From contig CAWBOS010000012.1 of NCBI GenBank assembly GCA_963790475.1, positions 1,184,001-1,248,000 of the forward strand: DNA of 64,000 nucleotides, in the 5' to 3' direction. Position numbers and translations under genes: made by a program. The first letter of the stretch is position 1. Each line of letters starts with the position of its first letter. The notes below the pieces were generated by a model, which saw nothing but the letters and a program-made list of their open reading frames with translations, was not told the origin of the DNA and made no database searches. This document shows, piece after piece, positions 1 through 64,000 of this stretch. Source of the DNA: an uncultured delta proteobacterium (lineage in GTDB: Bacteria > Desulfobacterota > RBG-13-43-22).

Positions 1-762
1 TCGGGCTGCAATGCCGGCGCCATTACGACTCGGGCGGAAAAGGAACAGGGCCATTATCGGGTTAATGGTTCCAAGATCTTCATCACTTCGGCCGGGGAAG
101 CCCAAATTTACCTGGTTCTGGTCCGGACGGACCCGGAAAAAGGACCTCAGGGCATGAGTATGCTGCTTATCGAAAAAGATACGGAGGGGTTTGCTTTCGG
201 TCGGATTGAAGACAGACTTGGCATGAGAAGCAGCTCATCCAGGGAACTATTTTTTAATGATTGCCGGGTCCCGGTCGAAAATCTCATCGGGACGGAAGGT
301 GGCTGGGCTGAAGTCATGGGAAAATCCATGATGGGTTGGGGGTTTTTTGGAGCGGCGGCTACATCTTTGGGTTTGGCCAAATCAGCCTCTGAACTGGCCA
401 TAAAACATGCCAGGGAACGAATGATTGCCGGGCAGCCTATTGGCGTTCACCAGGCAGTTCAGTTCATGATCTCGGACTTAATTCTCGGGACCGAGGCTGC
501 GGAGGCACTACTTAATACCTGTGCCCAGCAAGCAGACTCTTCTCCAGATAAGGCCGTTATCAACGGTTTTAAAGCAAAGCTCTTTGCTTCCGAGATGGCA
601 GTAGAGGTTACTAACAAGGCGATTCAGGTGCTTGGTGGCCACGGATATTGCCGTGATTACACGGTCGAACGGCTCTTCCGTGATGCTCGGGGCCTTACGC
701 TTCATTTCAAAACATCCGAATGGCTCAGGCAGGATATCGCCAAGGCGGCGATGGGCTTATGA
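1..762 (+). CDS. Acyl-CoA dehydrogenase (5' end outside window)
   Basis: Frame open from base 1: NGSKIFITSAG, LGMRSSSSRELFFNDCRVP, IQVLGGHGY, VERLFRDAR motifs. Confidence 0.92.
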   Translation, partial: SGCNAGAITTRAEKEQGHYRVNGSKIFITSAGEAQIYLVLVRTDPEKGPQGMSMLLIEKDTEGFAFGRIEDRLGMRSSSSRELFFNDCRVPVENLIGTEGGWAEVMGKSMMGWGFFGAAATSLGLAKSASELAIKHARERMIAGQPIGVHQAVQFMISDLILGTEAAEALLNTCAQQADSSPDKAVINGFKAKLFASEMAVEVTNKAIQVLGGHGYCRDYTVERLFRDARGLTLHFKTSEWLRQDIAKAAMGL

Positions 763-840
763 GCTCCATGCAGAACATAAAAGAAGGTCAAGCAGGTATC
801 TGTTCTGCACAGAGATTCAAAGAGAAAGGAGGTGAGAAAA

Positions 841-972
841 ATGAACAAAAAAGAAAGCCCGTGTGGTTGTGGATGTGTGGGTGCAAAGCCAAGCATCAAC
901 AAGACCGCAAAAAGCTTGAAGGGGGTTGAGGCAAAAGAGGCAAAAAACCAACAGAACAAAAAAACAAAATAA
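841..972 (+). CDS. 43-aa Lys-rich peptide with CGCGC motif
   Basis: Strong RBS AAGGAGGTGA before ATG; MNKKESPCGCGCVGAK...; too short for the ORF track. Confidence 0.5.
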   Translation: MNKKESPCGCGCVGAKPSINKTAKSLKGVEAKEAKNQQNKKTK

Positions 973-994
973 GTTTAATGGGAGGTGATCAATT

Positions 995-1183
995 ATGTGT
1001 TGTGAAACAAATGCCCGACGGCCTCAAAACCTGCAAACCGGTGGCGGTTGTGGCTGCACCGGCGTGTCCCGTCGGTTTCTGAGCGCCGAGGAAGAAAAGG
1101 CCAAACTGGAAGAATATCAGGATCAGCTCAAGAAGGAACTGGCCGGGGTCCAGGAATGTATCAACCAACTTCAAAAGGCTTAA
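995..1183 (+). CDS. Small Cys-rich/coiled-coil protein (DUF5320-like)
   Basis: RBS GGGAGGTGA; MCC...CGC then RRFLSAEEEKAKLEEYQDQLKKEL coiled coil. Confidence 0.7.
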   Translation: MCCETNARRPQNLQTGGGCGCTGVSRRFLSAEEEKAKLEEYQDQLKKELAGVQECINQLQKA

Positions 1184-1201
1184 ATTAAGCCATAGTCCGA
1201 C

Positions 1202-1240
1202 CGACCGTTTCCGGTCTATCAGATCGGCCGGAAACGGTCG
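1202..1240. terminator. Hairpin between convergent genes
   Basis: CGACCGTTTCCGG ... CCGGAAACGGTCG inverted repeat. Confidence 0.6.
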
Positions 1241-1275
1241 CCAACTGCCAGCCTTGGATAACTTGTCTCAAGAAT

Positions 1276-1918
1276 CTAACTTTTTGTTTTTCGCAATCTC
1301 TCGGGCGTCTCTTTCATCCGGTCCTCCTGTTTTAACCGGTTCAGCTCAGCGGGTGCTTCCTGAAACCCTTCCAGGGCATTGAAAAATCGGTCCAGGGGAT
1401 CACCCTGGGAAGTAGGCACTAAAAAGATGTGGGTATGGGGAATCCTTCGACCCCGGGCATACAGGCAGACAAAATCCGGTTGGAAAGTCTGCATGATCTT
1501 TTTGGAAACCACTTTCGCCACCCTAAAGAGACTTTCCGTTTCCTCTACAGTGAGGTCATGCCACCAAGGGCGACCCGATAGCGTAACGTGTTGAAAACGG
1601 CTTTGCAATGATTCGAAAAGCCTCTAATTCTTTTGAGTTAGAGGCTTTTTCTTTCTGAAAAATTATCTTCTTACAAATGGCAATGATTTAACTATTTATA
1701 ATTATAGGCTTTAATGTTATATCATAACGGTATTATCAACACGTTAAGCTATCGGCTTGCCACCAAGGGACGTGCCTTTTGGGAATGATCAGGCAGTGGC
1801 CTTCGGCCAAAGGATTGATATCCAGTAAACCCAGGGAGAGCTCATCCTCATAAATAAGGTGGGCCTTGGCACGGCCCTGGACTAGGTCACAGAAGATGCA
1901 GTTATCCTCGTCGGACAT
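1276..1918 (-). pseudogene. HIT-family hydrolase split by a MITE
   Basis: N-half CIFC...GHCLIIPKRHVPWW and C-half PWWHDLT...IPHTHIFLVP join in frame when 1571-1759 plus one TSD copy is removed. Confidence 0.88.
1571..1759. mobile_element. 189-bp MITE with imperfect ~27-bp TIRs and 10-bp TSD
   Basis: TSD CCACCAAGGG at 1561-1570 and 1760-1769; TIRs CGACCCGATAGCGTAACGTGTTGAAAA vs (rc) CAAGCCGATAGCTTAACGTGTTGATAA; internal hairpin AAAAGCCTCTAA..TTAGAGGCTTTT. Confidence 0.9.
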
Positions 1919-2116
1919 TTTTCTCCTTTACTCCAGAATTAAAGATAGAATCAGAACCAATCTTATCGGGTTATTTTGATAATTCAACGAAGAAAGTACC
2001 TTCGAGGTTACCTAAAAATGGATCTATGAAATCGAGATTTAATATATTTTTCTATTCATAAAAGGGAAAGGCCATTATAATGGCGAGGTGCGTTAAAAAA
2101 AATTATAGGAAGGGAA

Positions 2117-2896
2117 ATGACCAAGTTAAGAACAAAGACAGTCGACCGGCACTGGTCCAGGGAAACGATGCCCGCTGTTCTGGTGTTTATTTTTTCTATT
2201 ATCTTCTCTCTCTATTTGAGCGATCAATCCGGTTCCGAAAGCTTAAAGGTCGTCTACAGGGTCTTTCTGCGGTTTCTTCGTTATACCCTTTTCCTTTGCC
2301 TCCCCCTTTATTTATTAAGACCCATCTATCGATTTATTCTTAATAAGAGTAAGGGGGGCTTAATTCAACTCGGCCATCCGGGGGAGATAACCATCAACCC
2401 CCTCAAACATTGGCTGTTCCGTCCCTTTCAGGGGATCGGCATCTCTTTCCTCTTCGCCACTAAATTAGTAGCCCTTATTCAGACCATCACCGGGCCCCTC
2501 ACCAGCCCCTCCCCGCCCATTATTTCCGGCCAATATCAGATTGGACGTATGCTTTTGGTTATCGTCGTTACGGTTTTTGTCTCCCTCCTTTTATCTACCC
2601 TCTGGACTATGGATGATATGGGGATCCGCTATCATAACCGCAGAGATCAGGAACTTAAAATGATCGGAAAGTATGTAGGGACCATTATGCCCCTTATTTT
2701 CGGACTCTATGGTCTTTTCAGCCTCCTGGCCCATTATCCCAAAGAAAACACGCTGCTCCATGTCTTCAGGATCATCCTGGCCTTTTATCCGCCTCTGGTG
2801 GTTTTCGTAGTCGTCCATACCCATTTTATTACCGGGAAAATAGATTTTCATGCCCGGAAGAATTTATTGCGGAAAGGAGGGATCTGGCAAGATTAA
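2117..2896 (+). CDS. Hypothetical multi-pass membrane protein
   Basis: 259-aa ORF with RBS and several hydrophobic helices. Confidence 0.7.
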   Translation: MTKLRTKTVDRHWSRETMPAVLVFIFSIIFSLYLSDQSGSESLKVVYRVFLRFLRYTLFLCLPLYLLRPIYRFILNKSKGGLIQLGHPGEITINPLKHWLFRPFQGIGISFLFATKLVALIQTITGPLTSPSPPIISGQYQIGRMLLVIVVTVFVSLLLSTLWTMDDMGIRYHNRRDQELKMIGKYVGTIMPLIFGLYGLFSLLAHYPKENTLLHVFRIILAFYPPLVVFVVVHTHFITGKIDFHARKNLLRKGGIWQD

Positions 2897-2931
2897 AGGG
2901 AACAAAAGCGCCTCTCATTCGTTATTCTTAT

Positions 2932-3117
2932 ATGAGCCCCACGACCCCTCAGGATGAAAATTATTTAATCCGACAAGTTAAAGATGACGATCCATCGACA
3001 TTTGAATGGATTGTCCTGAAATATCAGGATAAAATTTACAGTCTTTGCCGTTGCCTGTTGGGAAATCCCCAGGATGTGGAAGGTGCCGCCCAGGATCCTA
3101 CGCCCTTTTGGTATTGA
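2932..3117 (+). pseudogene. Truncated ECF sigma factor (region 2 only)
   Basis: DENYLIRQVK...YQDKIYSLCRCLLGNPQDVEGAAQD resembles the RpoE N-terminus, then ends abruptly. Confidence 0.65.
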
Positions 3118-3283
3118 GATGCCTTCTTTATAGCCTTTGACAATCCAAATAAAAAAAGAGATAACTTTTTTCCAGAACACAAATTTTTCCTTTTTCGGAG
3201 GTTTAACCAATTAAACGGGAAATTGCTAGTTTTAGACTGGGAGTGTCAAACCATAACTTAAATGAAATAAGGAGAATGGATCA

Positions 3284-4480
3284 ATGACACTGGATGGTCA
3301 GGCTAAAGACCTTGCAGATGAGAAAGATGGACTTGAAACCCCTGAGAAGGGAAGCGCAAAAAAAACCAAAAACCTCTATAATCAAATGGAGTGGGCCGGG
3401 GCCTTCGGTGATGTCGGCACCCTGATCCCTTTTGTGGTGGCCTATATCACCATTGTAAAAATCAACCCGCTCGGGCTTCTTTTCATGTTCGGGATAACTT
3501 TAATGGCTTCGGGGTTTTATTACCGAACCCCCATTCCAATTCAACCCATGAAAGCCATTGGAGCGGCGGCCATTGCCGGGGGCATAAGCCCGGCGGCCCT
3601 CTTCGGATCAGGCTTGACCACAGGACTTTTCTGGCTTCTGGCCGGCCTAACCGGGGCTATCAGACCCATAGCCAAGCTGGCCACCAAGCCCGTTGTGCGC
3701 GGCATTATGCTGGGTTTGGGGCTCTCCTTCATGGTCGATGGGGTCCACCGTATGGGGACAGCACCGGTCCTGGCGGGTATTGCCCTGGTGGTCACCTACC
3801 TCCTTCTGACGAATCCCAAGATTCCGGCCATGTTCATGCTGTTGATCATTGGGGTTGGATCCGCGGTCGTCATGAACCCACAGATAACCTCGGAACTGGC
3901 CAAGATTCATCTGAGTTTCAAGCTGCCGGTTTTTACCCTTCCTATGCTCACCTGGAATGACCTCGTTGTCGGCACGTTACTTTTCACCCTCCCTCAAATA
4001 CCTTTAACTTTGGGTAATGCCGTAATCGCCATTGTCGCCGAGAACAATGAGCTTTTCCCCGACCGGAAGGTAACCGAAAAGAAGATCGCCATTTCCCAGG
4101 GGATCATGAACCTGGTTTCGCCCCTTTTCGGCGGCATCCCCATGTGTCATGGGGCCGGTGGAATGGCCGGCCATGTTCGTTTTGGGGCCAAAACAGGTGG
4201 TGCTTTGGTTATCCTGGGCAGCATCCTCATTCTCATCGCCCTGTTCTTCAGCGATTCCGTAGCCGTTATCTTCAAGATATTCCCTAACGCGATCCTGGGG
4301 GTAATTTTGTTTTTTGCGGGCTCCGAGTTGGCGATTGTGGTAAAAGACATTGGGTTGAAGAAAACTGATTTCTATGTGATGCTCATTGTAGCCGCCTTTG
4401 CCATGTGGAATATGGGGGCGGCTTTTCTGGTGGGGGTTATTTTGGACAACGCGTTGAGGAGAGGGTGGATAAAAATTTGA
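3284..4480 (+). CDS. MOT1-family molybdate/sulfate transporter
   Basis: GAFGDVGTLIP, PIPIQPMKAI, PQIPLTLGNA, GGIPMCHGAGGMAGHVRFGA motifs. Confidence 0.88.
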   Translation: MTLDGQAKDLADEKDGLETPEKGSAKKTKNLYNQMEWAGAFGDVGTLIPFVVAYITIVKINPLGLLFMFGITLMASGFYYRTPIPIQPMKAIGAAAIAGGISPAALFGSGLTTGLFWLLAGLTGAIRPIAKLATKPVVRGIMLGLGLSFMVDGVHRMGTAPVLAGIALVVTYLLLTNPKIPAMFMLLIIGVGSAVVMNPQITSELAKIHLSFKLPVFTLPMLTWNDLVVGTLLFTLPQIPLTLGNAVIAIVAENNELFPDRKVTEKKIAISQGIMNLVSPLFGGIPMCHGAGGMAGHVRFGAKTGGALVILGSILILIALFFSDSVAVIFKIFPNAILGVILFFAGSELAIVVKDIGLKKTDFYVMLIVAAFAMWNMGAAFLVGVILDNALRRGWIKI

Positions 4481-4683
4481 TCCCGAGACGATACCCGTTC
4501 CAGGGTGATTTAAGAAGATGCCACAAGGTCATGGCCCGGGGTCAGGATACCCCGGCCCCATCTTTTTTTATAGTCCCCTATGTGAAGCCGTTTCTCAGAT
4601 CATGATTAAAGCGGCCAGAGCTTTCCCCGGGATATCATTCGAATCTTTTCGGGTGAAGACGCATTGATCACTTTAGTAAACAA

Positions 4684-5532
4684 TCAACCTGTGGAATTGT
4701 TATCCCGTAGCTTTCCCAGGGCTTCCAGGTGGGTTTTTTCTTCATCAGCAATTTTATAAATAACTTTTTTGGAAGATTCTTCCGACATTTTTATAGCAAA
4801 GCGCAAATACAGGTCCAAGGCCTGGGTCTCGATCATCATAGCCAGGTCAAGCAATTCCGGCACGGATTGGAAAGCAGCCCGGTTTTGGTTTAGAAATTCA
4901 GAGAACTTAAATCCTCCTTCCAGAATTTGTGGAAGCCGATCGGCCAGTCCGGCCGGGGCATTTGGCTGATTGGGATTTAATTCGGCATATCGGGATAAAA
5001 GAATCTGTTTGTGCCTCTCCTCGATATCCCCCAGTTTTTTCAAAAGGGCGGCCACCTCACCATTTTTTATTTCTTCACCGGCTAGGAGGTAGAACTGGCG
5101 CAGGGTCTCTTCCATCCCATAGGAAATCTCGATCATCTCAACCGGAGACTCATCCCCATGGATCAGGTCCAGGTTGAGCTCTACCGGCCCAACGGCCTTT
5201 AATCCCAGCCAGGCCTTAATTCCACCCTTAAGATGATACACTTCTTTAAATCCTTGGCCGGAAAGTAATTGAGCCGCTACACGGCTCCGTCCCCCGACCG
5301 CTCAATAAACAATGGTCGGTTTTTCCGGGTCCAGCTTATTCAAGGAATCGGGCAGATCAGGCAGGGGGATCAGTTGAGCCCCGGGGATGTGTTCCTTTTC
5401 GTACTCTCCGGGTTGGCGCACATCAACCAAGGCATAAGTCCCTTCCGGGTGTTGTAAAATATAGTTCTTAACTTCAACAGGTTCCAGGGCCTTTACAGGG
5501 TTAAACAGTTTTCTCAAGAGCACGGGTTTCAT
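4684..5532 (-). CDS. Rhodanese + rubrerythrin/ferritin-like fusion; selenoprotein (UGA at 5302-5304)
   Basis: Two track ORFs are one frame: DVRQPGEYEKEHIPGA...IVY-UGA-AVGGRS...LKGGIKAW; ExxH motifs (EERH, EKTH); hairpin after the UGA. Confidence 0.88.
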
Positions 5533-5536
5533 CCTC

Positions 5537-6346
5537 CTATTTAACCGACGTGGTAAAAGGCATAATCAACAAATGATGCAAGTATAATTTTTCCGGTTTT
5601 TGATAAGCCCCGATTCCTATTTTGATCCTGGCCTGATCGATCCGAGATAGAAGGGTTTCCAGAATCCGGTCCCACAGGGAAAAAATAGTCCCATAATTGG
5701 TGTTACGTTCTTTGATGACCACCGAATGATGAATCCGGTGCATGGACGGCGGAACAAACAGCGTCCAGTAAAGCCGCTCAAACCGGACAGGCACGGTCAA
5801 ACTGCTGTGTTGGAATTGGGAAGTCAAAACAACCAGGGAATCAAAAAGGGCGACGCTGAACAGGTCGGCTCCGAGAAGGGAGATCAGGCCGATCTTAATG
5901 ACCGCAGATATGGATAGTTCCCCGATGTGAAAACGGGAAGCCGTGGAAACGTCCATGTTCAAATCACTGTGATGGACCCGATGAAAGCGCCAGAAAAAGG
6001 GGATCTCATGATTTAATAAATGCCAGACATAGAGGATCAGATCAAAAAAGACAACGGTGGCCAGGACCTTTACCCAGTAAGGTAACGGCCATAAATTGAG
6101 GACCCCTATTTGACGGGTGTCTACATAGGCCGCGGTCTGGATGATGAAAGAGGCGAACAGAAGATTCAAGACAATACTATTGAAAATACCGATCCCCAGG
6201 TTGTTAACCCATCGGGTAAACTTGGACACCGAACTGGGGCGATAGGGGATGAGGAGTTCAAGGATCAAAAAGAGTAATACCCCTCCCCAGAAAATGAAGA
6301 CTCTGATCGATGCCAGGTTTAATGGGCTTCCGTTAAAATCCCCCAT
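5537..6346 (-). CDS. Sterol desaturase / fatty acid hydroxylase family
   Basis: His boxes HLLNH, HRVHH, HRIHH; NTNYGTIFSLWDR. Confidence 0.88.
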   Translation of the reverse strand: MGDFNGSPLNLASIRVFIFWGGVLLFLILELLIPYRPSSVSKFTRWVNNLGIGIFNSIVLNLLFASFIIQTAAYVDTRQIGVLNLWPLPYWVKVLATVVFFDLILYVWHLLNHEIPFFWRFHRVHHSDLNMDVSTASRFHIGELSISAVIKIGLISLLGADLFSVALFDSLVVLTSQFQHSSLTVPVRFERLYWTLFVPPSMHRIHHSVVIKERNTNYGTIFSLWDRILETLLSRIDQARIKIGIGAYQKPEKLYLHHLLIMPFTTSVK

Positions 6347-8396
6347 CTAAAATAGTCCTGACCCTTTCTGAAAGTTCTTGGAGGCTGAAGGGTTTTTGAA
6401 TAAAGGCCTTGCAACCTTGTTTCATAATCTCTCTGGCCGGGCCGTCCAGACTGTAGCCGCTGGACAAGATCACTTTGACTTGAGGATTGATTTCTTTCAA
6501 GGCCGTAAAAGTTTCTTTTCCTCCCATTCCGGGCATGATCATATCCAAAAGTACCAGGGAGATACTCGACTGATTTCGGGTATAGATCTCCAGGGCTTCT
6601 TTGCCGCTTGTGGCCGATAAAACCCGATATCCCAGACTCTCAAAAAGGTCGCGACAGACATTGATAATGGTATTTTCGTCATCCACCAGAAGGATCGTTT
6701 CGGTCCCGGTCATGATTTCTGAGATCGGGGAAGTTTCTTTGGCCACTTTCCTCCCGGTGGCCGGGAGATAGATAGTGAAGGTGGCCCCTTGCCCTTTTTC
6801 GCTGTCCACTTCAATAATCCCTTGATGGTTTTTGATAATACCATAGACGGAGGCCAAACCGAGACCGGTCCCCCGGCCCATCTCCTTGGTGGTAAAAAAA
6901 GGTTCGAAAATTCTTTCTTTGGTTCGGCTGTCCATACCGATACCGGTATCCGATATGGAGATCCGGATGTAATTCCCGGGTTCAAAGGAATAGGGTTTTA
7001 CGAGCGTTTTATCCAGGACCACATTTTTCGTTTCGATAAAGAGATCTCCCCCGGCCGGCATGGCCTGCCAGGCATTGACATAGAGATTTAAGAGTACCTG
7101 TTCAATCTGCCCCTGATCCACCTCGGCTGGGAAGAGATCCTTTTGGAATTTTTTATGGATCTGAATTTCCTTATTGGCCCGGCCGAACATGGTCGAAGTC
7201 TTTTCGATAACTTCGTTTAAATCCGTCGGACTGGCCTCATACTTCCCTCTCCGGGCAAAACCAAGCAGCTGTTTGGTCAGATCGGAGCCGCTACGCACCA
7301 TAGCCTGAATATTGATCAGCTTTTCATAGTTGGGATTTTCAGGAGGGAGGTTGTAAAGTATCAGGGAGGCATAGCCTTGAATGCCCATCAGAATATTGTT
7401 AAAGTCATGGGCAATGCCCCCGGCCAAAGTCCCCACCGCTTCCATCTTTTGGGCCTGGAAGAATTGCTTTTCCAGACGCTCCCGTTCGGAAATATCCTGC
7501 AAGGTTTCAATGGCCCCGATAATCTTCCCCTCGGAGTCACGAAGCCGGGCGGCCAAAAAATACAGGTGCCTGGGAACCCCTCCCACCACCAACAGATCGG
7601 AGCCCTCGAAGGCCTCCGGCATGGAGGTATTGGCCGTTAACCCCTTGTCTCCATATAATTTCTTCATGGATATTGAATCCATTTCCAGAACCAAATCCGT
7701 CAGGAGGGGTCTGTCCTGACCGGGATAAAAAATATTTGAATCCACCATGCGGTCCAAGACCTTTTCCCTGGGAACATGGGTCAAATTTTCACAGGCCCGA
7801 TTCCAAAGGATGACCTTGTGATTTTTATCAATAACAAAAGTCGGGATCGGGTTCCCGTCCAAGATGGCCGCCAGTTGTTCCTTGTCTTGCCGTATCCTGA
7901 CTTCAGCTTGCTTTCGCTCGGTTATATCCCGGATAGTACAGACATAGGCCTTCACTTTTTGATCAGGAGCCAAAATAGGAGAAATAACAACCTCGCAATT
8001 GATCACATCATTGCTTTTTTGCCGATAATCCCATTCCAACCTGGCTTTCCCTTCCTTTTCAATGATCGGATAGACCAGATTGACGAAGGCCTGATACCTT
8101 TCGTCAGAGAGATGGAGCGATTTTATCGATCTTCCGTCTAATTCTCCCCAGGAATAACCGAACATTTCCAGAAAGGCAGGGTTGCAGGAAATGATATTTC
8201 TGTTTTCATCGATCAGTAGTATGGCATCAGAAGAAGCCTCGACCGAAGTGCGGTATCGTTCCTCCGATTCGATCAGGGCCTGCTCCGCCTTTTTACGAGC
8301 GGTCACATCAACGGAAGCCACTTGATTGCCTTCGGGATTTCCTTCCGGACCCGGGGATTTTTTTCTCTTTTCCTTTGGTTTATCTTCGTTGGACAT
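6333..8396 (-). CDS. PAS-PAS hybrid histidine kinase / receiver
   Basis: AGGIAHDFNN H-box, GTGLGL G-box, ILLVDD...DMIMP receiver; start uncertain (track gives 8471). Confidence 0.93.
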   Translation of the reverse strand: MSNEDKPKEKRKKSPGPEGNPEGNQVASVDVTARKKAEQALIESEERYRTSVEASSDAILLIDENRNIISCNPAFLEMFGYSWGELDGRSIKSLHLSDERYQAFVNLVYPIIEKEGKARLEWDYRQKSNDVINCEVVISPILAPDQKVKAYVCTIRDITERKQAEVRIRQDKEQLAAILDGNPIPTFVIDKNHKVILWNRACENLTHVPREKVLDRMVDSNIFYPGQDRPLLTDLVLEMDSISMKKLYGDKGLTANTSMPEAFEGSDLLVVGGVPRHLYFLAARLRDSEGKIIGAIETLQDISERERLEKQFFQAQKMEAVGTLAGGIAHDFNNILMGIQGYASLILYNLPPENPNYEKLINIQAMVRSGSDLTKQLLGFARRGKYEASPTDLNEVIEKTSTMFGRANKEIQIHKKFQKDLFPAEVDQGQIEQVLLNLYVNAWQAMPAGGDLFIETKNVVLDKTLVKPYSFEPGNYIRISISDTGIGMDSRTKERIFEPFFTTKEMGRGTGLGLASVYGIIKNHQGIIEVDSEKGQGATFTIYLPATGRKVAKETSPISEIMTGTETILLVDDENTIINVCRDLFESLGYRVLSATSGKEALEIYTRNQSSISLVLLDMIMPGMGGKETFTALKEINPQVKVILSSGYSLDGPAREIMKQGCKAFIQKPFSLQELSERVRTILDGGF

Positions 8397-8836
8397 CAGC
8401 CCCCCATTATTTTCATTCGGTCTTAGGTCGCAAGCGGCCGGAGAGTTCCTATAGATAACAGAAGTTGCCATCCCCGGTAATCCGTTTAGGGGAAAAGGGA
8501 ATTCCGATGAACAACCAAAAAAAGAAATTCTTATTTTTGCTGAATCCGAAAAAATTTTAGCAACAGGCTATAGGAGGAATTCCCGACGAATAAAAAGTCA
8601 TTTTTTGACTTATCACAGGGTATTCAAGCTTGAGACAGGGTTTTCCCAAACTTGCCCAAGTCTAACTGTATGGTTTTTTACCTCTTTTTGCAAGGATGTT
8701 TTTATTGAACCTATTGCCGTTAACTGAACAGAATCCATTTTTTTGCTGACAGACAAATTTCTTGTTAAGTTGTCGGTCCTCTGCTATATTTTTATGATCC
8801 GAATCGTCCAGTAAAAACGGAAGTCAGGGGGGTGTT

Positions 8837-9532
8837 ATGGGAGCTTCAGAAAAAGAAAAGAGAGATAGAGATTCTGTAGAAACCAGAAGGGATTACGCCC
8901 GAACCGCCGAAGCCGATTTTTTGGAAGGTATTTCCCGCTCTTCCGGTCACCAGGAAGAGTCCTTAGTATCCCTTTCGGTGGGGGCCAGGATCAAAGCCGT
9001 TCGGGAAAGAAAGGCCCTTTCCCTGCAGGATGTTGCCCAGCGGACCGGTTTTCCGGAATCGACCATTGCCCAAATTGAAACGGGCGAAATTCTACCTCCC
9101 TTGGGGGACATGGTCAAGTTGGCCCGAGCACTGGAAATGAAAATGGGCTATTTGCTGGTCCAGGGCGAATCCAAACCCTATACCGTGGTCCATAAAAAAA
9201 ACCGAAAGACAGTCTCACGTTACGATTCTCGGAAGACCCTTCGCTATGGATATACCTATGAATCTCTGGCCCCGGAAAAGAAGGAAAGAAACATGGAGCC
9301 TTTTCTGGTCACCCTGCAACCGATCTCTCAGGATGAATCCCCTTCCACGCACGATGGAGAGGAGTTCCTTTTTGTATTGGAAGGAGAGATCGAGGTCATT
9401 TTGGGAGATAAACGAGAAATTCTATCGCCGGAAGATTCGATTTATTATGATTCCACTTTGCCCCACCGCGTACGCGCCTATGGAGATCAAATGGCCAGGA
9501 TTGTGGCTGTACTTTACACCCAGGAAAAGTAA
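8837..9532 (+). CDS. XRE-family HTH-cupin regulator
   Basis: VGARIKAVRERKALSLQDVAQRTG HTH; HDGEEFLFVLEG cupin. Confidence 0.9.
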   Translation: MGASEKEKRDRDSVETRRDYARTAEADFLEGISRSSGHQEESLVSLSVGARIKAVRERKALSLQDVAQRTGFPESTIAQIETGEILPPLGDMVKLARALEMKMGYLLVQGESKPYTVVHKKNRKTVSRYDSRKTLRYGYTYESLAPEKKERNMEPFLVTLQPISQDESPSTHDGEEFLFVLEGEIEVILGDKREILSPEDSIYYDSTLPHRVRAYGDQMARIVAVLYTQEK

Positions 9533-9762
9533 GGGGATAAACCCCAACGATGAACGCTTCGCTAACGCCTTCAGGCCGGTGCATTTAATACCCGGGATTT
9601 CTGCAGCGCCACCCCGCCCGGAAACCACAGTGAAAGAACTGTTTGAATCTGAAATTGTTCATAGTTGATCTTATGAGCAATCCTCACCCTTTATCTTCAG
9701 ACATAGATTTCCCTATAAAATACTGAAAAATCTATTGACAAAAAGAAGAGGCCGCGATTATA

Positions 9763-9790
9763 GTAGCACTTTAATTAATAAAGGTGCTAC
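9763..9790. promoter_or_regulatory. Putative NikR operator upstream of nikR
   Basis: Perfect palindrome GTAGCAC-N14-GTGCTAC directly after a TTGACA-N17-TATAGT promoter. Confidence 0.65.
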
Positions 9791-9791
9791 G

Positions 9792-10208
9792 ATGGGAGTA
9801 TTCAGATTCGGCATATCACTTGAGAAGGCTTTGATTGAGAGGTTCGATCGCCTCATAAAGAAGAAAGGTTATGCAAACCGGAGCGAGGCGATCAGAGACC
9901 TCATCAGAGACAGTCTGGTCACAGAGGAATGGGAATCGTTAAGCGACGAAACCGTGGGAATCATAACCCTGGTCTATTCCCACGACACCAGAGAACTCAC
10001 GGATAACCTTACCGACTTTCAGCATCTTTACCACAACTCGATAATTTCGGCGATGCATATACATCTCGATGAGCATAATTGTCTCGAAGCTATAGTAGTT
10101 AAAGGCAAAGCGATGGATATCAAGATAATCGCAGACAGGTTGATCGGTACAAAAGGAGTGAAACACGGCAAGCTCCTAGTGACAACTACTGGGAAACATT
10201 TGAAATAA
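9792..10208 (+). CDS. nikR: Nickel-responsive regulator NikR
   Basis: [31 protein letters not shown]. Confidence 0.95.
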
Positions 10209-10224
10209 TTTTTTTTACGCAAAA

Positions 10225-10251
10225 GTGGCACGATTATTATAATTGTAGCAC
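10225..10251. promoter_or_regulatory. Putative second NikR site before the uptake operon
   Basis: GTGGCAC-N13-GTAGCAC reuses the same half-site. Confidence 0.5.
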
Positions 10252-10312
10252 CATAATCGGTAAGACACTACAAACAGTAGAATGGAAAGGAGACCGTCTG
10301 AACAAATTCATC

Positions 10313-11065
10313 ATGTCGTGTATGTTTTCTGTAATTGTGTCCTCAGCCCTTTGCTCAGTGTCTTTCGCTTCCCATCCGCTTATCACTGACGATGCCGGAA
10401 CTCAGGGAAAAGGGAAGTTCCAGTTGGAAGTAAACGGGGGGTATGGACAGGATGAAGATGAAGGAGTCACTACCAAAACTACCCAGATTTTGACTATGCT
10501 CACCTATGGCCTGTCAGACCCCGTAGACATCATAATCGGTCTTCCCTATGAGCACACACGGGTCGAGGATTCCGGCACAGTGACCAGGCAAGATGGAATC
10601 TCTGATATGTCTCTTGAAATGAAGTGGCGGTTTTACAAAAAGGACGGACTCAGTTTTGCTCTCAAGCCCGGCATTACCTTTCCGGCCGGCGACGACGAGA
10701 AAGGGTTGGGATCAGGGAGAGTGACCTATCACCTTTTTTTCATCGGGACCAAGGAGATAAAGCCATGGGCGTTTCATCTCAACCTCGGCTATATCAGGAA
10801 CGAAAACAAGCTCGATGAAGATAAGGACCTGTGGCACGGATCTCTTGCCTCAACGGTTGAAGTAAGAAAAAACCTCAAGTTTGTCGGGAATATCGGCCTG
10901 GAGAGAAACACAGACAGGAACCTCAATATTCCGAACGCATTTATTCTTGGAGGCTTCATCTATTCTCTATTAGAGAATTTCGATATCGATTTCGGAGTCA
11001 AAGGCGGATTGACAAAGCCCGAGGAGGATTATACTATCCTAGCGGGTATCACCTGGAGGTTTTAA
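10313..11065 (+). CDS. Putative outer-membrane beta-barrel 'transporter'
   Basis: Signal peptide, HPLITDDAGT, alternating beta-strand pattern, C-terminal TWRF. Confidence 0.7.
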   Translation: MSCMFSVIVSSALCSVSFASHPLITDDAGTQGKGKFQLEVNGGYGQDEDEGVTTKTTQILTMLTYGLSDPVDIIIGLPYEHTRVEDSGTVTRQDGISDMSLEMKWRFYKKDGLSFALKPGITFPAGDDEKGLGSGRVTYHLFFIGTKEIKPWAFHLNLGYIRNENKLDEDKDLWHGSLASTVEVRKNLKFVGNIGLERNTDRNLNIPNAFILGGFIYSLLENFDIDFGVKGGLTKPEEDYTILAGITWRF

Positions 11066-11752
11066 ATGCATATACCTGACGGTTACCTGAGTCCTCAAAC
11101 GTATGTGCCCCTCTTCGGGGCGTCTTTTGTGTTCTGGTCTGTTGCCCTTAAGAAGATGAATAAAGAGCTTTCCATGAAACACATCCCCTATCTGGCTATG
11201 TCAGCGGCTTTTTCTTTTCTTATAATGATGTTTAATGTGCCTATCCCGGGGGGAACCACGGGCCATGCGGTCGGCGGCGGGATTATCGCGATTCTGCTTG
11301 GGCCGTGGACGGCGGTCATAGCCGTATCTGTCAGCCTGATCATTCAGGCCATAGTCTTTGGCGACGGCGGAATAACCGCGATAGGGGCAAACTGCTTTAA
11401 CATGGCGGTGGTCATGCCCTTCGTCTCTTATTGGGTGTTCAGACTTATAAAAGGGAATGCCGATGGCGGCGCAAGGTTATCGATCGCAGCCTTTCTCTCC
11501 GGTTATGTCGGTCTTTCTGTCGCCGCGGTCTTTACCGGGGTCGAATTCGGAATTCAACCAATGCTGGCAACCGGTCCCGACGGAAGACCCCTCTATGCTC
11601 CTTACCCGCTGTCTGTGGCTCTTCCGGCCATGGTCCTGGAGCATTTGCTGATATTCAGCATCGTTGAGGGGGTAGTAACCGTATTGTTATTTCGATATTT
11701 TGCAAGGCATGAGCCAGGGCTGGTCTATGCCTTGAAAGCAAAGGAGGCCTAA
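11066..11752 (+). CDS. cbiM: Ni/Co ECF transporter S component
   Basis: MHIPDGYL N-terminus, GGTTGHAVGG, GDGGITAIGAN. Confidence 0.95.
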   Translation: MHIPDGYLSPQTYVPLFGASFVFWSVALKKMNKELSMKHIPYLAMSAAFSFLIMMFNVPIPGGTTGHAVGGGIIAILLGPWTAVIAVSVSLIIQAIVFGDGGITAIGANCFNMAVVMPFVSYWVFRLIKGNADGGARLSIAAFLSGYVGLSVAAVFTGVEFGIQPMLATGPDGRPLYAPYPLSVALPAMVLEHLLIFSIVEGVVTVLLFRYFARHEPGLVYALKAKEA

Positions 11753-11753
11753 G

Positions 11754-12089
11754 ATGACAAAATCTCAGAAGAAACTCTGGATAGGCCTGCTTATTCTAAC
11801 CCTGCTTACCCCGTTGGGGATCATCCTCCCTGAAAAATTTAAAGCAGGAGGGGCATGGGGTGAATGGGGACCGGAAGAACTTAAGAAGCTTATCGGTTAT
11901 ATGCCGGAAGGATTAAAGAGATTATCTGATCTCTGGAAAGCACCGGTCCCCGACTATAACTTCGGCGGAGAAGGAGCTTCCCTGACTAGCCAGGTAATAT
12001 CTTATATAGTTTCCGGACTTATCGGGATCCTGGCGGTCGGAATTGTTATCTACCTGATTTCAAAGGTTGTTGTAAGGAATGAAAAATAA
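11754..12089 (+). CDS. NikN-like/PDGLE-type accessory subunit
   Basis: Two TM helices, AWGEW, APVPDY; operon position. Confidence 0.8.
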   Translation: MTKSQKKLWIGLLILTLLTPLGIILPEKFKAGGAWGEWGPEELKKLIGYMPEGLKRLSDLWKAPVPDYNFGGEGASLTSQVISYIVSGLIGILAVGIVIYLISKVVVRNEK

Positions 12090-13006
12090 GGTCCCCTCAT
12101 TCCTTACTGGAAAGGCCTTCCTCTGACTCTTTTATTCAGGGCAAGGGGGGCCTGAAGATATCTTTTATCGAGCAGGGCATTCATCACCTGGCGGAGGTCA
12201 TCAAGACCGGATACGTCCAGGGACGAACATCATCGGGCGATAATTTCTTTCATAAGATCGACGCCAGAGTAAAAGTCCTCTTTCTCCTCTTTTATGTAAT
12301 TATCGTCAGCTTAAAAAAAGATATCCAATCGGAATTTTTGATTGGGACCTTTGTCTTCGTGTTGACGTTGTTGTCGCGCCTGGATATTTTCAGTCTTTAT
12401 AAGCGTGTCCTTTTCTTTGCCTTTATCTTCGGTTTTCTCATTGCTCTTCCCTCTGCTCTCAACATCATCACCAAGGGTGAAATTATTCTCCCGATACTGC
12501 ACCTTTCCAAATCCTATCGGTTCTGGATCTATCAGATACCTGAAGAGATCGGCTTCACCAGGGAAGGGGTGTATGGCGTTCTGATACTCACCTCGAGGGT
12601 TCTGAACTCTCTGGCCCTTTCATTCTTTGTTTTGTATACAACAACCTTCACTGAGATAATAAAGGCCCTCAAGGTGTTGAAGGTCCCCGACAGCTTTCTT
12701 ATGATCGTGACCCTATCTTACAAATATGTGTTCATCTTCGCCAAGACGATTGAAGATATGCACTTGGCTAAGAAAAGCCGATTGGCCGGAAAAGTTAGCA
12801 ATGCCGAGGCCAGGCGATGGATCGCCGGAAGGCTGGCCTTCATGTTCAAAAAGAGCCGCTTGCGCTGTGAAGAGATTTTCAAGGCGATGCTCGGCAGAGG
12901 TTATTCAAACAACGTAAAGATCTTCGGGGTCAAGAAGCTCCAGGCCCGCGATTGGATCGCGGGCGCCGTCCTTTTTCTGGTTGGGGTTCTCTTTTTATGG
13001 ATATGA
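12079..13006 (+). CDS. cbiQ: ECF T component CbiQ/NikQ, with a 1-nt frameshift near 12100
   Basis: ATG 12079 MKNKVPSF stops early; the +1 frame continues LLERP...KIDARVK...AKKSR...AMLGRG. Confidence 0.82.
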
Positions 13007-13007
13007 G

Positions 13008-13823
13008 GTGAACTTGAAAGACATTATACGCTTTGAAGGAATAAGTTACAGCTACTACGATATAGTTCCCGCCCTGTGTGATATCAATCTTTCAATCAGA
13101 GAAGGAGAGAGATTTGCTATTATCGGCGCAAACGGAAGCGGCAAGTCAACCCTCCTGCAGATCATGAACGGCCTTATCGGTCAATCAAAGGGGAAATATT
13201 TTTTCAGAGGGAATGAGGTATCAGAACAGACTTTAAAAGATAAGGGGTTTCTACGGTTCTTCAGAGAGCGGGTGGGGTATGTTTTTCAGGACTCTGACGT
13301 GCAACTGTTCTGTCCGACTGTTCTGGATGAGCTTCTTTATGGACCCCTTCAGTTGGAGATCGAAGAAAAAGAAGCCCTGGATAGGGCTTTTGAGGTAATG
13401 CGGATTCTGAACATTGAAAACTTGAAAGACAGACCTTCCACCATGCTCTCCGGAGGAGAGAAAAAGAGGGTCACCATTGGTTCGGTTCTCACGATGAATC
13501 CGGAGATATTGCTTCTTGATGAGCCGACAAGCGGACTGGACCCCAGGACCCAGGTTTTTCTCGTCGAGCTGATGCTGGCCTTAAGTGATGCCGGCAAGAC
13601 TCTGGTGATGGCGACCCATGACCTTTCGCTGGTCGATGAGCTGCATATGCAGGTTGCTCTCCTGTCAGAGGAACATAGGATTGTGAAGATCGCCTCTTCT
13701 GACGAAATACTGAAAGATGAAGATTTGCTACTCAATGCAAATCTCATTCACGAACATGTTCACTATCATGGTCAGGCCATCCATAAGCATAGGCATTCTC
13801 ATTTCTTGTTTCACAAGCATTGA
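13008..13823 (+). CDS. cbiO: ECF ATPase CbiO/NikO with His-rich tail
   Basis: GANGSGKST, LSGGEKKR, LLLDEPT; HEHVHYH...HKHRHSH. Confidence 0.93.
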   Translation: MNLKDIIRFEGISYSYYDIVPALCDINLSIREGERFAIIGANGSGKSTLLQIMNGLIGQSKGKYFFRGNEVSEQTLKDKGFLRFFRERVGYVFQDSDVQLFCPTVLDELLYGPLQLEIEEKEALDRAFEVMRILNIENLKDRPSTMLSGGEKKRVTIGSVLTMNPEILLLDEPTSGLDPRTQVFLVELMLALSDAGKTLVMATHDLSLVDELHMQVALLSEEHRIVKIASSDEILKDEDLLLNANLIHEHVHYHGQAIHKHRHSHFLFHKH

Positions 13824-14142
13824 AAAACGGATTTCGCTTACTCGATGAAAACGACTTCTTCACCTCCACCCCCCGAGTCAGGTGCATCAAAAATCTTTGC
13901 TTAACACTACGGCCCATAAAATAGGAGAAGCCCTGAAGTTCTTCAGGGTTCACCATGCCTCAAGCGTTCATGGCCCTTTATAGTGAAGGATAAATCAAAT
14001 GGGCCTGATGTCAAAAAAATAATGGATTCCGATAAGGGTTGGGTCCTATATCCCGTGGTTGTCTTTTCTCCTTTACACCAATTGCTTTTTATGATAAATT
14101 AGCACATTTAAGTATCTTTTGGGGAGGCGATTTTATTTCACC

Positions 14143-15204
14143 ATGCCGAATTCGATAATTACGGGAACAGGAAGCTATATTCCGACGTTAAATATTGACA
14201 ATGAGTATTTCCTTGGGCATGAATTTTACGGGGCCAATGGGAAAAAAAATGAAAAGTCGAACTTAGACATTATCCGCAAATTCAATGAAATAACCTGTAT
14301 CAATGAACGAAGGTATGTGACCGACGATCTTGACACATCGGAAATCGCCTTCATTTCCGCTGAACAAGCGCTGGAGGGGGTGGACAGGGAAACGCTTGAT
14401 TACATTATCGTCGGACATAATTTTGGAGAATTGAGGGCCGATAATCCGAGATCGGACATGGTTCCTTCCGTCGCTGCCCGCGTAAAGCATAAGCTGAGGA
14501 TAAAGAATCCCTTTACCGTTGCCTATGATGTCCTCTTTGGCTGTCCCGGCTGGCTGCAGGGCATGATCATGGCTGATTATTATATCAGATCGGGTGAAGC
14601 AAAAAAGATCCTGGTAATCGGAGCGGAGACCCTTTCCCGGGTTTCAGACCCCCACGACATAGACAGCATGATCTATTCCGACGGCGCCGGGGCTACCCTG
14701 GTTGAAGCCACAGACCGAAAAGTGGGAATATTATCCCATGTAACCCGATCTGACACTTTTAACGAAGCCTATCTGTTGCGGCTTGGACAATCCTACGGCC
14801 CAGAATATGTCGATAACAGGCTGTTTCTCAAGATGGATGGTCATGAGATTTACAAGTATGCCGTCAGGAATGTGGCCGATGCCGTAAAACAGAGTCTCGA
14901 CAAAGCGGGTCTTTCCTTAAGCGACGTTAAGAAAGTTTTGATACACCAGGCCAATCAAAAGATGGATGAAGCGATTTTGAAAAGAGTGCTCAAGCTATAT
15001 CAAATGGAAAAAAATCCGGAAGAAATTATGCCCATGACGATTTCCTGGCTGGGTAACAGCTCGGTAGCCACCTTGCCTACGCTATTTGATCTGTTGCAGA
15101 GGGGAAAACTGAATAATCATATCCTTCATCCAGGGGATATCGCTGTTTTTGCATCTGTAGGGGCAGGCATGAACATTAATTCAATGGTCTATAAAATGCC
15201 TTGA
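14143..15204 (+). CDS. fabH: 3-oxoacyl-ACP synthase III
   Basis: ITGTGSYIP; catalytic FGCPG, HQAN, GNSS; GAGM. Confidence 0.9.
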   Translation: MPNSIITGTGSYIPTLNIDNEYFLGHEFYGANGKKNEKSNLDIIRKFNEITCINERRYVTDDLDTSEIAFISAEQALEGVDRETLDYIIVGHNFGELRADNPRSDMVPSVAARVKHKLRIKNPFTVAYDVLFGCPGWLQGMIMADYYIRSGEAKKILVIGAETLSRVSDPHDIDSMIYSDGAGATLVEATDRKVGILSHVTRSDTFNEAYLLRLGQSYGPEYVDNRLFLKMDGHEIYKYAVRNVADAVKQSLDKAGLSLSDVKKVLIHQANQKMDEAILKRVLKLYQMEKNPEEIMPMTISWLGNSSVATLPTLFDLLQRGKLNNHILHPGDIAVFASVGAGMNINSMVYKMP

Positions 15205-15329
15205 AGCCGAGAAACCAGGGGGATTGCTTCGTCACTGTCCTCTTCGCCAGGACAGACTAAAAAACTTCTAATTAGTTAGGAGTTCAATTTTATCGTATCG
15301 TTCCAATAAGGAACTGGAGGAATTATCCA

Positions 15330-15542
15330 ATGGCCAATAAATCAAAAGCCACTTTCAGGAAAATGGAAAAGGAAAAGGCCCGGCAGCAAAAGCAGAGAGA
15401 TAAAGAGGCCCGCCGCCTTCAATCGAAAACAACGAATTCAGCGGGATCATCAAAAATCGGGGATGAAGACCCGGACATCGCAGGCATCAGACCTGGCCCT
15501 CAACCCCTGCCTGAGCAGTGGAACGATGGCGAAAAAGAATAA
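15330..15542 (+). CDS. Small basic hypothetical protein
   Basis: Good RBS; EKEKARQQK...DPDIAGIRPGPQP. Confidence 0.7.
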   Translation: MANKSKATFRKMEKEKARQQKQRDKEARRLQSKTTNSAGSSKIGDEDPDIAGIRPGPQPLPEQWNDGEKE

Positions 15543-15548
15543 GGGATA

Positions 15549-15872
15549 TTAAATTTCTTCGGGTCGGGATATCTCCTCTTTTTCCTTTCTCATGGCCTCT
15601 TTCCCGGCATCAAAAGCTGAGGAAAGGATTCCCCTTTTTTGCTCTACAAATTCTTTCCCTTTTTCAATAAAAGTTGCCGCTTTTTCTTTCCATTCTTCGG
15701 AAAGCTGGCCTGATTTTTCCTTAACCTCATCGGTCAGGTCCTTTAACTTTACCCGGGTCTGAGTCCCTTCCCACGGGGCATAGAGAATGGCCATGGCGGC
15801 TCCAGCCAATCCGCCTAAGATAAAAGACAGGACTACCGCACTTCCAGAAAACCCACAGTTTTCATTAGACAT
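15549..15872 (-). CDS. YtxH-domain protein
   Basis: FILGGLAGAAMAILYAPWEGTQTR. Confidence 0.85.
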   Translation of the reverse strand: MSNENCGFSGSAVVLSFILGGLAGAAMAILYAPWEGTQTRVKLKDLTDEVKEKSGQLSEEWKEKAATFIEKGKEFVEQKRGILSSAFDAGKEAMRKEKEEISRPEEI

Positions 15873-15873
15873 A

Positions 15874-16263
15874 TTATTTTCCTCCTTTTTCTTTTCTTTT
15901 AAACAGGGTTCGCCCGGCAGTTTTTACTCCAACCGCCAAGCCGGCCAGATTCACTAAGGCGGGGGAGATTCCTCCGCGCATGATCCGGTTAATCATGTTA
16001 AAAATTTGCGCCGATTCTTTTAAGGTCTTAAAAAGGCCTTCCAATTGATCCAAACGTTCCCGGGTCTGAGCCAGGATACCATTCATACTTTCGGAAGTTT
16101 CCCTCAAGTTTCGGACCAGGGGGGTGAGCTCTTTTTCCAAGGAATTTAAAAAGGTGTTCAGATTACTAACTGTTCTGGTAACCTGCATCAGAGTCCGGAT
16201 AAGGAAAAAAGCAACCAGTGCCGTCACGACCAGGAATCCCCAGCCTATCCAATTCCAATCCAA
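15874..16263 (-). CDS. DUF948-like protein
   Basis: N-terminal TM plus coiled coil; adjacent to YtxH. Confidence 0.75.
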   Translation of the reverse strand: MDWNWIGWGFLVVTALVAFFLIRTLMQVTRTVSNLNTFLNSLEKELTPLVRNLRETSESMNGILAQTRERLDQLEGLFKTLKESAQIFNMINRIMRGGISPALVNLAGLAVGVKTAGRTLFKRKEKGGK

Positions 16264-16466
16264 AATGAAGCCCCCCTTTCAATTTTTTTTATACCTTATC
16301 ATACTATCTTGTGAAAAGCAATTGATTTAACAACCTAATATAACTCTAAGCCAACCCATTTGAAATTTTGGGGAGGGTCAAAGGGGGTCTTGTTTTTGGG
16401 GATTGTTCCATAAGAGGTTAGGGACAACTTCCCTGATGATTTTATAAAAGAATCGAAAAGACTTTC

Positions 16467-17255
16467 TTAAATAGTCTCTATCCTAATCGTTCCCGAGAGG
16501 TAAGGTACCGCTTTGCCACCGATTGAGACCCGATCCCCCTGGTCAAGACAGAATAATTCTCCTCCCCGCTCTGAAAGCTGGAAGGCATGCAATTGCTTCT
16601 TGCCAAGGCGTTCAGACCAATAGGGGATCAAGGAACAGTGGGCGGACCCGGTGACCGGATCTTCCGGAACACCAACCTTGGGGGCGAAAAAACGGGAGAC
16701 AAAGTCGCTGTTCTTGCCTGGTGCGGTGACAATCACCGCAAAGGGTTCCAGGGCCGCCACTCTTGCCAAATCGGGTTGCAGCCTGCGGACTTGACCCTCT
16801 TCTTCATAGACGACTACCAAGTCTCTGGCGCGGAGAGTCTGCACCGAAGGAATTCCCAATATCTCGCCCAAATGGTCCGGAGGCGGACAAGGCTCCGGCC
16901 TCCTGGAAGGGAAATCCATGGTCAATAAATCTCCCTGCAGTTTGACCGACAGTAACCCACTCTTGGTTTGAAAGTCCACCCGCCTGGCTTGAGGGGTGAT
17001 GTATTCAAATACGGCAAAGGCGCTGGCCAGGGTCGCGTGTCCGCACAGATCAACTTCCAACTTCGGGGTGAACCAGCGCAGCTCATAGAAGCTGCCGGCC
17101 GGGACCAGGAAAGCAGTTTCCGAAAGGTTGTTCTCGGCGGCGATGGATTGAAGTATAGTGTCCTCCAACCATCGATCCAATAAACATACCCCGGCCGGAT
17201 TTCCGGCAAAAACCCGATCTGTAAAAGCATCAATTTGATAAAATGGAATATCCAT
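16467..17255 (-). CDS. PhzF-family isomerase
   Basis: DAFT..FAGNPAGV, EVDLCGHATLA, EDPVTGSAHC. Confidence 0.93.
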   Translation of the reverse strand: MDIPFYQIDAFTDRVFAGNPAGVCLLDRWLEDTILQSIAAENNLSETAFLVPAGSFYELRWFTPKLEVDLCGHATLASAFAVFEYITPQARRVDFQTKSGLLSVKLQGDLLTMDFPSRRPEPCPPPDHLGEILGIPSVQTLRARDLVVVYEEEGQVRRLQPDLARVAALEPFAVIVTAPGKNSDFVSRFFAPKVGVPEDPVTGSAHCSLIPYWSERLGKKQLHAFQLSERGGELFCLDQGDRVSIGGKAVPYLSGTIRIETI

Positions 17256-17328
17256 GTTTTATTCTCCTTTCCGTTTGGGGACCCGTATCCCCTTCGCCTT
17301 TAGGATATAATAATTTATTATAAGTCAA

Positions 17329-17876
17329 CTATTTCTTGGCTTCAACATAGGAAGCAAATAACCTATCCATGCTTGATTTAACCATCTGATGTTTGTTCAG
17401 GGTTGCCTCCAGCAGTTCATCGAAAACAAAGAGAAGGTGCTCATCCAAAATGTTCAAACCCTCTTCGGTGATCCCGCCTTTGGTGGCTACCCGGGCTATC
17501 AATTCATCCAATCCCCTCTTCTTCTCCTGGAGCAGCCGTGCTGTTCCCAGATAGGTTATCAAGACCATTTCTTCGACTCCCTGTTGCGAAAACCGGCTCT
17601 GTTTTAATCCGGCCTGTACAAAATGCCTGAGGATGGAGGCAAAAAAGGCCGGGGCGCAGCTGGTTAAATGCGCCCCGATCTCAAAATGATCTTCAGGGAT
17701 GACCTTGACGATTCCTAAACTTGGACCTCTGGAAACAAGGAGACCAGACCTTTGATTCTTTCTTTCGTTCGGGTAGAGATCAGGACTTCCTGCTGTGAGA
17801 AAGCGCCAAAATCCAAAAGTCCTTTCAGCAAGGAACCCCCCAAACTTCCCAAGCCGATAAAACCAATTTTTTCCAT
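17329..17876 (-). pseudogene. Pyrroline-5-carboxylate reductase/ComER-like, internally deleted
   Basis: KIGFIGLGSLG Rossmann start stops after 53 aa; another frame resumes at LTSCAPAF...VATKGGITEEG; the middle is missing. Confidence 0.75.
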
Positions 17877-17966
17877 TGCCCCTCCTCTTTGGGCCATCCC
17901 GAAATCTGATGGAATCAGTATAAATCCATTGCCGAATAATAACAGATGCAATATTATAAAATTGTT

Positions 17967-18002
17967 ACCAGTACAGTTATATTTTTTATAAACTGTATTG
18001 GT
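17967..18002. promoter_or_regulatory. Putative MocR operator
   Basis: Inverted repeat ACCAGTACAGTT-N12-AACTGTATTGGT in the divergent intergenic region. Confidence 0.6.
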
Positions 18003-18078
18003 TTAAAAATCAGACCACTGTATCTTTGGGAAAGAATTAGTCGGCACTATAATGGGCCTTAGTGAGGGACCGTCATTT

Positions 18079-19509
18079 ATGAAAAATAAGGAATTCAATC
18101 TTTACGAAAAAGTGGCCGCCAATATGGCCCGGCTGATAGACCAGGGCACCTTTCGGCCCGGAGATCGCATCCCTTCCATCCGAGGTCTCAGCCGCCGGAA
18201 GAAGGTCAGTATAAGCACGGTCATGGAAGCTTATCGCCTTCTCGAAGATCGTGAGTTGATCGAAGCCCGTCCCCAGTCGGGTTATTATGTGCGCCGTTTG
18301 TATCACCAGACCCTCATTGAACCAAAACCGACTAAACCGGAGAAAAGTCCGACCACCGTCAGTGTTGATGAGTTGGTCAGGATGGTGATACGAGACAGCC
18401 GGAACCGGAATCTTGTTCCCCTGGGTGCGGCCGTTCCCAATCCTGAAAATCTGCCCGTTGGCAAGTTGAACCGAATCCTGGCCTCCGTGGTCCGGCAAAA
18501 AGGTTCCCAGAGCATTTCCTATGAGATGTCCAACGGCTTCGAGGACCTCCGAGTTCAGATTGCCCGGCGTTTATTCTCTTCCGGGTGCTCATTAAACCCC
18601 CGGGAGATATTGATCACCTCCAGGATGACAGGAAGCGGTTACGCTCTCTCTGATGGCTGTCTGCCGCCCGGGAGACACGGTGGCCATAGAATCCCCGACC
18701 TATTTTAATCATCTCCAAATGTTGGAGGTACTTCGGCGCAAGGCCATAGAAATCCCGACCCACCCCCGTTATGGAATCAGCCTGGAGGCCTTGGGGACAG
18801 TTTTGAAAAAGAACAGGATACGGGCTTGCCTGCTTATCCCCAATTTCAGCAATCCTCTGGGAAGCCTGATGCCCGATTACCGGAAACAGGCACTGGTTAA
18901 AATGCTCGCCCAAAATGACCTTCCCCTCATCGAAGATGACATTTACGGGGATCTTGGTTTTTCTCCGGAAAGGCCAAGAGTGGTCAAAGCCTTTGATAAA
19001 GAAGGACTGGTGCTTCTGTGCTCTTCTTTTTCCAAGACCCTGGCCCCGGGATACCGGATAGGCTGGGTTACCCCGGGACGTTTCCAAACGGAGATAGAAC
19101 GATTGAAATCGGCCTGCACCATCGCCACAGCCACGGTCCCTCAGATGGCCATTGCCGAATTTTTAGTCAATGGGGGTTATGATCATCACCTCAGAAAAAT
19201 CCGAAGGATTTATATGCGGCAGATCTGGTCGATGACCCAGGCGGTAGGGAAATTTTTCCCCCCCGGAACCAAGGTAACCCGGCCGCGGAGGATTTGTGCT
19301 TTGGGTGGAATTACCGGAATATGCCGATGCCCGGAAGCTTTACGAACTGGCGCTGAAGGCCGGGATCACCATTGCCCCCGGCTCCCATCTTTTCCGTCAG
19401 GCAGGGATATCCGAATTATATCCGTCTGAATGCCGCCTTCTGGTCGGATAAAATCGAAAAGGCCCTGGCCACCTTGGGAGGGCTGGTGGAGACGATGAAG
19501 CCTGCCTGA
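18079..19509 (+). pseudogene. MocR-type GntR/PLP-aminotransferase regulator with 3 frameshifts and an in-frame TGA
   Basis: PGDRIPSIR, EARPQSGYYV, EDDIY, SFSKTLAPGYRIGW, GGFVLWVELP; shifts near 18620, 19287 and 19383. Confidence 0.82.
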
Positions 19510-19782
19510 GCCTGTACTAAAATCCCTTTTTTTCTCCTTAACTTCTCTTCAATCTTTTTGATCCCAATATTATATGAAAATAGGTTTAAAAAAAGGGATG
19601 CCCTGGGATGAGCCGAGATAAGGCGGGATATCTTATTTAAATTAAAGGATATTTGAATGACTTTAAAATATAGTTTAGGTTTTAGTTAAAACCTTAAAAA
19701 TTCCATTTTCCCCACCCTATAGAATGAAACTCATAAAACAAAATTAATAAATATTTCTATATATTATAATTGGTCTTAATGG

Positions 19783-19798
19783 AAACCTATTTGCAATT
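19783..19798 (+). repeat. Left-flank end motif AAACCTATTTGCAATT (inverted variant at 19576-19587)
   Basis: 16/16 identical to 29132-29147. Confidence 0.75.
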
Positions 19799-19953
19799 GG
19801 CTTATTAGAGGGTCAAATTTTCAAGTTAAAAATATATAATGAGGGTCATTGTCATTAAGTATCTATAATTTCATAAAAATTTTTCTGATACACAATACCA
19901 AAAGCGAAAACAATGAGGTTCACCAGAGGTTCATCATTTTTTTTATTTTTCCC

Positions 19954-20005
19954 TTGCAAAAACGTTTTTAATGGTGTATTAATATGAGGTACGATAGGAT
20001 CATAT
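19954..20005 (+). promoter_or_regulatory. Sigma70-like promoter plus palindromic operator
   Basis: TTGCAA-N17-TATTAA; ATATGA-N12-TCATAT at 19982-20005. Confidence 0.6.
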
Positions 20006-20011
20006 TTCATA

Positions 20012-20599
20012 ATGATTGATATTTATAGCAATCGAGATCTCGTTAAATGGTTCAAGATGAGCCCTAGTCAGGCCATTCACTGGACCGAGCGCGGCCTAAT
20101 AAGCTTCGTCGTAGATTCAAGAGGTAGAGGATCACAAAGAGGATATGATATTCAGGGAGTTTTCCAGGCTGGCATCGTTAAATCATTATTTGATATGGGG
20201 CTAAGTCTTCATATGGTGAAGAGTATTATGGCTCAACTTGTAAGGCACGAAAAACTCGAAAATATCATGGATCAATTAGATAAACCTCGTCATGATTTGG
20301 TAGAAATTATAGAAAAAGGTCCCATTGGGGTTTTGTTGTATTATCTCATGAAAGATGGGCCTGGAAGATTATTCATCTCCCTTCGTCCCGTTCGAGACGT
20401 TCTCTCGGGCTTTACCGAAGATAGTTTACCCAATGAAGGAATTTCGAATATTAGCGGCTTTATTTTTTTGGACCTGGGGTCAATCTGGTGGCGGGTTCAT
20501 AGAGAGGCTCTTAAGGTTCCACGGAAGGAAACGCTCACTGATCTGGCTGGCGAATGGGAGCACTCAACCGAGAATATACCTACTATTAAAAAGAAATAA
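20012..20599 (+). CDS. MerR-like HTH regulator (putative repressor)
   Basis: YSNRDLVKWF..SQAIHWTERGLI...GRGSQRGY winged HTH. Confidence 0.72.
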   Translation: MIDIYSNRDLVKWFKMSPSQAIHWTERGLISFVVDSRGRGSQRGYDIQGVFQAGIVKSLFDMGLSLHMVKSIMAQLVRHEKLENIMDQLDKPRHDLVEIIEKGPIGVLLYYLMKDGPGRLFISLRPVRDVLSGFTEDSLPNEGISNISGFIFLDLGSIWWRVHREALKVPRKETLTDLAGEWEHSTENIPTIKKK

Positions 20600-20660
20600 A
20601 TTTTTTTGGTGATCATGATATATAATACGATCATATGTCACACTTTAAGTGGAGAAGAAA

Positions 20661-20876
20661 ATGCTTAGTTGGTTAAAATTAAGAATTCGACTCGAATACC
20701 AAGTTCAGGGGGATTTCGCCCGAGCCTGTGGAAAGTCTGAGGCTTGGCTTTCCAGGATAGTTCGAGGGCGGAAAGAACCAACCAAAGAAGACAAAGAGTT
20801 GATCATCTCAAAATTAAAACCAGAATTTCCGGAAATGCTTTTTATTAATACAGACCAGGCAAAAGACGAACAATAA
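20661..20876 (+). CDS. Cro/Ner-like XRE HTH protein
   Basis: QGDFARACGKSEAWLSRIVRGRKEP; sits just before the transposase. Confidence 0.8.
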   Translation: MLSWLKLRIRLEYQVQGDFARACGKSEAWLSRIVRGRKEPTKEDKELIISKLKPEFPEMLFINTDQAKDEQ

Positions 20877-20884
20877 GGCCAGTA

Positions 20885-22738
20885 ATGCGCGAAAAATATA
20901 CATTGACGGTCAAGGAATTTTCTGAACGTGAAAGGATAAGTGTCAGTACGGTAAAGAGGCGCATAAAAGGGAAAAGCATTATTCCCATAAAAATAAAAAG
21001 GCCAAAAGGGTGCAAGGGAAATCGTTTTGAATTAAGAATTTCACATATTTATTTAACAGACAAGGAAAATTTTTTAAAAGAAAAAGGATTATTCCCTGAA
21101 AAGGATGAACTTAAAAACGGTGATTCAAAAAAGAAACAAGAATTAAAGCCTTTTCAAATAAAAGTGGCCGATTATAGATTGAAAATTTTAAAAAAATGTG
21201 ATGCGAGGACTGAAGGCCTCACCGGGAAAATAAGAACAGAAGTTATGAAGGAAGTCGCGAAAGAAGAAGGTAAAACTCTTGGAACCATTAATAGTTATTA
21301 TTCCAGATTTCATAAAGGAGCGTTTGAAGGGTTAGCCCCGCACTGGACGAACGGATCAAGGAAAAAGCGGATTACCAAAGAAATGCGCAAAGATATCAAG
21401 GACCGCTACCTTACGTTAAATGGGGACAATGGTGTTGAGGTCTGTGAGTTTATTGAAAAGAAATATGGTGATCAGGCTCCCTCTCGTAGAACAATTTATT
21501 ATTTTATCACAAAGACTTGGACTCTAGCTACTCGAACGTCCATACGAGAGCCTAATAAATTTAGAAAATTTGATCCTTTTCTTAGAAGAGACCCGTCCAC
21601 TTTAAACCTGCTGGATGTCGTTATTCTCGACGGCAAAAAGATGGATTACCTCGTCTGGTATAAGAATAGACTCATCCGGCCCTGGCTCTACGCGGCTATG
21701 GATTGGAAAAGCAGGAAAACAATAGCCTGGGTTATAACAATAAACCTCAACAGTGATGCGACTGGGCAGGTGATTTACTATATCTATCGCAATTACGGAG
21801 TCGCTGGAGAATTCTATGTTGACAATGGGCCTGAATTTAAGAATGCACACATATTAAGAGTTTGCAGTGAAGCGGGAACTAAAGTTCACCTTGCCTTCGG
21901 TCAGCATCCGCGCGAAAAACCAATTGAAGCCGCTTTTAAATATTTTACTTATCGCCATAAAAATTTTCCGGGATGGGTTGGTCATAATACCAAAATTAGG
22001 GATAACGCGCGCCTGAAACGAGAAATGGAAAATGGACTTATTTGGAAATTCGAAGACTTTGGTCCCGAAGTTGATAAATGGATAATCGAAAGAAATAGCC
22101 AATTGATTCATGGAGATACTAAAAAAACACCCAATAGCTTCTGGGTTGATTTTGTTCCACAGGTTTACTCTGAGGCCCATTGTGACTATCTGCTTATGTT
22201 AAAAGATGAATGCAAGGTGAACGATTCTACGGTTCAAGTTGGGCCAAAGCTTTATAGAGGCACGAAGCTATTGAGATTGGCCGGGCAAAAACTTGTAATC
22301 AGAAGAGATCCTAAAGATCTCTCAAGGGCGGTTGCCTTTTATGAAGAGAAAATTTTTGAGGTCCTAACTGAAGAACGCAGAGATGATGGGCGGGGGCCGC
22401 TAACAGAGGAATCCCGAAAAAATAATAGAAAGATCCGGAAGAACTTTAAAAATTTTCAAAAAGCTGTTCTGGAGGATGAAGAAAATAATTCCGATCTCCT
22501 GTTTTCGGAAGTTCAGAATGGACCGGGAAAACCCCTCCGGAAAAGTGATGTCCGCCACCCTAATGTTATCCGCTTTGATCCGGGGGAGAGACTTTTCAGA
22601 AATACTAAAAAGGCCTTAGCCGAGTCAAAAAATGATGAACTTGAGGAGGCCCAGGAGGCTGCTGCCGGTGGGGGAAGAAAAGATATTTTTTCCAAATTAG
22701 CGAAAATTCACCCCCCAATAGTTGAGGAGGAATATTGA
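20885..22738 (+). CDS. MuA-like DDE transposase
   Basis: N-terminal HTHs; ILDGKKMD, YVDNGPEF, REKPIEAAF triad; IRRDPKDLS C-terminal motif. Confidence 0.9.
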   Translation: MREKYTLTVKEFSERERISVSTVKRRIKGKSIIPIKIKRPKGCKGNRFELRISHIYLTDKENFLKEKGLFPEKDELKNGDSKKKQELKPFQIKVADYRLKILKKCDARTEGLTGKIRTEVMKEVAKEEGKTLGTINSYYSRFHKGAFEGLAPHWTNGSRKKRITKEMRKDIKDRYLTLNGDNGVEVCEFIEKKYGDQAPSRRTIYYFITKTWTLATRTSIREPNKFRKFDPFLRRDPSTLNLLDVVILDGKKMDYLVWYKNRLIRPWLYAAMDWKSRKTIAWVITINLNSDATGQVIYYIYRNYGVAGEFYVDNGPEFKNAHILRVCSEAGTKVHLAFGQHPREKPIEAAFKYFTYRHKNFPGWVGHNTKIRDNARLKREMENGLIWKFEDFGPEVDKWIIERNSQLIHGDTKKTPNSFWVDFVPQVYSEAHCDYLLMLKDECKVNDSTVQVGPKLYRGTKLLRLAGQKLVIRRDPKDLSRAVAFYEEKIFEVLTEERRDDGRGPLTEESRKNNRKIRKNFKNFQKAVLEDEENNSDLLFSEVQNGPGKPLRKSDVRHPNVIRFDPGERLFRNTKKALAESKNDELEEAQEAAAGGGRKDIFSKLAKIHPPIVEEEY

Positions 22739-23703
22739 TGTCTATGTTGGCCTTGCATTCAAATCTATCCGATGATCAGGCTCTAGGAGATGGATATAAC
22801 AGAAAACTTCATGATGACTTTCTTTTTTTAAAGGCCCAACTCGGGATTTCTTATCCAGAAATCGCCCTAGAAATCAATGTCCTTGCGGATACTCTTCAGT
22901 TATACGCGAATAAGCCCTCCATAGGTAATTTTAAAGAGCTTGAAAAAAAACTTGCCCGCTGGGTAGGCAAAAAAATAAATCCCGGACTTCTTCAGGATTC
23001 TAATTATCTTGCGATCAGTCCTTCGGAAAAGGGATTAACCATTTGCCAAGCTTCTCGGATAGAAAGGATTATGGCCCTTATAATTGCTTCTTCCGGTTGG
23101 GGCAAGGCTACGTTTGAAAATGAGTTTTGCCGTCGATTCCCGGACACGGTTTTTATTAGCTGTGATGTCACTATAAGGTCGCTCGGGGCAGTACTTGATC
23201 TACTCGGACACCAAATGCCGGTCGCGAGAAATCATCTAAATAATACCGCCTTTCTCTTGAAAATTATCGACAATTTAAAAAATAGTGGCCGTCTTTTAAT
23301 CGTCGATGAATGCCATTTTTTAAGTTGGCCGGGGTTTGAGATTTTCCGGAAAATTCATGATTGGGCCAAAGTTGGAGTCGTTTATTCCGGTCAGGAGTAT
23401 ACCCTCTCGCAAATGCGAGGGCGAAAAGGCTTTTTGTATGATCAAATCTTTAGCAGGTTATCTATTACTTGTGAGCTTAACACACTAGAGCGAAATGATG
23501 TCGTTCTTTTAGCCGATTCCGTTTGTTCGGGTTTAGATAAAAGATGCATAGATTTCCTAGCCAATAAAGCGCGCGGGCGGGGTCATTTTCGGGTTATGAT
23601 GACTGTGTTGCGAAGGGCCGCACAATTAGCCCAAGCAGAAAATATTCCCCTTACTTTAAATATTTTAAAAGAGGCCAATGAATTTTCAGGAGGTCTGTTA
23701 TGA
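22735..23703 (+). CDS. MuB-like AAA+ transposition ATPase
   Basis: Overlaps the transposase stop; SSGWGKA, LLIVDECH, QIFSRL. Confidence 0.85.
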   Translation: MMSMLALHSNLSDDQALGDGYNRKLHDDFLFLKAQLGISYPEIALEINVLADTLQLYANKPSIGNFKELEKKLARWVGKKINPGLLQDSNYLAISPSEKGLTICQASRIERIMALIIASSGWGKATFENEFCRRFPDTVFISCDVTIRSLGAVLDLLGHQMPVARNHLNNTAFLLKIIDNLKNSGRLLIVDECHFLSWPGFEIFRKIHDWAKVGVVYSGQEYTLSQMRGRKGFLYDQIFSRLSITCELNTLERNDVVLLADSVCSGLDKRCIDFLANKARGRGHFRVMMTVLRRAAQLAQAENIPLTLNILKEANEFSGGLL

Positions 23704-24056
23704 CTTTATCAGTTAAGGCTCAAAAAATTTATGAATCCCTCGATGAAAAAACAAAAAGGGTCATTAAGGGAAGCTACCCTTTTAAAAAGCTTCGGAATGA
23801 GGCCATCGCCGACCTGGGGAAAAAAGGTGTTAATGGGCGCCTCTTGGCTGAGATTACCGGCTTGAGTACTTCCAGTGTAAGCCGCATTTTGGGGACAGGC
23901 GGACAGACGCGATACAAACCCGACAGGAGAGAGGTAGAATTGTGGAAATTAAAAGAGATGATTGATGGACTCTATAAGCGCTACAGGCGCTTTATCTTGG
24001 CCAGAGACGAAAGGAGGGGGAAAAAAGGCATAGATGGCAGGGCGGGGAAGACTTAA
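23700..24056 (+). CDS. HTH protein, possibly a Mor/C-like activator
   Basis: LRNEAIADL..KGVNGRLLAEITGLSTSSVSRIL. Confidence 0.55.
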   Translation: MTLSVKAQKIYESLDEKTKRVIKGSYPFKKLRNEAIADLGKKGVNGRLLAEITGLSTSSVSRILGTGGQTRYKPDRREVELWKLKEMIDGLYKRYRRFILARDERRGKKGIDGRAGKT

Positions 24057-24106
24057 ACGTTTTTAAACGGGTTTTAAAAGCTTTTAAACGCTATAGGGAG
24101 GGAAAA

Positions 24107-24442
24107 ATGAGTCAAGTTCCGAGTGAAGAGCTTAAAAACGTGTTTAATGTACTCGACACGGGGAAAGAGGATGATACAGGAAGACCTTTTAGCGGAGGAT
24201 TGGGGATTTTGGATGACTTGCAAACCTGGGCTTGTAAATTGGAATCACTGGGCGACGCCATAAGTAGTATGGCTTTTGCGGATAGTCAGAATAAATGCGA
24301 TTCAAGTCTTGCGTCTTCTGGTGAACAATTAGGATATATCATTAAAGATTACGCCAAAGCGATTTTTAGTGTTCTTGGGACCCCGGAAATGTATTCACTA
24401 TTTAAGAAAGCCGAGGAAGAGAGACGAGGGAAGAAATTGTGA
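24107..24442 (+). CDS. Hypothetical protein
   Basis: RBS GGGAGG; 111 aa. Confidence 0.65.
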   Translation: MSQVPSEELKNVFNVLDTGKEDDTGRPFSGGLGILDDLQTWACKLESLGDAISSMAFADSQNKCDSSLASSGEQLGYIIKDYAKAIFSVLGTPEMYSLFKKAEEERRGKKL

Positions 24443-24444
24443 TG

Positions 24445-24576
24445 TAGGGTTCTTGGTTTGCCCTGGATAGGCCGATCACCGAAAAGGCGGAAACTCTCAC
24501 CGCCCTGCCAGGGTAAAATAAATGAGAGGCAACCAAGAGAGGGTTGCGATAGCCGGGTGCTATCCAACCCTTTTTT
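24445..24576 (+). ncRNA. Structured leader (C4/CI-like or attenuator) ending in an intrinsic terminator
   Basis: Nested and competing stems; terminator AGGGTTG..CAACCC followed by TTTTTT, 24540-24576. Confidence 0.55.
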
Positions 24577-24590
24577 ATTAGGAGGAGACA

Positions 24591-27035
24591 ATGGCTGAAG
24601 TAAAAATTGAAATCACCGCCCAGGACAATGCCTCCGGAGTTTTTAAAAACATCCAATCTGCAAACAGTTCTGCCCTTAATCAGATGTCCGCTGAAACCAG
24701 GAACTATACCGAGAGCAGCAAGAGCCTGGTCACTTCTCTAAAGGAACACTGGGTCGCCGCCTCGGTGGCCGTTTATGGGGCCTGGAGGTTGATCCAGGAG
24801 GGGCTGGACCTGGCCAAGCTGGGAGCACATGCCCAGCAGGCAGAGGAGTCATTTAGGACGGTTGTCGCTTCATATGGAGAAGATGCAGACGTCCTCCTTT
24901 CTAAAATGAAAGAGGCATCGCGGGGGTTAATTGATGACTCAGATTTGATGCAAAGGGCGGTCAAGGGACTTATGTCAGGGGCAGACTCCTCACAATTGGT
25001 TACACAACTTCAATATGCCAGCTATGGTGCCAGAATAGCCGCAACCTCTGTGGCAGATGCCTATGATATCGCGACAAATGCATTATCAAACCAAATGCTC
25101 CGAGGAGAGAAGGTGGTTGGACTGCAAGGAGACCTAAATAAAGCCTTCACTGAAGAGGCCGAAAAACTTGGAACAGTTGCGGGGGCGCTTAATGAAACGA
25201 CACAAACCCATGCTTTATTTGCTCAGGCGGGAGAGGATGCTATTCAAAAGATGAAGATCATGGGGCCACTTACTGAAAATGCAGCAGAGAAGTTCCAGAA
25301 AATGCAGGTTCAGGTAACGGAATTAAAAGAGACTATTGGAAAAGGACTGGTGGTTGTTTTAGAGACCGTCGGCGCTCTCTTTTATTCAGTGGCCACCGGA
25401 GCCCTGTATTTAGCGGGGGCTTTCGCCACGGTGGGGCAGGGCCTTGATTATATTGCTGGGAATTTAGGAGGTGCCGAGAAACTTAGGGATATTGCGAATA
25501 ACCTTTTCGGCGCTGCCGCCGAAACTAACAAAAAGGCCGAGACCATGTGGAAGGCAGTGGGCGCGGCAATTGAGGGTGCGACCAGCAAAATAAATAATGC
25601 CGCCGCCGCGCAATTGAAATCTGACCAGACTGCCAAACAACAAGCCGATTCTCTAAACTTATTAAAAGATAAAATTAAGGAGGCCAACACCTCTGTCGAG
25701 GAATTCGGGAAAAAGATGGGCGACCTGGCCCCGGACCTGAACGAAACGTCCAAAAAGGTCGCTGATGTGACCCAGGAAGTTCAAAAGATGAAACAAACCT
25801 TGCTGCAAAACGTGGGTCAAAATGTGCTGGACCAATTGGCCCCACAGATCGATGCTGCCGCGGCGGCGGGAATATCCAATATTTATAAGCAGCAGCTCAA
25901 GGATTTTGATGATCTCATGACCGGGATGTCCACTGCCCGCAAAGAAGGGATCACAAAGGATCTGGCCGAGATCGATAAGTCCCTGGCCGATGAGACCAAG
26001 AAATTTGGGAATAACTCGGTGATGATGACCGCCATCGCCCAGGCCGAAGACCTGAAGCGGATCGACAGCCTGAAGAAATGGAAAGATTCCCTGATCTCGA
26101 TGCACAATGAGGCGATCGACAAGGCACGGGAATATTATAAGACCGTCGAGGACCTGAATCTCGAACTCAGCAAAGGCACCATTTTTCTGGATCAATGGAA
26201 AAAGGGATTCCCTTCTGACCAGAAGTCTGTCTTTGAGAAAAGTCGGCAAGATCTTCAACTGATGATTGACATGGCCAACAATAACCCCACCCTGCAAAAT
26301 CTACAGTCCGCCAAGTCGGCCATTGAAAGTTTCGCTCAGCAGAACGATCCCTTGAGGACTACGCTTATAGATACCCCAGGAAAAGGTTTGCAGCCGATAT
26401 GGAAAGATTCTGATGTCGCCAAAATGCAAGATCAATATGCGAGCATCCAGACTTCGATAGCAGGGGTAAAAGATGCGACCCAGACACTTGGCGATTCATC
26501 GATGACAACCGCCATGAAATTTATTGACATTATCAAGCCTATAGATCAGGCGATGGACCTGCTCAAATCAAGAGTCACCGATTATATCGATATGATCTCC
26601 ATCCAAAGGCAGGTCACACTGGATACCTCGCCGGCAGTTGATTCCCTCCAGGCCCTAATCACAAAAACCACAGAGGCCCTGGGCTATATCCAGCAGCTTG
26701 ACCGCTATAATACTTTCTCCACTTCCGCCATGTCCGGCCTTGCGCCCTCGGCTCCGGCTGCCGAGGTGGCGCCCCCCGAAAATGTGCCGGTTATGGCCGG
26801 AGGAACGCCCTACGTCCGTAAGGCGGGATATGCCTGGGTAGATCCGGGCGAGCGGGTGATGACTGCCGACCAGAACCGGGCCTATAGCGGCGGCGGGAAA
26901 CAATCTTCTGTTTCTTTTGGGGATATTAAAATAAGTATTCAGGGAGTCAATGACGTCGAAGAGATCGCCAGGAAAATTGCGATTCCCTTGCAGAAACGAT
27001 TCCGCGAATTGAATCATCTCTTGGGCGGAAACTAA
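24591..27035 (+). CDS. Tail tape-measure-like protein (814 aa)
   Basis: N-terminal VKIEITAQDNAS; long Ala/Gln/Lys helical body with a hydrophobic segment; C-terminal AGGTPYV..GYAWVDPGERVMTADQN. Confidence 0.82.
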   Translation: MAEVKIEITAQDNASGVFKNIQSANSSALNQMSAETRNYTESSKSLVTSLKEHWVAASVAVYGAWRLIQEGLDLAKLGAHAQQAEESFRTVVASYGEDADVLLSKMKEASRGLIDDSDLMQRAVKGLMSGADSSQLVTQLQYASYGARIAATSVADAYDIATNALSNQMLRGEKVVGLQGDLNKAFTEEAEKLGTVAGALNETTQTHALFAQAGEDAIQKMKIMGPLTENAAEKFQKMQVQVTELKETIGKGLVVVLETVGALFYSVATGALYLAGAFATVGQGLDYIAGNLGGAEKLRDIANNLFGAAAETNKKAETMWKAVGAAIEGATSKINNAAAAQLKSDQTAKQQADSLNLLKDKIKEANTSVEEFGKKMGDLAPDLNETSKKVADVTQEVQKMKQTLLQNVGQNVLDQLAPQIDAAAAAGISNIYKQQLKDFDDLMTGMSTARKEGITKDLAEIDKSLADETKKFGNNSVMMTAIAQAEDLKRIDSLKKWKDSLISMHNEAIDKAREYYKTVEDLNLELSKGTIFLDQWKKGFPSDQKSVFEKSRQDLQLMIDMANNNPTLQNLQSAKSAIESFAQQNDPLRTTLIDTPGKGLQPIWKDSDVAKMQDQYASIQTSIAGVKDATQTLGDSSMTTAMKFIDIIKPIDQAMDLLKSRVTDYIDMISIQRQVTLDTSPAVDSLQALITKTTEALGYIQQLDRYNTFSTSAMSGLAPSAPAAEVAPPENVPVMAGGTPYVRKAGYAWVDPGERVMTADQNRAYSGGGKQSSVSFGDIKISIQGVNDVEEIARKIAIPLQKRFRELNHLLGGN

Positions 27036-27068
27036 TTAAAAAAAAGTCATTTGAAAGGAGGGCTCGCT

Positions 27069-28271
27069 ATGGAAAATTCCAGAAATCTTTTAGAGGATAT
27101 TGAGAGGACACTCTTTTACCAACGTCATGGTTCAACTGGATTGAGCATCGGAAAAGACGAACTTCAAAAGGGAAGAGATGCCCTTGTTAAAACCTTCATC
27201 CCCGAATACCCTTCGGGCGGGTTTAGTGGGTTCAAGGGACTCCGGGAAGCCTACATTTACTTTACCGGAGATAATGAACTGCGCGGCAAGGCAGCCGGTT
27301 TCAGCCCCTCTAAGGTGTCGAGTGGCCTGCGGGGTTGCGCCGACTTCAATTCAAATACTTTCAGCTTTGCCCTGCAAAATGCTTTAAATATGTACCTCTC
27401 TAAGGCCTATGCGGCATTCCCTTACCACGAAGAGATATTCATCTCTGAGATAAAGACGGTCACTGATTTCAGGAAAATTACTTCCCTTCAATTGGCCTAC
27501 CCAGGAGATCTTCCTGATGTCGATCCGGAGGCGGGCGATTATCAGTCTCTTGGAGAGTATATAGATACCGAGTCTCAATATGATCTTGAACACAAAGGAG
27601 GGATCACCTGGGTAACGAGAAAACACCTCATCAATGATTCGGTAGGTCTGGTTCAGGCCATGATTAATAGAAGGGCGCGATCCGCCAGGAGAACTCATGC
27701 GAAATTTGTTTGGAGCTTTTTTATTAATAACTCCAACTGTCCGGATGGAACGGCGTGGTTTACTGCGCCACATGGGAACTTAGGATCAGACGCCTTGAAT
27801 TTTGATCCCCTGGCCGCAGCCATCACGGCCCTGGCTGATATGGAGGAACCGGGGTCAGGAGAAAAGCTTGGGATGGATCTTGCCAGCTTTAATTGGAATC
27901 TGGTTATCCCTATTGCCCTCTGGAAGCTGGCCATATCGAAAAATCAGGCAAGGCATTATTATGATTCAAACGATTTAACTGACAAGATCGAGAATCCAAA
28001 CTGCCGCCTGTTCGGTGATCATAACGAAAGAATTATCGTCTGTCCCTTTATCACTGATTCTAACGATTGGGGAGTTGTTAGAGATAAAAATGATGTCCCG
28101 ATTATCGAAATGTCTTATCTTAATGGACATCAGGAACCGGAATTTATTACTGCCGATGCGTCACTAGCCGAGAGAAATTTTCGATCAGACGACTATGGCT
28201 ATAAGATCAGACATGAATATGGCGGCACCTTGGCCGGATCACAGGGCGGATACAAATCCGTTGTAGCCTAA
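27069..28271 (+). CDS. Mu gpT-like major capsid protein
   Basis: FALQNALNMYL..AY, VTDFR, GDLPDVDPEAGDY, VTRKHLINDSVG, RSARRT, YLNG..EPE, YKIRHEYG. Confidence 0.8.
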   Translation: MENSRNLLEDIERTLFYQRHGSTGLSIGKDELQKGRDALVKTFIPEYPSGGFSGFKGLREAYIYFTGDNELRGKAAGFSPSKVSSGLRGCADFNSNTFSFALQNALNMYLSKAYAAFPYHEEIFISEIKTVTDFRKITSLQLAYPGDLPDVDPEAGDYQSLGEYIDTESQYDLEHKGGITWVTRKHLINDSVGLVQAMINRRARSARRTHAKFVWSFFINNSNCPDGTAWFTAPHGNLGSDALNFDPLAAAITALADMEEPGSGEKLGMDLASFNWNLVIPIALWKLAISKNQARHYYDSNDLTDKIENPNCRLFGDHNERIIVCPFITDSNDWGVVRDKNDVPIIEMSYLNGHQEPEFITADASLAERNFRSDDYGYKIRHEYGGTLAGSQGGYKSVVA

Positions 28272-28379
28272 AGAATAGAGTTTCCCAAAGCCCATAGCCT
28301 TTCCTCCCTATGGGTTCCAGGCAGGGCGGTTTCTGACCCAAAGCAGAAATCGCCCTTAGCTTGGAATAAAAGGACTTGC

Positions 28380-28760
28380 ATGAGAAAAAGCGATTTTTTA
28401 ACTGATATTGCCCAAAACTATGAACCAAAGATTGAAGCAGTATTTTTTTGTAATGAGAAGTGTTTGCCAAAAGGTGTTTTTGGTATGGCAAATGCCCTCC
28501 CCAGTCTGGAATGGTATCGAATTCTTATTCACAATAAACTTCTTTTCTGCCCGATCCGCTCCTTTTGGACCTTTTTCCATGAGCTTGGTCATATTGTTTT
28601 GGGTCACTTTGGCCGGATGGATGATGGAAGTGAGGAGAGGGCCGCAGGCGAATGGGCATTCAGGGAGATGGGAACAATTGACCAAGAGGGAAAGATAAAG
28701 AAGGAAAACGCCTTTTGTTATGTTTGCCTCTCTACCTATTCAAAATCATGCCTTAAATAA
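28380..28760 (+). CDS. ImmA/IrrE-like HExxH metallopeptidase
   Basis: FFHELGHIVLGH...EERAAGEWA. Confidence 0.7.
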   Translation: MRKSDFLTDIAQNYEPKIEAVFFCNEKCLPKGVFGMANALPSLEWYRILIHNKLLFCPIRSFWTFFHELGHIVLGHFGRMDDGSEERAAGEWAFREMGTIDQEGKIKKENAFCYVCLSTYSKSCLK

Positions 28761-28764
28761 TTTC

Positions 28765-28974
28765 ATGACCAAATACGACCCCAAAAAAGCAGAACAATAT
28801 AAGGGACGTCCACATTCCCACTATCGGAACCAGGGCAAGCATAAATGCAGGTTATGTGGGAAGAAAACAGACAATCATTGGAACTGCCCGGAGTGCCTGG
28901 AAAGGATGGCCAAAGGAGAGATCGAGGCGCCGGTAACCGATATCTTGGGCCAGGATCTCGACGTGCCTTTATAG
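28765..28974 (+). CDS. Small zinc-finger protein
   Basis: CRLCG...WNCPEC. Confidence 0.6.
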   Translation: MTKYDPKKAEQYKGRPHSHYRNQGKHKCRLCGKKTDNHWNCPECLERMAKGEIEAPVTDILGQDLDVPL

Positions 28975-29131
28975 TAGGCTTTAAAGCCGTTTTAGCGGGC
29001 CATTTATGGGCCTTTAAATTTGTTTTAAACTGATCTTAAAGGATCTCCTTCGCTGCTAGTTTGGGGATCGGAAGCTCTTCAAGATCGAATAGGATTTGTG
29101 TTCTCTTTTTTTCTCGCCGTTTTTTTTATTG

Positions 29132-29176
29132 AAACCTATTTGCAATTTTTCAAAACCTATTTGCGCGTTTTACCCA
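29132..29176 (+). repeat. Right-flank tandem end motifs (putative transposase-binding sites)
   Basis: AAACCTATTTGC at 29132 and 29153 (21-bp period). Confidence 0.75.
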
Positions 29177-29313
29177 ATTGGAAATCAATTGTAATAAGTA
29201 TCCCTTCATTTTCCTACTGGTTCTGTAGGAAAAACCATTCAAATTATTTTATCCAAATTGCTTGTATTTAAAAATAATAATATAATTCATCAAGTTATAT
29301 TTAACTATCCCCA

Positions 29314-29328
29314 TGGCATATTCTTTGC
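29314..29328 (+). promoter_or_regulatory. Sigma-54 promoter
   Basis: TGGCATATTCTTTGC, GG-N10-GC. Confidence 0.65.
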
Positions 29329-29510
29329 TGAAGTAGTTGCTAAAGGCCTCTGGTTGTTTCGGCTATAAAAAAATTCAATCGGGTACCCTAACTTAACCCG
29401 GAATCCATAGCCGATTCAAAAGAAAAACCTGTCTCCTGTTTTAACCAAATTGAAAAAACGATTGAATAAAACCTATTAACTAATTGGTCAATTAAGGGGA
29501 GGCAAATATC

Positions 29511-29870
29511 ATGAAGATATTGATCGTGGATGATAATCAATCGGTGGCCTTTGTCGTTCAATCGATGTTGGAACTCAAAGGCCATATCGTCCGATTGGCT
29601 CTAAATGGACCTGATGGCTATGTAGCTTATATTCAATTTCGGCCGGATTTGGTCATAACCGACATCCAAATGCCCGGAGAAAACGGCTTTGAATTGATTA
29701 ATCACATCAGAAAACTTGATCCTTCGGTGAAGGCCATCTATATGAGCGCCAATCTGAATCAATTTTATTCTCTGCTTTTGGAGGAAAAAAGTAAGTTCCA
29801 TATACATTTTCTTGACAAACCGTTCACCATGGGAGAGTTGATCGACGGGGTTTCCCAATTGACCGGTTAG
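29511..29870 (+). CDS. Single-domain response regulator
   Basis: KILIVDD, PDLVITDIQMP, LDKPF. Confidence 0.92.
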   Translation: MKILIVDDNQSVAFVVQSMLELKGHIVRLALNGPDGYVAYIQFRPDLVITDIQMPGENGFELINHIRKLDPSVKAIYMSANLNQFYSLLLEEKSKFHIHFLDKPFTMGELIDGVSQLTG

Positions 29871-29879
29871 GAGGATAAG

Positions 29880-30221
29880 ATGGTTATCAAAAAAGAAACT
29901 TTGAAAAAGTCGGGGTTACTTTGGATTCTTTTCTTGATTCTGTCAGGTCCTTTGTTTACGGAAACGATCGGTTATGCCGCAACCGGAGCAAATAATGTCC
30001 CCAATCTCGTTTCGGAAAGATATCAGAGCGAAATACTTTCTCTGTTGGGACAACGAATAGAAAACCAACAGATAATGGATAAGGCCAGGGAAAAACTGCA
30101 ATCCCTGGATGATGAACAGCTGCGATTAATCGCTTCTCTTTCCGAACGTATCATGCTTAACCGATCGGCAGGGGCCGATGTGGCTTACCTGTTGTGGGCC
30201 GCTTTAATCATCCTTTCCTGA
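29880..30221 (+). CDS. Hypothetical exported/membrane protein
   Basis: RBS, signal-like N-terminus, C-terminal TM. Confidence 0.65.
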   Translation: MVIKKETLKKSGLLWILFLILSGPLFTETIGYAATGANNVPNLVSERYQSEILSLLGQRIENQQIMDKAREKLQSLDDEQLRLIASLSERIMLNRSAGADVAYLLWAALIILS

Positions 30222-30339
30222 TTCTTTAATGTGAAAAGGGATTCATGGTATCAAATGCTCAAAGAGGGAGTCTTGGAGACGAAGGCTTTTCCCGCATAAC
30301 GGGATTAATCCCTCGGGACCTTTTTATAAAGGAGAAAAA

Positions 30340-30618
30340 ATGATGAAAAAGCTTATAAAGATTTTACACATCGATTCGAGTTGGAAAGTTATGTACTTTT
30401 TGATTCGTGGAGGAGTACAAATTAAATCGAAGGTTTCTCTGGAAACCGCCCTGTCCCTCCTGTCCAAACAAAAATTTGACTTAATCCTCTCCGAGCCGCT
30501 TAACATGGCCATCCTTACCCCTCAAGAACCAATTGAGAAAGAGATCATGGATAGTTTAAAGGGGTTGATGAAGAGGTTCTCCGGAGGATCCCTTGAATCT
30601 CAAACTGCACAGTGTTGA
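30340..30618 (+). CDS. Small hypothetical protein (degenerate receiver-like); paralog of 42774-43061
   Basis: KILHID...KQKFDLILSEP. Confidence 0.65.
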   Translation: MMKKLIKILHIDSSWKVMYFLIRGGVQIKSKVSLETALSLLSKQKFDLILSEPLNMAILTPQEPIEKEIMDSLKGLMKRFSGGSLESQTAQC

Positions 30619-30822
30619 TCTTTGGTTTTTCCAAGGTAGATCCATCCTGATCAAAAACCCACAATAATTAATTCTGATCTTTTTGAACCAGGTATATTCC
30701 TGTTCCAAAAAGGAATTGATTCTCCCAATAGTCCCCAGAGGCAAGACTTGATTTCTCCTCTTGCGGGACTATTGATGTGGATCAATTTATTATTTTGAAA
30801 AATTATAAAGGAAATGAGTTAG

Positions 30823-31803
30823 ATGCACAGAAAAGGCTGGTCAATAAATCGAAGGTTGGTATGGATCCCAAATAGACCTTCAGGAGACTGGATCAGGGGT
30901 TCGGCCCACCTTTTCCGCCATCTGTTTATCATCGCCTTGAGTGTCTCCATTGTATTGTCTCTGCCCCTTTGGGTGAGTTTTATCGTCCGAAAGGTGTTGA
31001 TCTATTGGTCTTTTATCGGAAATGAAAAAATATTTCTGGCCTCGATGGAAATCATCCTGGCGGTTCTCTTAATCCTCTTTTCCAATTACATCGGAAAAAA
31101 CTGGAGGAATAAGAAACTTTCGGCCATGGCCCGAACCGCCGGATTGGTCATGGTCTTGCCGGCGAGAGGGGTCCTGGCACATAGAAGGATCAGGAAATTA
31201 ATGGAGAAACAGGGATTCGCCAGAGATGTTATGATTCTTGGTTCAACGGGGAACAGGACTTTTGGAGAACCTGGGGGGGAATTGCTTCAGCTAATCCAAC
31301 ATTGCCGGGAGGCAAAGATTATGCTCCTTAATCCGGACGACATGAAATCCACCGCGAACACCGAGGGTATCTCCCTTACAGCCAGCACTCCGGAAATACA
31401 GAGGGAACAAATAAGCGGGAGCATCGATTTCCTGAAACGCCTTAAGATTGTCCAAAAAAATATCAAATTAAAACTCTATTCGGGGACCCCGTTAATTAGA
31501 CTCACGATCCTGGGGGATTACCTCTGGCTCCAGCATTACCCTGCTGACTTTGACATAGAGGGCATGCCGAAATACGTCTTCAAACATGGACAGAACCCCG
31601 GAGGCCTCTATATCCCTTTTTATCAATATTTTTGGGACAAATGGAACTGTCCGGACATCCCGGAATATGATCTGGATAATGATGAACTTATTTTTAGAGA
31701 CCTGAACGGAAACGAATGTCGAAGAGGGAGGCTGAACCTTCTTGCTTTACCCGTCTCCTCCCAGGCCGACCATAAAGAATCTTCCGGGCAAACCGGCATC
31801 TGA
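30823..31803 (+). CDS. Hypothetical protein with 2 TM helices and a soluble domain
   Basis: 326-aa ORF. Confidence 0.65.
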   Translation: MHRKGWSINRRLVWIPNRPSGDWIRGSAHLFRHLFIIALSVSIVLSLPLWVSFIVRKVLIYWSFIGNEKIFLASMEIILAVLLILFSNYIGKNWRNKKLSAMARTAGLVMVLPARGVLAHRRIRKLMEKQGFARDVMILGSTGNRTFGEPGGELLQLIQHCREAKIMLLNPDDMKSTANTEGISLTASTPEIQREQISGSIDFLKRLKIVQKNIKLKLYSGTPLIRLTILGDYLWLQHYPADFDIEGMPKYVFKHGQNPGGLYIPFYQYFWDKWNCPDIPEYDLDNDELIFRDLNGNECRRGRLNLLALPVSSQADHKESSGQTGI

Positions 31804-31948
31804 CCTAAGTCGCTCTTATTCGAAAATGATATTTTCGGATGAGAGCTATCAGCGATTAGCGGTCAGCTTTTAGAAAACCCTTTTAAAAGTGCTTTTGCAG
31901 ATGCTATAGGCTAATCGCTATCCGTTTCATCTGAGTATTAAATCGTCC

Positions 31949-32413
31949 CTATTCCCTGGCTTTTCCGGTTAGGTGATTAATGGTTATTTTTATTATCCTG
32001 GTCTTGTCGTCATATTTGGCCACGGCCTTTTTGCCTTCTTCCATGAAATCCGGGGAGTACTTTTCTAATATGCTTAAAAGGGCATCATGCCTCTCGCTCC
32101 CCTGTACTTCGGTTGCCGTCCCAAAGACAATGGCACTCTCATATTCGGTTGTAAATTTGTCCGGAAGGACTCTGGTCTTGCCGACCACGCAAAAAGAGAC
32201 CTTATTATTAGCCTTAATGTTGTCTAATTTATGTCCTTCCAAGGCACAATGAAAATATAGGCGATCGTCTTTAAAGACATAATTTAATGGAACCCCATAG
32301 GCCTGCCCATCCTTACCCGCTGTGGACAAAACACCGTATTCACCCTCGGCCAGCAAGCTGGTCGCCACATCGATACTAATTTCCCTGTCTTTTCTTCTGA
32401 CATTTTTATGCAT
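31949..32413 (-). CDS. Pyridoxamine 5'-phosphate oxidase/NimA family
   Basis: YGVPLNYV, LYFHCALEGHKLDNI, YESAIVFG. Confidence 0.9.
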   Translation of the reverse strand: MHKNVRRKDREISIDVATSLLAEGEYGVLSTAGKDGQAYGVPLNYVFKDDRLYFHCALEGHKLDNIKANNKVSFCVVGKTRVLPDKFTTEYESAIVFGTATEVQGSERHDALLSILEKYSPDFMEEGKKAVAKYDDKTRIIKITINHLTGKARE

Positions 32414-32464
32414 TAGTTTTCCTTTAATTACTCGTTCTGAAATTCCAACCTGGGGACAGTTCGG

Positions 32465-32800
32465 CTATAGGGTTTTGGCTTCCAATAATCGCCGTTGCAA
32501 AAGTGTCTGCATGTCACGACGACCATCAGCAATCAACAGGACGTAGACATTCTTTTTTACGACTCGGTAAATGATGCGATAGGGTTTGAAGAAAATCTCG
32601 CGATATTCAATAATCCCGAGGGCCATCAGTTCTTTAGGATAGGCACCCCGCTCGGGGAATTCCGACAGCCGGGAAAAGGCTTTCTCGATTTGCTCCAAAA
32701 CGTAGTCCGCTTTTTGAGGACCATCGTGTAAAGCAATATAGTCATAAAGCTCATCGAGATCACATGCCGCGTCATTGGTCAGGAAAACGGCAAACGACAT
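32465..32800 (-). CDS. RelE/ParE-family toxin
   Basis: DLDELYDYI...FPERG...KPYRIIY...DGRRD. Confidence 0.88.
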   Translation of the reverse strand: MSFAVFLTNDAACDLDELYDYIALHDGPQKADYVLEQIEKAFSRLSEFPERGAYPKELMALGIIEYREIFFKPYRIIYRVVKKNVYVLLIADGRRDMQTLLQRRLLEAKTL

Positions 32801-33075
32801 CAGTGAGCCTCCCGCTGCTTGCGCAGACGTTTGATCACCTCCTCGGCGGGCTGGACCTTCCCTTCCCTAATCTGACGGGTCCCGAGCGCCAGGATCTTCA
32901 GAAGAGCCATCGTTTCCTGGGTCTGCTCATAGCTTTCGATGTCTTGAATAACCACCTTGGCTTCACCGTTCTGGGTGATGACCAGAGGTTCCCTCTGTTC
33001 GTTCAATTTCCTTACGATTTCGGCGGCATGGGACTTCAGGTAGCTGATGGGCTTGATCTGGCTGGATAGTTTCAT
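32800..33075 (-). CDS. Phd/YefM antitoxin
   Basis: IKPISYLK...PLVITQNGEAKVV. Confidence 0.9.
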   Translation of the reverse strand: MKLSSQIKPISYLKSHAAEIVRKLNEQREPLVITQNGEAKVVIQDIESYEQTQETMALLKILALGTRQIREGKVQPAEEVIKRLRKQREAH

Positions 33076-33352
33076 GGGGTTCCTCCATTTCTCGAACATG
33101 ACTAAATATAGTCCGAAAACAGGTCATCTGTCAAGAGGAATGGTGAATAGCTTGGCCTAAGTTTATGGTTGGCCATCTCATGCCTGGAGGTTTTTGGGCT
33201 CTTCCCCGTAACTGATCGGATTCCTTTTCTTGTCTTTTTTTGAGAAGTTGAGTAATCTACTTCCGCTTTGTTCTTCAGGAGATGGTTGACTTTTTAAGTC
33301 TTTCATAGATTTAATTCTGGCAATGAATGCTTTTGGGAAGGATTTAAATCCA

Positions 33353-34501
33353 ATGCGTTTTTTTGAAAATATCGAGAGAGCCGAATTCATAGACCGGCCG
33401 AATCGTTTTCTGGTGCGTTGTCGGAAAGATGGACAGGAAATAACGGCCTTTCTTCCCAACCCGGGGCGGCTCCAGGAACTCCTGGTTCCCGGCCGGCCCA
33501 TTTTTTTAATATGGGACGGCCCCTCCAGCCTTCGAAAAAATCCCTATACCGCAGTGGCCGTGGAACGGGAAGGACTCCCGATTATGCTCCATACCCACAA
33601 GACCAATGCGGTGGCCCGTTATCTGATTGATAAGGGCAGGGTTCCCGGGCTGGAAGGGGCCAGAGTGATCGGGCAGGAGATACCGATCGGCCATTCTCGT
33701 TTTGACCTTTTGGTCGAAGACCAAGGGAAACCCATTTTATTGGAAGTCAAATCCTGCACCCTGGTGGGTGAACGGTTGGCCATGTTTCCCGATGCCGTGA
33801 CCGAAAGAGGTGCCCGCCATCTTCGGGAATTGGCCGAACTTTCCGAAAAGGGGAGAGAGAGCGGAGTACTCTTTGTGGTCCATTGGCCCATGGCCGATTT
33901 CTTTCTCCCGGACTACCATACCGATCTCCATTTTGCCCGGACCATGCTGGCTTGTAAAGGACAGGTCCGATTCTTCCCGGTATCGGTGAAATGGGAAAAG
34001 GATCTTTCCCTGGATTCAAAGACCAGGCTGTTAACCATCCCCTGGGATTTTATAAAAAGGGAAGCGGAAGACCGGGGGAGTTATCTGGTGATTTTGAAAT
34101 TAGGGGAGGGGAAAGCCATTGCTATCGGCAAAATAGGAAAAATCGTATTCCCTACTGGCTATTATATTTATGTGGGTTCAGCAATGACCAACCTGACCGC
34201 CCGTGTTGAAAGGCATCGCAGGTTAAGAAAAAATCACCATTGGCATATTGATTATTTAAGACAGGAAGCAGAATTTGAAACGGCCTTGCCGGTCCGTTCT
34301 TCTGTTTCTCTGGAATGTCCGATGGCCGAAGCTATGAAAAAAATCGCCGATTGGGAGATCCCCGGTTTCGGGTCCAGCGACTGTTCCTGTCCCAGCCATC
34401 TTTTCGGGATGAAGGACCATCCTTTTCATTCTTCCGAATTTATTAACCTGATCCAACATTTCAGGATGGACCGCCTTTATCCTTTATTGAAAAGAGAGTG
34501 A
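33353..34501 (+). CDS. sfsA: SfsA nuclease fused to a GIY-YIG/DUF123-like domain
   Basis: RPNRF, LPNPGRL, EVKSCTL, FPDAVTERGARHL; YIYVGSA, HWHIDYL, FGSSDCSCPSHL. Confidence 0.9.
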   Translation: MRFFENIERAEFIDRPNRFLVRCRKDGQEITAFLPNPGRLQELLVPGRPIFLIWDGPSSLRKNPYTAVAVEREGLPIMLHTHKTNAVARYLIDKGRVPGLEGARVIGQEIPIGHSRFDLLVEDQGKPILLEVKSCTLVGERLAMFPDAVTERGARHLRELAELSEKGRESGVLFVVHWPMADFFLPDYHTDLHFARTMLACKGQVRFFPVSVKWEKDLSLDSKTRLLTIPWDFIKREAEDRGSYLVILKLGEGKAIAIGKIGKIVFPTGYYIYVGSAMTNLTARVERHRRLRKNHHWHIDYLRQEAEFETALPVRSSVSLECPMAEAMKKIADWEIPGFGSSDCSCPSHLFGMKDHPFHSSEFINLIQHFRMDRLYPLLKRE

Positions 34502-34561
34502 CGTAAAAGCTAAGGGGCGCGGCGGTTTTTTGCCGGGTCCTCCTTGAGCGACTTGTTGGCC
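34496..34561 (-). other. attC site 1
   Basis: GGCCAAC AAGTCGCTCAAG...CCCCTTAGCTTTTAC GTCACTC. Confidence 0.75.
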
Positions 34562-34630
34562 TTTTTCTTCAATTCGAAAGTCTTGAGCTTTCGATTGAAC
34601 TCGTAAAGGTCACTGAGCTTTTTAAGTACG

Positions 34631-35092
34631 CTATCGATTCTTGTCATCTTCAAGCTTCTCTATGTCAGCCTGGTCCTGCTTCGAGTACCTCGTCCTCTTA
34701 AGCCAGATCAGGTCTTTTTTATTCGCAACCATCACTCTCCCTTCTTCCGAATCCGCCTCCAACGCATCCTGGATTATCCTCTTGACCTCATCATCTTCGG
34801 CAATGAGAATATCGATCATCATTTCATCTACTGGGGCTGCAACCTTCAAAAACCGATGCAGTTCGATGGCCACGTTGCTGAATGTCCGGGGTGATGCCGA
34901 TTCGAAATACCCATCATTCTCGAGAATGCCTTTAATTTTCACGAAATCCACTGACTCAACAAGAAGGTCGATATCCCGGGTAAAACGTGGGTCGGCATAG
35001 AATGCCATGGCAACCCCACCCACAAGGGCATACCTCACTTTCTGTTTTTCCAACTCACGTATCAATCGTTTGAATTCTTCGAATACATTCAT
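34631..35092 (-). CDS. Nucleotidyltransferase (MNT/DUF6036-like) cassette gene; a 45-aa partner ORF overlaps at 34510-34647
   Basis: YALVGGVAM..PRFTRDIDLL...KQDQADIEKL. Confidence 0.82.
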   Translation of the reverse strand: MNVFEEFKRLIRELEKQKVRYALVGGVAMAFYADPRFTRDIDLLVESVDFVKIKGILENDGYFESASPRTFSNVAIELHRFLKVAAPVDEMMIDILIAEDDEVKRIIQDALEADSEEGRVMVANKKDLIWLKRTRYSKQDQADIEKLEDDKNR

Positions 35093-35107
35093 GTTGTCTT
35101 CCTCATG

Positions 35108-35256
35108 GGCCAATAAGTTATTCTACAGTTTCAGTATAAATCACCAGCCCAAAGATTCCCCAACGCTGCATATTTGCTTTCTCTGCCGGACTCGCAACGG
35201 TTTCTTTTATTATAGCACACACCACCCTTTCCAATGAATTAAAATATTCTGACAGG
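35108..35256 (-). promoter_or_regulatory. attI-like site plus promoter module, copy A
   Basis: rc TAGAATAACTT-ATTGGCC; TGCTATAAT extended -10; similar to copy B. Confidence 0.6.
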
Positions 35257-35344
35257 TTTTTTGACGGGATATGGGGTCAGCAATAATCACAAATCATGGT
35301 TTGCCCCCATATCCCCCATAAAGCAAAATGCTAAAAAAATAGAA

Positions 35345-35455
35345 CTGACCCTCCCTCTTGTAGATGGCCATGTCCAATCCACCGCAAAGAGCATGCTAGA
35401 TCTTCTCTTCGTTTAGTCTTGTGATCAGGTTCTTCAGTTCGTCTAACATATCCAT
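35345..35455 (-). pseudogene. Truncated nucleotidyltransferase cassette remnant
   Basis: MDMLDELKNLITRLNEEKI*HALCGGLDMAIY aligns with the N-terminus of 34631-35092. Confidence 0.65.
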
Positions 35456-35469
35456 GATCATATCCCCTC

Positions 35470-35518
35470 ACCTAACGTCCAGTTCACCAGCTTGGCTGGT
35501 GAAACTGTTTTGTTAGGC
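35470..35518 (-). other. attC site 2 (very short, 49 bp)
   Basis: GCCTAAC...GTTTCACCAGC CAA GCTGGTGAAC...GTTAGGT; R'' overlaps the gene stop. Confidence 0.8.
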
Positions 35519-37030
35519 TGTTTGCGAATTCACCTTCTCGGCCAATATTTCAGCCGTTTTTTCTATGCCTGCTTGGTTTAGATCAATGTGCCCAATCGTC
35601 GAATGAATTCCTACCACATTTACATCATCTATCCGTAGTGGAAGAAGGTATTCATTGGTCCGCTTTTCTGCGGCAGCCTTACCAATTGATAACTCGAAAT
35701 CAGTCCAATCTCGTTCAGGGTATGACTTCGACAAAAAAACAACCATGTAGAGGGCTTCATTGGCGTAAACTTCTGATAGCCGTGTCCTTAAATCCTTCCC
35801 CCACAACTGCGCCTGCTGATCGAAGTCATAAAATACAGTAAGTCCACGGTTTTTCAAGGCCCGAACGAATTCTTCCACCGAAGCGCGGACATCCCCGGCA
35901 AAGGAAACCGCAACATCATATGGGTATTGGCTCGAACGTAATTGAATCCGTGACCTTATGTCGGTGATGTCAAGAAGGTTCATGTAAAATCGTAATGACG
36001 GATCTTCAATCGATATATAGCTTCCACCTTTCTTGTAAAAAAGAATGTCATCCAACCCCTTCTGCTCAATTACGTCACTGAGATTGTTCAGACAGTTATA
36101 GAAAGATGTTGCCTTTCTAGCCCGCTCCTTAGGATCGGAAATGCTTCCTACTATCGAGCGATATAGTCCCTCAGTGGGTATTTCGGACGCAGGTGAGCTT
36201 GCGATGTAAGCAACAATGTCGAAATAGGTATTGTGGACCGATTTGGCTTGCTGTTTTCCTTTCGCCAAACCAACCACTTTATCGCGGTACTTGCCATGGA
36301 AAATCCGCAGAACGGCTTCTCTAATGCTCATTAGCGTGGTGTCGATAACCTTTAATTCTAACTGCGTTTCTTCGATCTTCGCATCGATGCAGCACACCCT
36401 GGCTATAACGTGTACAATTGACGGAACTCCATTAGAAGCCTTCACAATCTCTTTAGTGAGAGAGTCTGTAAAACTAATTTTGAGAGCTGCTGACCCTAGG
36501 CGAAGGAGTTCCTTACAGAAGTTGTCCGACTGAGTTTTCAATTCGTATGGATCGTTACGAATGCCGAGTTCCGGGTCAGTACCATATAACTCCTCAGCAG
36601 AAGTGGCAATACCGATAATAATGAAGCGAACGTTTTTTTCATGCCAGAGCTTTAATTTCGACGCGATTTCAAGGCGAGCCCCCTGCTTAATGAAGTGAAA
36701 GTCATCGATCACAACGAAGCTGACAAGTTGTAATAACTCAGTTATTTGATTAAAAGAAGGGGCGGTCCCAAGTTCCTGAGCTAGCAGAAGTATCCCAGAA
36801 TCTACATCTGCATACTGTCGCCCATTGATCCAAAGGACGTCCGTCTCGGCAATTGATAGTTCTCGAAGGATTTTTCTCGCAACTGTTGTTTTTCCAGTGC
36901 CAGACGCGCCGGATAAGGTGATGTGCTTACCTGGAGTCTTAAATGACGCTTTGATGTACGGGTATTCCTTCGGCTCTACAAAAGTTACTTCAGGGAACGC
37001 TGCTTCATTAAATACATGTTCAAGTTGCAT
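35513..37030 (-). CDS. P-loop NTPase with C-terminal TIR domain (defence candidate)
   Basis: GASGTGKT, VVIDDFH; YDVAVSFAG...FLSKSY..DWTDFEL. Confidence 0.85.
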   Translation of the reverse strand: MQLEHVFNEAAFPEVTFVEPKEYPYIKASFKTPGKHITLSGASGTGKTTVARKILRELSIAETDVLWINGRQYADVDSGILLLAQELGTAPSFNQITELLQLVSFVVIDDFHFIKQGARLEIASKLKLWHEKNVRFIIIGIATSAEELYGTDPELGIRNDPYELKTQSDNFCKELLRLGSAALKISFTDSLTKEIVKASNGVPSIVHVIARVCCIDAKIEETQLELKVIDTTLMSIREAVLRIFHGKYRDKVVGLAKGKQQAKSVHNTYFDIVAYIASSPASEIPTEGLYRSIVGSISDPKERARKATSFYNCLNNLSDVIEQKGLDDILFYKKGGSYISIEDPSLRFYMNLLDITDIRSRIQLRSSQYPYDVAVSFAGDVRASVEEFVRALKNRGLTVFYDFDQQAQLWGKDLRTRLSEVYANEALYMVVFLSKSYPERDWTDFELSIGKAAAEKRTNEYLLPLRIDDVNVVGIHSTIGHIDLNQAGIEKTAEILAEKVNSQTA

Positions 37031-37201
37031 TCATGCCCCCCATTTAAATTTAAATCGCCATCTAAACTTTAACCTTCAGTTCATAGAATATTGCACCAAG
37101 CACGTCAGGATACAGGAGACTGTACATCAGCCGATTTAGCGGACTCTCATTCTGTTCCTTATCAGTATCAGTAAAGAAGGAACCATCTGCGCCTCCCTTT
37201 A

Positions 37202-37262
37202 ACCCAACGCTACTAATCAGCCGCGAGGCTTTTTGCGTCGGCTAAAATATCCTAGGTTAGCC
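37202..37262 (-). other. attC site 3
   Basis: GGCTAAC...TTAGCCGACGC..GCGGCTGATT...GTTGGGT. Confidence 0.75.
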
Positions 37263-37263
37263 G

Positions 37264-38025
37264 CTATAATTTTTCCTTTTTAAGTTCATCAAATTCTTTT
37301 TTCTTTGCAGGAAGTCTCTCAAATATGTAGTCCAGATACTCTTCTATTGCTGCGGCCGGTGGATTTTTATATTCAGCTGCATGTTGAATTATGTAACGAT
37401 ACTTTGTGTAGAACGGATGGAGGGTAATTAATCCCACGCCGAACTGACCGCAAAGGCCCACAATATCTTCTAATCCATCGAGCCTGCTATCCTTGTCCCT
37501 TTCGATGACTACATAGGCTTCATTTGAAAATATCCCATGGGAGGCAGCCTCATAGACACAACTCGAGTTCCACTTGTCTTTTGGTTTTATCTCATATGTG
37601 GTTAAGGCAACCGCCTTTATACCCAATAAAGGATAGTGCTGAATGGAAATCTTCACAACGTCCGGATTTGCCCATTTACCCCGCTTTTTAAAACCGCTCG
37701 TGTCGCATAATACAGCTAATTCCTCATTCTCGTCTTTTTCCGCCTCCAATACTTCTATGAAAGGCGTGTAAATAGCCAGTTCCTTCTTCGAGGCCTTTTC
37801 TTCGGGTGGTGCGATTTGTTGTTCCCCTGTCTCTGTTAATTGTATCCCTCCACCACGACAGCAATATTTCTTTACAAAACTACCATCTAGAAGCCTCTGG
37901 CGAACCTTGTCGTAGCGTTGATCGTTCAAGTCGAGCTTAGATCTGATTTGATAATTTGAGGTGGGGCCATTGTCAAAAAGAAGTTGTAGTACCCTTTTTG
38001 TGTCTTTCATCTTTGGCATCGTCAC
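37264..38025 (-). CDS. Winged HTH plus PD-(D/E)xK-like nuclease
   Basis: GKWANPDVV...TTYEIK...YEAASH..FSNEAYVV. Confidence 0.65.
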   Translation of the reverse strand: MTMPKMKDTKRVLQLLFDNGPTSNYQIRSKLDLNDQRYDKVRQRLLDGSFVKKYCCRGGGIQLTETGEQQIAPPEEKASKKELAIYTPFIEVLEAEKDENEELAVLCDTSGFKKRGKWANPDVVKISIQHYPLLGIKAVALTTYEIKPKDKWNSSCVYEAASHGIFSNEAYVVIERDKDSRLDGLEDIVGLCGQFGVGLITLHPFYTKYRYIIQHAAEYKNPPAAAIEEYLDYIFERLPAKKKEFDELKKEKL

Positions 38026-38104
38026 TCCTTTATTCTTGCGGGCATTATGAGGCTAATCGCGGCGCTGACGAATTTAGCGCCGTGATTCTCGGTGACGCAG
38101 TCGT

Positions 38105-38159
38105 CGAGAACGAAAAAATCAGCCGGAGTGTAGCGATCGGCTGAATTGATTGGTTAAGA
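38105..38159 (-). other. attC site 4
   Basis: TCTTAAC CAATCAATTCAGCCG..CCGGCTGATTTTTTC GTTCTCG. Confidence 0.75.
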
Positions 38160-38917
38160 CTTCATATCTTCGGGACTCAATCTTTGAACAGGCATACTTT
38201 CAATATTCTGTCCAAACCCGATTACCTTGTCGAAAAGGGCGAGACAATTCCCTTCTGTTACGAAAAGCACCAGAGACAGCCACTGCGCTTCTTGGTAAAT
38301 ACTGAAATGCATGTGGAGGCCAAAATCTACTTTCGATAGGGCCACGGTGCCGTATTCAGCCCCTCTATTAGTTTAGCTTCCTGCCTACAATATGATATGA
38401 TCTTTTCCAAATCGTCGTGAAAATCGTCAGGATGCCACGCCAGCCAGTCTGAGTCTTTTCCGTTCTTCTTGGGCTTGAATGAACAATACTGCGTATAGGG
38501 CTTTTGACCGTCCGTGAGAAAATCAAAGAATGATGGATCAATAGGCTCGTGTCTAAAAAACCCCGTTCTGCCTTCGTGAAGTGAGTCCCATGTTTCTAAG
38601 TTGGGCGAAAATGGGAGTTCGGTGAGCAAGACCACCGGGTGAGGATTGTTCTTTGCTTCGCAGACAAAACGAACCGATACACAGACTTTCGTATCAAGAG
38701 GTGGCCTCTCGTGGACAGAATCCCAAAGTTCTGCTACGAGATCGATTTCACGGCTTTTCCCTGTTGTTGGGTCAATGATCCGCTGGTTTGGTTCAATAAA
38801 GAATCCGTTTTGGACAAGGGAGTGTACTATTCTAGACTCCATTACATACCCAGACCGCAAAAGTGCGTCGGACATCATAGACTCAATTGATTCCAGACTT
38901 TTTGTTTTCTTGGTCAT
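38154..38917 (-). pseudogene. PD-(D/E)xK-like cassette gene, apparently broken
   Basis: SGYVMESRI, SREIDLVA, CEAK; ends at 38327 and a second-frame fragment runs to the attC. Confidence 0.55.
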
Positions 38918-38924
38918 TGTTCAG

Positions 38925-38984
38925 CCATAAAAGTGCACCTCAAGAGCGGCGCGAAGCGACGTCATCTGCGTGTGCTTGTTGTGT
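38925..38984 (-). other. attC site 5 (degenerate R')
   Basis: ACACAAC AAGCACAC...GGTGCACT TTTATGG. Confidence 0.55.
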
Positions 38985-39450
38985 CTGTATCTATCTTTTC
39001 TTTGGTTACGTTCCACTCTCGCTTCAGGATCCTACGTGAGACTGCCATGATCTCCGTATGCGACTTACAAAAATCCTCGTCACCTTCCTTACCACGTTCA
39101 AGTGAGGTGATCATCTTTCGGATAAGACGCTCAAGTTCATTATGATCGTCTTCCATAGGATTCAGCATGAGCTGAATCCTATGCTCCAATAAAGAAAGAT
39201 GCTGATATTCAGAATCCTCTCGTTCTTCAAACCCAGCACAGTAGTAATGCTGTGCACGACTGGTAAGTTCCGCAAGCACGTCACGTAGGTTGTTGATCCA
39301 CGCTTGCCGCATGGGGGCAATGATTTGTTTATGGGACGTTACGAGCGCACTGGCAATCTGTCGTTTTGCAACGAGGTATGAAATGATTGGCCCCACGAAA
39401 ACAGCAAGGGCGGCCACGACTAGCGATAAGATGGGAATTACCTCATTCAT
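38962..39450 (-). CDS. Hypothetical cassette protein with N-terminal TM
   Basis: RBS AAGGAA just after attC6; 162 aa. Confidence 0.7.
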   Translation of the reverse strand: MNEVIPILSLVVAALAVFVGPIISYLVAKRQIASALVTSHKQIIAPMRQAWINNLRDVLAELTSRAQHYYCAGFEEREDSEYQHLSLLEHRIQLMLNPMEDDHNELERLIRKMITSLERGKEGDEDFCKSHTEIMAVSRRILKREWNVTKEKIDTDTTSTRR

Positions 39451-39465
39451 TCTTTATTCCTTTTG

Positions 39466-39522
39466 ACATAACGTATACTTCAAGGGTGGCAGGATGCCGT
39501 CACGTGGAAGTGATTGTTGGGC
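39466..39522 (-). other. attC site 6
   Basis: GCCCAAC AATCACTTCCA...TTGAAGTATAC GTTATGT. Confidence 0.75.
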
Positions 39523-40525
39523 CTTCCTTTCTATCTACGTATTGATGAATCCAAGACATGATGCCGTCAATGTCCTTAAGATCCAACTCCCATAAGTGTG
39601 CTTCTGCAAACTCAACCGCCGGGCGTGTGAAACCTGAGGTAGTCGCCAAGATCGCTTTACTGGCTCCGATGTGGTGCTTGACCCCGTAAAGGGACCGGAC
39701 CAACGCAACGTCCACTCTTCTTTCCTTCGAATACCGCTTGCACTCGACAAGGAAGCGCAATGGAACTTTATGAAGATTCGTCACAGCAAGAATGTCGACA
39801 CCTCCGTCACGAGTCCGTTTCGTTTGTTCTACCGAGTAGCCAAGTCCCTTGAACAGCTCAGCCATTAGGTCTTCGAAAGGCTGAGAACCAACCTGGTAAA
39901 TAAGCTCGGGATTCTTAACTATTTTTTTTATGAGTAGCTCGCCGATGTCTATAATAAGAGGAATTCCTTGTTCGCTGTATGGCGTTTCCTCCGGCAAAGC
40001 AATCCAATTCTCCTTGCAGATGTCGAAAACCGCCTCTGCAATATGTACTGTCTCTGGTGATAATATGGGAAGCAACTCGTAGGCGCATTTCAGGACATCT
40101 GTTCCTGGGGTAACTTGGTCGTGGGCCACACAACTGATCGAGAATAGCCATGCTTCCGCTTCGGCAACGTCACGGAGTCTCTGCCACGATTCCTCTGGCC
40201 GGGAATCCATGTGATCAAGCATTAAATGCGCAAGTTCGTGGTAGAATACCAGTCTATCCTGTGCGACGGCACTAATTTGAGAAAGAATCATGCCCATAGA
40301 ACCGTCTGGCATGGTCAGGCTGAGGCCACGAGCTTCCCCGACGGAGTCGCTGGTATCGATCGCTATAGTGAAACCAAGGTCCTTGCAGAGGTCAACGGCG
40401 ACCTCGGGAAAAGGTCGTGATCGGTAGCTTTTCGAAATGCCCGCGATTTCAAGGGACTTGTCGAACACCGCCTTCAGACGTATGGGATTGCCACCCACCA
40501 ACTTCGCCAATTCGTCAATATCCAA
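39500..40525 (-). CDS. HExxH peptidase-like domain fused to an Mrr-like endonuclease
   Basis: FYHELAH..AEAEA; FEDLMAELF..LGY, DGGVDILA, VECKRY, TTSGFT. Confidence 0.82.
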   Translation of the reverse strand: MDIDELAKLVGGNPIRLKAVFDKSLEIAGISKSYRSRPFPEVAVDLCKDLGFTIAIDTSDSVGEARGLSLTMPDGSMGMILSQISAVAQDRLVFYHELAHLMLDHMDSRPEESWQRLRDVAEAEAWLFSISCVAHDQVTPGTDVLKCAYELLPILSPETVHIAEAVFDICKENWIALPEETPYSEQGIPLIIDIGELLIKKIVKNPELIYQVGSQPFEDLMAELFKGLGYSVEQTKRTRDGGVDILAVTNLHKVPLRFLVECKRYSKERRVDVALVRSLYGVKHHIGASKAILATTSGFTRPAVEFAEAHLWELDLKDIDGIMSWIHQYVDRKEGPTITST

Positions 40526-40574
40526 TTCTATTCCTCAAGTAGGACCCTGTCTCCACATTGGCGACGTCGCAGGC

Positions 40575-40722
40575 GGCCAACAAGTTATTCTAATGTTTTT
40601 CTGTATATCTTCCCAGCCCACAGGATCACGAACCTATTAAATTTGATTTATCTGTCAGGCTGACAGTGATTTTTTATTATACCACTCTAAATTTATTATA
40701 AATAATTAAAAATATCCTGACA
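40575..40722 (-). promoter_or_regulatory. attI-like site plus promoter module, copy B
   Basis: rc TAGAATAACTT-GTTGGCC; TGGTATAAT extended -10; shared AATTAAAA(A)TAT(T/C)CTGACAG. Confidence 0.62.
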
Positions 40723-41053
40723 GATCCTTTTTCGATATCTATTGATTTCACTGTATATCTTGTCATTTTACAGGATATACAGAAACACGGATAATCATCA
40801 TCATGCCATATATTAAATGCCCGGCCCACGCGCCGGCAGGAAAGCCAGGATGAGCCGTTTATGGGCCAGGATTAGGCGCTATGGGTTCAATCAGATTCAT
40901 TTTTGAATTGGACCTTAAGAAAGAAAGGGCGGTCCTTATGCTAACCCAATTTGGTTAAAAGAACCGCCCCGTTGTCTCCGGTTTTGTAAATGGTTTTGCT
41001 GTAATACTTTAGGTTTTTGAAGATTAGGCCTTTTCAAGACAACATTAGAGTCA

Positions 41054-41130
41054 AAATCCCCCTCAATCCCCCTTTTTCTAAGGGGGAAGTCTTTCTCCTT
41101 CCTTTGAAAAAGGGAGGTCGGGAGGGATTT
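41054..41130. repeat. REP-like palindrome
   Basis: AAATCCCCCTCAATCCCCCTTT..AAGGGGG...AAAGGGAGGTCGGGAGGGATTT. Confidence 0.6.
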
Positions 41131-41175
41131 ATGAATATTTTTTCAAACAGCTAAATTAATACTTTTTGCCTTGTT

Positions 41176-42303
41176 TTACAAGGCCGCCGCCTTTTCCTGA
41201 TAGACTTTTTCCAGTTCCGCCAGTGCTGTTTTCACATCCGCCGCTTCGATGGTCGGACCGCACCAGAAACGAAATCCCGGAGGGGCGTCCCTGTAAGACC
41301 CTATATCGTGGGCAGAGTTTTTTCGGCTCATTTCGTTCACGATGCTTTTGATGAATTTGGTTTGGTCCTCTTTGGCAAGGGCTGTAAACTTTTCCGAGGT
41401 CACATTCAAACAAACGGAGGTGTTGGAGCGGATCTCGACCGATTCTGCCAGAAAGGCTATCCAGTCGGTTTTTTCCACCCAATCTTCGATCACTCTCAGA
41501 TTGGCCTTGCTTCGGTCGATAAGCCCGCGAAGCCCTATTCCTCCTGCCCACTTGAGGGCATCGAGATAATCTTCTACGCAAATCATGGAAGTGGTATTGA
41601 TAACCTCGCCGATAAAGATGGCCTGGTTAATGGTATCGCCCTTTTTCATGCGGAAAAGCTTGGGCATGGGCCAGGGCGGATCATAAGACTCAAGGCGTTT
41701 GACCGCCCTGGGACTTAAGGCCAGCATGCCGTGGGCGGCTTCCCCACCGAGGCACTTCTGCCAGGAAAAGGTCAAAACATCAATTTTCGCCCAGTCGATA
41801 TCCATAGCGAAGGCCGCGCTGGTGGCGTCACAGAGGGATAACCCCTGACGATCGGCGGGAATCCATTCCCAATTAGGGATCTTGACGCCGCTGGTAGTGC
41901 CGTTAGCAACATAAACAACATCGTTGGACCAGTCTACGGATTTCAAGTCGGGAATTTTTCCATAATCCGCTTTCTTGATAGTCGGATTAAGTTTCAATTG
42001 TTTGGAGATGTCCGTCGCCCAGCCTTGGCTGAAGCTTTCCCACACCAAAACCGTTACTGGCCTGGGACCGAGCAGACTCCACATGGCGGCTTCAAAAGCT
42101 CCGGTATCTGAGGCAGGCATGATGCCCAGCAAATAATCTTCAGGCATTTCCAGAATTCTTTTGCTTTCATTAATGGCCTTGGCCAGCTTTTCCTTTCCCA
42201 AGGCGGAGCGATGAGATCGGCCTGTCAGGGCATCCTTTAAGCCGTCAAGGGTCCATCCGGGCCTTTTGCTGCAAGGGCCGGAGCTGAAATTTGGATTGTG
42301 CAT
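41176..42303 (-). CDS. serC: Phosphoserine aminotransferase (Methanosarcina-type)
   Basis: [49 protein letters not shown]. Confidence 0.92.
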
Positions 42304-42688
42304 AAATTCTTCCTTTCCTTTTTTTAACTTGGTGATTTCTCTTCCGGTAAAATAGAAGATATTTTGATTGGATTATGTCTTCGGGGTCTCCTCGGATAAT
42401 TTCTTTTCGATTCCCGGACTTGGAAGTTTTTCCTTTGATAGGAGACCTGTAAACTTTTTTTATGCCACATTTTCCAATAATTGTGAAGTGATTTTTAACT
42501 ATCAAGGGTGGATACACCTTATCCCGCGGCCTCTCCAAAACTAATCTTCCATGTCATTGAAAATAGGCAATAAGGATTTCCCTGCGTTTTCTCTTGAAAC
42601 TGTAAGCAATATCATTCAATTTCCAAAATTCTCCGAAACAACCCATTAATAATTATATTAATAAATCAATGTGTTGTTTAGAATTATT

Positions 42689-42703
42689 TGGTATATGCCT
42701 TGC
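42689..42703 (+). promoter_or_regulatory. Sigma-54 promoter
   Basis: TGGTATATGCCTTGC. Confidence 0.6.
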
Positions 42704-42773
42704 TGAATCAATAGATAAAGGGATTCAGAAACAACAGGCGGGAGGAGTCCTGAAACCTTTTTAGAGGGGAAAA

Positions 42774-43061
42774 ACGACGGGAAAAAAGCTCAGAAGGATT
42801 TTGTACATCGATCCAGGCGGGAAAGTCATGTATATCCTGATCCGAGGAGGGGTAATGATAAAATCGATGCTCTCTTTGGAAACCACCCTGTCAATCCTGA
42901 CAAAACAGAATTTTGATTTACTCCTCACCAACCCCCTGAATATGACCATCCTGAACCCTCAGGAATCAATCCAGAATAGGGTCATGGATGTCTTAAGGGT
43001 ATTGACCTGTTCCAAAAAAGACTCTTTTGGACCCTTTGATTCTCAAACTGCAACGGCTTGA
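42774..43061 (+). CDS. Paralog of 30340-30618 with ACG ACG in place of ATG ATG
   Basis: KVMYILIRGGV.IKS..SLET.LS.L.KQ.FDL.L..PLNM.IL.PQE shared. Confidence 0.55.
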   Translation, partial: TTGKKLRRILYIDPGGKVMYILIRGGVMIKSMLSLETTLSILTKQNFDLLLTNPLNMTILNPQESIQNRVMDVLRVLTCSKKDSFGPFDSQTATA

Positions 43062-43157
43062 ATATCCATTCTTTATTTTGCCAAAACCCAGTAATGTCTT
43101 CTCCATACGGGGAGGGCAATATTATAGAGTCGGGATTTTGAAACTGCTGAGGATTCG

Positions 43158-43790
43158 TTATTGAACACTAACGATAGAAATGACCGGGTTCATCATGTAG
43201 CGGTTACTTCCGGTTTGGTGGATAGACTTATCACCGTCTAAGTCCAGTAAAATACTTTTTACCCCTCCAGCTGCCAGATCGAATTCCCGGTTCAGCTTTA
43301 TTTCCCCCGATGATATTTCCAGGGGGGCATTCGCTCCCATGGGAGTGTCAATGAAAGAACCACAGGACGAACCGCCCGCAGTATTGTCAAAATAAAGAGC
43401 ACTTTGGGTGACCACTAATCGAATCTGAGTATAATGGCCCGCCGGAAGGAGAGCGGTTCCCAGGACGTCATTCGCCCCCCCGACCAGTTTCTTGAGGTCG
43501 CAGGTGCGTGAGTTTCCTGTCGTAAAGGGGACCGTAACCCAGCCGTTGGTGGTGTGATGGACTTGTACTTCGGAAAAGGTCACCAGAACCGCCTTGGCCT
43601 CGTTGAAGGGGCTGTCGGTCAGGTTGACAGTCAGGGTTCCGGTGGTCCCGCCTCCTCCTGAACTGGTGGTGCCTCCACCGCCGCCGGAGCAAGCGCATAA
43701 TCCGGAGAGTGATAAAACAAGCATCCCCAGCCCGATTAGATAAAAGAATTTCTTTAAATCCATTTTCATCTCATAAAAAGATTTCGCCAC
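43158..43790 (-). CDS. DUF4382-like lipoprotein
   Basis: Lipobox, Gly linker, LTVNLTDSP, LPAGHYTQIRL, LDLDGDKSI. Confidence 0.78.
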   Translation of the reverse strand: MAKSFYEMKMDLKKFFYLIGLGMLVLSLSGLCACSGGGGGTTSSGGGGTTGTLTVNLTDSPFNEAKAVLVTFSEVQVHHTTNGWVTVPFTTGNSRTCDLKKLVGGANDVLGTALLPAGHYTQIRLVVTQSALYFDNTAGGSSCGSFIDTPMGANAPLEISSGEIKLNREFDLAAGGVKSILLDLDGDKSIHQTGSNRYMMNPVISIVSVQ

Positions 43791-43837
43791 AATCCTTGTT
43801 AAGGCATACCTCTTCCTTAATTATTTAGTTGATTTAG

Positions 43838-44514
43838 AAACCCCCGCCCTAAGGGCGGGGTCATGTGGACTGGCTATGCCGGTCCCGAATGGGCTTGGCT
43901 GAAAGCCCACCCACTGCTATTTTTTCCATCGAGTTGTTGCCGCAACATCGAAAGAAAGGAGATAGCAGTGAGTAGATTCCGAAAATTATCACATACCATA
44001 TGGCATTGTCAGTATCATATTGTCTGGGTTCCGAAATATCGCTATCAGATATTGGCTGGGAACATCGGGGAAACGATGGCCAGCGGGATCCAAGCGATTT
44101 GCGGGTATGCGGGTTGTGAAGTTAACGAGTTGAATGTTCAAAAGGATCATATTCATCTGGTAGCCATGGTTCCGCCCAAAGTATCGATATCGGACTTGAT
44201 GGGGCGGGTCAAGGGTCAGACATCGATGAAAATGTTTAACCAGTATCGGCAGTTGCGGAAGAAGCCGTATTGGGGTAATCATTTTTGGACCCCGGGGTAT
44301 TGTGTGGATACCGTTGGAATGGATGAGGAACTGATCCGGAAGTATGTCCGGTATCAAGAGGAAAAAGAAAAACAGTTCGAACAATTGCACTTGAATTTGT
44401 AGATCATCCATAACGCGGCACAACTCGGAAGCCCTGCCTCCTCAGGGGGCAGGGCCATTGCCCCCCTATGGGGGGCCCAGTTAAAGCCACGCCCTATGGG
44501 CGTGGATTATTTAC
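43838..44514 (+). mobile_element. IS200/IS605-family element (TnpA only)
   Basis: Subterminal hairpins CCCCGCCCTAAGGGCGGGG and CCACGCCCTATGGGCGTGG; no tnpB. Confidence 0.9.
43968..44402 (+). CDS. tnpA: HUH Y1 transposase
   Basis: YHIVWVPKYR, DHIH, KGQTS, FWTPGY, YVRYQ. Confidence 0.95.
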   Translation: MSRFRKLSHTIWHCQYHIVWVPKYRYQILAGNIGETMASGIQAICGYAGCEVNELNVQKDHIHLVAMVPPKVSISDLMGRVKGQTSMKMFNQYRQLRKKPYWGNHFWTPGYCVDTVGMDEELIRKYVRYQEEKEKQFEQLHLNL

Positions 44515-44515
44515 T

Positions 44516-44530
44516 GCATATCTGGTGCCA
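44516..44530 (-). promoter_or_regulatory. Sigma-54 promoter facing the DUF4382 gene
   Basis: rc TGGCACCAGATATGC. Confidence 0.6.
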
Positions 44531-44695
44531 ATATCTAAACGCATAATTTATTAATTATATTTACTTGTTATAATTAGACTTGAAAAAGACAAATTCATCT
44601 ACTGTAGGGAAAACCAGACAAGAAATAGAGGAAAAACAAAAAAATCGATTTCGACTAAAAATTATCACTCCAAATTTACAGGTGTTCCCTTCGGT

Positions 44696-45079
44696 CTATT
44701 TCAGCCACCGGATGAATTCTAGCACATTATGGTCAGGATCGCTAATATAAATCCATTTCTCCTCCCCGGCGATTTCCAGCGGACCTTTAACGACCGGGAT
44801 ATGATGGTCCTCAATCAACTTGAGGGTCTGAGACATATCATCGCTGGTGAGTGCCAGATGCGGGCAATACGGCGGTTTGATCGTCGGCCTGGTAAAGGGT
44901 TCTCCGCCCAGCCGCTGAATCAATTCCAAGTTTCCTCCGGTTAACTCCAGAAAGGCATATTCCTCTTGTTCTTCCGTGTTCACCTCCCGGAAGATGAGCC
45001 GCAACCCTAAGACCTGGGTGTAGAACCTGATGGACTGATCCATATCGGAGACCTCAAAAGCCATATGATCGTTTTTCAC
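44696..45079 (-). CDS. VOC/glyoxalase family
   Basis: DHMAFEVSD..SIRFY, HLAL, DPDHNVLEF. Confidence 0.88.
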   Translation of the reverse strand: MKNDHMAFEVSDMDQSIRFYTQVLGLRLIFREVNTEEQEEYAFLELTGGNLELIQRLGGEPFTRPTIKPPYCPHLALTSDDMSQTLKLIEDHHIPVVKGPLEIAGEEKWIYISDPDHNVLEFIRWLK

Positions 45080-45256
45080 AATTGATGTCCTTTATCTCCA
45101 CAGAATAGGCGACTGATCCCTGCCTGATTCTTACATTAGATTATTTGAGAGTCTATCTCTATCATTTTATACCAGACCCTCTATGACCATCCTAAGATTT
45201 CGAATAGCATTTTTTACCTTTTATTCCCTAATTTATTGAATCGGGTTGGTACGGGG

Positions 45257-46528
45257 TTATGTGGCCAAGTCTTCCGCTCTTATCCATTCCAGTATGCGTT
45301 TGGCTACCTCTTCGCCGGCGTCTTCCTGAATCATATGACCAGCTTTCTGTATAATTTCAATCGACCCGGCGTTCTTAAATATCCCGGCCAGATAAGGGCC
45401 ATTGGGTTTGGTCACCTCATCTTTTTCTCCCCACAGGAGCTTGACCGGTATATCCAGGGACTTCAATCGCTCGATGGCTTTACGGTTATCATAGGAGCCG
45501 GGTTGATCGGGCCTGATCGGCACCAGTCGTGGAAAAAGAAGGGCACAGGTCTGGTAGTCTCTTGAAGGAAACGGCGCTTGGTAGGCGGTAGCCTCGGCAT
45601 CGGTGAGAGCCCTGTTTACGGCAATACGCATCATCTGATCCACCGGCATTTCTTTCATCCGCTGGGAAGCCCTGAGCCAGTTGTTGAAGGCCTCATGGGA
45701 TTTCACTCCGGGGGTTATACCCGTATTCATGGCTACAAGCCGTTTGAAGCGTTCCGGCTTCTCAGAAAGCACCCTCATCCCGATCATCCCGCCCCAATCT
45801 TGGGCAACCAGGGTTATGTTCTTCAGGTCCAGGGTCTCGATGAATTTCTTCATCCATCGGACATGAGATTTGTAGGAATAGGCGTTCACCTGGGCAGGCT
45901 TATCGGACCGGCCGAATCCGATCAGGTCCGGAACGATGACCCGTCCCGCTTCAGCCAGGACCGGGATCATGTGTCGATAAAGGAAACCCCAGGTCGGTTC
46001 CCCGTGCTGCATCCAGATCGGATCACCCGAACCCGCCTCCACATAGGCCAAACGAAGGCCTTCGATCTCCACATATTTCGGTTCATAGGGAAAATCAGGC
46101 AGATTGGCAAAGCGTTCTTCGGCGGTGCGCAAGACCGAACCTTCCGGCCAATCCAGAATCTTCGGCATGTCCCGGTGACGAACCAGTTTTTCAACAGTCA
46201 CCGCTTCAATACCCTCGGAAAACTCGGCCATCCAAAGCAAAAAATCGAGAAGGTCGTTATTGATCTCGTGTTCCGGGGGCCGGGGTTCCCAGCGATCCCA
46301 ATACCCGTAGATCGTGGCCATAGAGGGGCGGCTGCGGCCAAGGTCCGCCAACTCCAGGCTGTACAAGTAATCATGCTTCGATTGCCAGTAAATTTTCCCG
46401 GCACGCAGGCCCAAGGCCTTCTCCAAAGCCTCGGCCATATCGGGTCGCACATCCAGTTCCTGCTCCCACAAGAGGGGATCGGGGCGGAGATGTTCCAGTT
46501 CTTTCGGATCGGGTTTTATGAATTCCAT
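45257..46528 (-). CDS. Haloalkane dehalogenase-like hydrolase with ~130-aa N-terminal extension
   Basis: LRTAEERFANLPDFPY, HGEPTW, QDWGG, GHMIQED. Confidence 0.85.
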   Translation of the reverse strand: MEFIKPDPKELEHLRPDPLLWEQELDVRPDMAEALEKALGLRAGKIYWQSKHDYLYSLELADLGRSRPSMATIYGYWDRWEPRPPEHEINNDLLDFLLWMAEFSEGIEAVTVEKLVRHRDMPKILDWPEGSVLRTAEERFANLPDFPYEPKYVEIEGLRLAYVEAGSGDPIWMQHGEPTWGFLYRHMIPVLAEAGRVIVPDLIGFGRSDKPAQVNAYSYKSHVRWMKKFIETLDLKNITLVAQDWGGMIGMRVLSEKPERFKRLVAMNTGITPGVKSHEAFNNWLRASQRMKEMPVDQMMRIAVNRALTDAEATAYQAPFPSRDYQTCALLFPRLVPIRPDQPGSYDNRKAIERLKSLDIPVKLLWGEKDEVTKPNGPYLAGIFKNAGSIEIIQKAGHMIQEDAGEEVAKRILEWIRAEDLAT

Positions 46529-46549
46529 TTCAATATATCCTCTCCGGCC

Positions 46550-47461
46550 TTAAGCCTTTTTCTGTTTATCCAGAAAACGGACGATTTCTCGGGCCAGATC
46601 AGGTCCGCGATCATCCTGCAGGAAATGGGCGGCGCGATCGAACTCAATCGGCCCTTCGGCTTGGGGCAACAGCTTTTTCAAATGGTGGGCATAGCTGATA
46701 TCGAACACATTGTCGCCGGGTGCCCACAGCAGCAGGGTTGGAATATCCTTCAGTTCTCCCAGACGATCTTCAATGAGCTGCATGTCCGCCCAACCGCGAT
46801 CCCCTTTCTTCAGGGGAATCGTCCGCGGCCAGGTCAAAACCACATGATCTGAATCCGGTTCCTCAAAAACGTGGTGATAAGCCCGGGCTTCATCTTCGGT
46901 CATTCCCCTTTGAGAGACTGCCGATGGTCCGCGCATAGACAGGACCTTCATTTTTTTATGAAAAAATTGACCGAACAGCGGGGCATGCCAGGTAGTCCAG
47001 GGCCAGGGAGATTGATGAAATCGCCCGATATAACTGGTGTAACACCAGGTATTCATCAGCACCATGGCTTTTAAACGATATACCCTGGTCAAAGCCGCTC
47101 CTACCCCCTGAGGTCCGCCCCAATCCTGACCCACGATGACAAAGTCACGCAAGTCGAGTTGATCGATGAGCGACACGAGATCGGCGATGTGGTGGGCCAA
47201 AGTCAGGGCCGCATCGTGACGCGGGTGATCCGAATACCCCGCGCCCACCCAATCCGGGGCAATGGCCCGGTATCCGGAATCGACCAATACCGGGATAAAA
47301 TCCCGGTATAAAAAACCCCAGGTTGGATTTCCGGAAAGCAGAAGCACCGGAACACGATCTTCATCGCCTTCATCGACATAGGCCATGGCCCGGCCGTTTA
47401 CCTGGAGAGCTTTTTGTTCCCAGGGAAAAATCTTCTTGAGCCAATCAGGTTTTGTGCGCAA
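46550..47461 (-). CDS. Haloalkane dehalogenase-like alpha/beta hydrolase
   Basis: SGNPTWGFLYR, QDWGG, AHFLQDD. Confidence 0.82.
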   Translation of the reverse strand: MRTKPDWLKKIFPWEQKALQVNGRAMAYVDEGDEDRVPVLLLSGNPTWGFLYRDFIPVLVDSGYRAIAPDWVGAGYSDHPRHDAALTLAHHIADLVSLIDQLDLRDFVIVGQDWGGPQGVGAALTRVYRLKAMVLMNTWCYTSYIGRFHQSPWPWTTWHAPLFGQFFHKKMKVLSMRGPSAVSQRGMTEDEARAYHHVFEEPDSDHVVLTWPRTIPLKKGDRGWADMQLIEDRLGELKDIPTLLLWAPGDNVFDISYAHHLKKLLPQAEGPIEFDRAAHFLQDDRGPDLAREIVRFLDKQKKA

Positions 47462-47803
47462 TATCTTCCCCTCCTTTATCTTGATCCTGCAAAAGTCGTG
47501 GCTTCACGATCATCCCTCTCATCCAAAATCCGGGATTAAGTGATTAATAAGAATCGGCGGTATTCACCCACCCACGCGGTCGTTTTTTACAGAGTATCAA
47601 AAAGTTTCTCAAAATACAACTAACCATCAACGACCTATTGTGTCTTGACCCATACCTCATTCTTTTTAATATTTATTGATTAACTCCAGCAAAATTGTTA
47701 AATTATTATATTAGATCATCTGAGAATTTATCTCTAACATTTTGGGCAAGACTCCCTATGACCTCCCAATATTTCAAGTAGGTTTTGATAGGTTTATCAG
47801 ACG

Positions 47804-48790
47804 ATGAATACCGTGCCTCAAGAGAAAGGCGGCGAAGAGAAGGGAACCCGTGCCGGAATAAGCCTAAGGTTCGCGCCGATTCTATTTTTTCTTTGCCTTA
47901 TCTTTAATCATTTTTCCCCCCCTGCGGGATTCTGCATGAATGAGGGCCAAATGGTTGATCGTATAGCTTGGCCGTCCGAGATAGGCGGCTGGATATGGGA
48001 CAAAGAAGCAAAGGCGTTTGACCGAAAGACCCTCTTCAATCATATCGACGGCGCGGCTGAAGTCTACCTCGCCTATAACTTTCAGCAGGCCTCCGTTCGC
48101 CGATACATAAAGACCGGCCAAGCGGATATCGTAGCCGAGGTTTACATAATGGGGTCCTCCGAGGATGCCTTTGGGGTTTTTTCCTTAGAGCGTCAAGATC
48201 CGGAGGTTGGTATCGGTCAGGGATCGGAGTTCGGCGGCGGCCTACTGAGATTCTGGAAAGGGAGATATTTTGTGTCCGTCCTTGCCGAAGGAGAAGGAAA
48301 AGAAATAGAGGCGGCGGTTCTCAGCTTCGGACGCCAGCTGGAGTCCTCGATTAAAGAGACCGGTCAGCCACCAAGGATCCTCCGCTATTTGCCGGAGCTT
48401 CCGTCACTTCCCTCCTATGATAAGCTTTGTTTTGTGCACAGCCCCATTCTTCTAAACCGCTGTTTCTTCCTTTCTCATGACAATATTCTCAAACTCGGCA
48501 GCGATGTTCAGGCGGTTCTCGCCCGTTATCCCCGGGGCAATAACAAGATACGTGTGCTTATCGTCGGCTATCCTTCAGAGGCCAGTGCCCGTTCGGCTTT
48601 GGAAAGTTTCAAATCCGCCTATATGCCGGAGGCCGGGCAAAATAATTCCGTCCGGACAGAAGACAACACCTGGACAAAAATAGAACATTACCGGAAGTTT
48701 GTCGTCGTCGTATTCGGGACAGAGCTTCAATCCGACGCCGAACAACTGGTACAATTCACAGTTGCCAAAATAAAGGAGGAAGGCTCATGA
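47804..48790 (+). CDS. DUF6599-like exported protein
   Basis: LFNHIDGAAEVY, DAFGVFS, FWKGRYFV. Confidence 0.7.
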   Translation: MNTVPQEKGGEEKGTRAGISLRFAPILFFLCLIFNHFSPPAGFCMNEGQMVDRIAWPSEIGGWIWDKEAKAFDRKTLFNHIDGAAEVYLAYNFQQASVRRYIKTGQADIVAEVYIMGSSEDAFGVFSLERQDPEVGIGQGSEFGGGLLRFWKGRYFVSVLAEGEGKEIEAAVLSFGRQLESSIKETGQPPRILRYLPELPSLPSYDKLCFVHSPILLNRCFFLSHDNILKLGSDVQAVLARYPRGNNKIRVLIVGYPSEASARSALESFKSAYMPEAGQNNSVRTEDNTWTKIEHYRKFVVVVFGTELQSDAEQLVQFTVAKIKEEGS

Positions 48791-49680
48791 AACAAGGAAT
48801 CACAGTGACCCGTCGCGATTTTTTGAAGGGGACCGCCGGCCTGGTCATGACCATGGGTCTTGGAGCGTCAATCCCATCCGAAGCAAAGCCGGAGGGTAGG
48901 GCAAGGGTTGTCCTCATCAGGCACCGGAAGGTGCTGGGCTCAGACGGCAAGATAGATGCGAATATTCTGCAATCCATGCTTGATGAGGCCGTCCAAACGC
49001 TCCTTAATGAGAAAGAGCCCTTGAAGGCCTGGCAGAGGCTGTTCAAGAAGTCGGATATCGTCGGTATTAAGAGCAATTCCTGGCGATACCTGCCCACGCC
49101 GGTGGAGATGGAGCAGGCCATTCGGAGCCGGCTGCTCAATATTGGCATTCCTGAGGGTTCGCTGGCGGTCGATGACCGGGGGGTGCTCAACAATCCGGTA
49201 TTCCAGAAATCGACCGCGCTCTTAAACGTGCGCCCGGTGAGATCGCACCACTGGGCCGGTGTCGGGACTTGCCTTAAGAATTACATCATGTTTGTTCCCA
49301 CACCCTCGGCCTATCACGGGGATGCCTGTTCCGATCTGGGAAAAATCTGGACCTTCCCCTTGGTCAAAGATAAGACCCGCTTGAATATCCTCGTGGCCCT
49401 GACTCCCCAATTCTATGGGAGGGGCTCCAATTCTTTTGACCGACGCTACCTCTGGTCTTACAACGGGTTGATCGTAGGCCTTGATCCCGTTTCCGTTTCA
49501 GCCGTTGGGGCAGAGCTCCTCCGGTTGAAGAGAATCGCCTTCTTTGGTGAAGATCGTGACCTGGATGTCCAGCCTGTTCACATTGCTGTGGCCGACAAGA
49601 AATATCACCTTGGTATAAGTGATTTGAACCGCATCGAGATTATCAAGCTCGGGTGGATGGACCAGGTGTTATTGGCTTGA
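48787..49680 (+). CDS. DUF362-like protein with Tat signal
   Basis: TRRDFLK; VGIKSN; SHHWAGVGTCLKN. Confidence 0.78.
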   Translation: MKQGITVTRRDFLKGTAGLVMTMGLGASIPSEAKPEGRARVVLIRHRKVLGSDGKIDANILQSMLDEAVQTLLNEKEPLKAWQRLFKKSDIVGIKSNSWRYLPTPVEMEQAIRSRLLNIGIPEGSLAVDDRGVLNNPVFQKSTALLNVRPVRSHHWAGVGTCLKNYIMFVPTPSAYHGDACSDLGKIWTFPLVKDKTRLNILVALTPQFYGRGSNSFDRRYLWSYNGLIVGLDPVSVSAVGAELLRLKRIAFFGEDRDLDVQPVHIAVADKKYHLGISDLNRIEIIKLGWMDQVLLA

Positions 49681-50003
49681 GGGAGAATGCCGCCTGAAAT
49701 CTTTGATCGGACCCTTTTATAAAGAGACAGGGACTCAATCGATAATCTACGAAAGGGATTTAAACTTATTGACTTTCCGACAATTAAAGGGTAGGAATTT
49801 CGTAGCAATCTAACCAAGCTTTCTTGTTGGCAACCTTTATCCGAAGGAAGTGTCGATGGAAGAAGATTAAACCCCATTTCTCAAAAGAGAGGTGGGGTTT
49901 TATATTTTTAGGAAAAGAAGGGATTATTTTCAAAAAGGTTGGGCCTTTTTCTTGTCTTAATCTCGTTCCGGCAAAAATCAACTTATATCAAAAGGAGGAT
50001 ACA

Positions 50004-51695
50004 GTGGCTGAGGATAAAAGGTGGTTGAAAAGCTATGATGAAGGAGTTCCGCACTCCCTGAAACCTTATCCGGAAATGACTCTGGTCGACTATGTGGATA
50101 AGGCGGTCAAGGAAAAACCCCAGGCCGATATGCTGATCTTCAAAAAACGGCATATGTCTTATATGGAAGTCAATAAGCTGAGTGATGAGTTTGCCGCGGC
50201 CCTGTTTAGGCTGGGTGTGAAAAAAGGCGACCGTGTGGCCCTGGTTATGCCCAATTGCCCCCAAGCCATCATCTGCCGCTGGGGTTCCTGGAAAGTCGGT
50301 GCCATCCTGGTGCACCTGAACCCCGTCTATACCGAGGCGGAGATGGAACACGCCCTGAAGGACTGTGGTGCCGAAACGGTAGTGGTGCTGACACCGTTTT
50401 ACCAGGGGATCAAGAAGCTTCAAGGCAAGACGGCGGTGAAAACTGTCATTGCCACCAGCATCAAGGAATACTTGCCACCCCTGTTAAAAGTACTCTTTAC
50501 CCTATTGAAGGAAAAGAAGGAAGGTCATTATATTGTCATTGAAAAGGATGATCTGTGGCTGCAGGATTTGATGAAAAAGCACGCCGGCGCCGAGCGGCCG
50601 AAGGTGGCCGTCAAGCCGGAAGACCCGGCCCTGATCCTGTTCAGCGGCGGCACTACCGGTCTGCCCAAGGGTGTAGTCGGCTCACATTTCTCCCAGGTGG
50701 CCACCGGCCTGCAATTCCAGGCCTGGGTAAAAAAATACATTGAGCCCTATAAAGATGTCTTGATCGCTGTGCTCCCGCTTTTTCATTCATTCGGGACTTA
50801 CGCCGTTATGTGCACTTCAGTCGTCAACGATATGCCGTTGGCGCTGGTGCCCAACCCCCGCGACCGTGATGACGTAATCGGGACCATCCAGTACACCAAG
50901 CCGGCCTTCTTCGTAGCGGTGCCGGCACTCTTCATTACCCTGATGGAGCACCCCAAGGTCAAGGCGGGCAAGGTCGATTTCAGGTCCATGAAGACCTGTT
51001 GCTCGGGTGCCGCTCCGCTTCTGGCCGAGACTAAAAAGCGCTTTGAGGACCTGACAGGCGGGCGCATCCTGGAGGGCTATGCCTTGACGGAGACCACCAT
51101 GGCCGCCTGCGTGGGGCCCTATATGGGCAAATACAAGGAAGGATCAGTAGGCCTGCCTCTGCCCGACGTGGCCGTGCGGATCGGCGATATCGAGACCGGT
51201 GAAGGAGAGCTCCCGCCGGGTCAAGAGGGCGAGATCGTTTTCAGCGCGCCGAACCTCATGTTGGGCTATTGGCAGAAACCGGAAGAGACCAAGGAGATGC
51301 TGCGAGACAACTGGCTGTACACTGGCGATGTGGGCTATATGGATGAGGACGGCTATGTCTTCATTACCTCACGTAAAAAAGATCTGATTAAACCCAGCGG
51401 TTTCCAGGTTTGGCCCCGAGAGGTGGAAGAGGTGATCAGTGCTCACCCGGCCGTAGCCGAGGCCAGTGTGGCCGGCATTCCCGACGCCAAACAGGGCGAG
51501 GCCGTCAAAGCCTGGGTCGTGCTCAAAGAGGGCAAATCAGCCACCGCCGAGGAAATTCAGGCCTGGTGCCGCGAGAAACTCGTGGCTTACAAAGTGCCCA
51601 AGACCGTGGAGTTCCGCAGCGAACTGCCCAAGACCATGGTGGGCAAGGTCCTGCGCAGGGTATTGGTAGAGGAAGAAAAGGGAAAGGCAAGATAA
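50004..51695 (+). CDS. Long-chain fatty acid-CoA ligase
   Basis: FSGGTTGLPKG, EGYALTE, YTGD, PKTMVGKVLRR. Confidence 0.92.
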   Translation: MAEDKRWLKSYDEGVPHSLKPYPEMTLVDYVDKAVKEKPQADMLIFKKRHMSYMEVNKLSDEFAAALFRLGVKKGDRVALVMPNCPQAIICRWGSWKVGAILVHLNPVYTEAEMEHALKDCGAETVVVLTPFYQGIKKLQGKTAVKTVIATSIKEYLPPLLKVLFTLLKEKKEGHYIVIEKDDLWLQDLMKKHAGAERPKVAVKPEDPALILFSGGTTGLPKGVVGSHFSQVATGLQFQAWVKKYIEPYKDVLIAVLPLFHSFGTYAVMCTSVVNDMPLALVPNPRDRDDVIGTIQYTKPAFFVAVPALFITLMEHPKVKAGKVDFRSMKTCCSGAAPLLAETKKRFEDLTGGRILEGYALTETTMAACVGPYMGKYKEGSVGLPLPDVAVRIGDIETGEGELPPGQEGEIVFSAPNLMLGYWQKPEETKEMLRDNWLYTGDVGYMDEDGYVFITSRKKDLIKPSGFQVWPREVEEVISAHPAVAEASVAGIPDAKQGEAVKAWVVLKEGKSATAEEIQAWCREKLVAYKVPKTVEFRSELPKTMVGKVLRRVLVEEEKGKAR

Positions 51696-51738
51696 CCGGA
51701 TGAAGGCAACCTAAGTACGAAAAGGAAGGAGATAGGAT

Positions 51739-52749
51739 ATGAAAGCAGCCGTCATGCACGGAGCAAGGGACATCAGGACCGAAACCGTACCCGATCCCGT
51801 TCTCGAACCCCATGGGGTGATTATCAAAGTGAAGGCTTGTGGTATTTGCGGGTCTGATCTTCACGTCTATAAACGCGATGGCCAGGAGGGGACCATCTTC
51901 GGGCACGAATTCAGCGGCGATGTGGTGGAATGCGGGTCTCAGGTGACGGGCATCTCACCGGGGATGCGCGTGACGGCTGTCGGATTCAAACCTTGCGGAA
52001 AATGTTTCTGGTGTTCCCAGGGAAAGGGATATCGTTGTTCCGACATGGCGCTTCTCGGCTATCAATTTCCAGGGGCCATGGCGGAATATGTCCATGTTCC
52101 TTTTGCCGCCTTCGGCCGCACCGTGTTCCCGCTGCCTGAGGAATTGACCTACGAAGATGGGGCGTCTGTTGAGCCCCTTTCCATTTCTTATTTTTCTGTC
52201 AGAAAAGCCCAGCCTAAGGAGAATGAATCCATTGCCGTCATCGGCTTGGGCGTCATCGGCCTGAATGCCGTCCAGGTGTTGAAAGCCATGGGGGTTTCTC
52301 AGATTCTGGCCAGCGGTCGCAGACCTTCTCGTCTGGAAGCCGCTAAAGCTTTCGGGGCCGAGATAGCCATTGACGCGGCTAAGGATGATGCCGTCAAAGC
52401 AGTAATAGAGGCAACAGGCAAAATGGGCGTCAATACGGTCATTGAATGTGTGGGTACCCAGGCAACCTTTGATCAGTCCGTCGCCATGGCCCGGGGCGGC
52501 GGAAAAATCATGCTGGTCGGGGTTTACGAGAAACCCCTCACCTGGAACCCCCAGCCCGTGATCTCCAAGAACCTCTCCCTCATCGGCTGTCTGGGAGGCA
52601 ACTTTCCGGCATCGATTGAGCTGCTCAAAAAGGACCAGGTTAACGCCAAGCCCCTGATCACCCATAGATTCTTATTGGATCAGGCCGCCGAGGCCTTCAA
52701 AGCACAGCTTCAGGACCCCGGTGCCATCAAGGTGATGATCAAACCCTAA
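51739..52749 (+). CDS. Zn-dependent MDR dehydrogenase
   Basis: CGICGSD, GHEFSG, CxxCxxC, GLGVIG. Confidence 0.92.
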   Translation: MKAAVMHGARDIRTETVPDPVLEPHGVIIKVKACGICGSDLHVYKRDGQEGTIFGHEFSGDVVECGSQVTGISPGMRVTAVGFKPCGKCFWCSQGKGYRCSDMALLGYQFPGAMAEYVHVPFAAFGRTVFPLPEELTYEDGASVEPLSISYFSVRKAQPKENESIAVIGLGVIGLNAVQVLKAMGVSQILASGRRPSRLEAAKAFGAEIAIDAAKDDAVKAVIEATGKMGVNTVIECVGTQATFDQSVAMARGGGKIMLVGVYEKPLTWNPQPVISKNLSLIGCLGGNFPASIELLKKDQVNAKPLITHRFLLDQAAEAFKAQLQDPGAIKVMIKP

Positions 52750-52856
52750 TGATACCCTGATCATGGGATCCTTTCTGAAAACCTTAAGAAAATAGGCGCT
52801 GTTTTAATTTTTGTTAGCGGTAGCTTATGAAAAATTAGGACAGAAAATTAAAGGAG

Positions 52857-53144
52857 ATGAGCATGGATGAAATATTTTTAAAAAAAGTTCGGGCTGCGGC
52901 AGTGGCTGGATGGTGGACTTTGTTAATTGCCTTTGGTATCCTGCTGATTCAATGGTTTGCTTATTTGCTGATTATGACCAATCAGCCGGCAGGAATGGGT
53001 TGCTTATGGGGTAAGGGCTTTACCTGGCCGGAAATCCGTACTATCTGGCTAAGGGCAATGGTGACCTATAAGTTCGTCGTCGGCATGATCTTATTTGTCG
53101 TCATCTGGCTGACACTTTGGGCAAGACAACTGGCAAAAAAATAA
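52857..53144 (+). CDS. Small membrane protein
   Basis: RBS; two hydrophobic segments. Confidence 0.65.
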   Translation: MSMDEIFLKKVRAAAVAGWWTLLIAFGILLIQWFAYLLIMTNQPAGMGCLWGKGFTWPEIRTIWLRAMVTYKFVVGMILFVVIWLTLWARQLAKK

Positions 53145-53230
53145 TAATGAACGTAGTGGATGAATAGCGGTTTCTTTATTTCAAAAAGTCTGAAAAACCG
53201 TAGGTCTTGGACAAAATCATCTTTGCCAAT

Positions 53231-54220
53231 TTATTCCTGTCGCTCTTTTTGCCAGGATAAAATAGTTTTCCCGATCCATTCATCGGCATTCAAAAGTATG
53301 GATAAATGATTTTCTTTTTTGATAATTTGGCTCACCGATTTTTTCTGTATCGCGCTTTCAGCATAGGTCGCATATTTGATCACTTTTTCAGGTGAAAACA
53401 AGTCATCATTGGCTCCAATAAACAAACCAAAAGGTTTATCTATTTTCTTGAACTGCTCCCGCGGATTATCCGGGGTCATTGATAAAGACATGTTGCGCGT
53501 AATGGATTTGAGAAGCAAAGGTTGTGCCGCCCGGATTTTCTCGGGATAATTAAAATAAACCGCTTGAGTGTTTCCAAAAAAGCGCCCACCGGAAATGGCC
53601 GATAGTATAAAAACCCATTTTTTGACGGAAACAAAGTAGTCTTTTGCGTTTTCACGGGCCGTGTCGGATTTATATCCAAATTGTGGTGAGACAAAGAAAT
53701 AGCCGTCAACCCCTTCTCTCTTATCCCAGACTGAATAATTTAATAACAGTCCGCCACCGGAAGAATGGCCGCCCAGAAATACAGGAATTCCCGGGTTGTT
53801 TCTTCGGACCATAGTGACAAATGGATTCAGATCTTTCCAGACCTGATCGACGGAAGGAGCGTCACCCCGTGGACCGCCGGAATTACCATGACCCCGCAGA
53901 TCAACAAGATATACGGAAGTTTGATATTTTTCACTCAACCCCTGGGCCAGATGTTGATAGCCGGCTCCACTATAGGCCCCCCCTCCATGGATAAATATCA
54001 AGGCGGCCACCGGTTTTGCCGGCGGAATTTTTGTATAATAGGCCAGATCAATTCCGTCAGAGGCTTTTAGAAATTGCGGTTTGTTCAGGAAAACCTTTGG
54101 CCCCTTCTGTATCTCCTCAAAAGATATCGGCCTTGGTTGTTCCTTGGATTTGCATCCACCCAGGAAGATCACTATCAGAAGAATAGGGAGAAATGGAATA
54201 ATAAGGCTTGCCTTGATCAT
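53231..54220 (-). CDS. Lysophospholipase-like alpha/beta hydrolase (lipoprotein)
   Basis: LGGC lipobox, DLRGHGNS, GHSSGG. Confidence 0.85.
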   Translation of the reverse strand: MIKASLIIPFLPILLIVIFLGGCKSKEQPRPISFEEIQKGPKVFLNKPQFLKASDGIDLAYYTKIPPAKPVAALIFIHGGGAYSGAGYQHLAQGLSEKYQTSVYLVDLRGHGNSGGPRGDAPSVDQVWKDLNPFVTMVRRNNPGIPVFLGGHSSGGGLLLNYSVWDKREGVDGYFFVSPQFGYKSDTARENAKDYFVSVKKWVFILSAISGGRFFGNTQAVYFNYPEKIRAAQPLLLKSITRNMSLSMTPDNPREQFKKIDKPFGLFIGANDDLFSPEKVIKYATYAESAIQKKSVSQIIKKENHLSILLNADEWIGKTILSWQKERQE

Positions 54221-54373
54221 GATTTATTTACTCTTTATTGTAATATTTTTAAAACCCGATTTTTGATAGATGTAAAACGGTCTTCATCTCTACCATGGCC
54301 CGGCCTCAATTTAAGAACAAATTAAAAATCCCAAATTAGGAAGAATCATCAACCTAATCATCAACCGCTTTTG

Positions 54374-55429
54374 TTACTTTAAAACATAATATACCGACCT
54401 TCCTGCACCCTCCGGCTTAATCACTTTGAGATCAACCAGCCTGGCTAATTCCTTATGAACCGCTTGGGCCGATATTTTAAAAAGTGTCTGCAAATCCTTA
54501 TTCGTGACTTTGCCGTAAGCGTTCATAAATTCAACAATCTTCATCTGCCTGTCGGTAAGAGTAATTGGCGCCTTCAAAGAGCGTTTTTTCTTGGAACCCA
54601 ATTTCAAGATCGCTTCCTTAACCTCGTTTACCGAATAGGTGACACCTGTTGTGAAATATTCGAGCCATTTAGTAGTATCGCCATCATTTTCCTGCACAGT
54701 CTTCAGAGCCGAATAATAGGCTGGCCTGTCCCGGTCATAAAAATCATCAAAGGCAAAAAGCCTGCGGTGATTAAACCCGCTTAAGTAGAGAATGAGTGCG
54801 GCCAATAGCCGGGACGTGCGGCCATTGCCGTCAATAAAAGGGTGGATCCTGGCAATTTCATAATGGGCGATTCCAGCCAGTAAGACTGGGTTTGTTTCCC
54901 AGGTTTGGTCAAGATTCAACCAGGCAATAAATTCTTTCACCAGATGAGGCACCTCCTCAGTCTTGGGGGGCCTATATACGACTTCTGATTTAAAGACGGT
55001 AGCATTAAAAACCCGTCTGCCCACAAAGACTTGTCGGTTACGAAAATCTCCGCTTTGGGTTTTGTCAGGCAAAACGTCTTTGGAAATCATCTTGTGAATA
55101 TTCAAAAGGTCTTCAACTTTGATTTTGCCATTTTCGGCAAAGGAATGAACGGTATCCAAGGCTTCAAGATAATTAAGCACCTCTTTTTTGTCTTTATCGG
55201 CAGCAATAATCTCCTTGCCTTCGGCCAGGGCCTCGACCTGCTCAAGAGTAAGTTGATTGCCTTCGATGGCGGTAGATGAATGGGTGTTACGAAGTTTAGC
55301 CTGCCTGCGCAGCGAGGCTTCCCATTTAGGCACCAGATGCGCTTGCTCGACAACTTCACGGGCCGAGGCAATAAGAGTGAGGTTATTGAGTATCTTTTCG
55401 GTTATGGTATATTTCGGATTAAAAGCCAA
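54374..55429 (-). CDS. Fic protein with C-terminal HTH
   Basis: SSTAIEGN inhibitory motif, HPFIDGNGRTSR; TTG start after GGAGAGG. Confidence 0.92.
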   Translation of the reverse strand: MAFNPKYTITEKILNNLTLIASAREVVEQAHLVPKWEASLRRQAKLRNTHSSTAIEGNQLTLEQVEALAEGKEIIAADKDKKEVLNYLEALDTVHSFAENGKIKVEDLLNIHKMISKDVLPDKTQSGDFRNRQVFVGRRVFNATVFKSEVVYRPPKTEEVPHLVKEFIAWLNLDQTWETNPVLLAGIAHYEIARIHPFIDGNGRTSRLLAALILYLSGFNHRRLFAFDDFYDRDRPAYYSALKTVQENDGDTTKWLEYFTTGVTYSVNEVKEAILKLGSKKKRSLKAPITLTDRQMKIVEFMNAYGKVTNKDLQTLFKISAQAVHKELARLVDLKVIKPEGAGRSVYYVLK

Positions 55430-55594
55430 TGGTTGCCTCTCCAATCTACAAAGGCTCTCTATGCGAATTCTCAACTATCAATTTTTGCCTTAAAAAGGGC
55501 CATATAGGCCTAAAATAAGCCCTCTTGCTAAATAATTATCAGGTATTCTGACCAGTTCGCGTGGCCCGCCCCCAAATTAACAATCTGGATCTTC

Positions 55595-55765
55595 CTAAAT
55601 TTCTGCTGCCCTTAGTTTTGTCCTTATTTCTTTTTCTCGCTCATCTAAGATAATCCGATTGAACTCATTTATTTCTTCCAGCCATCGTAGTTTTTCTTCG
55701 GTGGAAAGTTTCAAATATTCGATTATCTTCTCCTCTTCGAGGGTATATTGAAATCCTTTTTTCAT
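55595..55765 (-). CDS. 56-aa partner of the nucleotidyltransferase
   Basis: ATGA overlap with the upstream stop; MKKGFQYTLE...LSTEEKLRWLEE. Confidence 0.65.
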   Translation of the reverse strand: MKKGFQYTLEEEKIIEYLKLSTEEKLRWLEEINEFNRIILDEREKEIRTKLRAAEI

Positions 55766-56262
55766 TTTATTTCCCCAAGATACTTTCTGACTTTTTTCAG
55801 CATTTTTATATCACTGGCATCTTGAATTCTTCCGCTGAATTCCTTGGTCTTTATAAGGTCATTTATGGATGCCAGATAAATCTCAAAATCCTTGACTTTC
55901 TTCACGGTTTTGTTCTTAAACGATTCTTCAAAATGGAGCGGGTGGACGAGCAGGATGTCGATCACCTTATAGTTGTCTTGCTTATGATAAAAACTGAAGG
56001 CTTTAAGATTTCTGTTTTCAATCCAGTCTTTCACTTTCTCAGAATCAGTCAGGTCCTTCGGATTCACCGGCAACCGGGGAGTATAACCAAGATACTTCAG
56101 TACTTCGTTAATTTTAATAATATTTGATTTTCTCGTTGAAATAATAAGGTCAATATCTTGAGTCAATCGCGGTACACCGTAAAGGTTAACCGCAAGCCCA
56201 CCAACAATAAGATATCGCACCTTTTTCTTATACAAGGCCTCCAGAATTTCAAAATAATACAT
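55762..56262 (-). CDS. Nucleotidyltransferase (MNT/DUF6036-like)
   Basis: YLIVGGLAV..G.PRLTQDIDL...GRIQDASDI. Confidence 0.82.
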   Translation of the reverse strand: MYYFEILEALYKKKVRYLIVGGLAVNLYGVPRLTQDIDLIISTRKSNIIKINEVLKYLGYTPRLPVNPKDLTDSEKVKDWIENRNLKAFSFYHKQDNYKVIDILLVHPLHFEESFKNKTVKKVKDFEIYLASINDLIKTKEFSGRIQDASDIKMLKKVRKYLGEIK

Positions 56263-56513
56263 TTAATGCTGCCCCATTTTTTATTTGTTTTTTACCCTCA
56301 ATCATATCTTTTAGAATTTCTAACCACCGATTTATTACTTCAAAAAGTGTGATATAGATCTTTTTAAAGCTCGTTTTATTAACGGCCTTGAAATGATTTT
56401 GATCTGTTGACGTGGCCCGACCCCAGATTCATTTCATTCGCGCCTTTTGACCGAAAGTATACCCGACCCCTCTTTCGGCAGAGAGTCTTTCCCTCTAACC
56501 ATCCATAGCCGTT

Positions 56514-57668
56514 CTAAAATGGGATATCGTCTTCGGGGAAAGGACCCTTAGTCTGCTCAGCTTCTTTGAAATTATTCCATTGCTCAGCAAACGGCTTCAT
56601 CCATGGATTCTCAAGGCTTTGCGTTCCATCCTCTTTATACTCTAAAAATGAGTGGAGAGCATTATAGAACCTCTTGTCCCCTTCCTTGAGTCCCCGTTTG
56701 ACAGCAGCCTGAAACATCCAGTTTGGTTTCTGCAGAACCTTTGATATCTCATCGAACAAGTACTGGAAGACACAGTCCTGTTCATACGTGTCTGAACTAC
56801 TGAGCTTTTCTATACAGGCATCCGCTGTTTCCTGCTTTAGAAGAAAGTATCTTGCCCTCCCTCTTGCCCATGTTCCCAAAGCCCCCTTTAGGCACTTGTT
56901 TTGGCTTATGTCGTAGGAGCCAATTTTTATGGACTTGATAATCATATTCTCTGCACGCATTCTGCTAATTTCATCAAGTCTGGACCAGTATTCCATCGGA
57001 AAAGCCTGCATTAATGTGTAGATCGGTTTGTCCTCATCAGTGATTCTCAATTCCTCAGAGATGACTTTATAAAGTTCGGTGATTTCCTCATCTATCATCC
57101 GTTTCAACAAGGCGTTCACAAAATACTTTATCTTATTGAATTGACCTTCTCTCTGCCTAAAAACCTTTATCATGACGTCGAGCCGCTTACGGGGCGGAAC
57201 TTGCTCTGCCAACAGGGCGCCGTATCTATCTTTTTCGACGAAGTCCGGATCAAACACCAGTTTAAGAAAGCTGGACTCTGAGAATTGTGTCCTAGATTGA
57301 TCGATTATTCCTATCAACCAGTTGACGAATATAATGATTGAATCAGCGTCGATAACTTTATCGCTGTATTTCTCGTGGCTTCTTGGATTACGAATAGCCT
57401 TAATGATTCCGCGCAGTATTTGTTCCAACCCCTCTTGAACATTCCAATCCGATTCGGTCTGAAGGCTATTCACTTTCAGTCTAGGTTGTTTTCCTCCGAA
57501 AGCCTGACCGATGAGGGCCACGCCATCACTTTCTATCCCTGTTTTATCTCTAATAAGGTCGTTCAGGAAGTAGATACTATCAAGGATGGATGACGTATAC
57601 CTACTGTTTTCGTAGTTCTCTCTAATGGTCTGCCAGAGTCTCTCGTCAATCCTAGTTTCCAAATTCAT
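56514..57668 (-). CDS. TIGR02391-like protein (possible Abi/defence)
   Basis: DGVALIGQAFG, QEG, AIRNPRSH (RxxxxH). Confidence 0.72.
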   Translation of the reverse strand: MNLETRIDERLWQTIRENYENSRYTSSILDSIYFLNDLIRDKTGIESDGVALIGQAFGGKQPRLKVNSLQTESDWNVQEGLEQILRGIIKAIRNPRSHEKYSDKVIDADSIIIFVNWLIGIIDQSRTQFSESSFLKLVFDPDFVEKDRYGALLAEQVPPRKRLDVMIKVFRQREGQFNKIKYFVNALLKRMIDEEITELYKVISEELRITDEDKPIYTLMQAFPMEYWSRLDEISRMRAENMIIKSIKIGSYDISQNKCLKGALGTWARGRARYFLLKQETADACIEKLSSSDTYEQDCVFQYLFDEISKVLQKPNWMFQAAVKRGLKEGDKRFYNALHSFLEYKEDGTQSLENPWMKPFAEQWNNFKEAEQTKGPFPEDDIPF

Positions 57669-57777
57669 TCATAACCCCCCTTTCCATCCAAAACGGTATG
57701 CCGAATTATAAAAATCAGGAAATCAAAACCTTAGTTCCTTGCCCACAGACACAAACAGGCAAATACTTCTGGCCGTT

Positions 57778-57830
57778 CTGTGCAAGTTATTTTATGGTTT
57801 CTGAATGTATTCCCAACCCCAAAAGTTATA
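57778..57830 (-). promoter_or_regulatory. attI-like module, degenerate copy C
   Basis: AAGTTATTTTATGGTTTCTGAATGTATTCCCAACCCC resembles copies A and B. Confidence 0.45.
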
Positions 57831-58022
57831 TTAGAGTCGCATAGCAAATAATTTTGGTTTACCAGCCCAGCCTCCAATGTTTTATTTTATCATATCATTC
57901 TTAAACTATTATAAATAATTATAAGCCCTTAAGCGGTCTATTACAATAATTTAATTTTTGCCTTTTTAATGAATTATCATTTCTAGAATTTTAGATAGAA
58001 AAAGCAGAATTTTTGGTGTTGT

Positions 58023-58868
58023 TCAAATCACTTCTTGAAACATCTCGTCGGACAGTTGTCCCTCAGCGATACGGGTTACGGGTCCGGTCATGGTAACAGC
58101 GAAGTTTTCATCGATGGTGATGTGGAGTTGGCCGCCGGGCATATGGACGGTGATAGGGGAATCACAGAGCCCGAGCTTTCGGGCCACGGCCGCGGCAGCA
58201 CTGCTGCTGCTGCCTGAGGCCAGGGTGTAGCCCGCACCCCGCTCCCAGATCTCGATCCGGATATTGTGACGATCCAGCACTTTTAAAAACTGCACATTGG
58301 TGCGATTGGGGAACATAGGGTGAACTTCCAAAAGAGGGCCGTAGCTTTTGGCTAACTCCGGGGTAAGGTTCTCGACTTGGATGACACAATGGGGGTTGCC
58401 GATGGTTGCCCCGTTGAAAAGAAAGGTCGTCTCGATAATGGTGATCGGCTCCTGCAGGACCTCCCGGGGCTTTCCGGGAACGGGGATATCGGGGCTCCAA
58501 AAGCTTACCCGGCCCATCTCCACCTGGACCTGCCTACCGGCATCCAACACCAGGCATTGGACCAGGCCTCCCTTGGTTTCAATAGGGAAGGATTGTTTAT
58601 TAACGAGTTTCCGGTCCCAGAGATAGCGGCAAAAGATACGCAAGCCATTGCCGCTCTTTTCCGCCTCACTCCCATCGGGGTTGAAGATACGAAGCGAAAA
58701 AGGGGCTTTTTGAGAGGGCAGGGGACCTAATAGAATTCCATCGGAGCCGAGGCCATAGTTTCGGTGGCAGATGATCCTTATCCGGTCCTGAGTAAGATCA
58801 AGGGGCTGATCCTGGGGATCCAGGACTATATAATCATTGCCCAGGGCATGGTATTTGTAGAATTTCAT
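58023..58868 (-). CDS. dapF: Diaminopimelate epimerase
   Basis: KYHALGNDY, GSDG, NPDGSEAEKSGNG, GNPH, WERGAGYTLASGS. Confidence 0.9.
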   Translation of the reverse strand: MKFYKYHALGNDYIVLDPQDQPLDLTQDRIRIICHRNYGLGSDGILLGPLPSQKAPFSLRIFNPDGSEAEKSGNGLRIFCRYLWDRKLVNKQSFPIETKGGLVQCLVLDAGRQVQVEMGRVSFWSPDIPVPGKPREVLQEPITIIETTFLFNGATIGNPHCVIQVENLTPELAKSYGPLLEVHPMFPNRTNVQFLKVLDRHNIRIEIWERGAGYTLASGSSSSAAAAVARKLGLCDSPITVHMPGGQLHITIDENFAVTMTGPVTRIAEGQLSDEMFQEVI

Positions 58869-58947
58869 CGATTTCATGCTGAACAATAATTTTTCGAATT
58901 GAGCGACTGATAGGCAAGATTTTCTATTTGCCGGCCCGATGATGTTA

Positions 58948-59358
58948 TTAGGCCACAGGATATGGCAATAACTTTAATCCGGCAATAAAATGATAATCGC
59001 GATGGTTCTTTGAAATGAATGGTTGATTCAAAACCAAGGCGGTAGCGGCTATCAGCGCATCCGGTATCAACAAACCGTGACTCAGCCGATATTGACGAAT
59101 TAGTTTTATCGTAACATCGCTGATGGCTTCATTTAGTTTGATAATTTGGAAACGTTGGAGAAAACGTTCGGTGTTGCGTAGCTCGACTTTATTCCGACAG
59201 CCGACAATTATCTCCATTGGGGTTATTGCGCCAACGGCCAATACGGATTGCTGTTCAATTTGAGCCGGGCAATCGATTGCCACGTTGATCTGCAAGGCCG
59301 CATCAATCAGAATATCGGTATCAATGATCGTCAAGCTATTCAGGCGCTGCGTTTCCAT
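58948..59358 (-). CDS. PIN-domain VapC toxin
   Basis: IIDTDILID, PDALIAATA. Confidence 0.88.
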   Translation of the reverse strand: METQRLNSLTIIDTDILIDAALQINVAIDCPAQIEQQSVLAVGAITPMEIIVGCRNKVELRNTERFLQRFQIIKLNEAISDVTIKLIRQYRLSHGLLIPDALIAATALVLNQPFISKNHRDYHFIAGLKLLPYPVA

Positions 59359-59582
59359 TCTTCCTTACGCAGACTTCGCACCCAGGCTGCGCCATCTTTG
59401 ATATCTTCCCGCCCTCGCCACATTCCAATGAAAGGCTCATCGGACAACTTGATTCGTCTCGTTTTCCCGGAAGATTGTTTCGTGGGGTAACGGACTTTCA
59501 AAAAGGCTACAAAGTCGATAACTTCTTTCTGGGCTTCAGGCGGTAACGATGCTATCTCTCGAACGATATTGGCAGTTTCCAT
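59340..59582 (-). CDS. DUF2281-like antitoxin
   Basis: LPPEAQKEVIDFVAFL...FIGMW. Confidence 0.8.
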   Translation of the reverse strand: METANIVREIASLPPEAQKEVIDFVAFLKVRYPTKQSSGKTRRIKLSDEPFIGMWRGREDIKDGAAWVRSLRKEEWKRSA

Positions 59583-59962
59583 TTCTTAACTCCTTTCCGC
59601 TAATAATAATATCCGTGGCCGCCTGTCAGTTGAATTCCTGTGCCATCAGCGCCAAGGGGCCATCGGGGTGAAGACACATTTTCCTATGATTGATCTAGTT
59701 AATATTTTTTGCATATCTGCCGGTTTGTGTCAACTTATTTAGGAAGAGGGGGTGGGCCACGTCAAGGAGTTGAGATTTATTGACCAATGTCCCGGCAAGA
59801 ACTGGTTACAACCTCTTTCCCTTTGTTTTTGACCCCTAATGATCTCTTTTAGAATTCCCAATTATCGCTTTTGTGTTTGAGAGGCGCGATATAGGGTTAA
59901 AAAGCCCCTTCGTTGAATAATTGTCGTGTTATTTTATTCAGTTCTTGTGGCCCCCTCCCTCA

Positions 59963-61072
59963 TTATGTAAATCCATAGCGTTTGCGTAACAATAAGGAAA
60001 GTTGGCTCAATAAGCCCAAGACTCGTTCTGCCAAGGCTTCGGTGAGCACCCCACCGGCACCGCAACTGGGGGTGATCAAGGCCCGCCCCAACAGCAGCTC
60101 CCGATCAAATCCTTTCTCCGCCAATTGGTTTATACCCTCTTCAAAACGGGACAGCAAAGAGGGGACTGTTTCCGTAGCGGCCGCTTCCCGGTCAAGGGTT
60201 GGGACAATCCCCCAACCGAGACTGCCTCCCCGATCCAAGAAGGCGTGTAGTTCGGCAGGATAGAGGGTGATGGCCTGCAGGTGATCATAGGCGTCGAAGT
60301 CCAGGATATCCAGATCGGTCTGCATTAACAAGGACCAGCCGGTATTTTCTTCGCAGTGGACCCCGGCCAGCCCGCCATGGGCATGGATGGCTGCCGCCAC
60401 TTCGTTAATATCTTTAATAACATCTTCCCGGCTTATGGTTAAAAAAAGATGTTTACCGAACCCCAGCAAAGACGGCTCGTCGATAAAAATCATGGATGGC
60501 AGGTTGAACCGGCTTAATTGGCCGATCTGCCAGACCGCTTTCATGGCAATCATTTTGATGATTATGTCCCGCAGTTGTTCATCGTAGTAGGAACAACGTC
60601 GGTCTTGATCTAAAAAATTTGTCCCCAGGGTGAAAGGTCCGGTAACCTGTCCTTTGAGCATAATCGGCGCGCCCGATGCCATCCCTTCAGACAGTTGGTT
60701 GATGAATTCGGCAAAACCGGCTGCATAGTTCGGCGATAAAGCGAAAGTCTCGAGGGCCTGAAGATCATTGTCTTCCGTCACGGCCAGGTAATTACGATAA
60801 AAAAAGACCATCTGTTCGATGAAGTCGACGGATTCGACTGAGAAATAGCGATAGTCTCCCTCTTGAATCAACCCCGGCAAACCTTCTGTAAATTGGACCA
60901 GCATATTTTCATATTGGTTCCGTTTAGGAAACTGAATCCAGGAAGGGATGTCCGGGGTGCTTTCAAACATGAGCCTGGTCCCCCGGGCTACATCGGTATG
61001 GGGGAGGCTGCCGATGGTGGTTGCCAGACAGCAGGGTTCAAAAACCTGCGGGGATGTGCTTGAGTTTTTCAT
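59963..61072 (-). CDS. Single-domain cobalamin-independent methionine synthase-like protein
   Basis: TTIGSLP, KGQVTGPFT, DEP, GVHC, WGIVPT, ITPSCG. Confidence 0.82.
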   Translation of the reverse strand: MKNSSTSPQVFEPCCLATTIGSLPHTDVARGTRLMFESTPDIPSWIQFPKRNQYENMLVQFTEGLPGLIQEGDYRYFSVESVDFIEQMVFFYRNYLAVTEDNDLQALETFALSPNYAAGFAEFINQLSEGMASGAPIMLKGQVTGPFTLGTNFLDQDRRCSYYDEQLRDIIIKMIAMKAVWQIGQLSRFNLPSMIFIDEPSLLGFGKHLFLTISREDVIKDINEVAAAIHAHGGLAGVHCEENTGWSLLMQTDLDILDFDAYDHLQAITLYPAELHAFLDRGGSLGWGIVPTLDREAAATETVPSLLSRFEEGINQLAEKGFDRELLLGRALITPSCGAGGVLTEALAERVLGLLSQLSLLLRKRYGFT

Positions 61073-61127
61073 TTTAATTCGCTTCTCCTCCAACTTTGTA
61101 TCAATTTTGGTTTTAGAAATAACCGCT

Positions 61128-61160
61128 TTCACCGCAAAGCCGCAAAGGCCGCAAAGAAGA
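61128..61160. repeat. Short intergenic tandem repeat
   Basis: CCGCAAAG repeated three times. Confidence 0.45.
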
Positions 61161-61256
61161 AAATTTATAGATTGCCGGGGAGAGGCAGGCAATCTATAAC
61201 TTCCCTGCCCTACAGGCAAATATTGGGCCGGAGGCCGGAGTCCAGCCTTGGCGGGA

Positions 61257-61721
61257 TTAAATCCCGCCCCTCACGTGACTTGACAAAATAGACTCTCTTT
61301 GCGACTCTTCCCGCGGGTTCTGGATGATCATCCACTGGTCCGGATTAGCCAGAGGACCAAAACCCAATCGGGCATACACGCCGTGGGCGTCCTTGGTCCG
61401 GAGTAACCACTGGTAGACCAGCGACAAATCCGGATGTTCCACGGCATACTTAATCATGGCCGTCCCGATGCCCTGCCTTCGCCATACCGGGTCGACAACT
61501 ACATCGAGGATATAAGCAAATCTGACCTTGTCGGAAATAATGCGCAGAAAGCTGACCTGTTTTCCGGATTCGTCGAAACCGCCTACCAGCAGACTTGAGT
61601 TCCTGGCCCCGAGGATCACCTCATCTCTAGTTATGCCCGGTGACCAGTAAATTTCCTCCAGCCATTTCGATACCGCATCGAAATCAATATGTTCGAAACC
61701 GTGCTTAAAGGTGACTGACAT
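61257..61721 (-). CDS. GNAT acetyltransferase
   Basis: AYILDVVV...RRQGIG, TKDAHGVY. Confidence 0.88.
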   Translation of the reverse strand: MSVTFKHGFEHIDFDAVSKWLEEIYWSPGITRDEVILGARNSSLLVGGFDESGKQVSFLRIISDKVRFAYILDVVVDPVWRRQGIGTAMIKYAVEHPDLSLVYQWLLRTKDAHGVYARLGFGPLANPDQWMIIQNPREESQRESILSSHVRGGI

Positions 61722-61854
61722 GGTTGTTCCTTCAATACAACTTTAGTTCATTGGCTTCCAGGCTTCGGTTTTGGGCCGTCGACAGGTCCAAAATTAGGCA
61801 ATTATTCAATAATTAAAACGGGATTGTCAACAGAGAAGTCAATATTAAGGGTGG

Positions 61855-62535
61855 TTAAACTATTTTCAGCTTGGAGAAAAGTGGACCCCTGGCCCAGCCG
61901 CGAATGGCCTCCCAATCGCGGTAATCACCTTCCGGTACTCCCTTGGATATGATGATTTTCTTATTCAACCAGGAAAGGTTGCTGTAACGCATCGCTCCGG
62001 CAAAAGGTTCAATCTCGACCGGCTTTACCTGGGGTATGGTTTGAAGAACAGGATCTAAATAGGACAAGGCTTTTCGGCGGTTCTCTTCGCCCGGCAGATG
62101 CATGGTCATACAGACCAGGAAATAAGCCACCGGGACCTGCTGCAAAATCTCATAGTTGGCCTTCACAAAATTCGTCGCTTCCGGCATCCATTTGCCCCTG
62201 TAGATCGCACTGCCGATGACTATCCCTTGATAGGAATTCAGGTTTTTCACATTTCTGGTTAAGAAAACGTTCACCTTCGCTCCATTACCGCATAATTCCT
62301 TCCCAATGGCCTCAGCAACACCCCCGGTGGAGCCGTACTCGCTGGCATAGGCCACTAATATTCTTTTGCCTATATTAGGGTCTCCACATTTTGGTTCAGG
62401 GAAGGCTGTTGCAGCGGCCTTACCGGATCCTTCGGCCGACAGGCCTCCCAAGGATATGGCTCCGATGATTCCCCCCGTCAGTGCCAGGAAATCCCGGCGA
62501 CCCATTTCCTTTTGTTTTATATCTTTTGTTTCCAT
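61855..62535 (-). CDS. Flavodoxin-domain (HemG-like) protein with Tat signal
   Basis: GRRDFL; YASEYGST, IGSAIY, DYRDWEAI. Confidence 0.82.
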   Translation of the reverse strand: METKDIKQKEMGRRDFLALTGGIIGAISLGGLSAEGSGKAAATAFPEPKCGDPNIGKRILVAYASEYGSTGGVAEAIGKELCGNGAKVNVFLTRNVKNLNSYQGIVIGSAIYRGKWMPEATNFVKANYEILQQVPVAYFLVCMTMHLPGEENRRKALSYLDPVLQTIPQVKPVEIEPFAGAMRYSNLSWLNKKIIISKGVPEGDYRDWEAIRGWARGPLFSKLKIV

Positions 62536-62704
62536 GAACTCTCCTTTTTACTTTGTTTTCCAAGGGCCGGAAAAAAGTCCGGCAACATCCGATAATTCCA
62601 GATTCTATATTAGATTATCCGGGAATTTATCTCTATCATTTTATGCAAGACCCCCGATGGCCATTTCAAAAATTTCAAATCGGTTTGGCTGGAATTTCTT
62701 TGGA

Positions 62705-63169
62705 TTAACCTTCTTCTTTCTGAATCCGGCCGGTACGTTCGAGGTAGGCTTCAAAGGCATTCTTTCCCTCTTCCTTCCAGTAATCGTCATAGTACCTCCA
62801 GTAGCGATAAGTGCCACCGGGTTTCCAATTCTCATCCTGCCAATCCCAGTCCATTTTTGCCCCAAAATGAGGTCTCCACTTAGAGGGAAATTTCCGGTAA
62901 ACGCCCCGAGGGTGATGGTGTCTGCCGAATCTGCCAAAGATGAGTTTCGCCAGCAACACGATTCCCACTGCCTGCCAGTAGCTTATCTCCTTGAGATTGA
63001 ACAGGTCGGGCATGAGCCGATTCCAAAGGATCTCAACGAACCATCCCAAGATCAGAGCAAAAAATCCGGCAAGAATTAATCCCCAAAGAAACATGAAAAT
63101 GATCCGCAATCCCCGGCGAGGGGACCTATGATATTTTCCATTTTGTATGGTATTTGAATTCTCATTCAT
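62705..63169 (-). CDS. Hypothetical membrane protein
   Basis: LWNRLMPDLF..ISYWQAVG; downstream of the sigma factor. Confidence 0.7.
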   Translation of the reverse strand: MNENSNTIQNGKYHRSPRRGLRIIFMFLWGLILAGFFALILGWFVEILWNRLMPDLFNLKEISYWQAVGIVLLAKLIFGRFGRHHHPRGVYRKFPSKWRPHFGAKMDWDWQDENWKPGGTYRYWRYYDDYWKEEGKNAFEAYLERTGRIQKEEG

Positions 63170-63201
63170 AAAAGTCTTCCTTATGGTTAAAACCTTTCAG
63201 G

Positions 63202-63771
63202 TCAATTACCCTTTGGTTCTCCTATAGACCGGACTCCCGATTTACTGAGGGTCTTTTTTAACTTGGCGATGGCTCTGGACTTCCTGGCCAAGAGTGTTCC
63301 CAGGGGGAGTTGCCATTCAATAACCAGTTCTCTAAAAGATATCCCCTGGAACTCGGTGGCCACGATCAACTCTTGTTCCTCTTCCGACAGGGCTTCTATG
63401 GCCTGCAACAACAGATTTCGGATTTCCTGTTGCTCCACCATCCGGGCTGTATTAAAACGTGTATCGCGGAGGACATCAGCCAAGGTCATATCTTCCCCGG
63501 TAACCGGAGAATCAATCGGCAGGTTCTTCTTTCGCCGGCGGAAGTAATCGATCACCCGATTTCGCAAGGCTTCGTAAACATAAGCCGAAAGATTTTCGAT
63601 CGGCTGGGATATATCCGCCTTGTTTAAAAGGTTCAGGACCACATCCTGCAAGATATCTTCGCTGTCGCTTTCGGCCGTATCTTCCATCAGTCTGTGGATG
63701 TAAGCGAGAAGTCGTTTACGCTCTTTTTCAAAGAATTCCGCCACCCGCCGCCGGAAACTGTCCTTGATCAT
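63202..63771 (-). CDS. ECF sigma factor
   Basis: EDILQDV, RNRVIDYFRR, GTLLARKSRA. Confidence 0.88.
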   Translation of the reverse strand: MIKDSFRRRVAEFFEKERKRLLAYIHRLMEDTAESDSEDILQDVVLNLLNKADISQPIENLSAYVYEALRNRVIDYFRRRKKNLPIDSPVTGEDMTLADVLRDTRFNTARMVEQQEIRNLLLQAIEALSEEEQELIVATEFQGISFRELVIEWQLPLGTLLARKSRAIAKLKKTLSKSGVRSIGEPKGN

Positions 63772-64000
63772 GACTTATGAGACGCACCAACGAGGTTTAT
63801 ATTGCAATTTATTTTAGGGAGTATCATGGAGGGCATTTTTTATTAACGTCTGGCGGCCTGTTCGATAGTTAAGAAAGACCTGTGAGATGCACAAGAACGA
63901 TAGATACCGAAAATTAAAAATAAGTATTAGGCCAATTTGATGGCCATCATCCCCAGTACAATTAAGAGGATTCCCATAACTTTAAGCAAGGTTGGTTTTT

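What the first reader, a model, noticed from the sequence alone, without database searches (positions are those of the whole stretch)
19510..29200. Candidate transposable (Mu-type) phage satellite: transposition module plus only tape measure and capsid
Seen: ~9.5 kb with ten intact co-directional ORFs (MerR-like HTH, Cro/Ner-like HTH, MuA-like DDE transposase, MuB-like ATPase, HTH, hypothetical, tape-measure-like, gpT-like capsid, HExxH peptidase, Zn finger). The same AAACCTATTTGC motif occurs on both flanks. There is no terminase, portal, protease, sheath/tube, baseplate, fibre or lysis gene and no debris of them. Established: Mu-like phages are ~35-40 kb with head genes before tail genes. 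Classical satellites (P4, PICI, cf-PICI, PLE) integrate by site-specific recombinases, not DDE transposases. Inference: the element transposes replicatively and hijacks a Mu-like helper, supplying the two proteins that set particle dimensions (head and tail length) to redirect or poison helper assembly.
Basis: partly seen in the sequence, partly recalled or inferred. Interest (0 to 1): 0.93.

Follow-up and report, generated by a model that had tools for sequence, protein, structure and literature searches.

The report
Mu-type transposon carrying capsid genes
This is a complete 9.6-kb mobile element that moves like phage Mu but keeps only a capsid protein and a tail tape-measure protein from the virus particle, and it belongs to a widespread, previously undescribed family that probably parasitises full Mu-like phages.

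Summary
Window 19568-29172 (9605 bp) is a complete Mu-type transposable unit. It has one terminal site on the left, two tandem 21-bp sites on the right and a perfect 5-bp target duplication (CCCAA). It carries ten co-directional ORFs, including MuA, MuB, a tape-measure-like protein, a 406-aa HK97-fold capsid protein and an HExxH peptidase. No terminase, portal, MuF, neck or tail gene lies in the element or anywhere in its genome. It is not a one-off deletion. A second, diverged copy sits on another contig (capsid 73%, TMP 60%, MuA 27% identical; capsid dN/dS 0.12). At least 17 near-complete relatives occur in other genomes and metagenomes. Six further insertions have perfect 5-bp duplications (8.3-13.6 kb). 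The 37 distinct short capsids form one clade (support 99), sister to the ~800-aa fused capsid proteins of full Mu-like phages. The satellite reading is plausible but unproven: no helper was found in any carrier genome, and there is no packaging evidence. The tape-measure gene is not universal (6 of 17), but it was captured repeatedly. The family core is MuA, MuB, a small HTH protein, F2, capsid, peptidase and a zinc-ribbon/RHH protein. Five literature searches found no transposing satellite.

The parts
19563..19567 (.). Left copy of the 5-bp target-site duplication (CCCAA)
   Evidence: The same 5-mer follows the right terminus at 29173-29177.
19568..19587 (+). Left terminus (starts TA) with terminal transposase-site candidate L1. 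It is the inverted copy of the right-end motif.
   Evidence: (I16). It is homologous to the left end of the G014 element.
19590..19650 (+). Conserved non-coding block between L1 and L2. Function unknown; pac or regulatory site is a guess.
   Evidence: Alignment A3. It is nearly invariant in four elements whose MuA proteins are only 27-46% identical.
19672..19690 (+). Candidate second left-end site (L2), about 97 bp from L1
   Evidence: sequence and A3. Other elements have two left inverted sites about 92-95 bp apart. This is a degenerate match read by eye.
19783..19794 (+). Extra exact copy of the end motif, in right-end orientation, inside the left region. Role unknown.
20012..20599 (+). 195-aa regulator candidate (family Reg1). 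The MerR-like HTH call is weak.
   Evidence: E 0.0044, below cut-off. Homologues hold the same position in L006, L039, L041, L043 and L056.
20649..20876 (+). 75-aa HTH protein (Reg2), in the Ner/Cro-like position
   Evidence: HTH_31 E 2.3e-4, below cut-off. Conserved position.
20885..22738 (+). MuA-type DDE transposase, 617 aa
   Evidence: Family HMM E 2.4e-106.
22735..23703 (+). MuB-type AAA+ transposition ATPase, 322 aa
   Evidence: Family HMM E 1.6e-68.
23700..24056 (+). 118-aa HTH protein with a long C-terminal helix (family F9), 87% identical to copy B
   Evidence: model pLDDT 89. No significant fold or family match.
24107..24442 (+). 111-aa protein of unknown function (family F11)
   Evidence: no hit. 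Family HMM E 3.2e-15.
24591..27035 (+). 814-aa tape-measure-like protein (family TMPa), placed upstream of the capsid gene, which is a non-canonical order
   Evidence: dN/dS 0.16 against copy B.
27051..28271 (+). 406-aa stand-alone HK97-fold major capsid protein. It lacks the N-terminal half of the ~800-aa protein that carries this domain in full phages.
   Evidence: dN/dS 0.12.
28380..28760 (+). 126-aa HExxH metallopeptidase-like protein (family F6pep)
   Evidence: Family HMM E 1.6e-41.
28720..28974 (+). 84-aa zinc-ribbon protein. It resembles the zinc-ribbon part of family F7 but lacks F7's C-terminal RHH-like segment.
   Evidence: weak. Comparison by eye with alignment A2. 86% identical to copy B.
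29125..29166 (+). Two tandem 21-bp right-end sites: inner 29125-29145, outer 29146-29166
   Evidence: (D4). The same tandem arrangement occurs in 9 other loci, representing 8 distinct elements.
29167..29172 (+). Right terminus (ends TA)
29173..29177 (.). Right copy of the 5-bp target-site duplication (CCCAA)

Best explanation
Window 19568-29172 is a complete, probably active, compact Mu-type transposable element. It belongs to a diversified clade that descends from full Mu-like phages of the same bacterial phylum.

Shown:
- It inserts by Mu-type transposition, leaving a 5-bp target duplication.
- It encodes its own MuA and MuB.
- Of the virion genes it keeps only a stand-alone HK97 capsid protein plus, in this sub-lineage, a tape-measure protein.
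- Both of those genes are under purifying selection.

Inferred: it is a phage satellite.
- It resides as an integrated transposon.
- When a full Mu-like helper infects or is induced, it amplifies by replicative transposition.
- It expresses its late module (capsid, peptidase, zinc-ribbon protein, TMP), perhaps through its small HTH protein.
- It uses the helper's terminase, portal, protease/scaffold and tail to be packaged by the headful mechanism from its left end.
- Its own capsid protein lacks the N-terminal half of the helper's fused capsid protein. It would build or alter the shell, plausibly a smaller one matched to 9-14 kb.
- Its own tape measure would replace the helper's in the tail. 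This could change injection or defence specificity rather than tail length.
For: Bounded unit:
- One left and two tandem right inverted sites flank the element, with CCCAA on both sides.
- The same end architecture and a perfect 5-bp duplication at a symmetric distance occur in six more independent insertions: G014, L041, L063, L067=L068, L056 and L013. Their sizes are 8257-13632 bp.

Family:
- A second copy in the same genome has identical gene order.
- Of short-capsid loci with at least 4.5 kb upstream, 17 of 17 have MuA and MuB there, 0 of 17 have TerL and 0 of 17 have MuF.
- Of 18 long-capsid loci with the same flank, 0 have MuA/MuB in the flank, 13 have TerL, 17 have portal and 11 have MuF (these rows include the duplicates L007=L059, L016=L084, L011~L066 and L067~L068).
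- The 37 distinct short capsids form one side of a branch with SH-aLRT 99, among 75 rows.

Selection: dN/dS against copy B is 0.12 for the capsid, 0.16 for the TMP, 0.19 for F9 and 0.33 for the peptidase.

Fold: the capsid has a complete HK97 fold, with 199 PDB matches at E<=0.001.

Origin:
- The capsid domain is 35-46% identical to the C-terminal ~340 aa of the 750-890-aa proteins of full phages.
- Those phages carry TerL, portal, MuF, neck and TMP.
- One of them, checked directly, has MuA and MuB 18 kb upstream on the same contig. Its MuA is 45-50% identical to compact-element MuA.

Accessory genes: other family members sometimes carry a TMP, a portal (L012, L008) or a neck protein (L007, L063). 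All of these are virion parts. TMPs of at least three TMPa sub-lineages, plus three unrelated TMP types, were captured independently.

Size: 9-14 kb is the size class of known small-capsid satellites (recalled).

Precedent: in Mu-like Pseudomonas phages, the TMP is the determinant recognised by a prophage defence (PMC10884400, passages read).
Against: No helper was found.
- The window's genome (100% complete by markers, 20 contigs, 9.7% contamination) has no TerL, portal, MuF, neck or tail homologue by 11 family HMMs.
- It also has none by tblastn.
- It has none by Pfam PF03237 or PF04860. The PF06074 search was uninformative because its control rang nowhere.
- In a sample of 401 genomes of the phylum, the three with a short capsid (G000, G158, G049) have no long-capsid hit.
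- TerL of a related full phage was not found in 5 of 5 carrier MAGs. That search had no positive control.

Other points against:
- There is no evidence of packaging, no identified pac site or small terminase, and no expression data.
- A TMP is absent from 11 of 17 near-complete elements, so it is not essential to the lifestyle.
- The window's element and copy B lack F2 and full-length F7, which most relatives have.
- The tree is the quick version, because the careful search did not finish.
- dS is near saturation for several pairs.
Confidence: 0.55

Rival explanations
1. The element is a transposon with anti-phage cargo and is never packaged. Its capsid and tape-measure homologues would act as dominant-negative or decoy subunits. 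They would spoil head or tail assembly of invading Mu-like phages and so protect the host and the element.
For: No helper is resident in any carrier genome examined. Purifying selection on the capsid and TMP fits this reading equally well. Assembly-blocking defence centred on the TMP is documented in Mu-like phages (PMC10884400, passages).
Against: The capsid protein keeps a complete HK97 fold and is conserved over its whole length across a deep clade. Some members add a portal or a neck protein, which suggests building particles rather than blocking them. The narrow size range of 8.3-13.6 kb is unexplained by a pure defence role.
Confidence: 0.2
2. The element is a decaying prophage remnant. 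A mini-Mu-like deletion derivative still transposes, and its capsid and TMP genes are leftovers without function.
For: One relative (G014) is clearly decayed. Its MuA and MuB are frameshifted and it has no capsid or TMP. The window's lineage lacks F2 and full-length F7.
Against: The short capsids are monophyletic and diverse. dN/dS is 0.09-0.16 for the capsid and TMP. Two copies with only 27% identical MuA share a 73% identical capsid module, which means the module has been retained across swaps of the transposition module. No gene debris is present. TMP genes were gained repeatedly, not only lost.
Confidence: 0.08
3. The capsid-fold protein has an autonomous use. The transposon would encode an encapsulin-like shell or a helper-independent minimal particle.
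For: The best Foldseek hit is an encapsulin, at E 1.4e-6, practically tied with phage capsids. No helper was found.
Against: The protein nests among phage capsid proteins by sequence. No cargo gene or terminase is present. A neighbouring TMP, portal or neck gene in relatives makes no sense for an encapsulin.
Confidence: 0.05

Closest known systems
Phage Mu and Mu-like transposable phages. The nearest deposited records are Bacillus phage BalMu-1, Pelagibaca phage vB_PeaS-P1, Fusobacterium phage phiRTG5 and Ochrobactrum phage POA1180 for MuA, and Microcystis phage Mae-JY22 for the capsid.
   Same: It has a MuA/MuB pair, a 5-bp target duplication and ends with one spaced pair of sites on the left and two adjacent sites on the right. 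Relatives carry GemA homologues (PF06252). The capsid is of the gpT/HK97 type.
   Different: It is 9.6 kb against 37-42 kb for those records. It has no terminase, portal, MuF, protease/scaffold domain, neck, tail tube or sheath, baseplate or lysis genes. The TMP gene lies upstream of the capsid gene. Identity to deposited phages is only 22-30%. The termini read TA, not the TG...CA recalled for Mu.
Capsid-forming PICIs (cf-PICIs)
   Same: Both are small integrated elements that bring their own HK97 capsid protein and lack tail genes. A cf-PICI capsid structure is among the fold matches (9gyi, rank 50). I saw only the start of the abstract of 10.1101/2025.02.11.637232 in the listing.
   Different: By recall, cf-PICIs integrate with a site-specific integrase and carry a fuller head module (portal, protease, connectors, small terminase). 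Here mobility is by DDE transposition, and as a rule the capsid protein is the only head gene.
P4, PICI/SaPI and PLE satellites
   Same: They share the size class, the lack of a full virion gene set and the presumed dependence on a helper. Some of them redirect capsid size (recalled).
   Different: Those satellites use tyrosine or serine recombinases and remodel the helper's capsid with scaffold-like proteins, rather than supplying the capsid protein (recalled). Two surveys of satellites contain none of the words transposase, transposable, Mu-like or DDE in their main text (PMC10085698 and PMC9618062).
Laboratory mini-Mu elements
   Same: Both consist of Mu ends plus A and B, without virion genes, and are packaged by a helper Mu by the headful mechanism (recalled).
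   Different: Mini-Mu elements are engineered, carry no capsid or TMP gene and form no natural lineage.
Tn7-like and Tn5053/Tn402-like transposons
   Same: Both have a DDE transposase with a Mu-transpos_C domain, an AAA+ partner and a 5-bp duplication (recalled).
   Different: The ten ORFs gave no Pfam, PHROG or NCBIfam hit to a TnsA-, TniQ/TnsD- or resolvase-like family. The best transposase and ATPase matches are phage families. Relatives carry GemA. MuA is 45-50% identical to that of a full phage.

Membership tests
Mu-like transposable phage | MuA-type DDE transposase and MuB-type ATPase | tested here: met
Mu-like transposable phage | 5-bp target-site duplication and inverted ends with several transposase sites | tested here: met
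   Binding of MuA to the sites is inferred, not tested.
Mu-like transposable phage | Complete virion module: terminase, portal, MuF, protease/scaffold, neck, tail, baseplate | tested here: not met
   Only the capsid and TMP are present.
Mu-like transposable phage | Lysis genes | tested here: not met
   None of the ten ORFs hits a lysis family. Small holins could escape such scans.
Mu-like transposable phage | Genome of about 35-42 kb filling a headful | tested here: not met
   9605 bp between the duplications.
Phage satellite (general) | Own integration/replication functions but an incomplete virion gene set | tested here: met
Phage satellite (general) | Packaged in particles built from a helper's proteins | not testable with these tools
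   The only run found holds contigs, not reads. No helper was identified.
Phage satellite (general) | A helper phage exists in the same hosts | tested here: inconclusive
   Full Mu-like relatives occur in the same phylum. None is resident in carrier genomes.
Phage satellite (general) | Packaging signal or small terminase that directs packaging | tested here: inconclusive
   A conserved left-end block is a candidate only. It was not found in IMG/VR phages.
cf-PICI | Site-specific integrase | tested here: not met
   No integrase family hit. Mobility is by MuA.
cf-PICI | Head module with portal, protease, connectors and small terminase besides the capsid protein (recalled definition) | tested here: not met
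   The window has a capsid only. A portal is present in 2 of 46 short-capsid loci.
Encapsulin | HK97-fold shell protein with a cargo partner and no phage context | tested here: not met
   The fold is shared. However, the protein nests within phage capsid families and is sister to Mu-like phage capsids. No cargo candidate is present.
Tn7-like / Tn5053-like transposon | TnsA, TniQ/TnsD or resolvase partner genes | tested here: not met
   None of the ten ORFs hits such a family.

The most novel reading that the evidence does not exclude
These elements may be the first family of phage satellites that integrate and replicate by Mu-type DDE transposition rather than by site-specific recombination. 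On this reading they carry their own streamlined capsid protein to build particles sized for 9-14 kb. They also repeatedly capture tape-measure, portal or neck genes from their Mu-like helpers, and so re-tool the helper's injection apparatus as well as its head.
Probability: 0.5. Interest if true: 0.9.

Novelty: new variant of a known kind. Interest (0 to 1): 0.8.

Why it matters
By recall, all well-described satellite families integrate with site-specific recombinases. A satellite lineage that transposes would insert almost anywhere and copy itself during the helper's cycle. It would be packaged together with flanking host DNA, so it would also act as a generalised transducing agent.

The family also gives a natural experiment on capsid assembly. 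The same HK97 domain occurs fused to a long N-terminal half in full phages and as a stand-alone protein in the compact elements.

The repeated, independent capture of tape-measure genes points to the tape measure as a contested part in phage-phage or phage-satellite conflict. Current satellite finders key on integrases and known marker sets, so they would probably miss these elements.

Tried and rejected
- A single-protein scan of genome contigs found no relative. The alignment-based scan did.
- Helper search in the window's genome was empty with tblastn, 11 family HMMs, PF03237 and PF04860. The PF06074 control rang nowhere, so that search says nothing.
- TerL of L027 was not found in five carrier MAGs, but that search had no positive control.
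- The conserved left-end block was not found in IMG/VR with the long pattern. The short pattern gave 10 hits, which by my rough estimate is no more than chance would give. None lay next to a related gene.
- I tested whether the 118-aa protein is Mor-like. A profile against PDB sequences gave only weak generic HTH hits (best E 0.024). The confident model gave no Foldseek match at E<=0.001. It is therefore called only an HTH protein.
- Sequencing runs: no RNA holder is listed. The one DNA holder (27% of the words) is kept as low-depth contigs, which cannot show variable ends.
- The careful tree search did not finish within the time limit, so the quick tree is used.
- Copy B on contig C10 shows the same kind of ends, but by eye I found no matching 5-bp duplication. 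I did not resolve this.
- The L012 left end was not resolved.
- Supplementary files of papers were not consulted. They could list elements of this kind that the main texts do not mention.
- Literature searches that found no transposing satellite.

Full report
**What is in the window.**

Between 19568 and 29172 there are ten co-directional + strand ORFs.

- Profile searches identify a MuA-type transposase (phrog_310 E 3.8e-53; Mu-transpos_C over its Pfam cut-off).
- They identify a MuB-type ATPase (phrog_296 E 1.3e-32; AAA_22 over its cut-off).
- They identify a 406-aa phage capsid protein (PF25209 E 3.7e-25). It matches the C-terminal half of NCBIfam's protease/capsid fusion model at E 3e-36.
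- The two small proteins at the left end are only weakly HTH-like, with all hits below cut-off.
- The 126-aa protein has an HExxH motif that is kept in 29 of 29 relatives.
- The last ORF is a weak zinc-ribbon call.
- The capsid model built on 20 sequences has mean pLDDT 70.7. It gives 199 PDB matches at E<=0.001, and the listed ones are all HK97-fold capsids or encapsulins.

The 814-aa protein hits no curated tape-measure model. Three lines support the tape-measure call.

- Its homologues sit at the tape-measure position of full phages, after the neck and tail genes.
- An HMM built without the window's genome hits it at E 9e-15.
- Its nearest atlas clusters (score 0.97) are named lambda gpH-like or TMP_3.

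The flanking genes are ordinary host genes: a GntR/aminotransferase gene upstream and a response regulator downstream.

**The ends.**

It has a clear meaning.

- One copy lies inverted at the left terminus.
- Two tandem copies with 21-bp spacing lie at the right terminus.
- Fourteen bases outside the conserved core on each side, the sequence CCCAA is present on both flanks. The unit is therefore 9605 bp with a 5-bp target duplication.

The same architecture, and a perfect 5-bp duplication at the same symmetric distance, hold for six further independent insertions:

| Element | Duplication | Size (bp) |
|---|---|---|
| G014 relative | ACTAT | 8257 |
| L041 | AAAGG | 9134 |
| L063 | ACAAA | 9002 |
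| L067 = L068 | AAAAA | 9045 |
| L056 | GTTCT | 9294 |
| L013 | GCATG | 13632 |

Several of these also show two left sites 92-95 bp apart. One spaced pair on the left and an adjacent pair on the right is the layout recalled for Mu. These are complete mobile units, not pieces of larger prophages.

**Not unique.**

The same genome holds a second copy on contig C10 with identical gene order. Identities to the window's copy are MuA 27%, MuB 37%, the 118-aa protein 87%, TMP 60%, capsid 73%, peptidase 73% and zinc ribbon 86%. The late module is thus conserved while the transposition module has been exchanged. A third relative, in a genus mate (G014), has homologous ends, but its MuA and MuB are frameshifted and it has no capsid or TMP.

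Searches turned up many more relatives.

- A protein search found 202 relatives of the capsid, most of them about 390-420 aa and metagenomic.
- Scans of genome and metagenome contigs returned 21 and 80 loci.

I called ORFs on all loci and clustered them.

- Short-capsid loci share the order: regulators, MuA, MuB, the F9 HTH protein and/or a GemA homologue (PF06252), F2, capsid, HExxH peptidase, F7.
- F7 has two zinc ribbons and a C-terminal segment that looks like a ribbon-helix-helix domain. This is read by eye from alignment A2.
- Of short-capsid loci with at least 4.5 kb upstream, 17 of 17 carry MuA and MuB there. None has TerL or MuF.
- Of 18 long-capsid loci with the same flank, none has MuA or MuB in the flank. 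13 have TerL, 17 have portal and 11 have MuF (four pairs of rows are duplicates or near-duplicates, as listed above).
- In a sample of 401 genomes of the phylum, a short capsid occurs in three: the window's genome and two congeners, G158 and G049. The elements in those two are intact and sit before the same downstream genes.

**Relation to full phages.**

Residues about 60-405 of the window's capsid align with the last ~340 residues of 750-890-aa proteins. These lie in loci with TerL, portal, MuF, neck, tail and TMP genes. For one such phage (L020) I confirmed MuA and MuB 18 kb upstream on the same contig. Its MuA is 45-50% identical to compact-element MuA.

On a tree of the capsid domain (75 rows, quick IQ-TREE), the 37 short capsids form one side of a branch with SH-aLRT 99. 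The window's two copies are sisters (96), and L041 is the next relative (99). L041 has F2 and F7 but no TMP. The TMP of the window's sub-lineage is therefore a gain.

TMP genes of compact elements are not each other's nearest relatives. L012's TMP and the L070/L073 TMPs are closer to full-phage TMPs than to the window's. Other elements carry unrelated TMP types, placed after the capsid gene:
- L015 has PF20155 at E 1.8e-17.
- L008 and L013 hit TMP PHROGs.
- L079 clusters with L008's TMP.

By my reading, a TMP is present in 6 of 17 near-complete elements. A portal is present in L012 and L008, and a neck protein in L007 and L063.

**Selection.**

Against copy B, dN/dS is 0.12 for the capsid, 0.16 for the TMP, 0.19 for F9 and 0.33 for the peptidase. 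Capsid values for four other pairs are 0.085-0.125. dS is high, and in some other genes saturated. However, pN is far below pS throughout.

**Helper.**

I found none.

- The window's genome has no TerL, portal, MuF, neck or tail homologue by tblastn.
- It has none by 11 HMMs built from the related phages.
- It has none by PF03237 or PF04860. The PF06074 search was uninformative.
- The three phylum-sample genomes with a short capsid have no long-capsid hit.
- Five carrier MAGs gave no TerL hit, in a search without a positive control.

A helper, if it exists, is therefore not a resident prophage of these genomes.

**Reading.**

The data show a long-lived, diversified clade of compact Mu-type transposable elements. 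From the virion they retain a streamlined capsid protein, and sometimes a TMP, portal or neck protein. I think a satellite lifestyle is the most likely explanation (0.55). The reasons are as follows.

- The genes kept or gained are all particle parts.
- They are under purifying selection.
- They derive from one group of full Mu-like phages of the same phylum.
- The element sizes fit small capsids.
- Mu-type headful packaging of a small Mu-ended element by a helper is known from laboratory mini-Mu (recalled).

A defence role by assembly interference is the main rival (0.2). It is not exclusive of the satellite reading. The Tab system shows that in Mu-like phages the TMP is a specificity determinant in such conflicts (PMC10884400, passages). 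Plain decay (0.08) is contradicted by monophyly, selection, TMP gains and the bounded units. An encapsulin-like use (0.05) is contradicted by the phylogeny and the neighbouring genes.

**Literature.**

Five full-text searches found no paper describing a satellite that moves by a DDE or Mu-type transposase. The main texts of two large satellite surveys do not contain the words transposase, transposable, Mu-like or DDE. Supplements were not available. Among 50,697 deposited phage records, the nearest capsid is 30% identical (a 41-kb Microcystis phage). The nearest MuA proteins are 22-28% identical, in 37-42-kb Mu-like phages.

Noticed in passing
window 18052-19509: The upstream GntR/aminotransferase (MocR-type) gene is split over three frames. 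Contigs of the one public run that holds this DNA lack 2 bases at 19284 and 1 base at 19384 relative to the window. The frameshifts are therefore probably indel errors of the window's assembly.
   Followed up: partly
window 31815-31898: A repeat of about 85 bp occurs in dozens of copies (80-95% identity) in this genome and in genus mates, especially G009 and G019. It looks like a MITE or REP-type element.
   Followed up: no
L052 (9543-bp metagenome contig): The contig is circularly permuted. It starts and ends inside MuB, with a 102-nt overlap at 94% identity. The right end (two tandem sites) is followed after about 100-115 bp by the left end. This could be two nearby tandem copies, a circular form or an assembly join.
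   Followed up: partly
window 19590-19650; L006 about 4725-4790; L039; L041 about 150-215: A non-coding block of about 55 bp between the first and second left-end sites is nearly invariant in four elements, although their MuA proteins are only 27-46% identical and their end sites differ. Function is unknown; it is a candidate pac or regulator site.
   Followed up: partly
L012 13646-16663; L047 8775-11726; L073 15162-15375: Three compact elements with different gene content all lie directly upstream of an anaerobic ribonucleotide reductase gene (NrdD, PF13597 E 2.4e-201 in L012). In L012 and L047 the same next gene follows as well. This could be a shared target site, shared ancestry of the insertion, or cargo.
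   Followed up: no
L040 (G009:C315) against window 18002-29192: In a genus mate, the homologues of window 17825-18001 and 29193-29330 are 35 bp apart. That genome therefore lacks both the element and the MocR-type gene next to it.
   Followed up: partly
L039 (G014:C27), reverse strand 4318-12574: This is a decayed relative with homologous ends and the duplication ACTAT. MuA and MuB are frameshifted, and it has no capsid or TMP. It keeps a GemA homologue and a full-length F7 gene.
   Followed up: partly
L006 (G000:C10) about 4700 and 13830: Copy B has the same kind of ends but no matching 5-bp duplication by eye. It lies between an HTH_17 (excisionase-like) gene and the SMC gene. A later rearrangement or a misplaced terminus is possible.
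   Followed up: partly
L126 and L127 (G158:C4, G049:C42): Two species of one genus carry intact compact elements of about 8.8 kb before the same downstream genes. This suggests vertical inheritance of an intact element since speciation, or a shared target.
   Followed up: partly
L018 9419-11011: This is an intermediate form. A 530-aa capsid protein lies 3.4 kb downstream of a MuA gene and groups with the long capsids on the tree. It is followed by 394-, 402- and 542-aa proteins that I did not identify.
   Followed up: no
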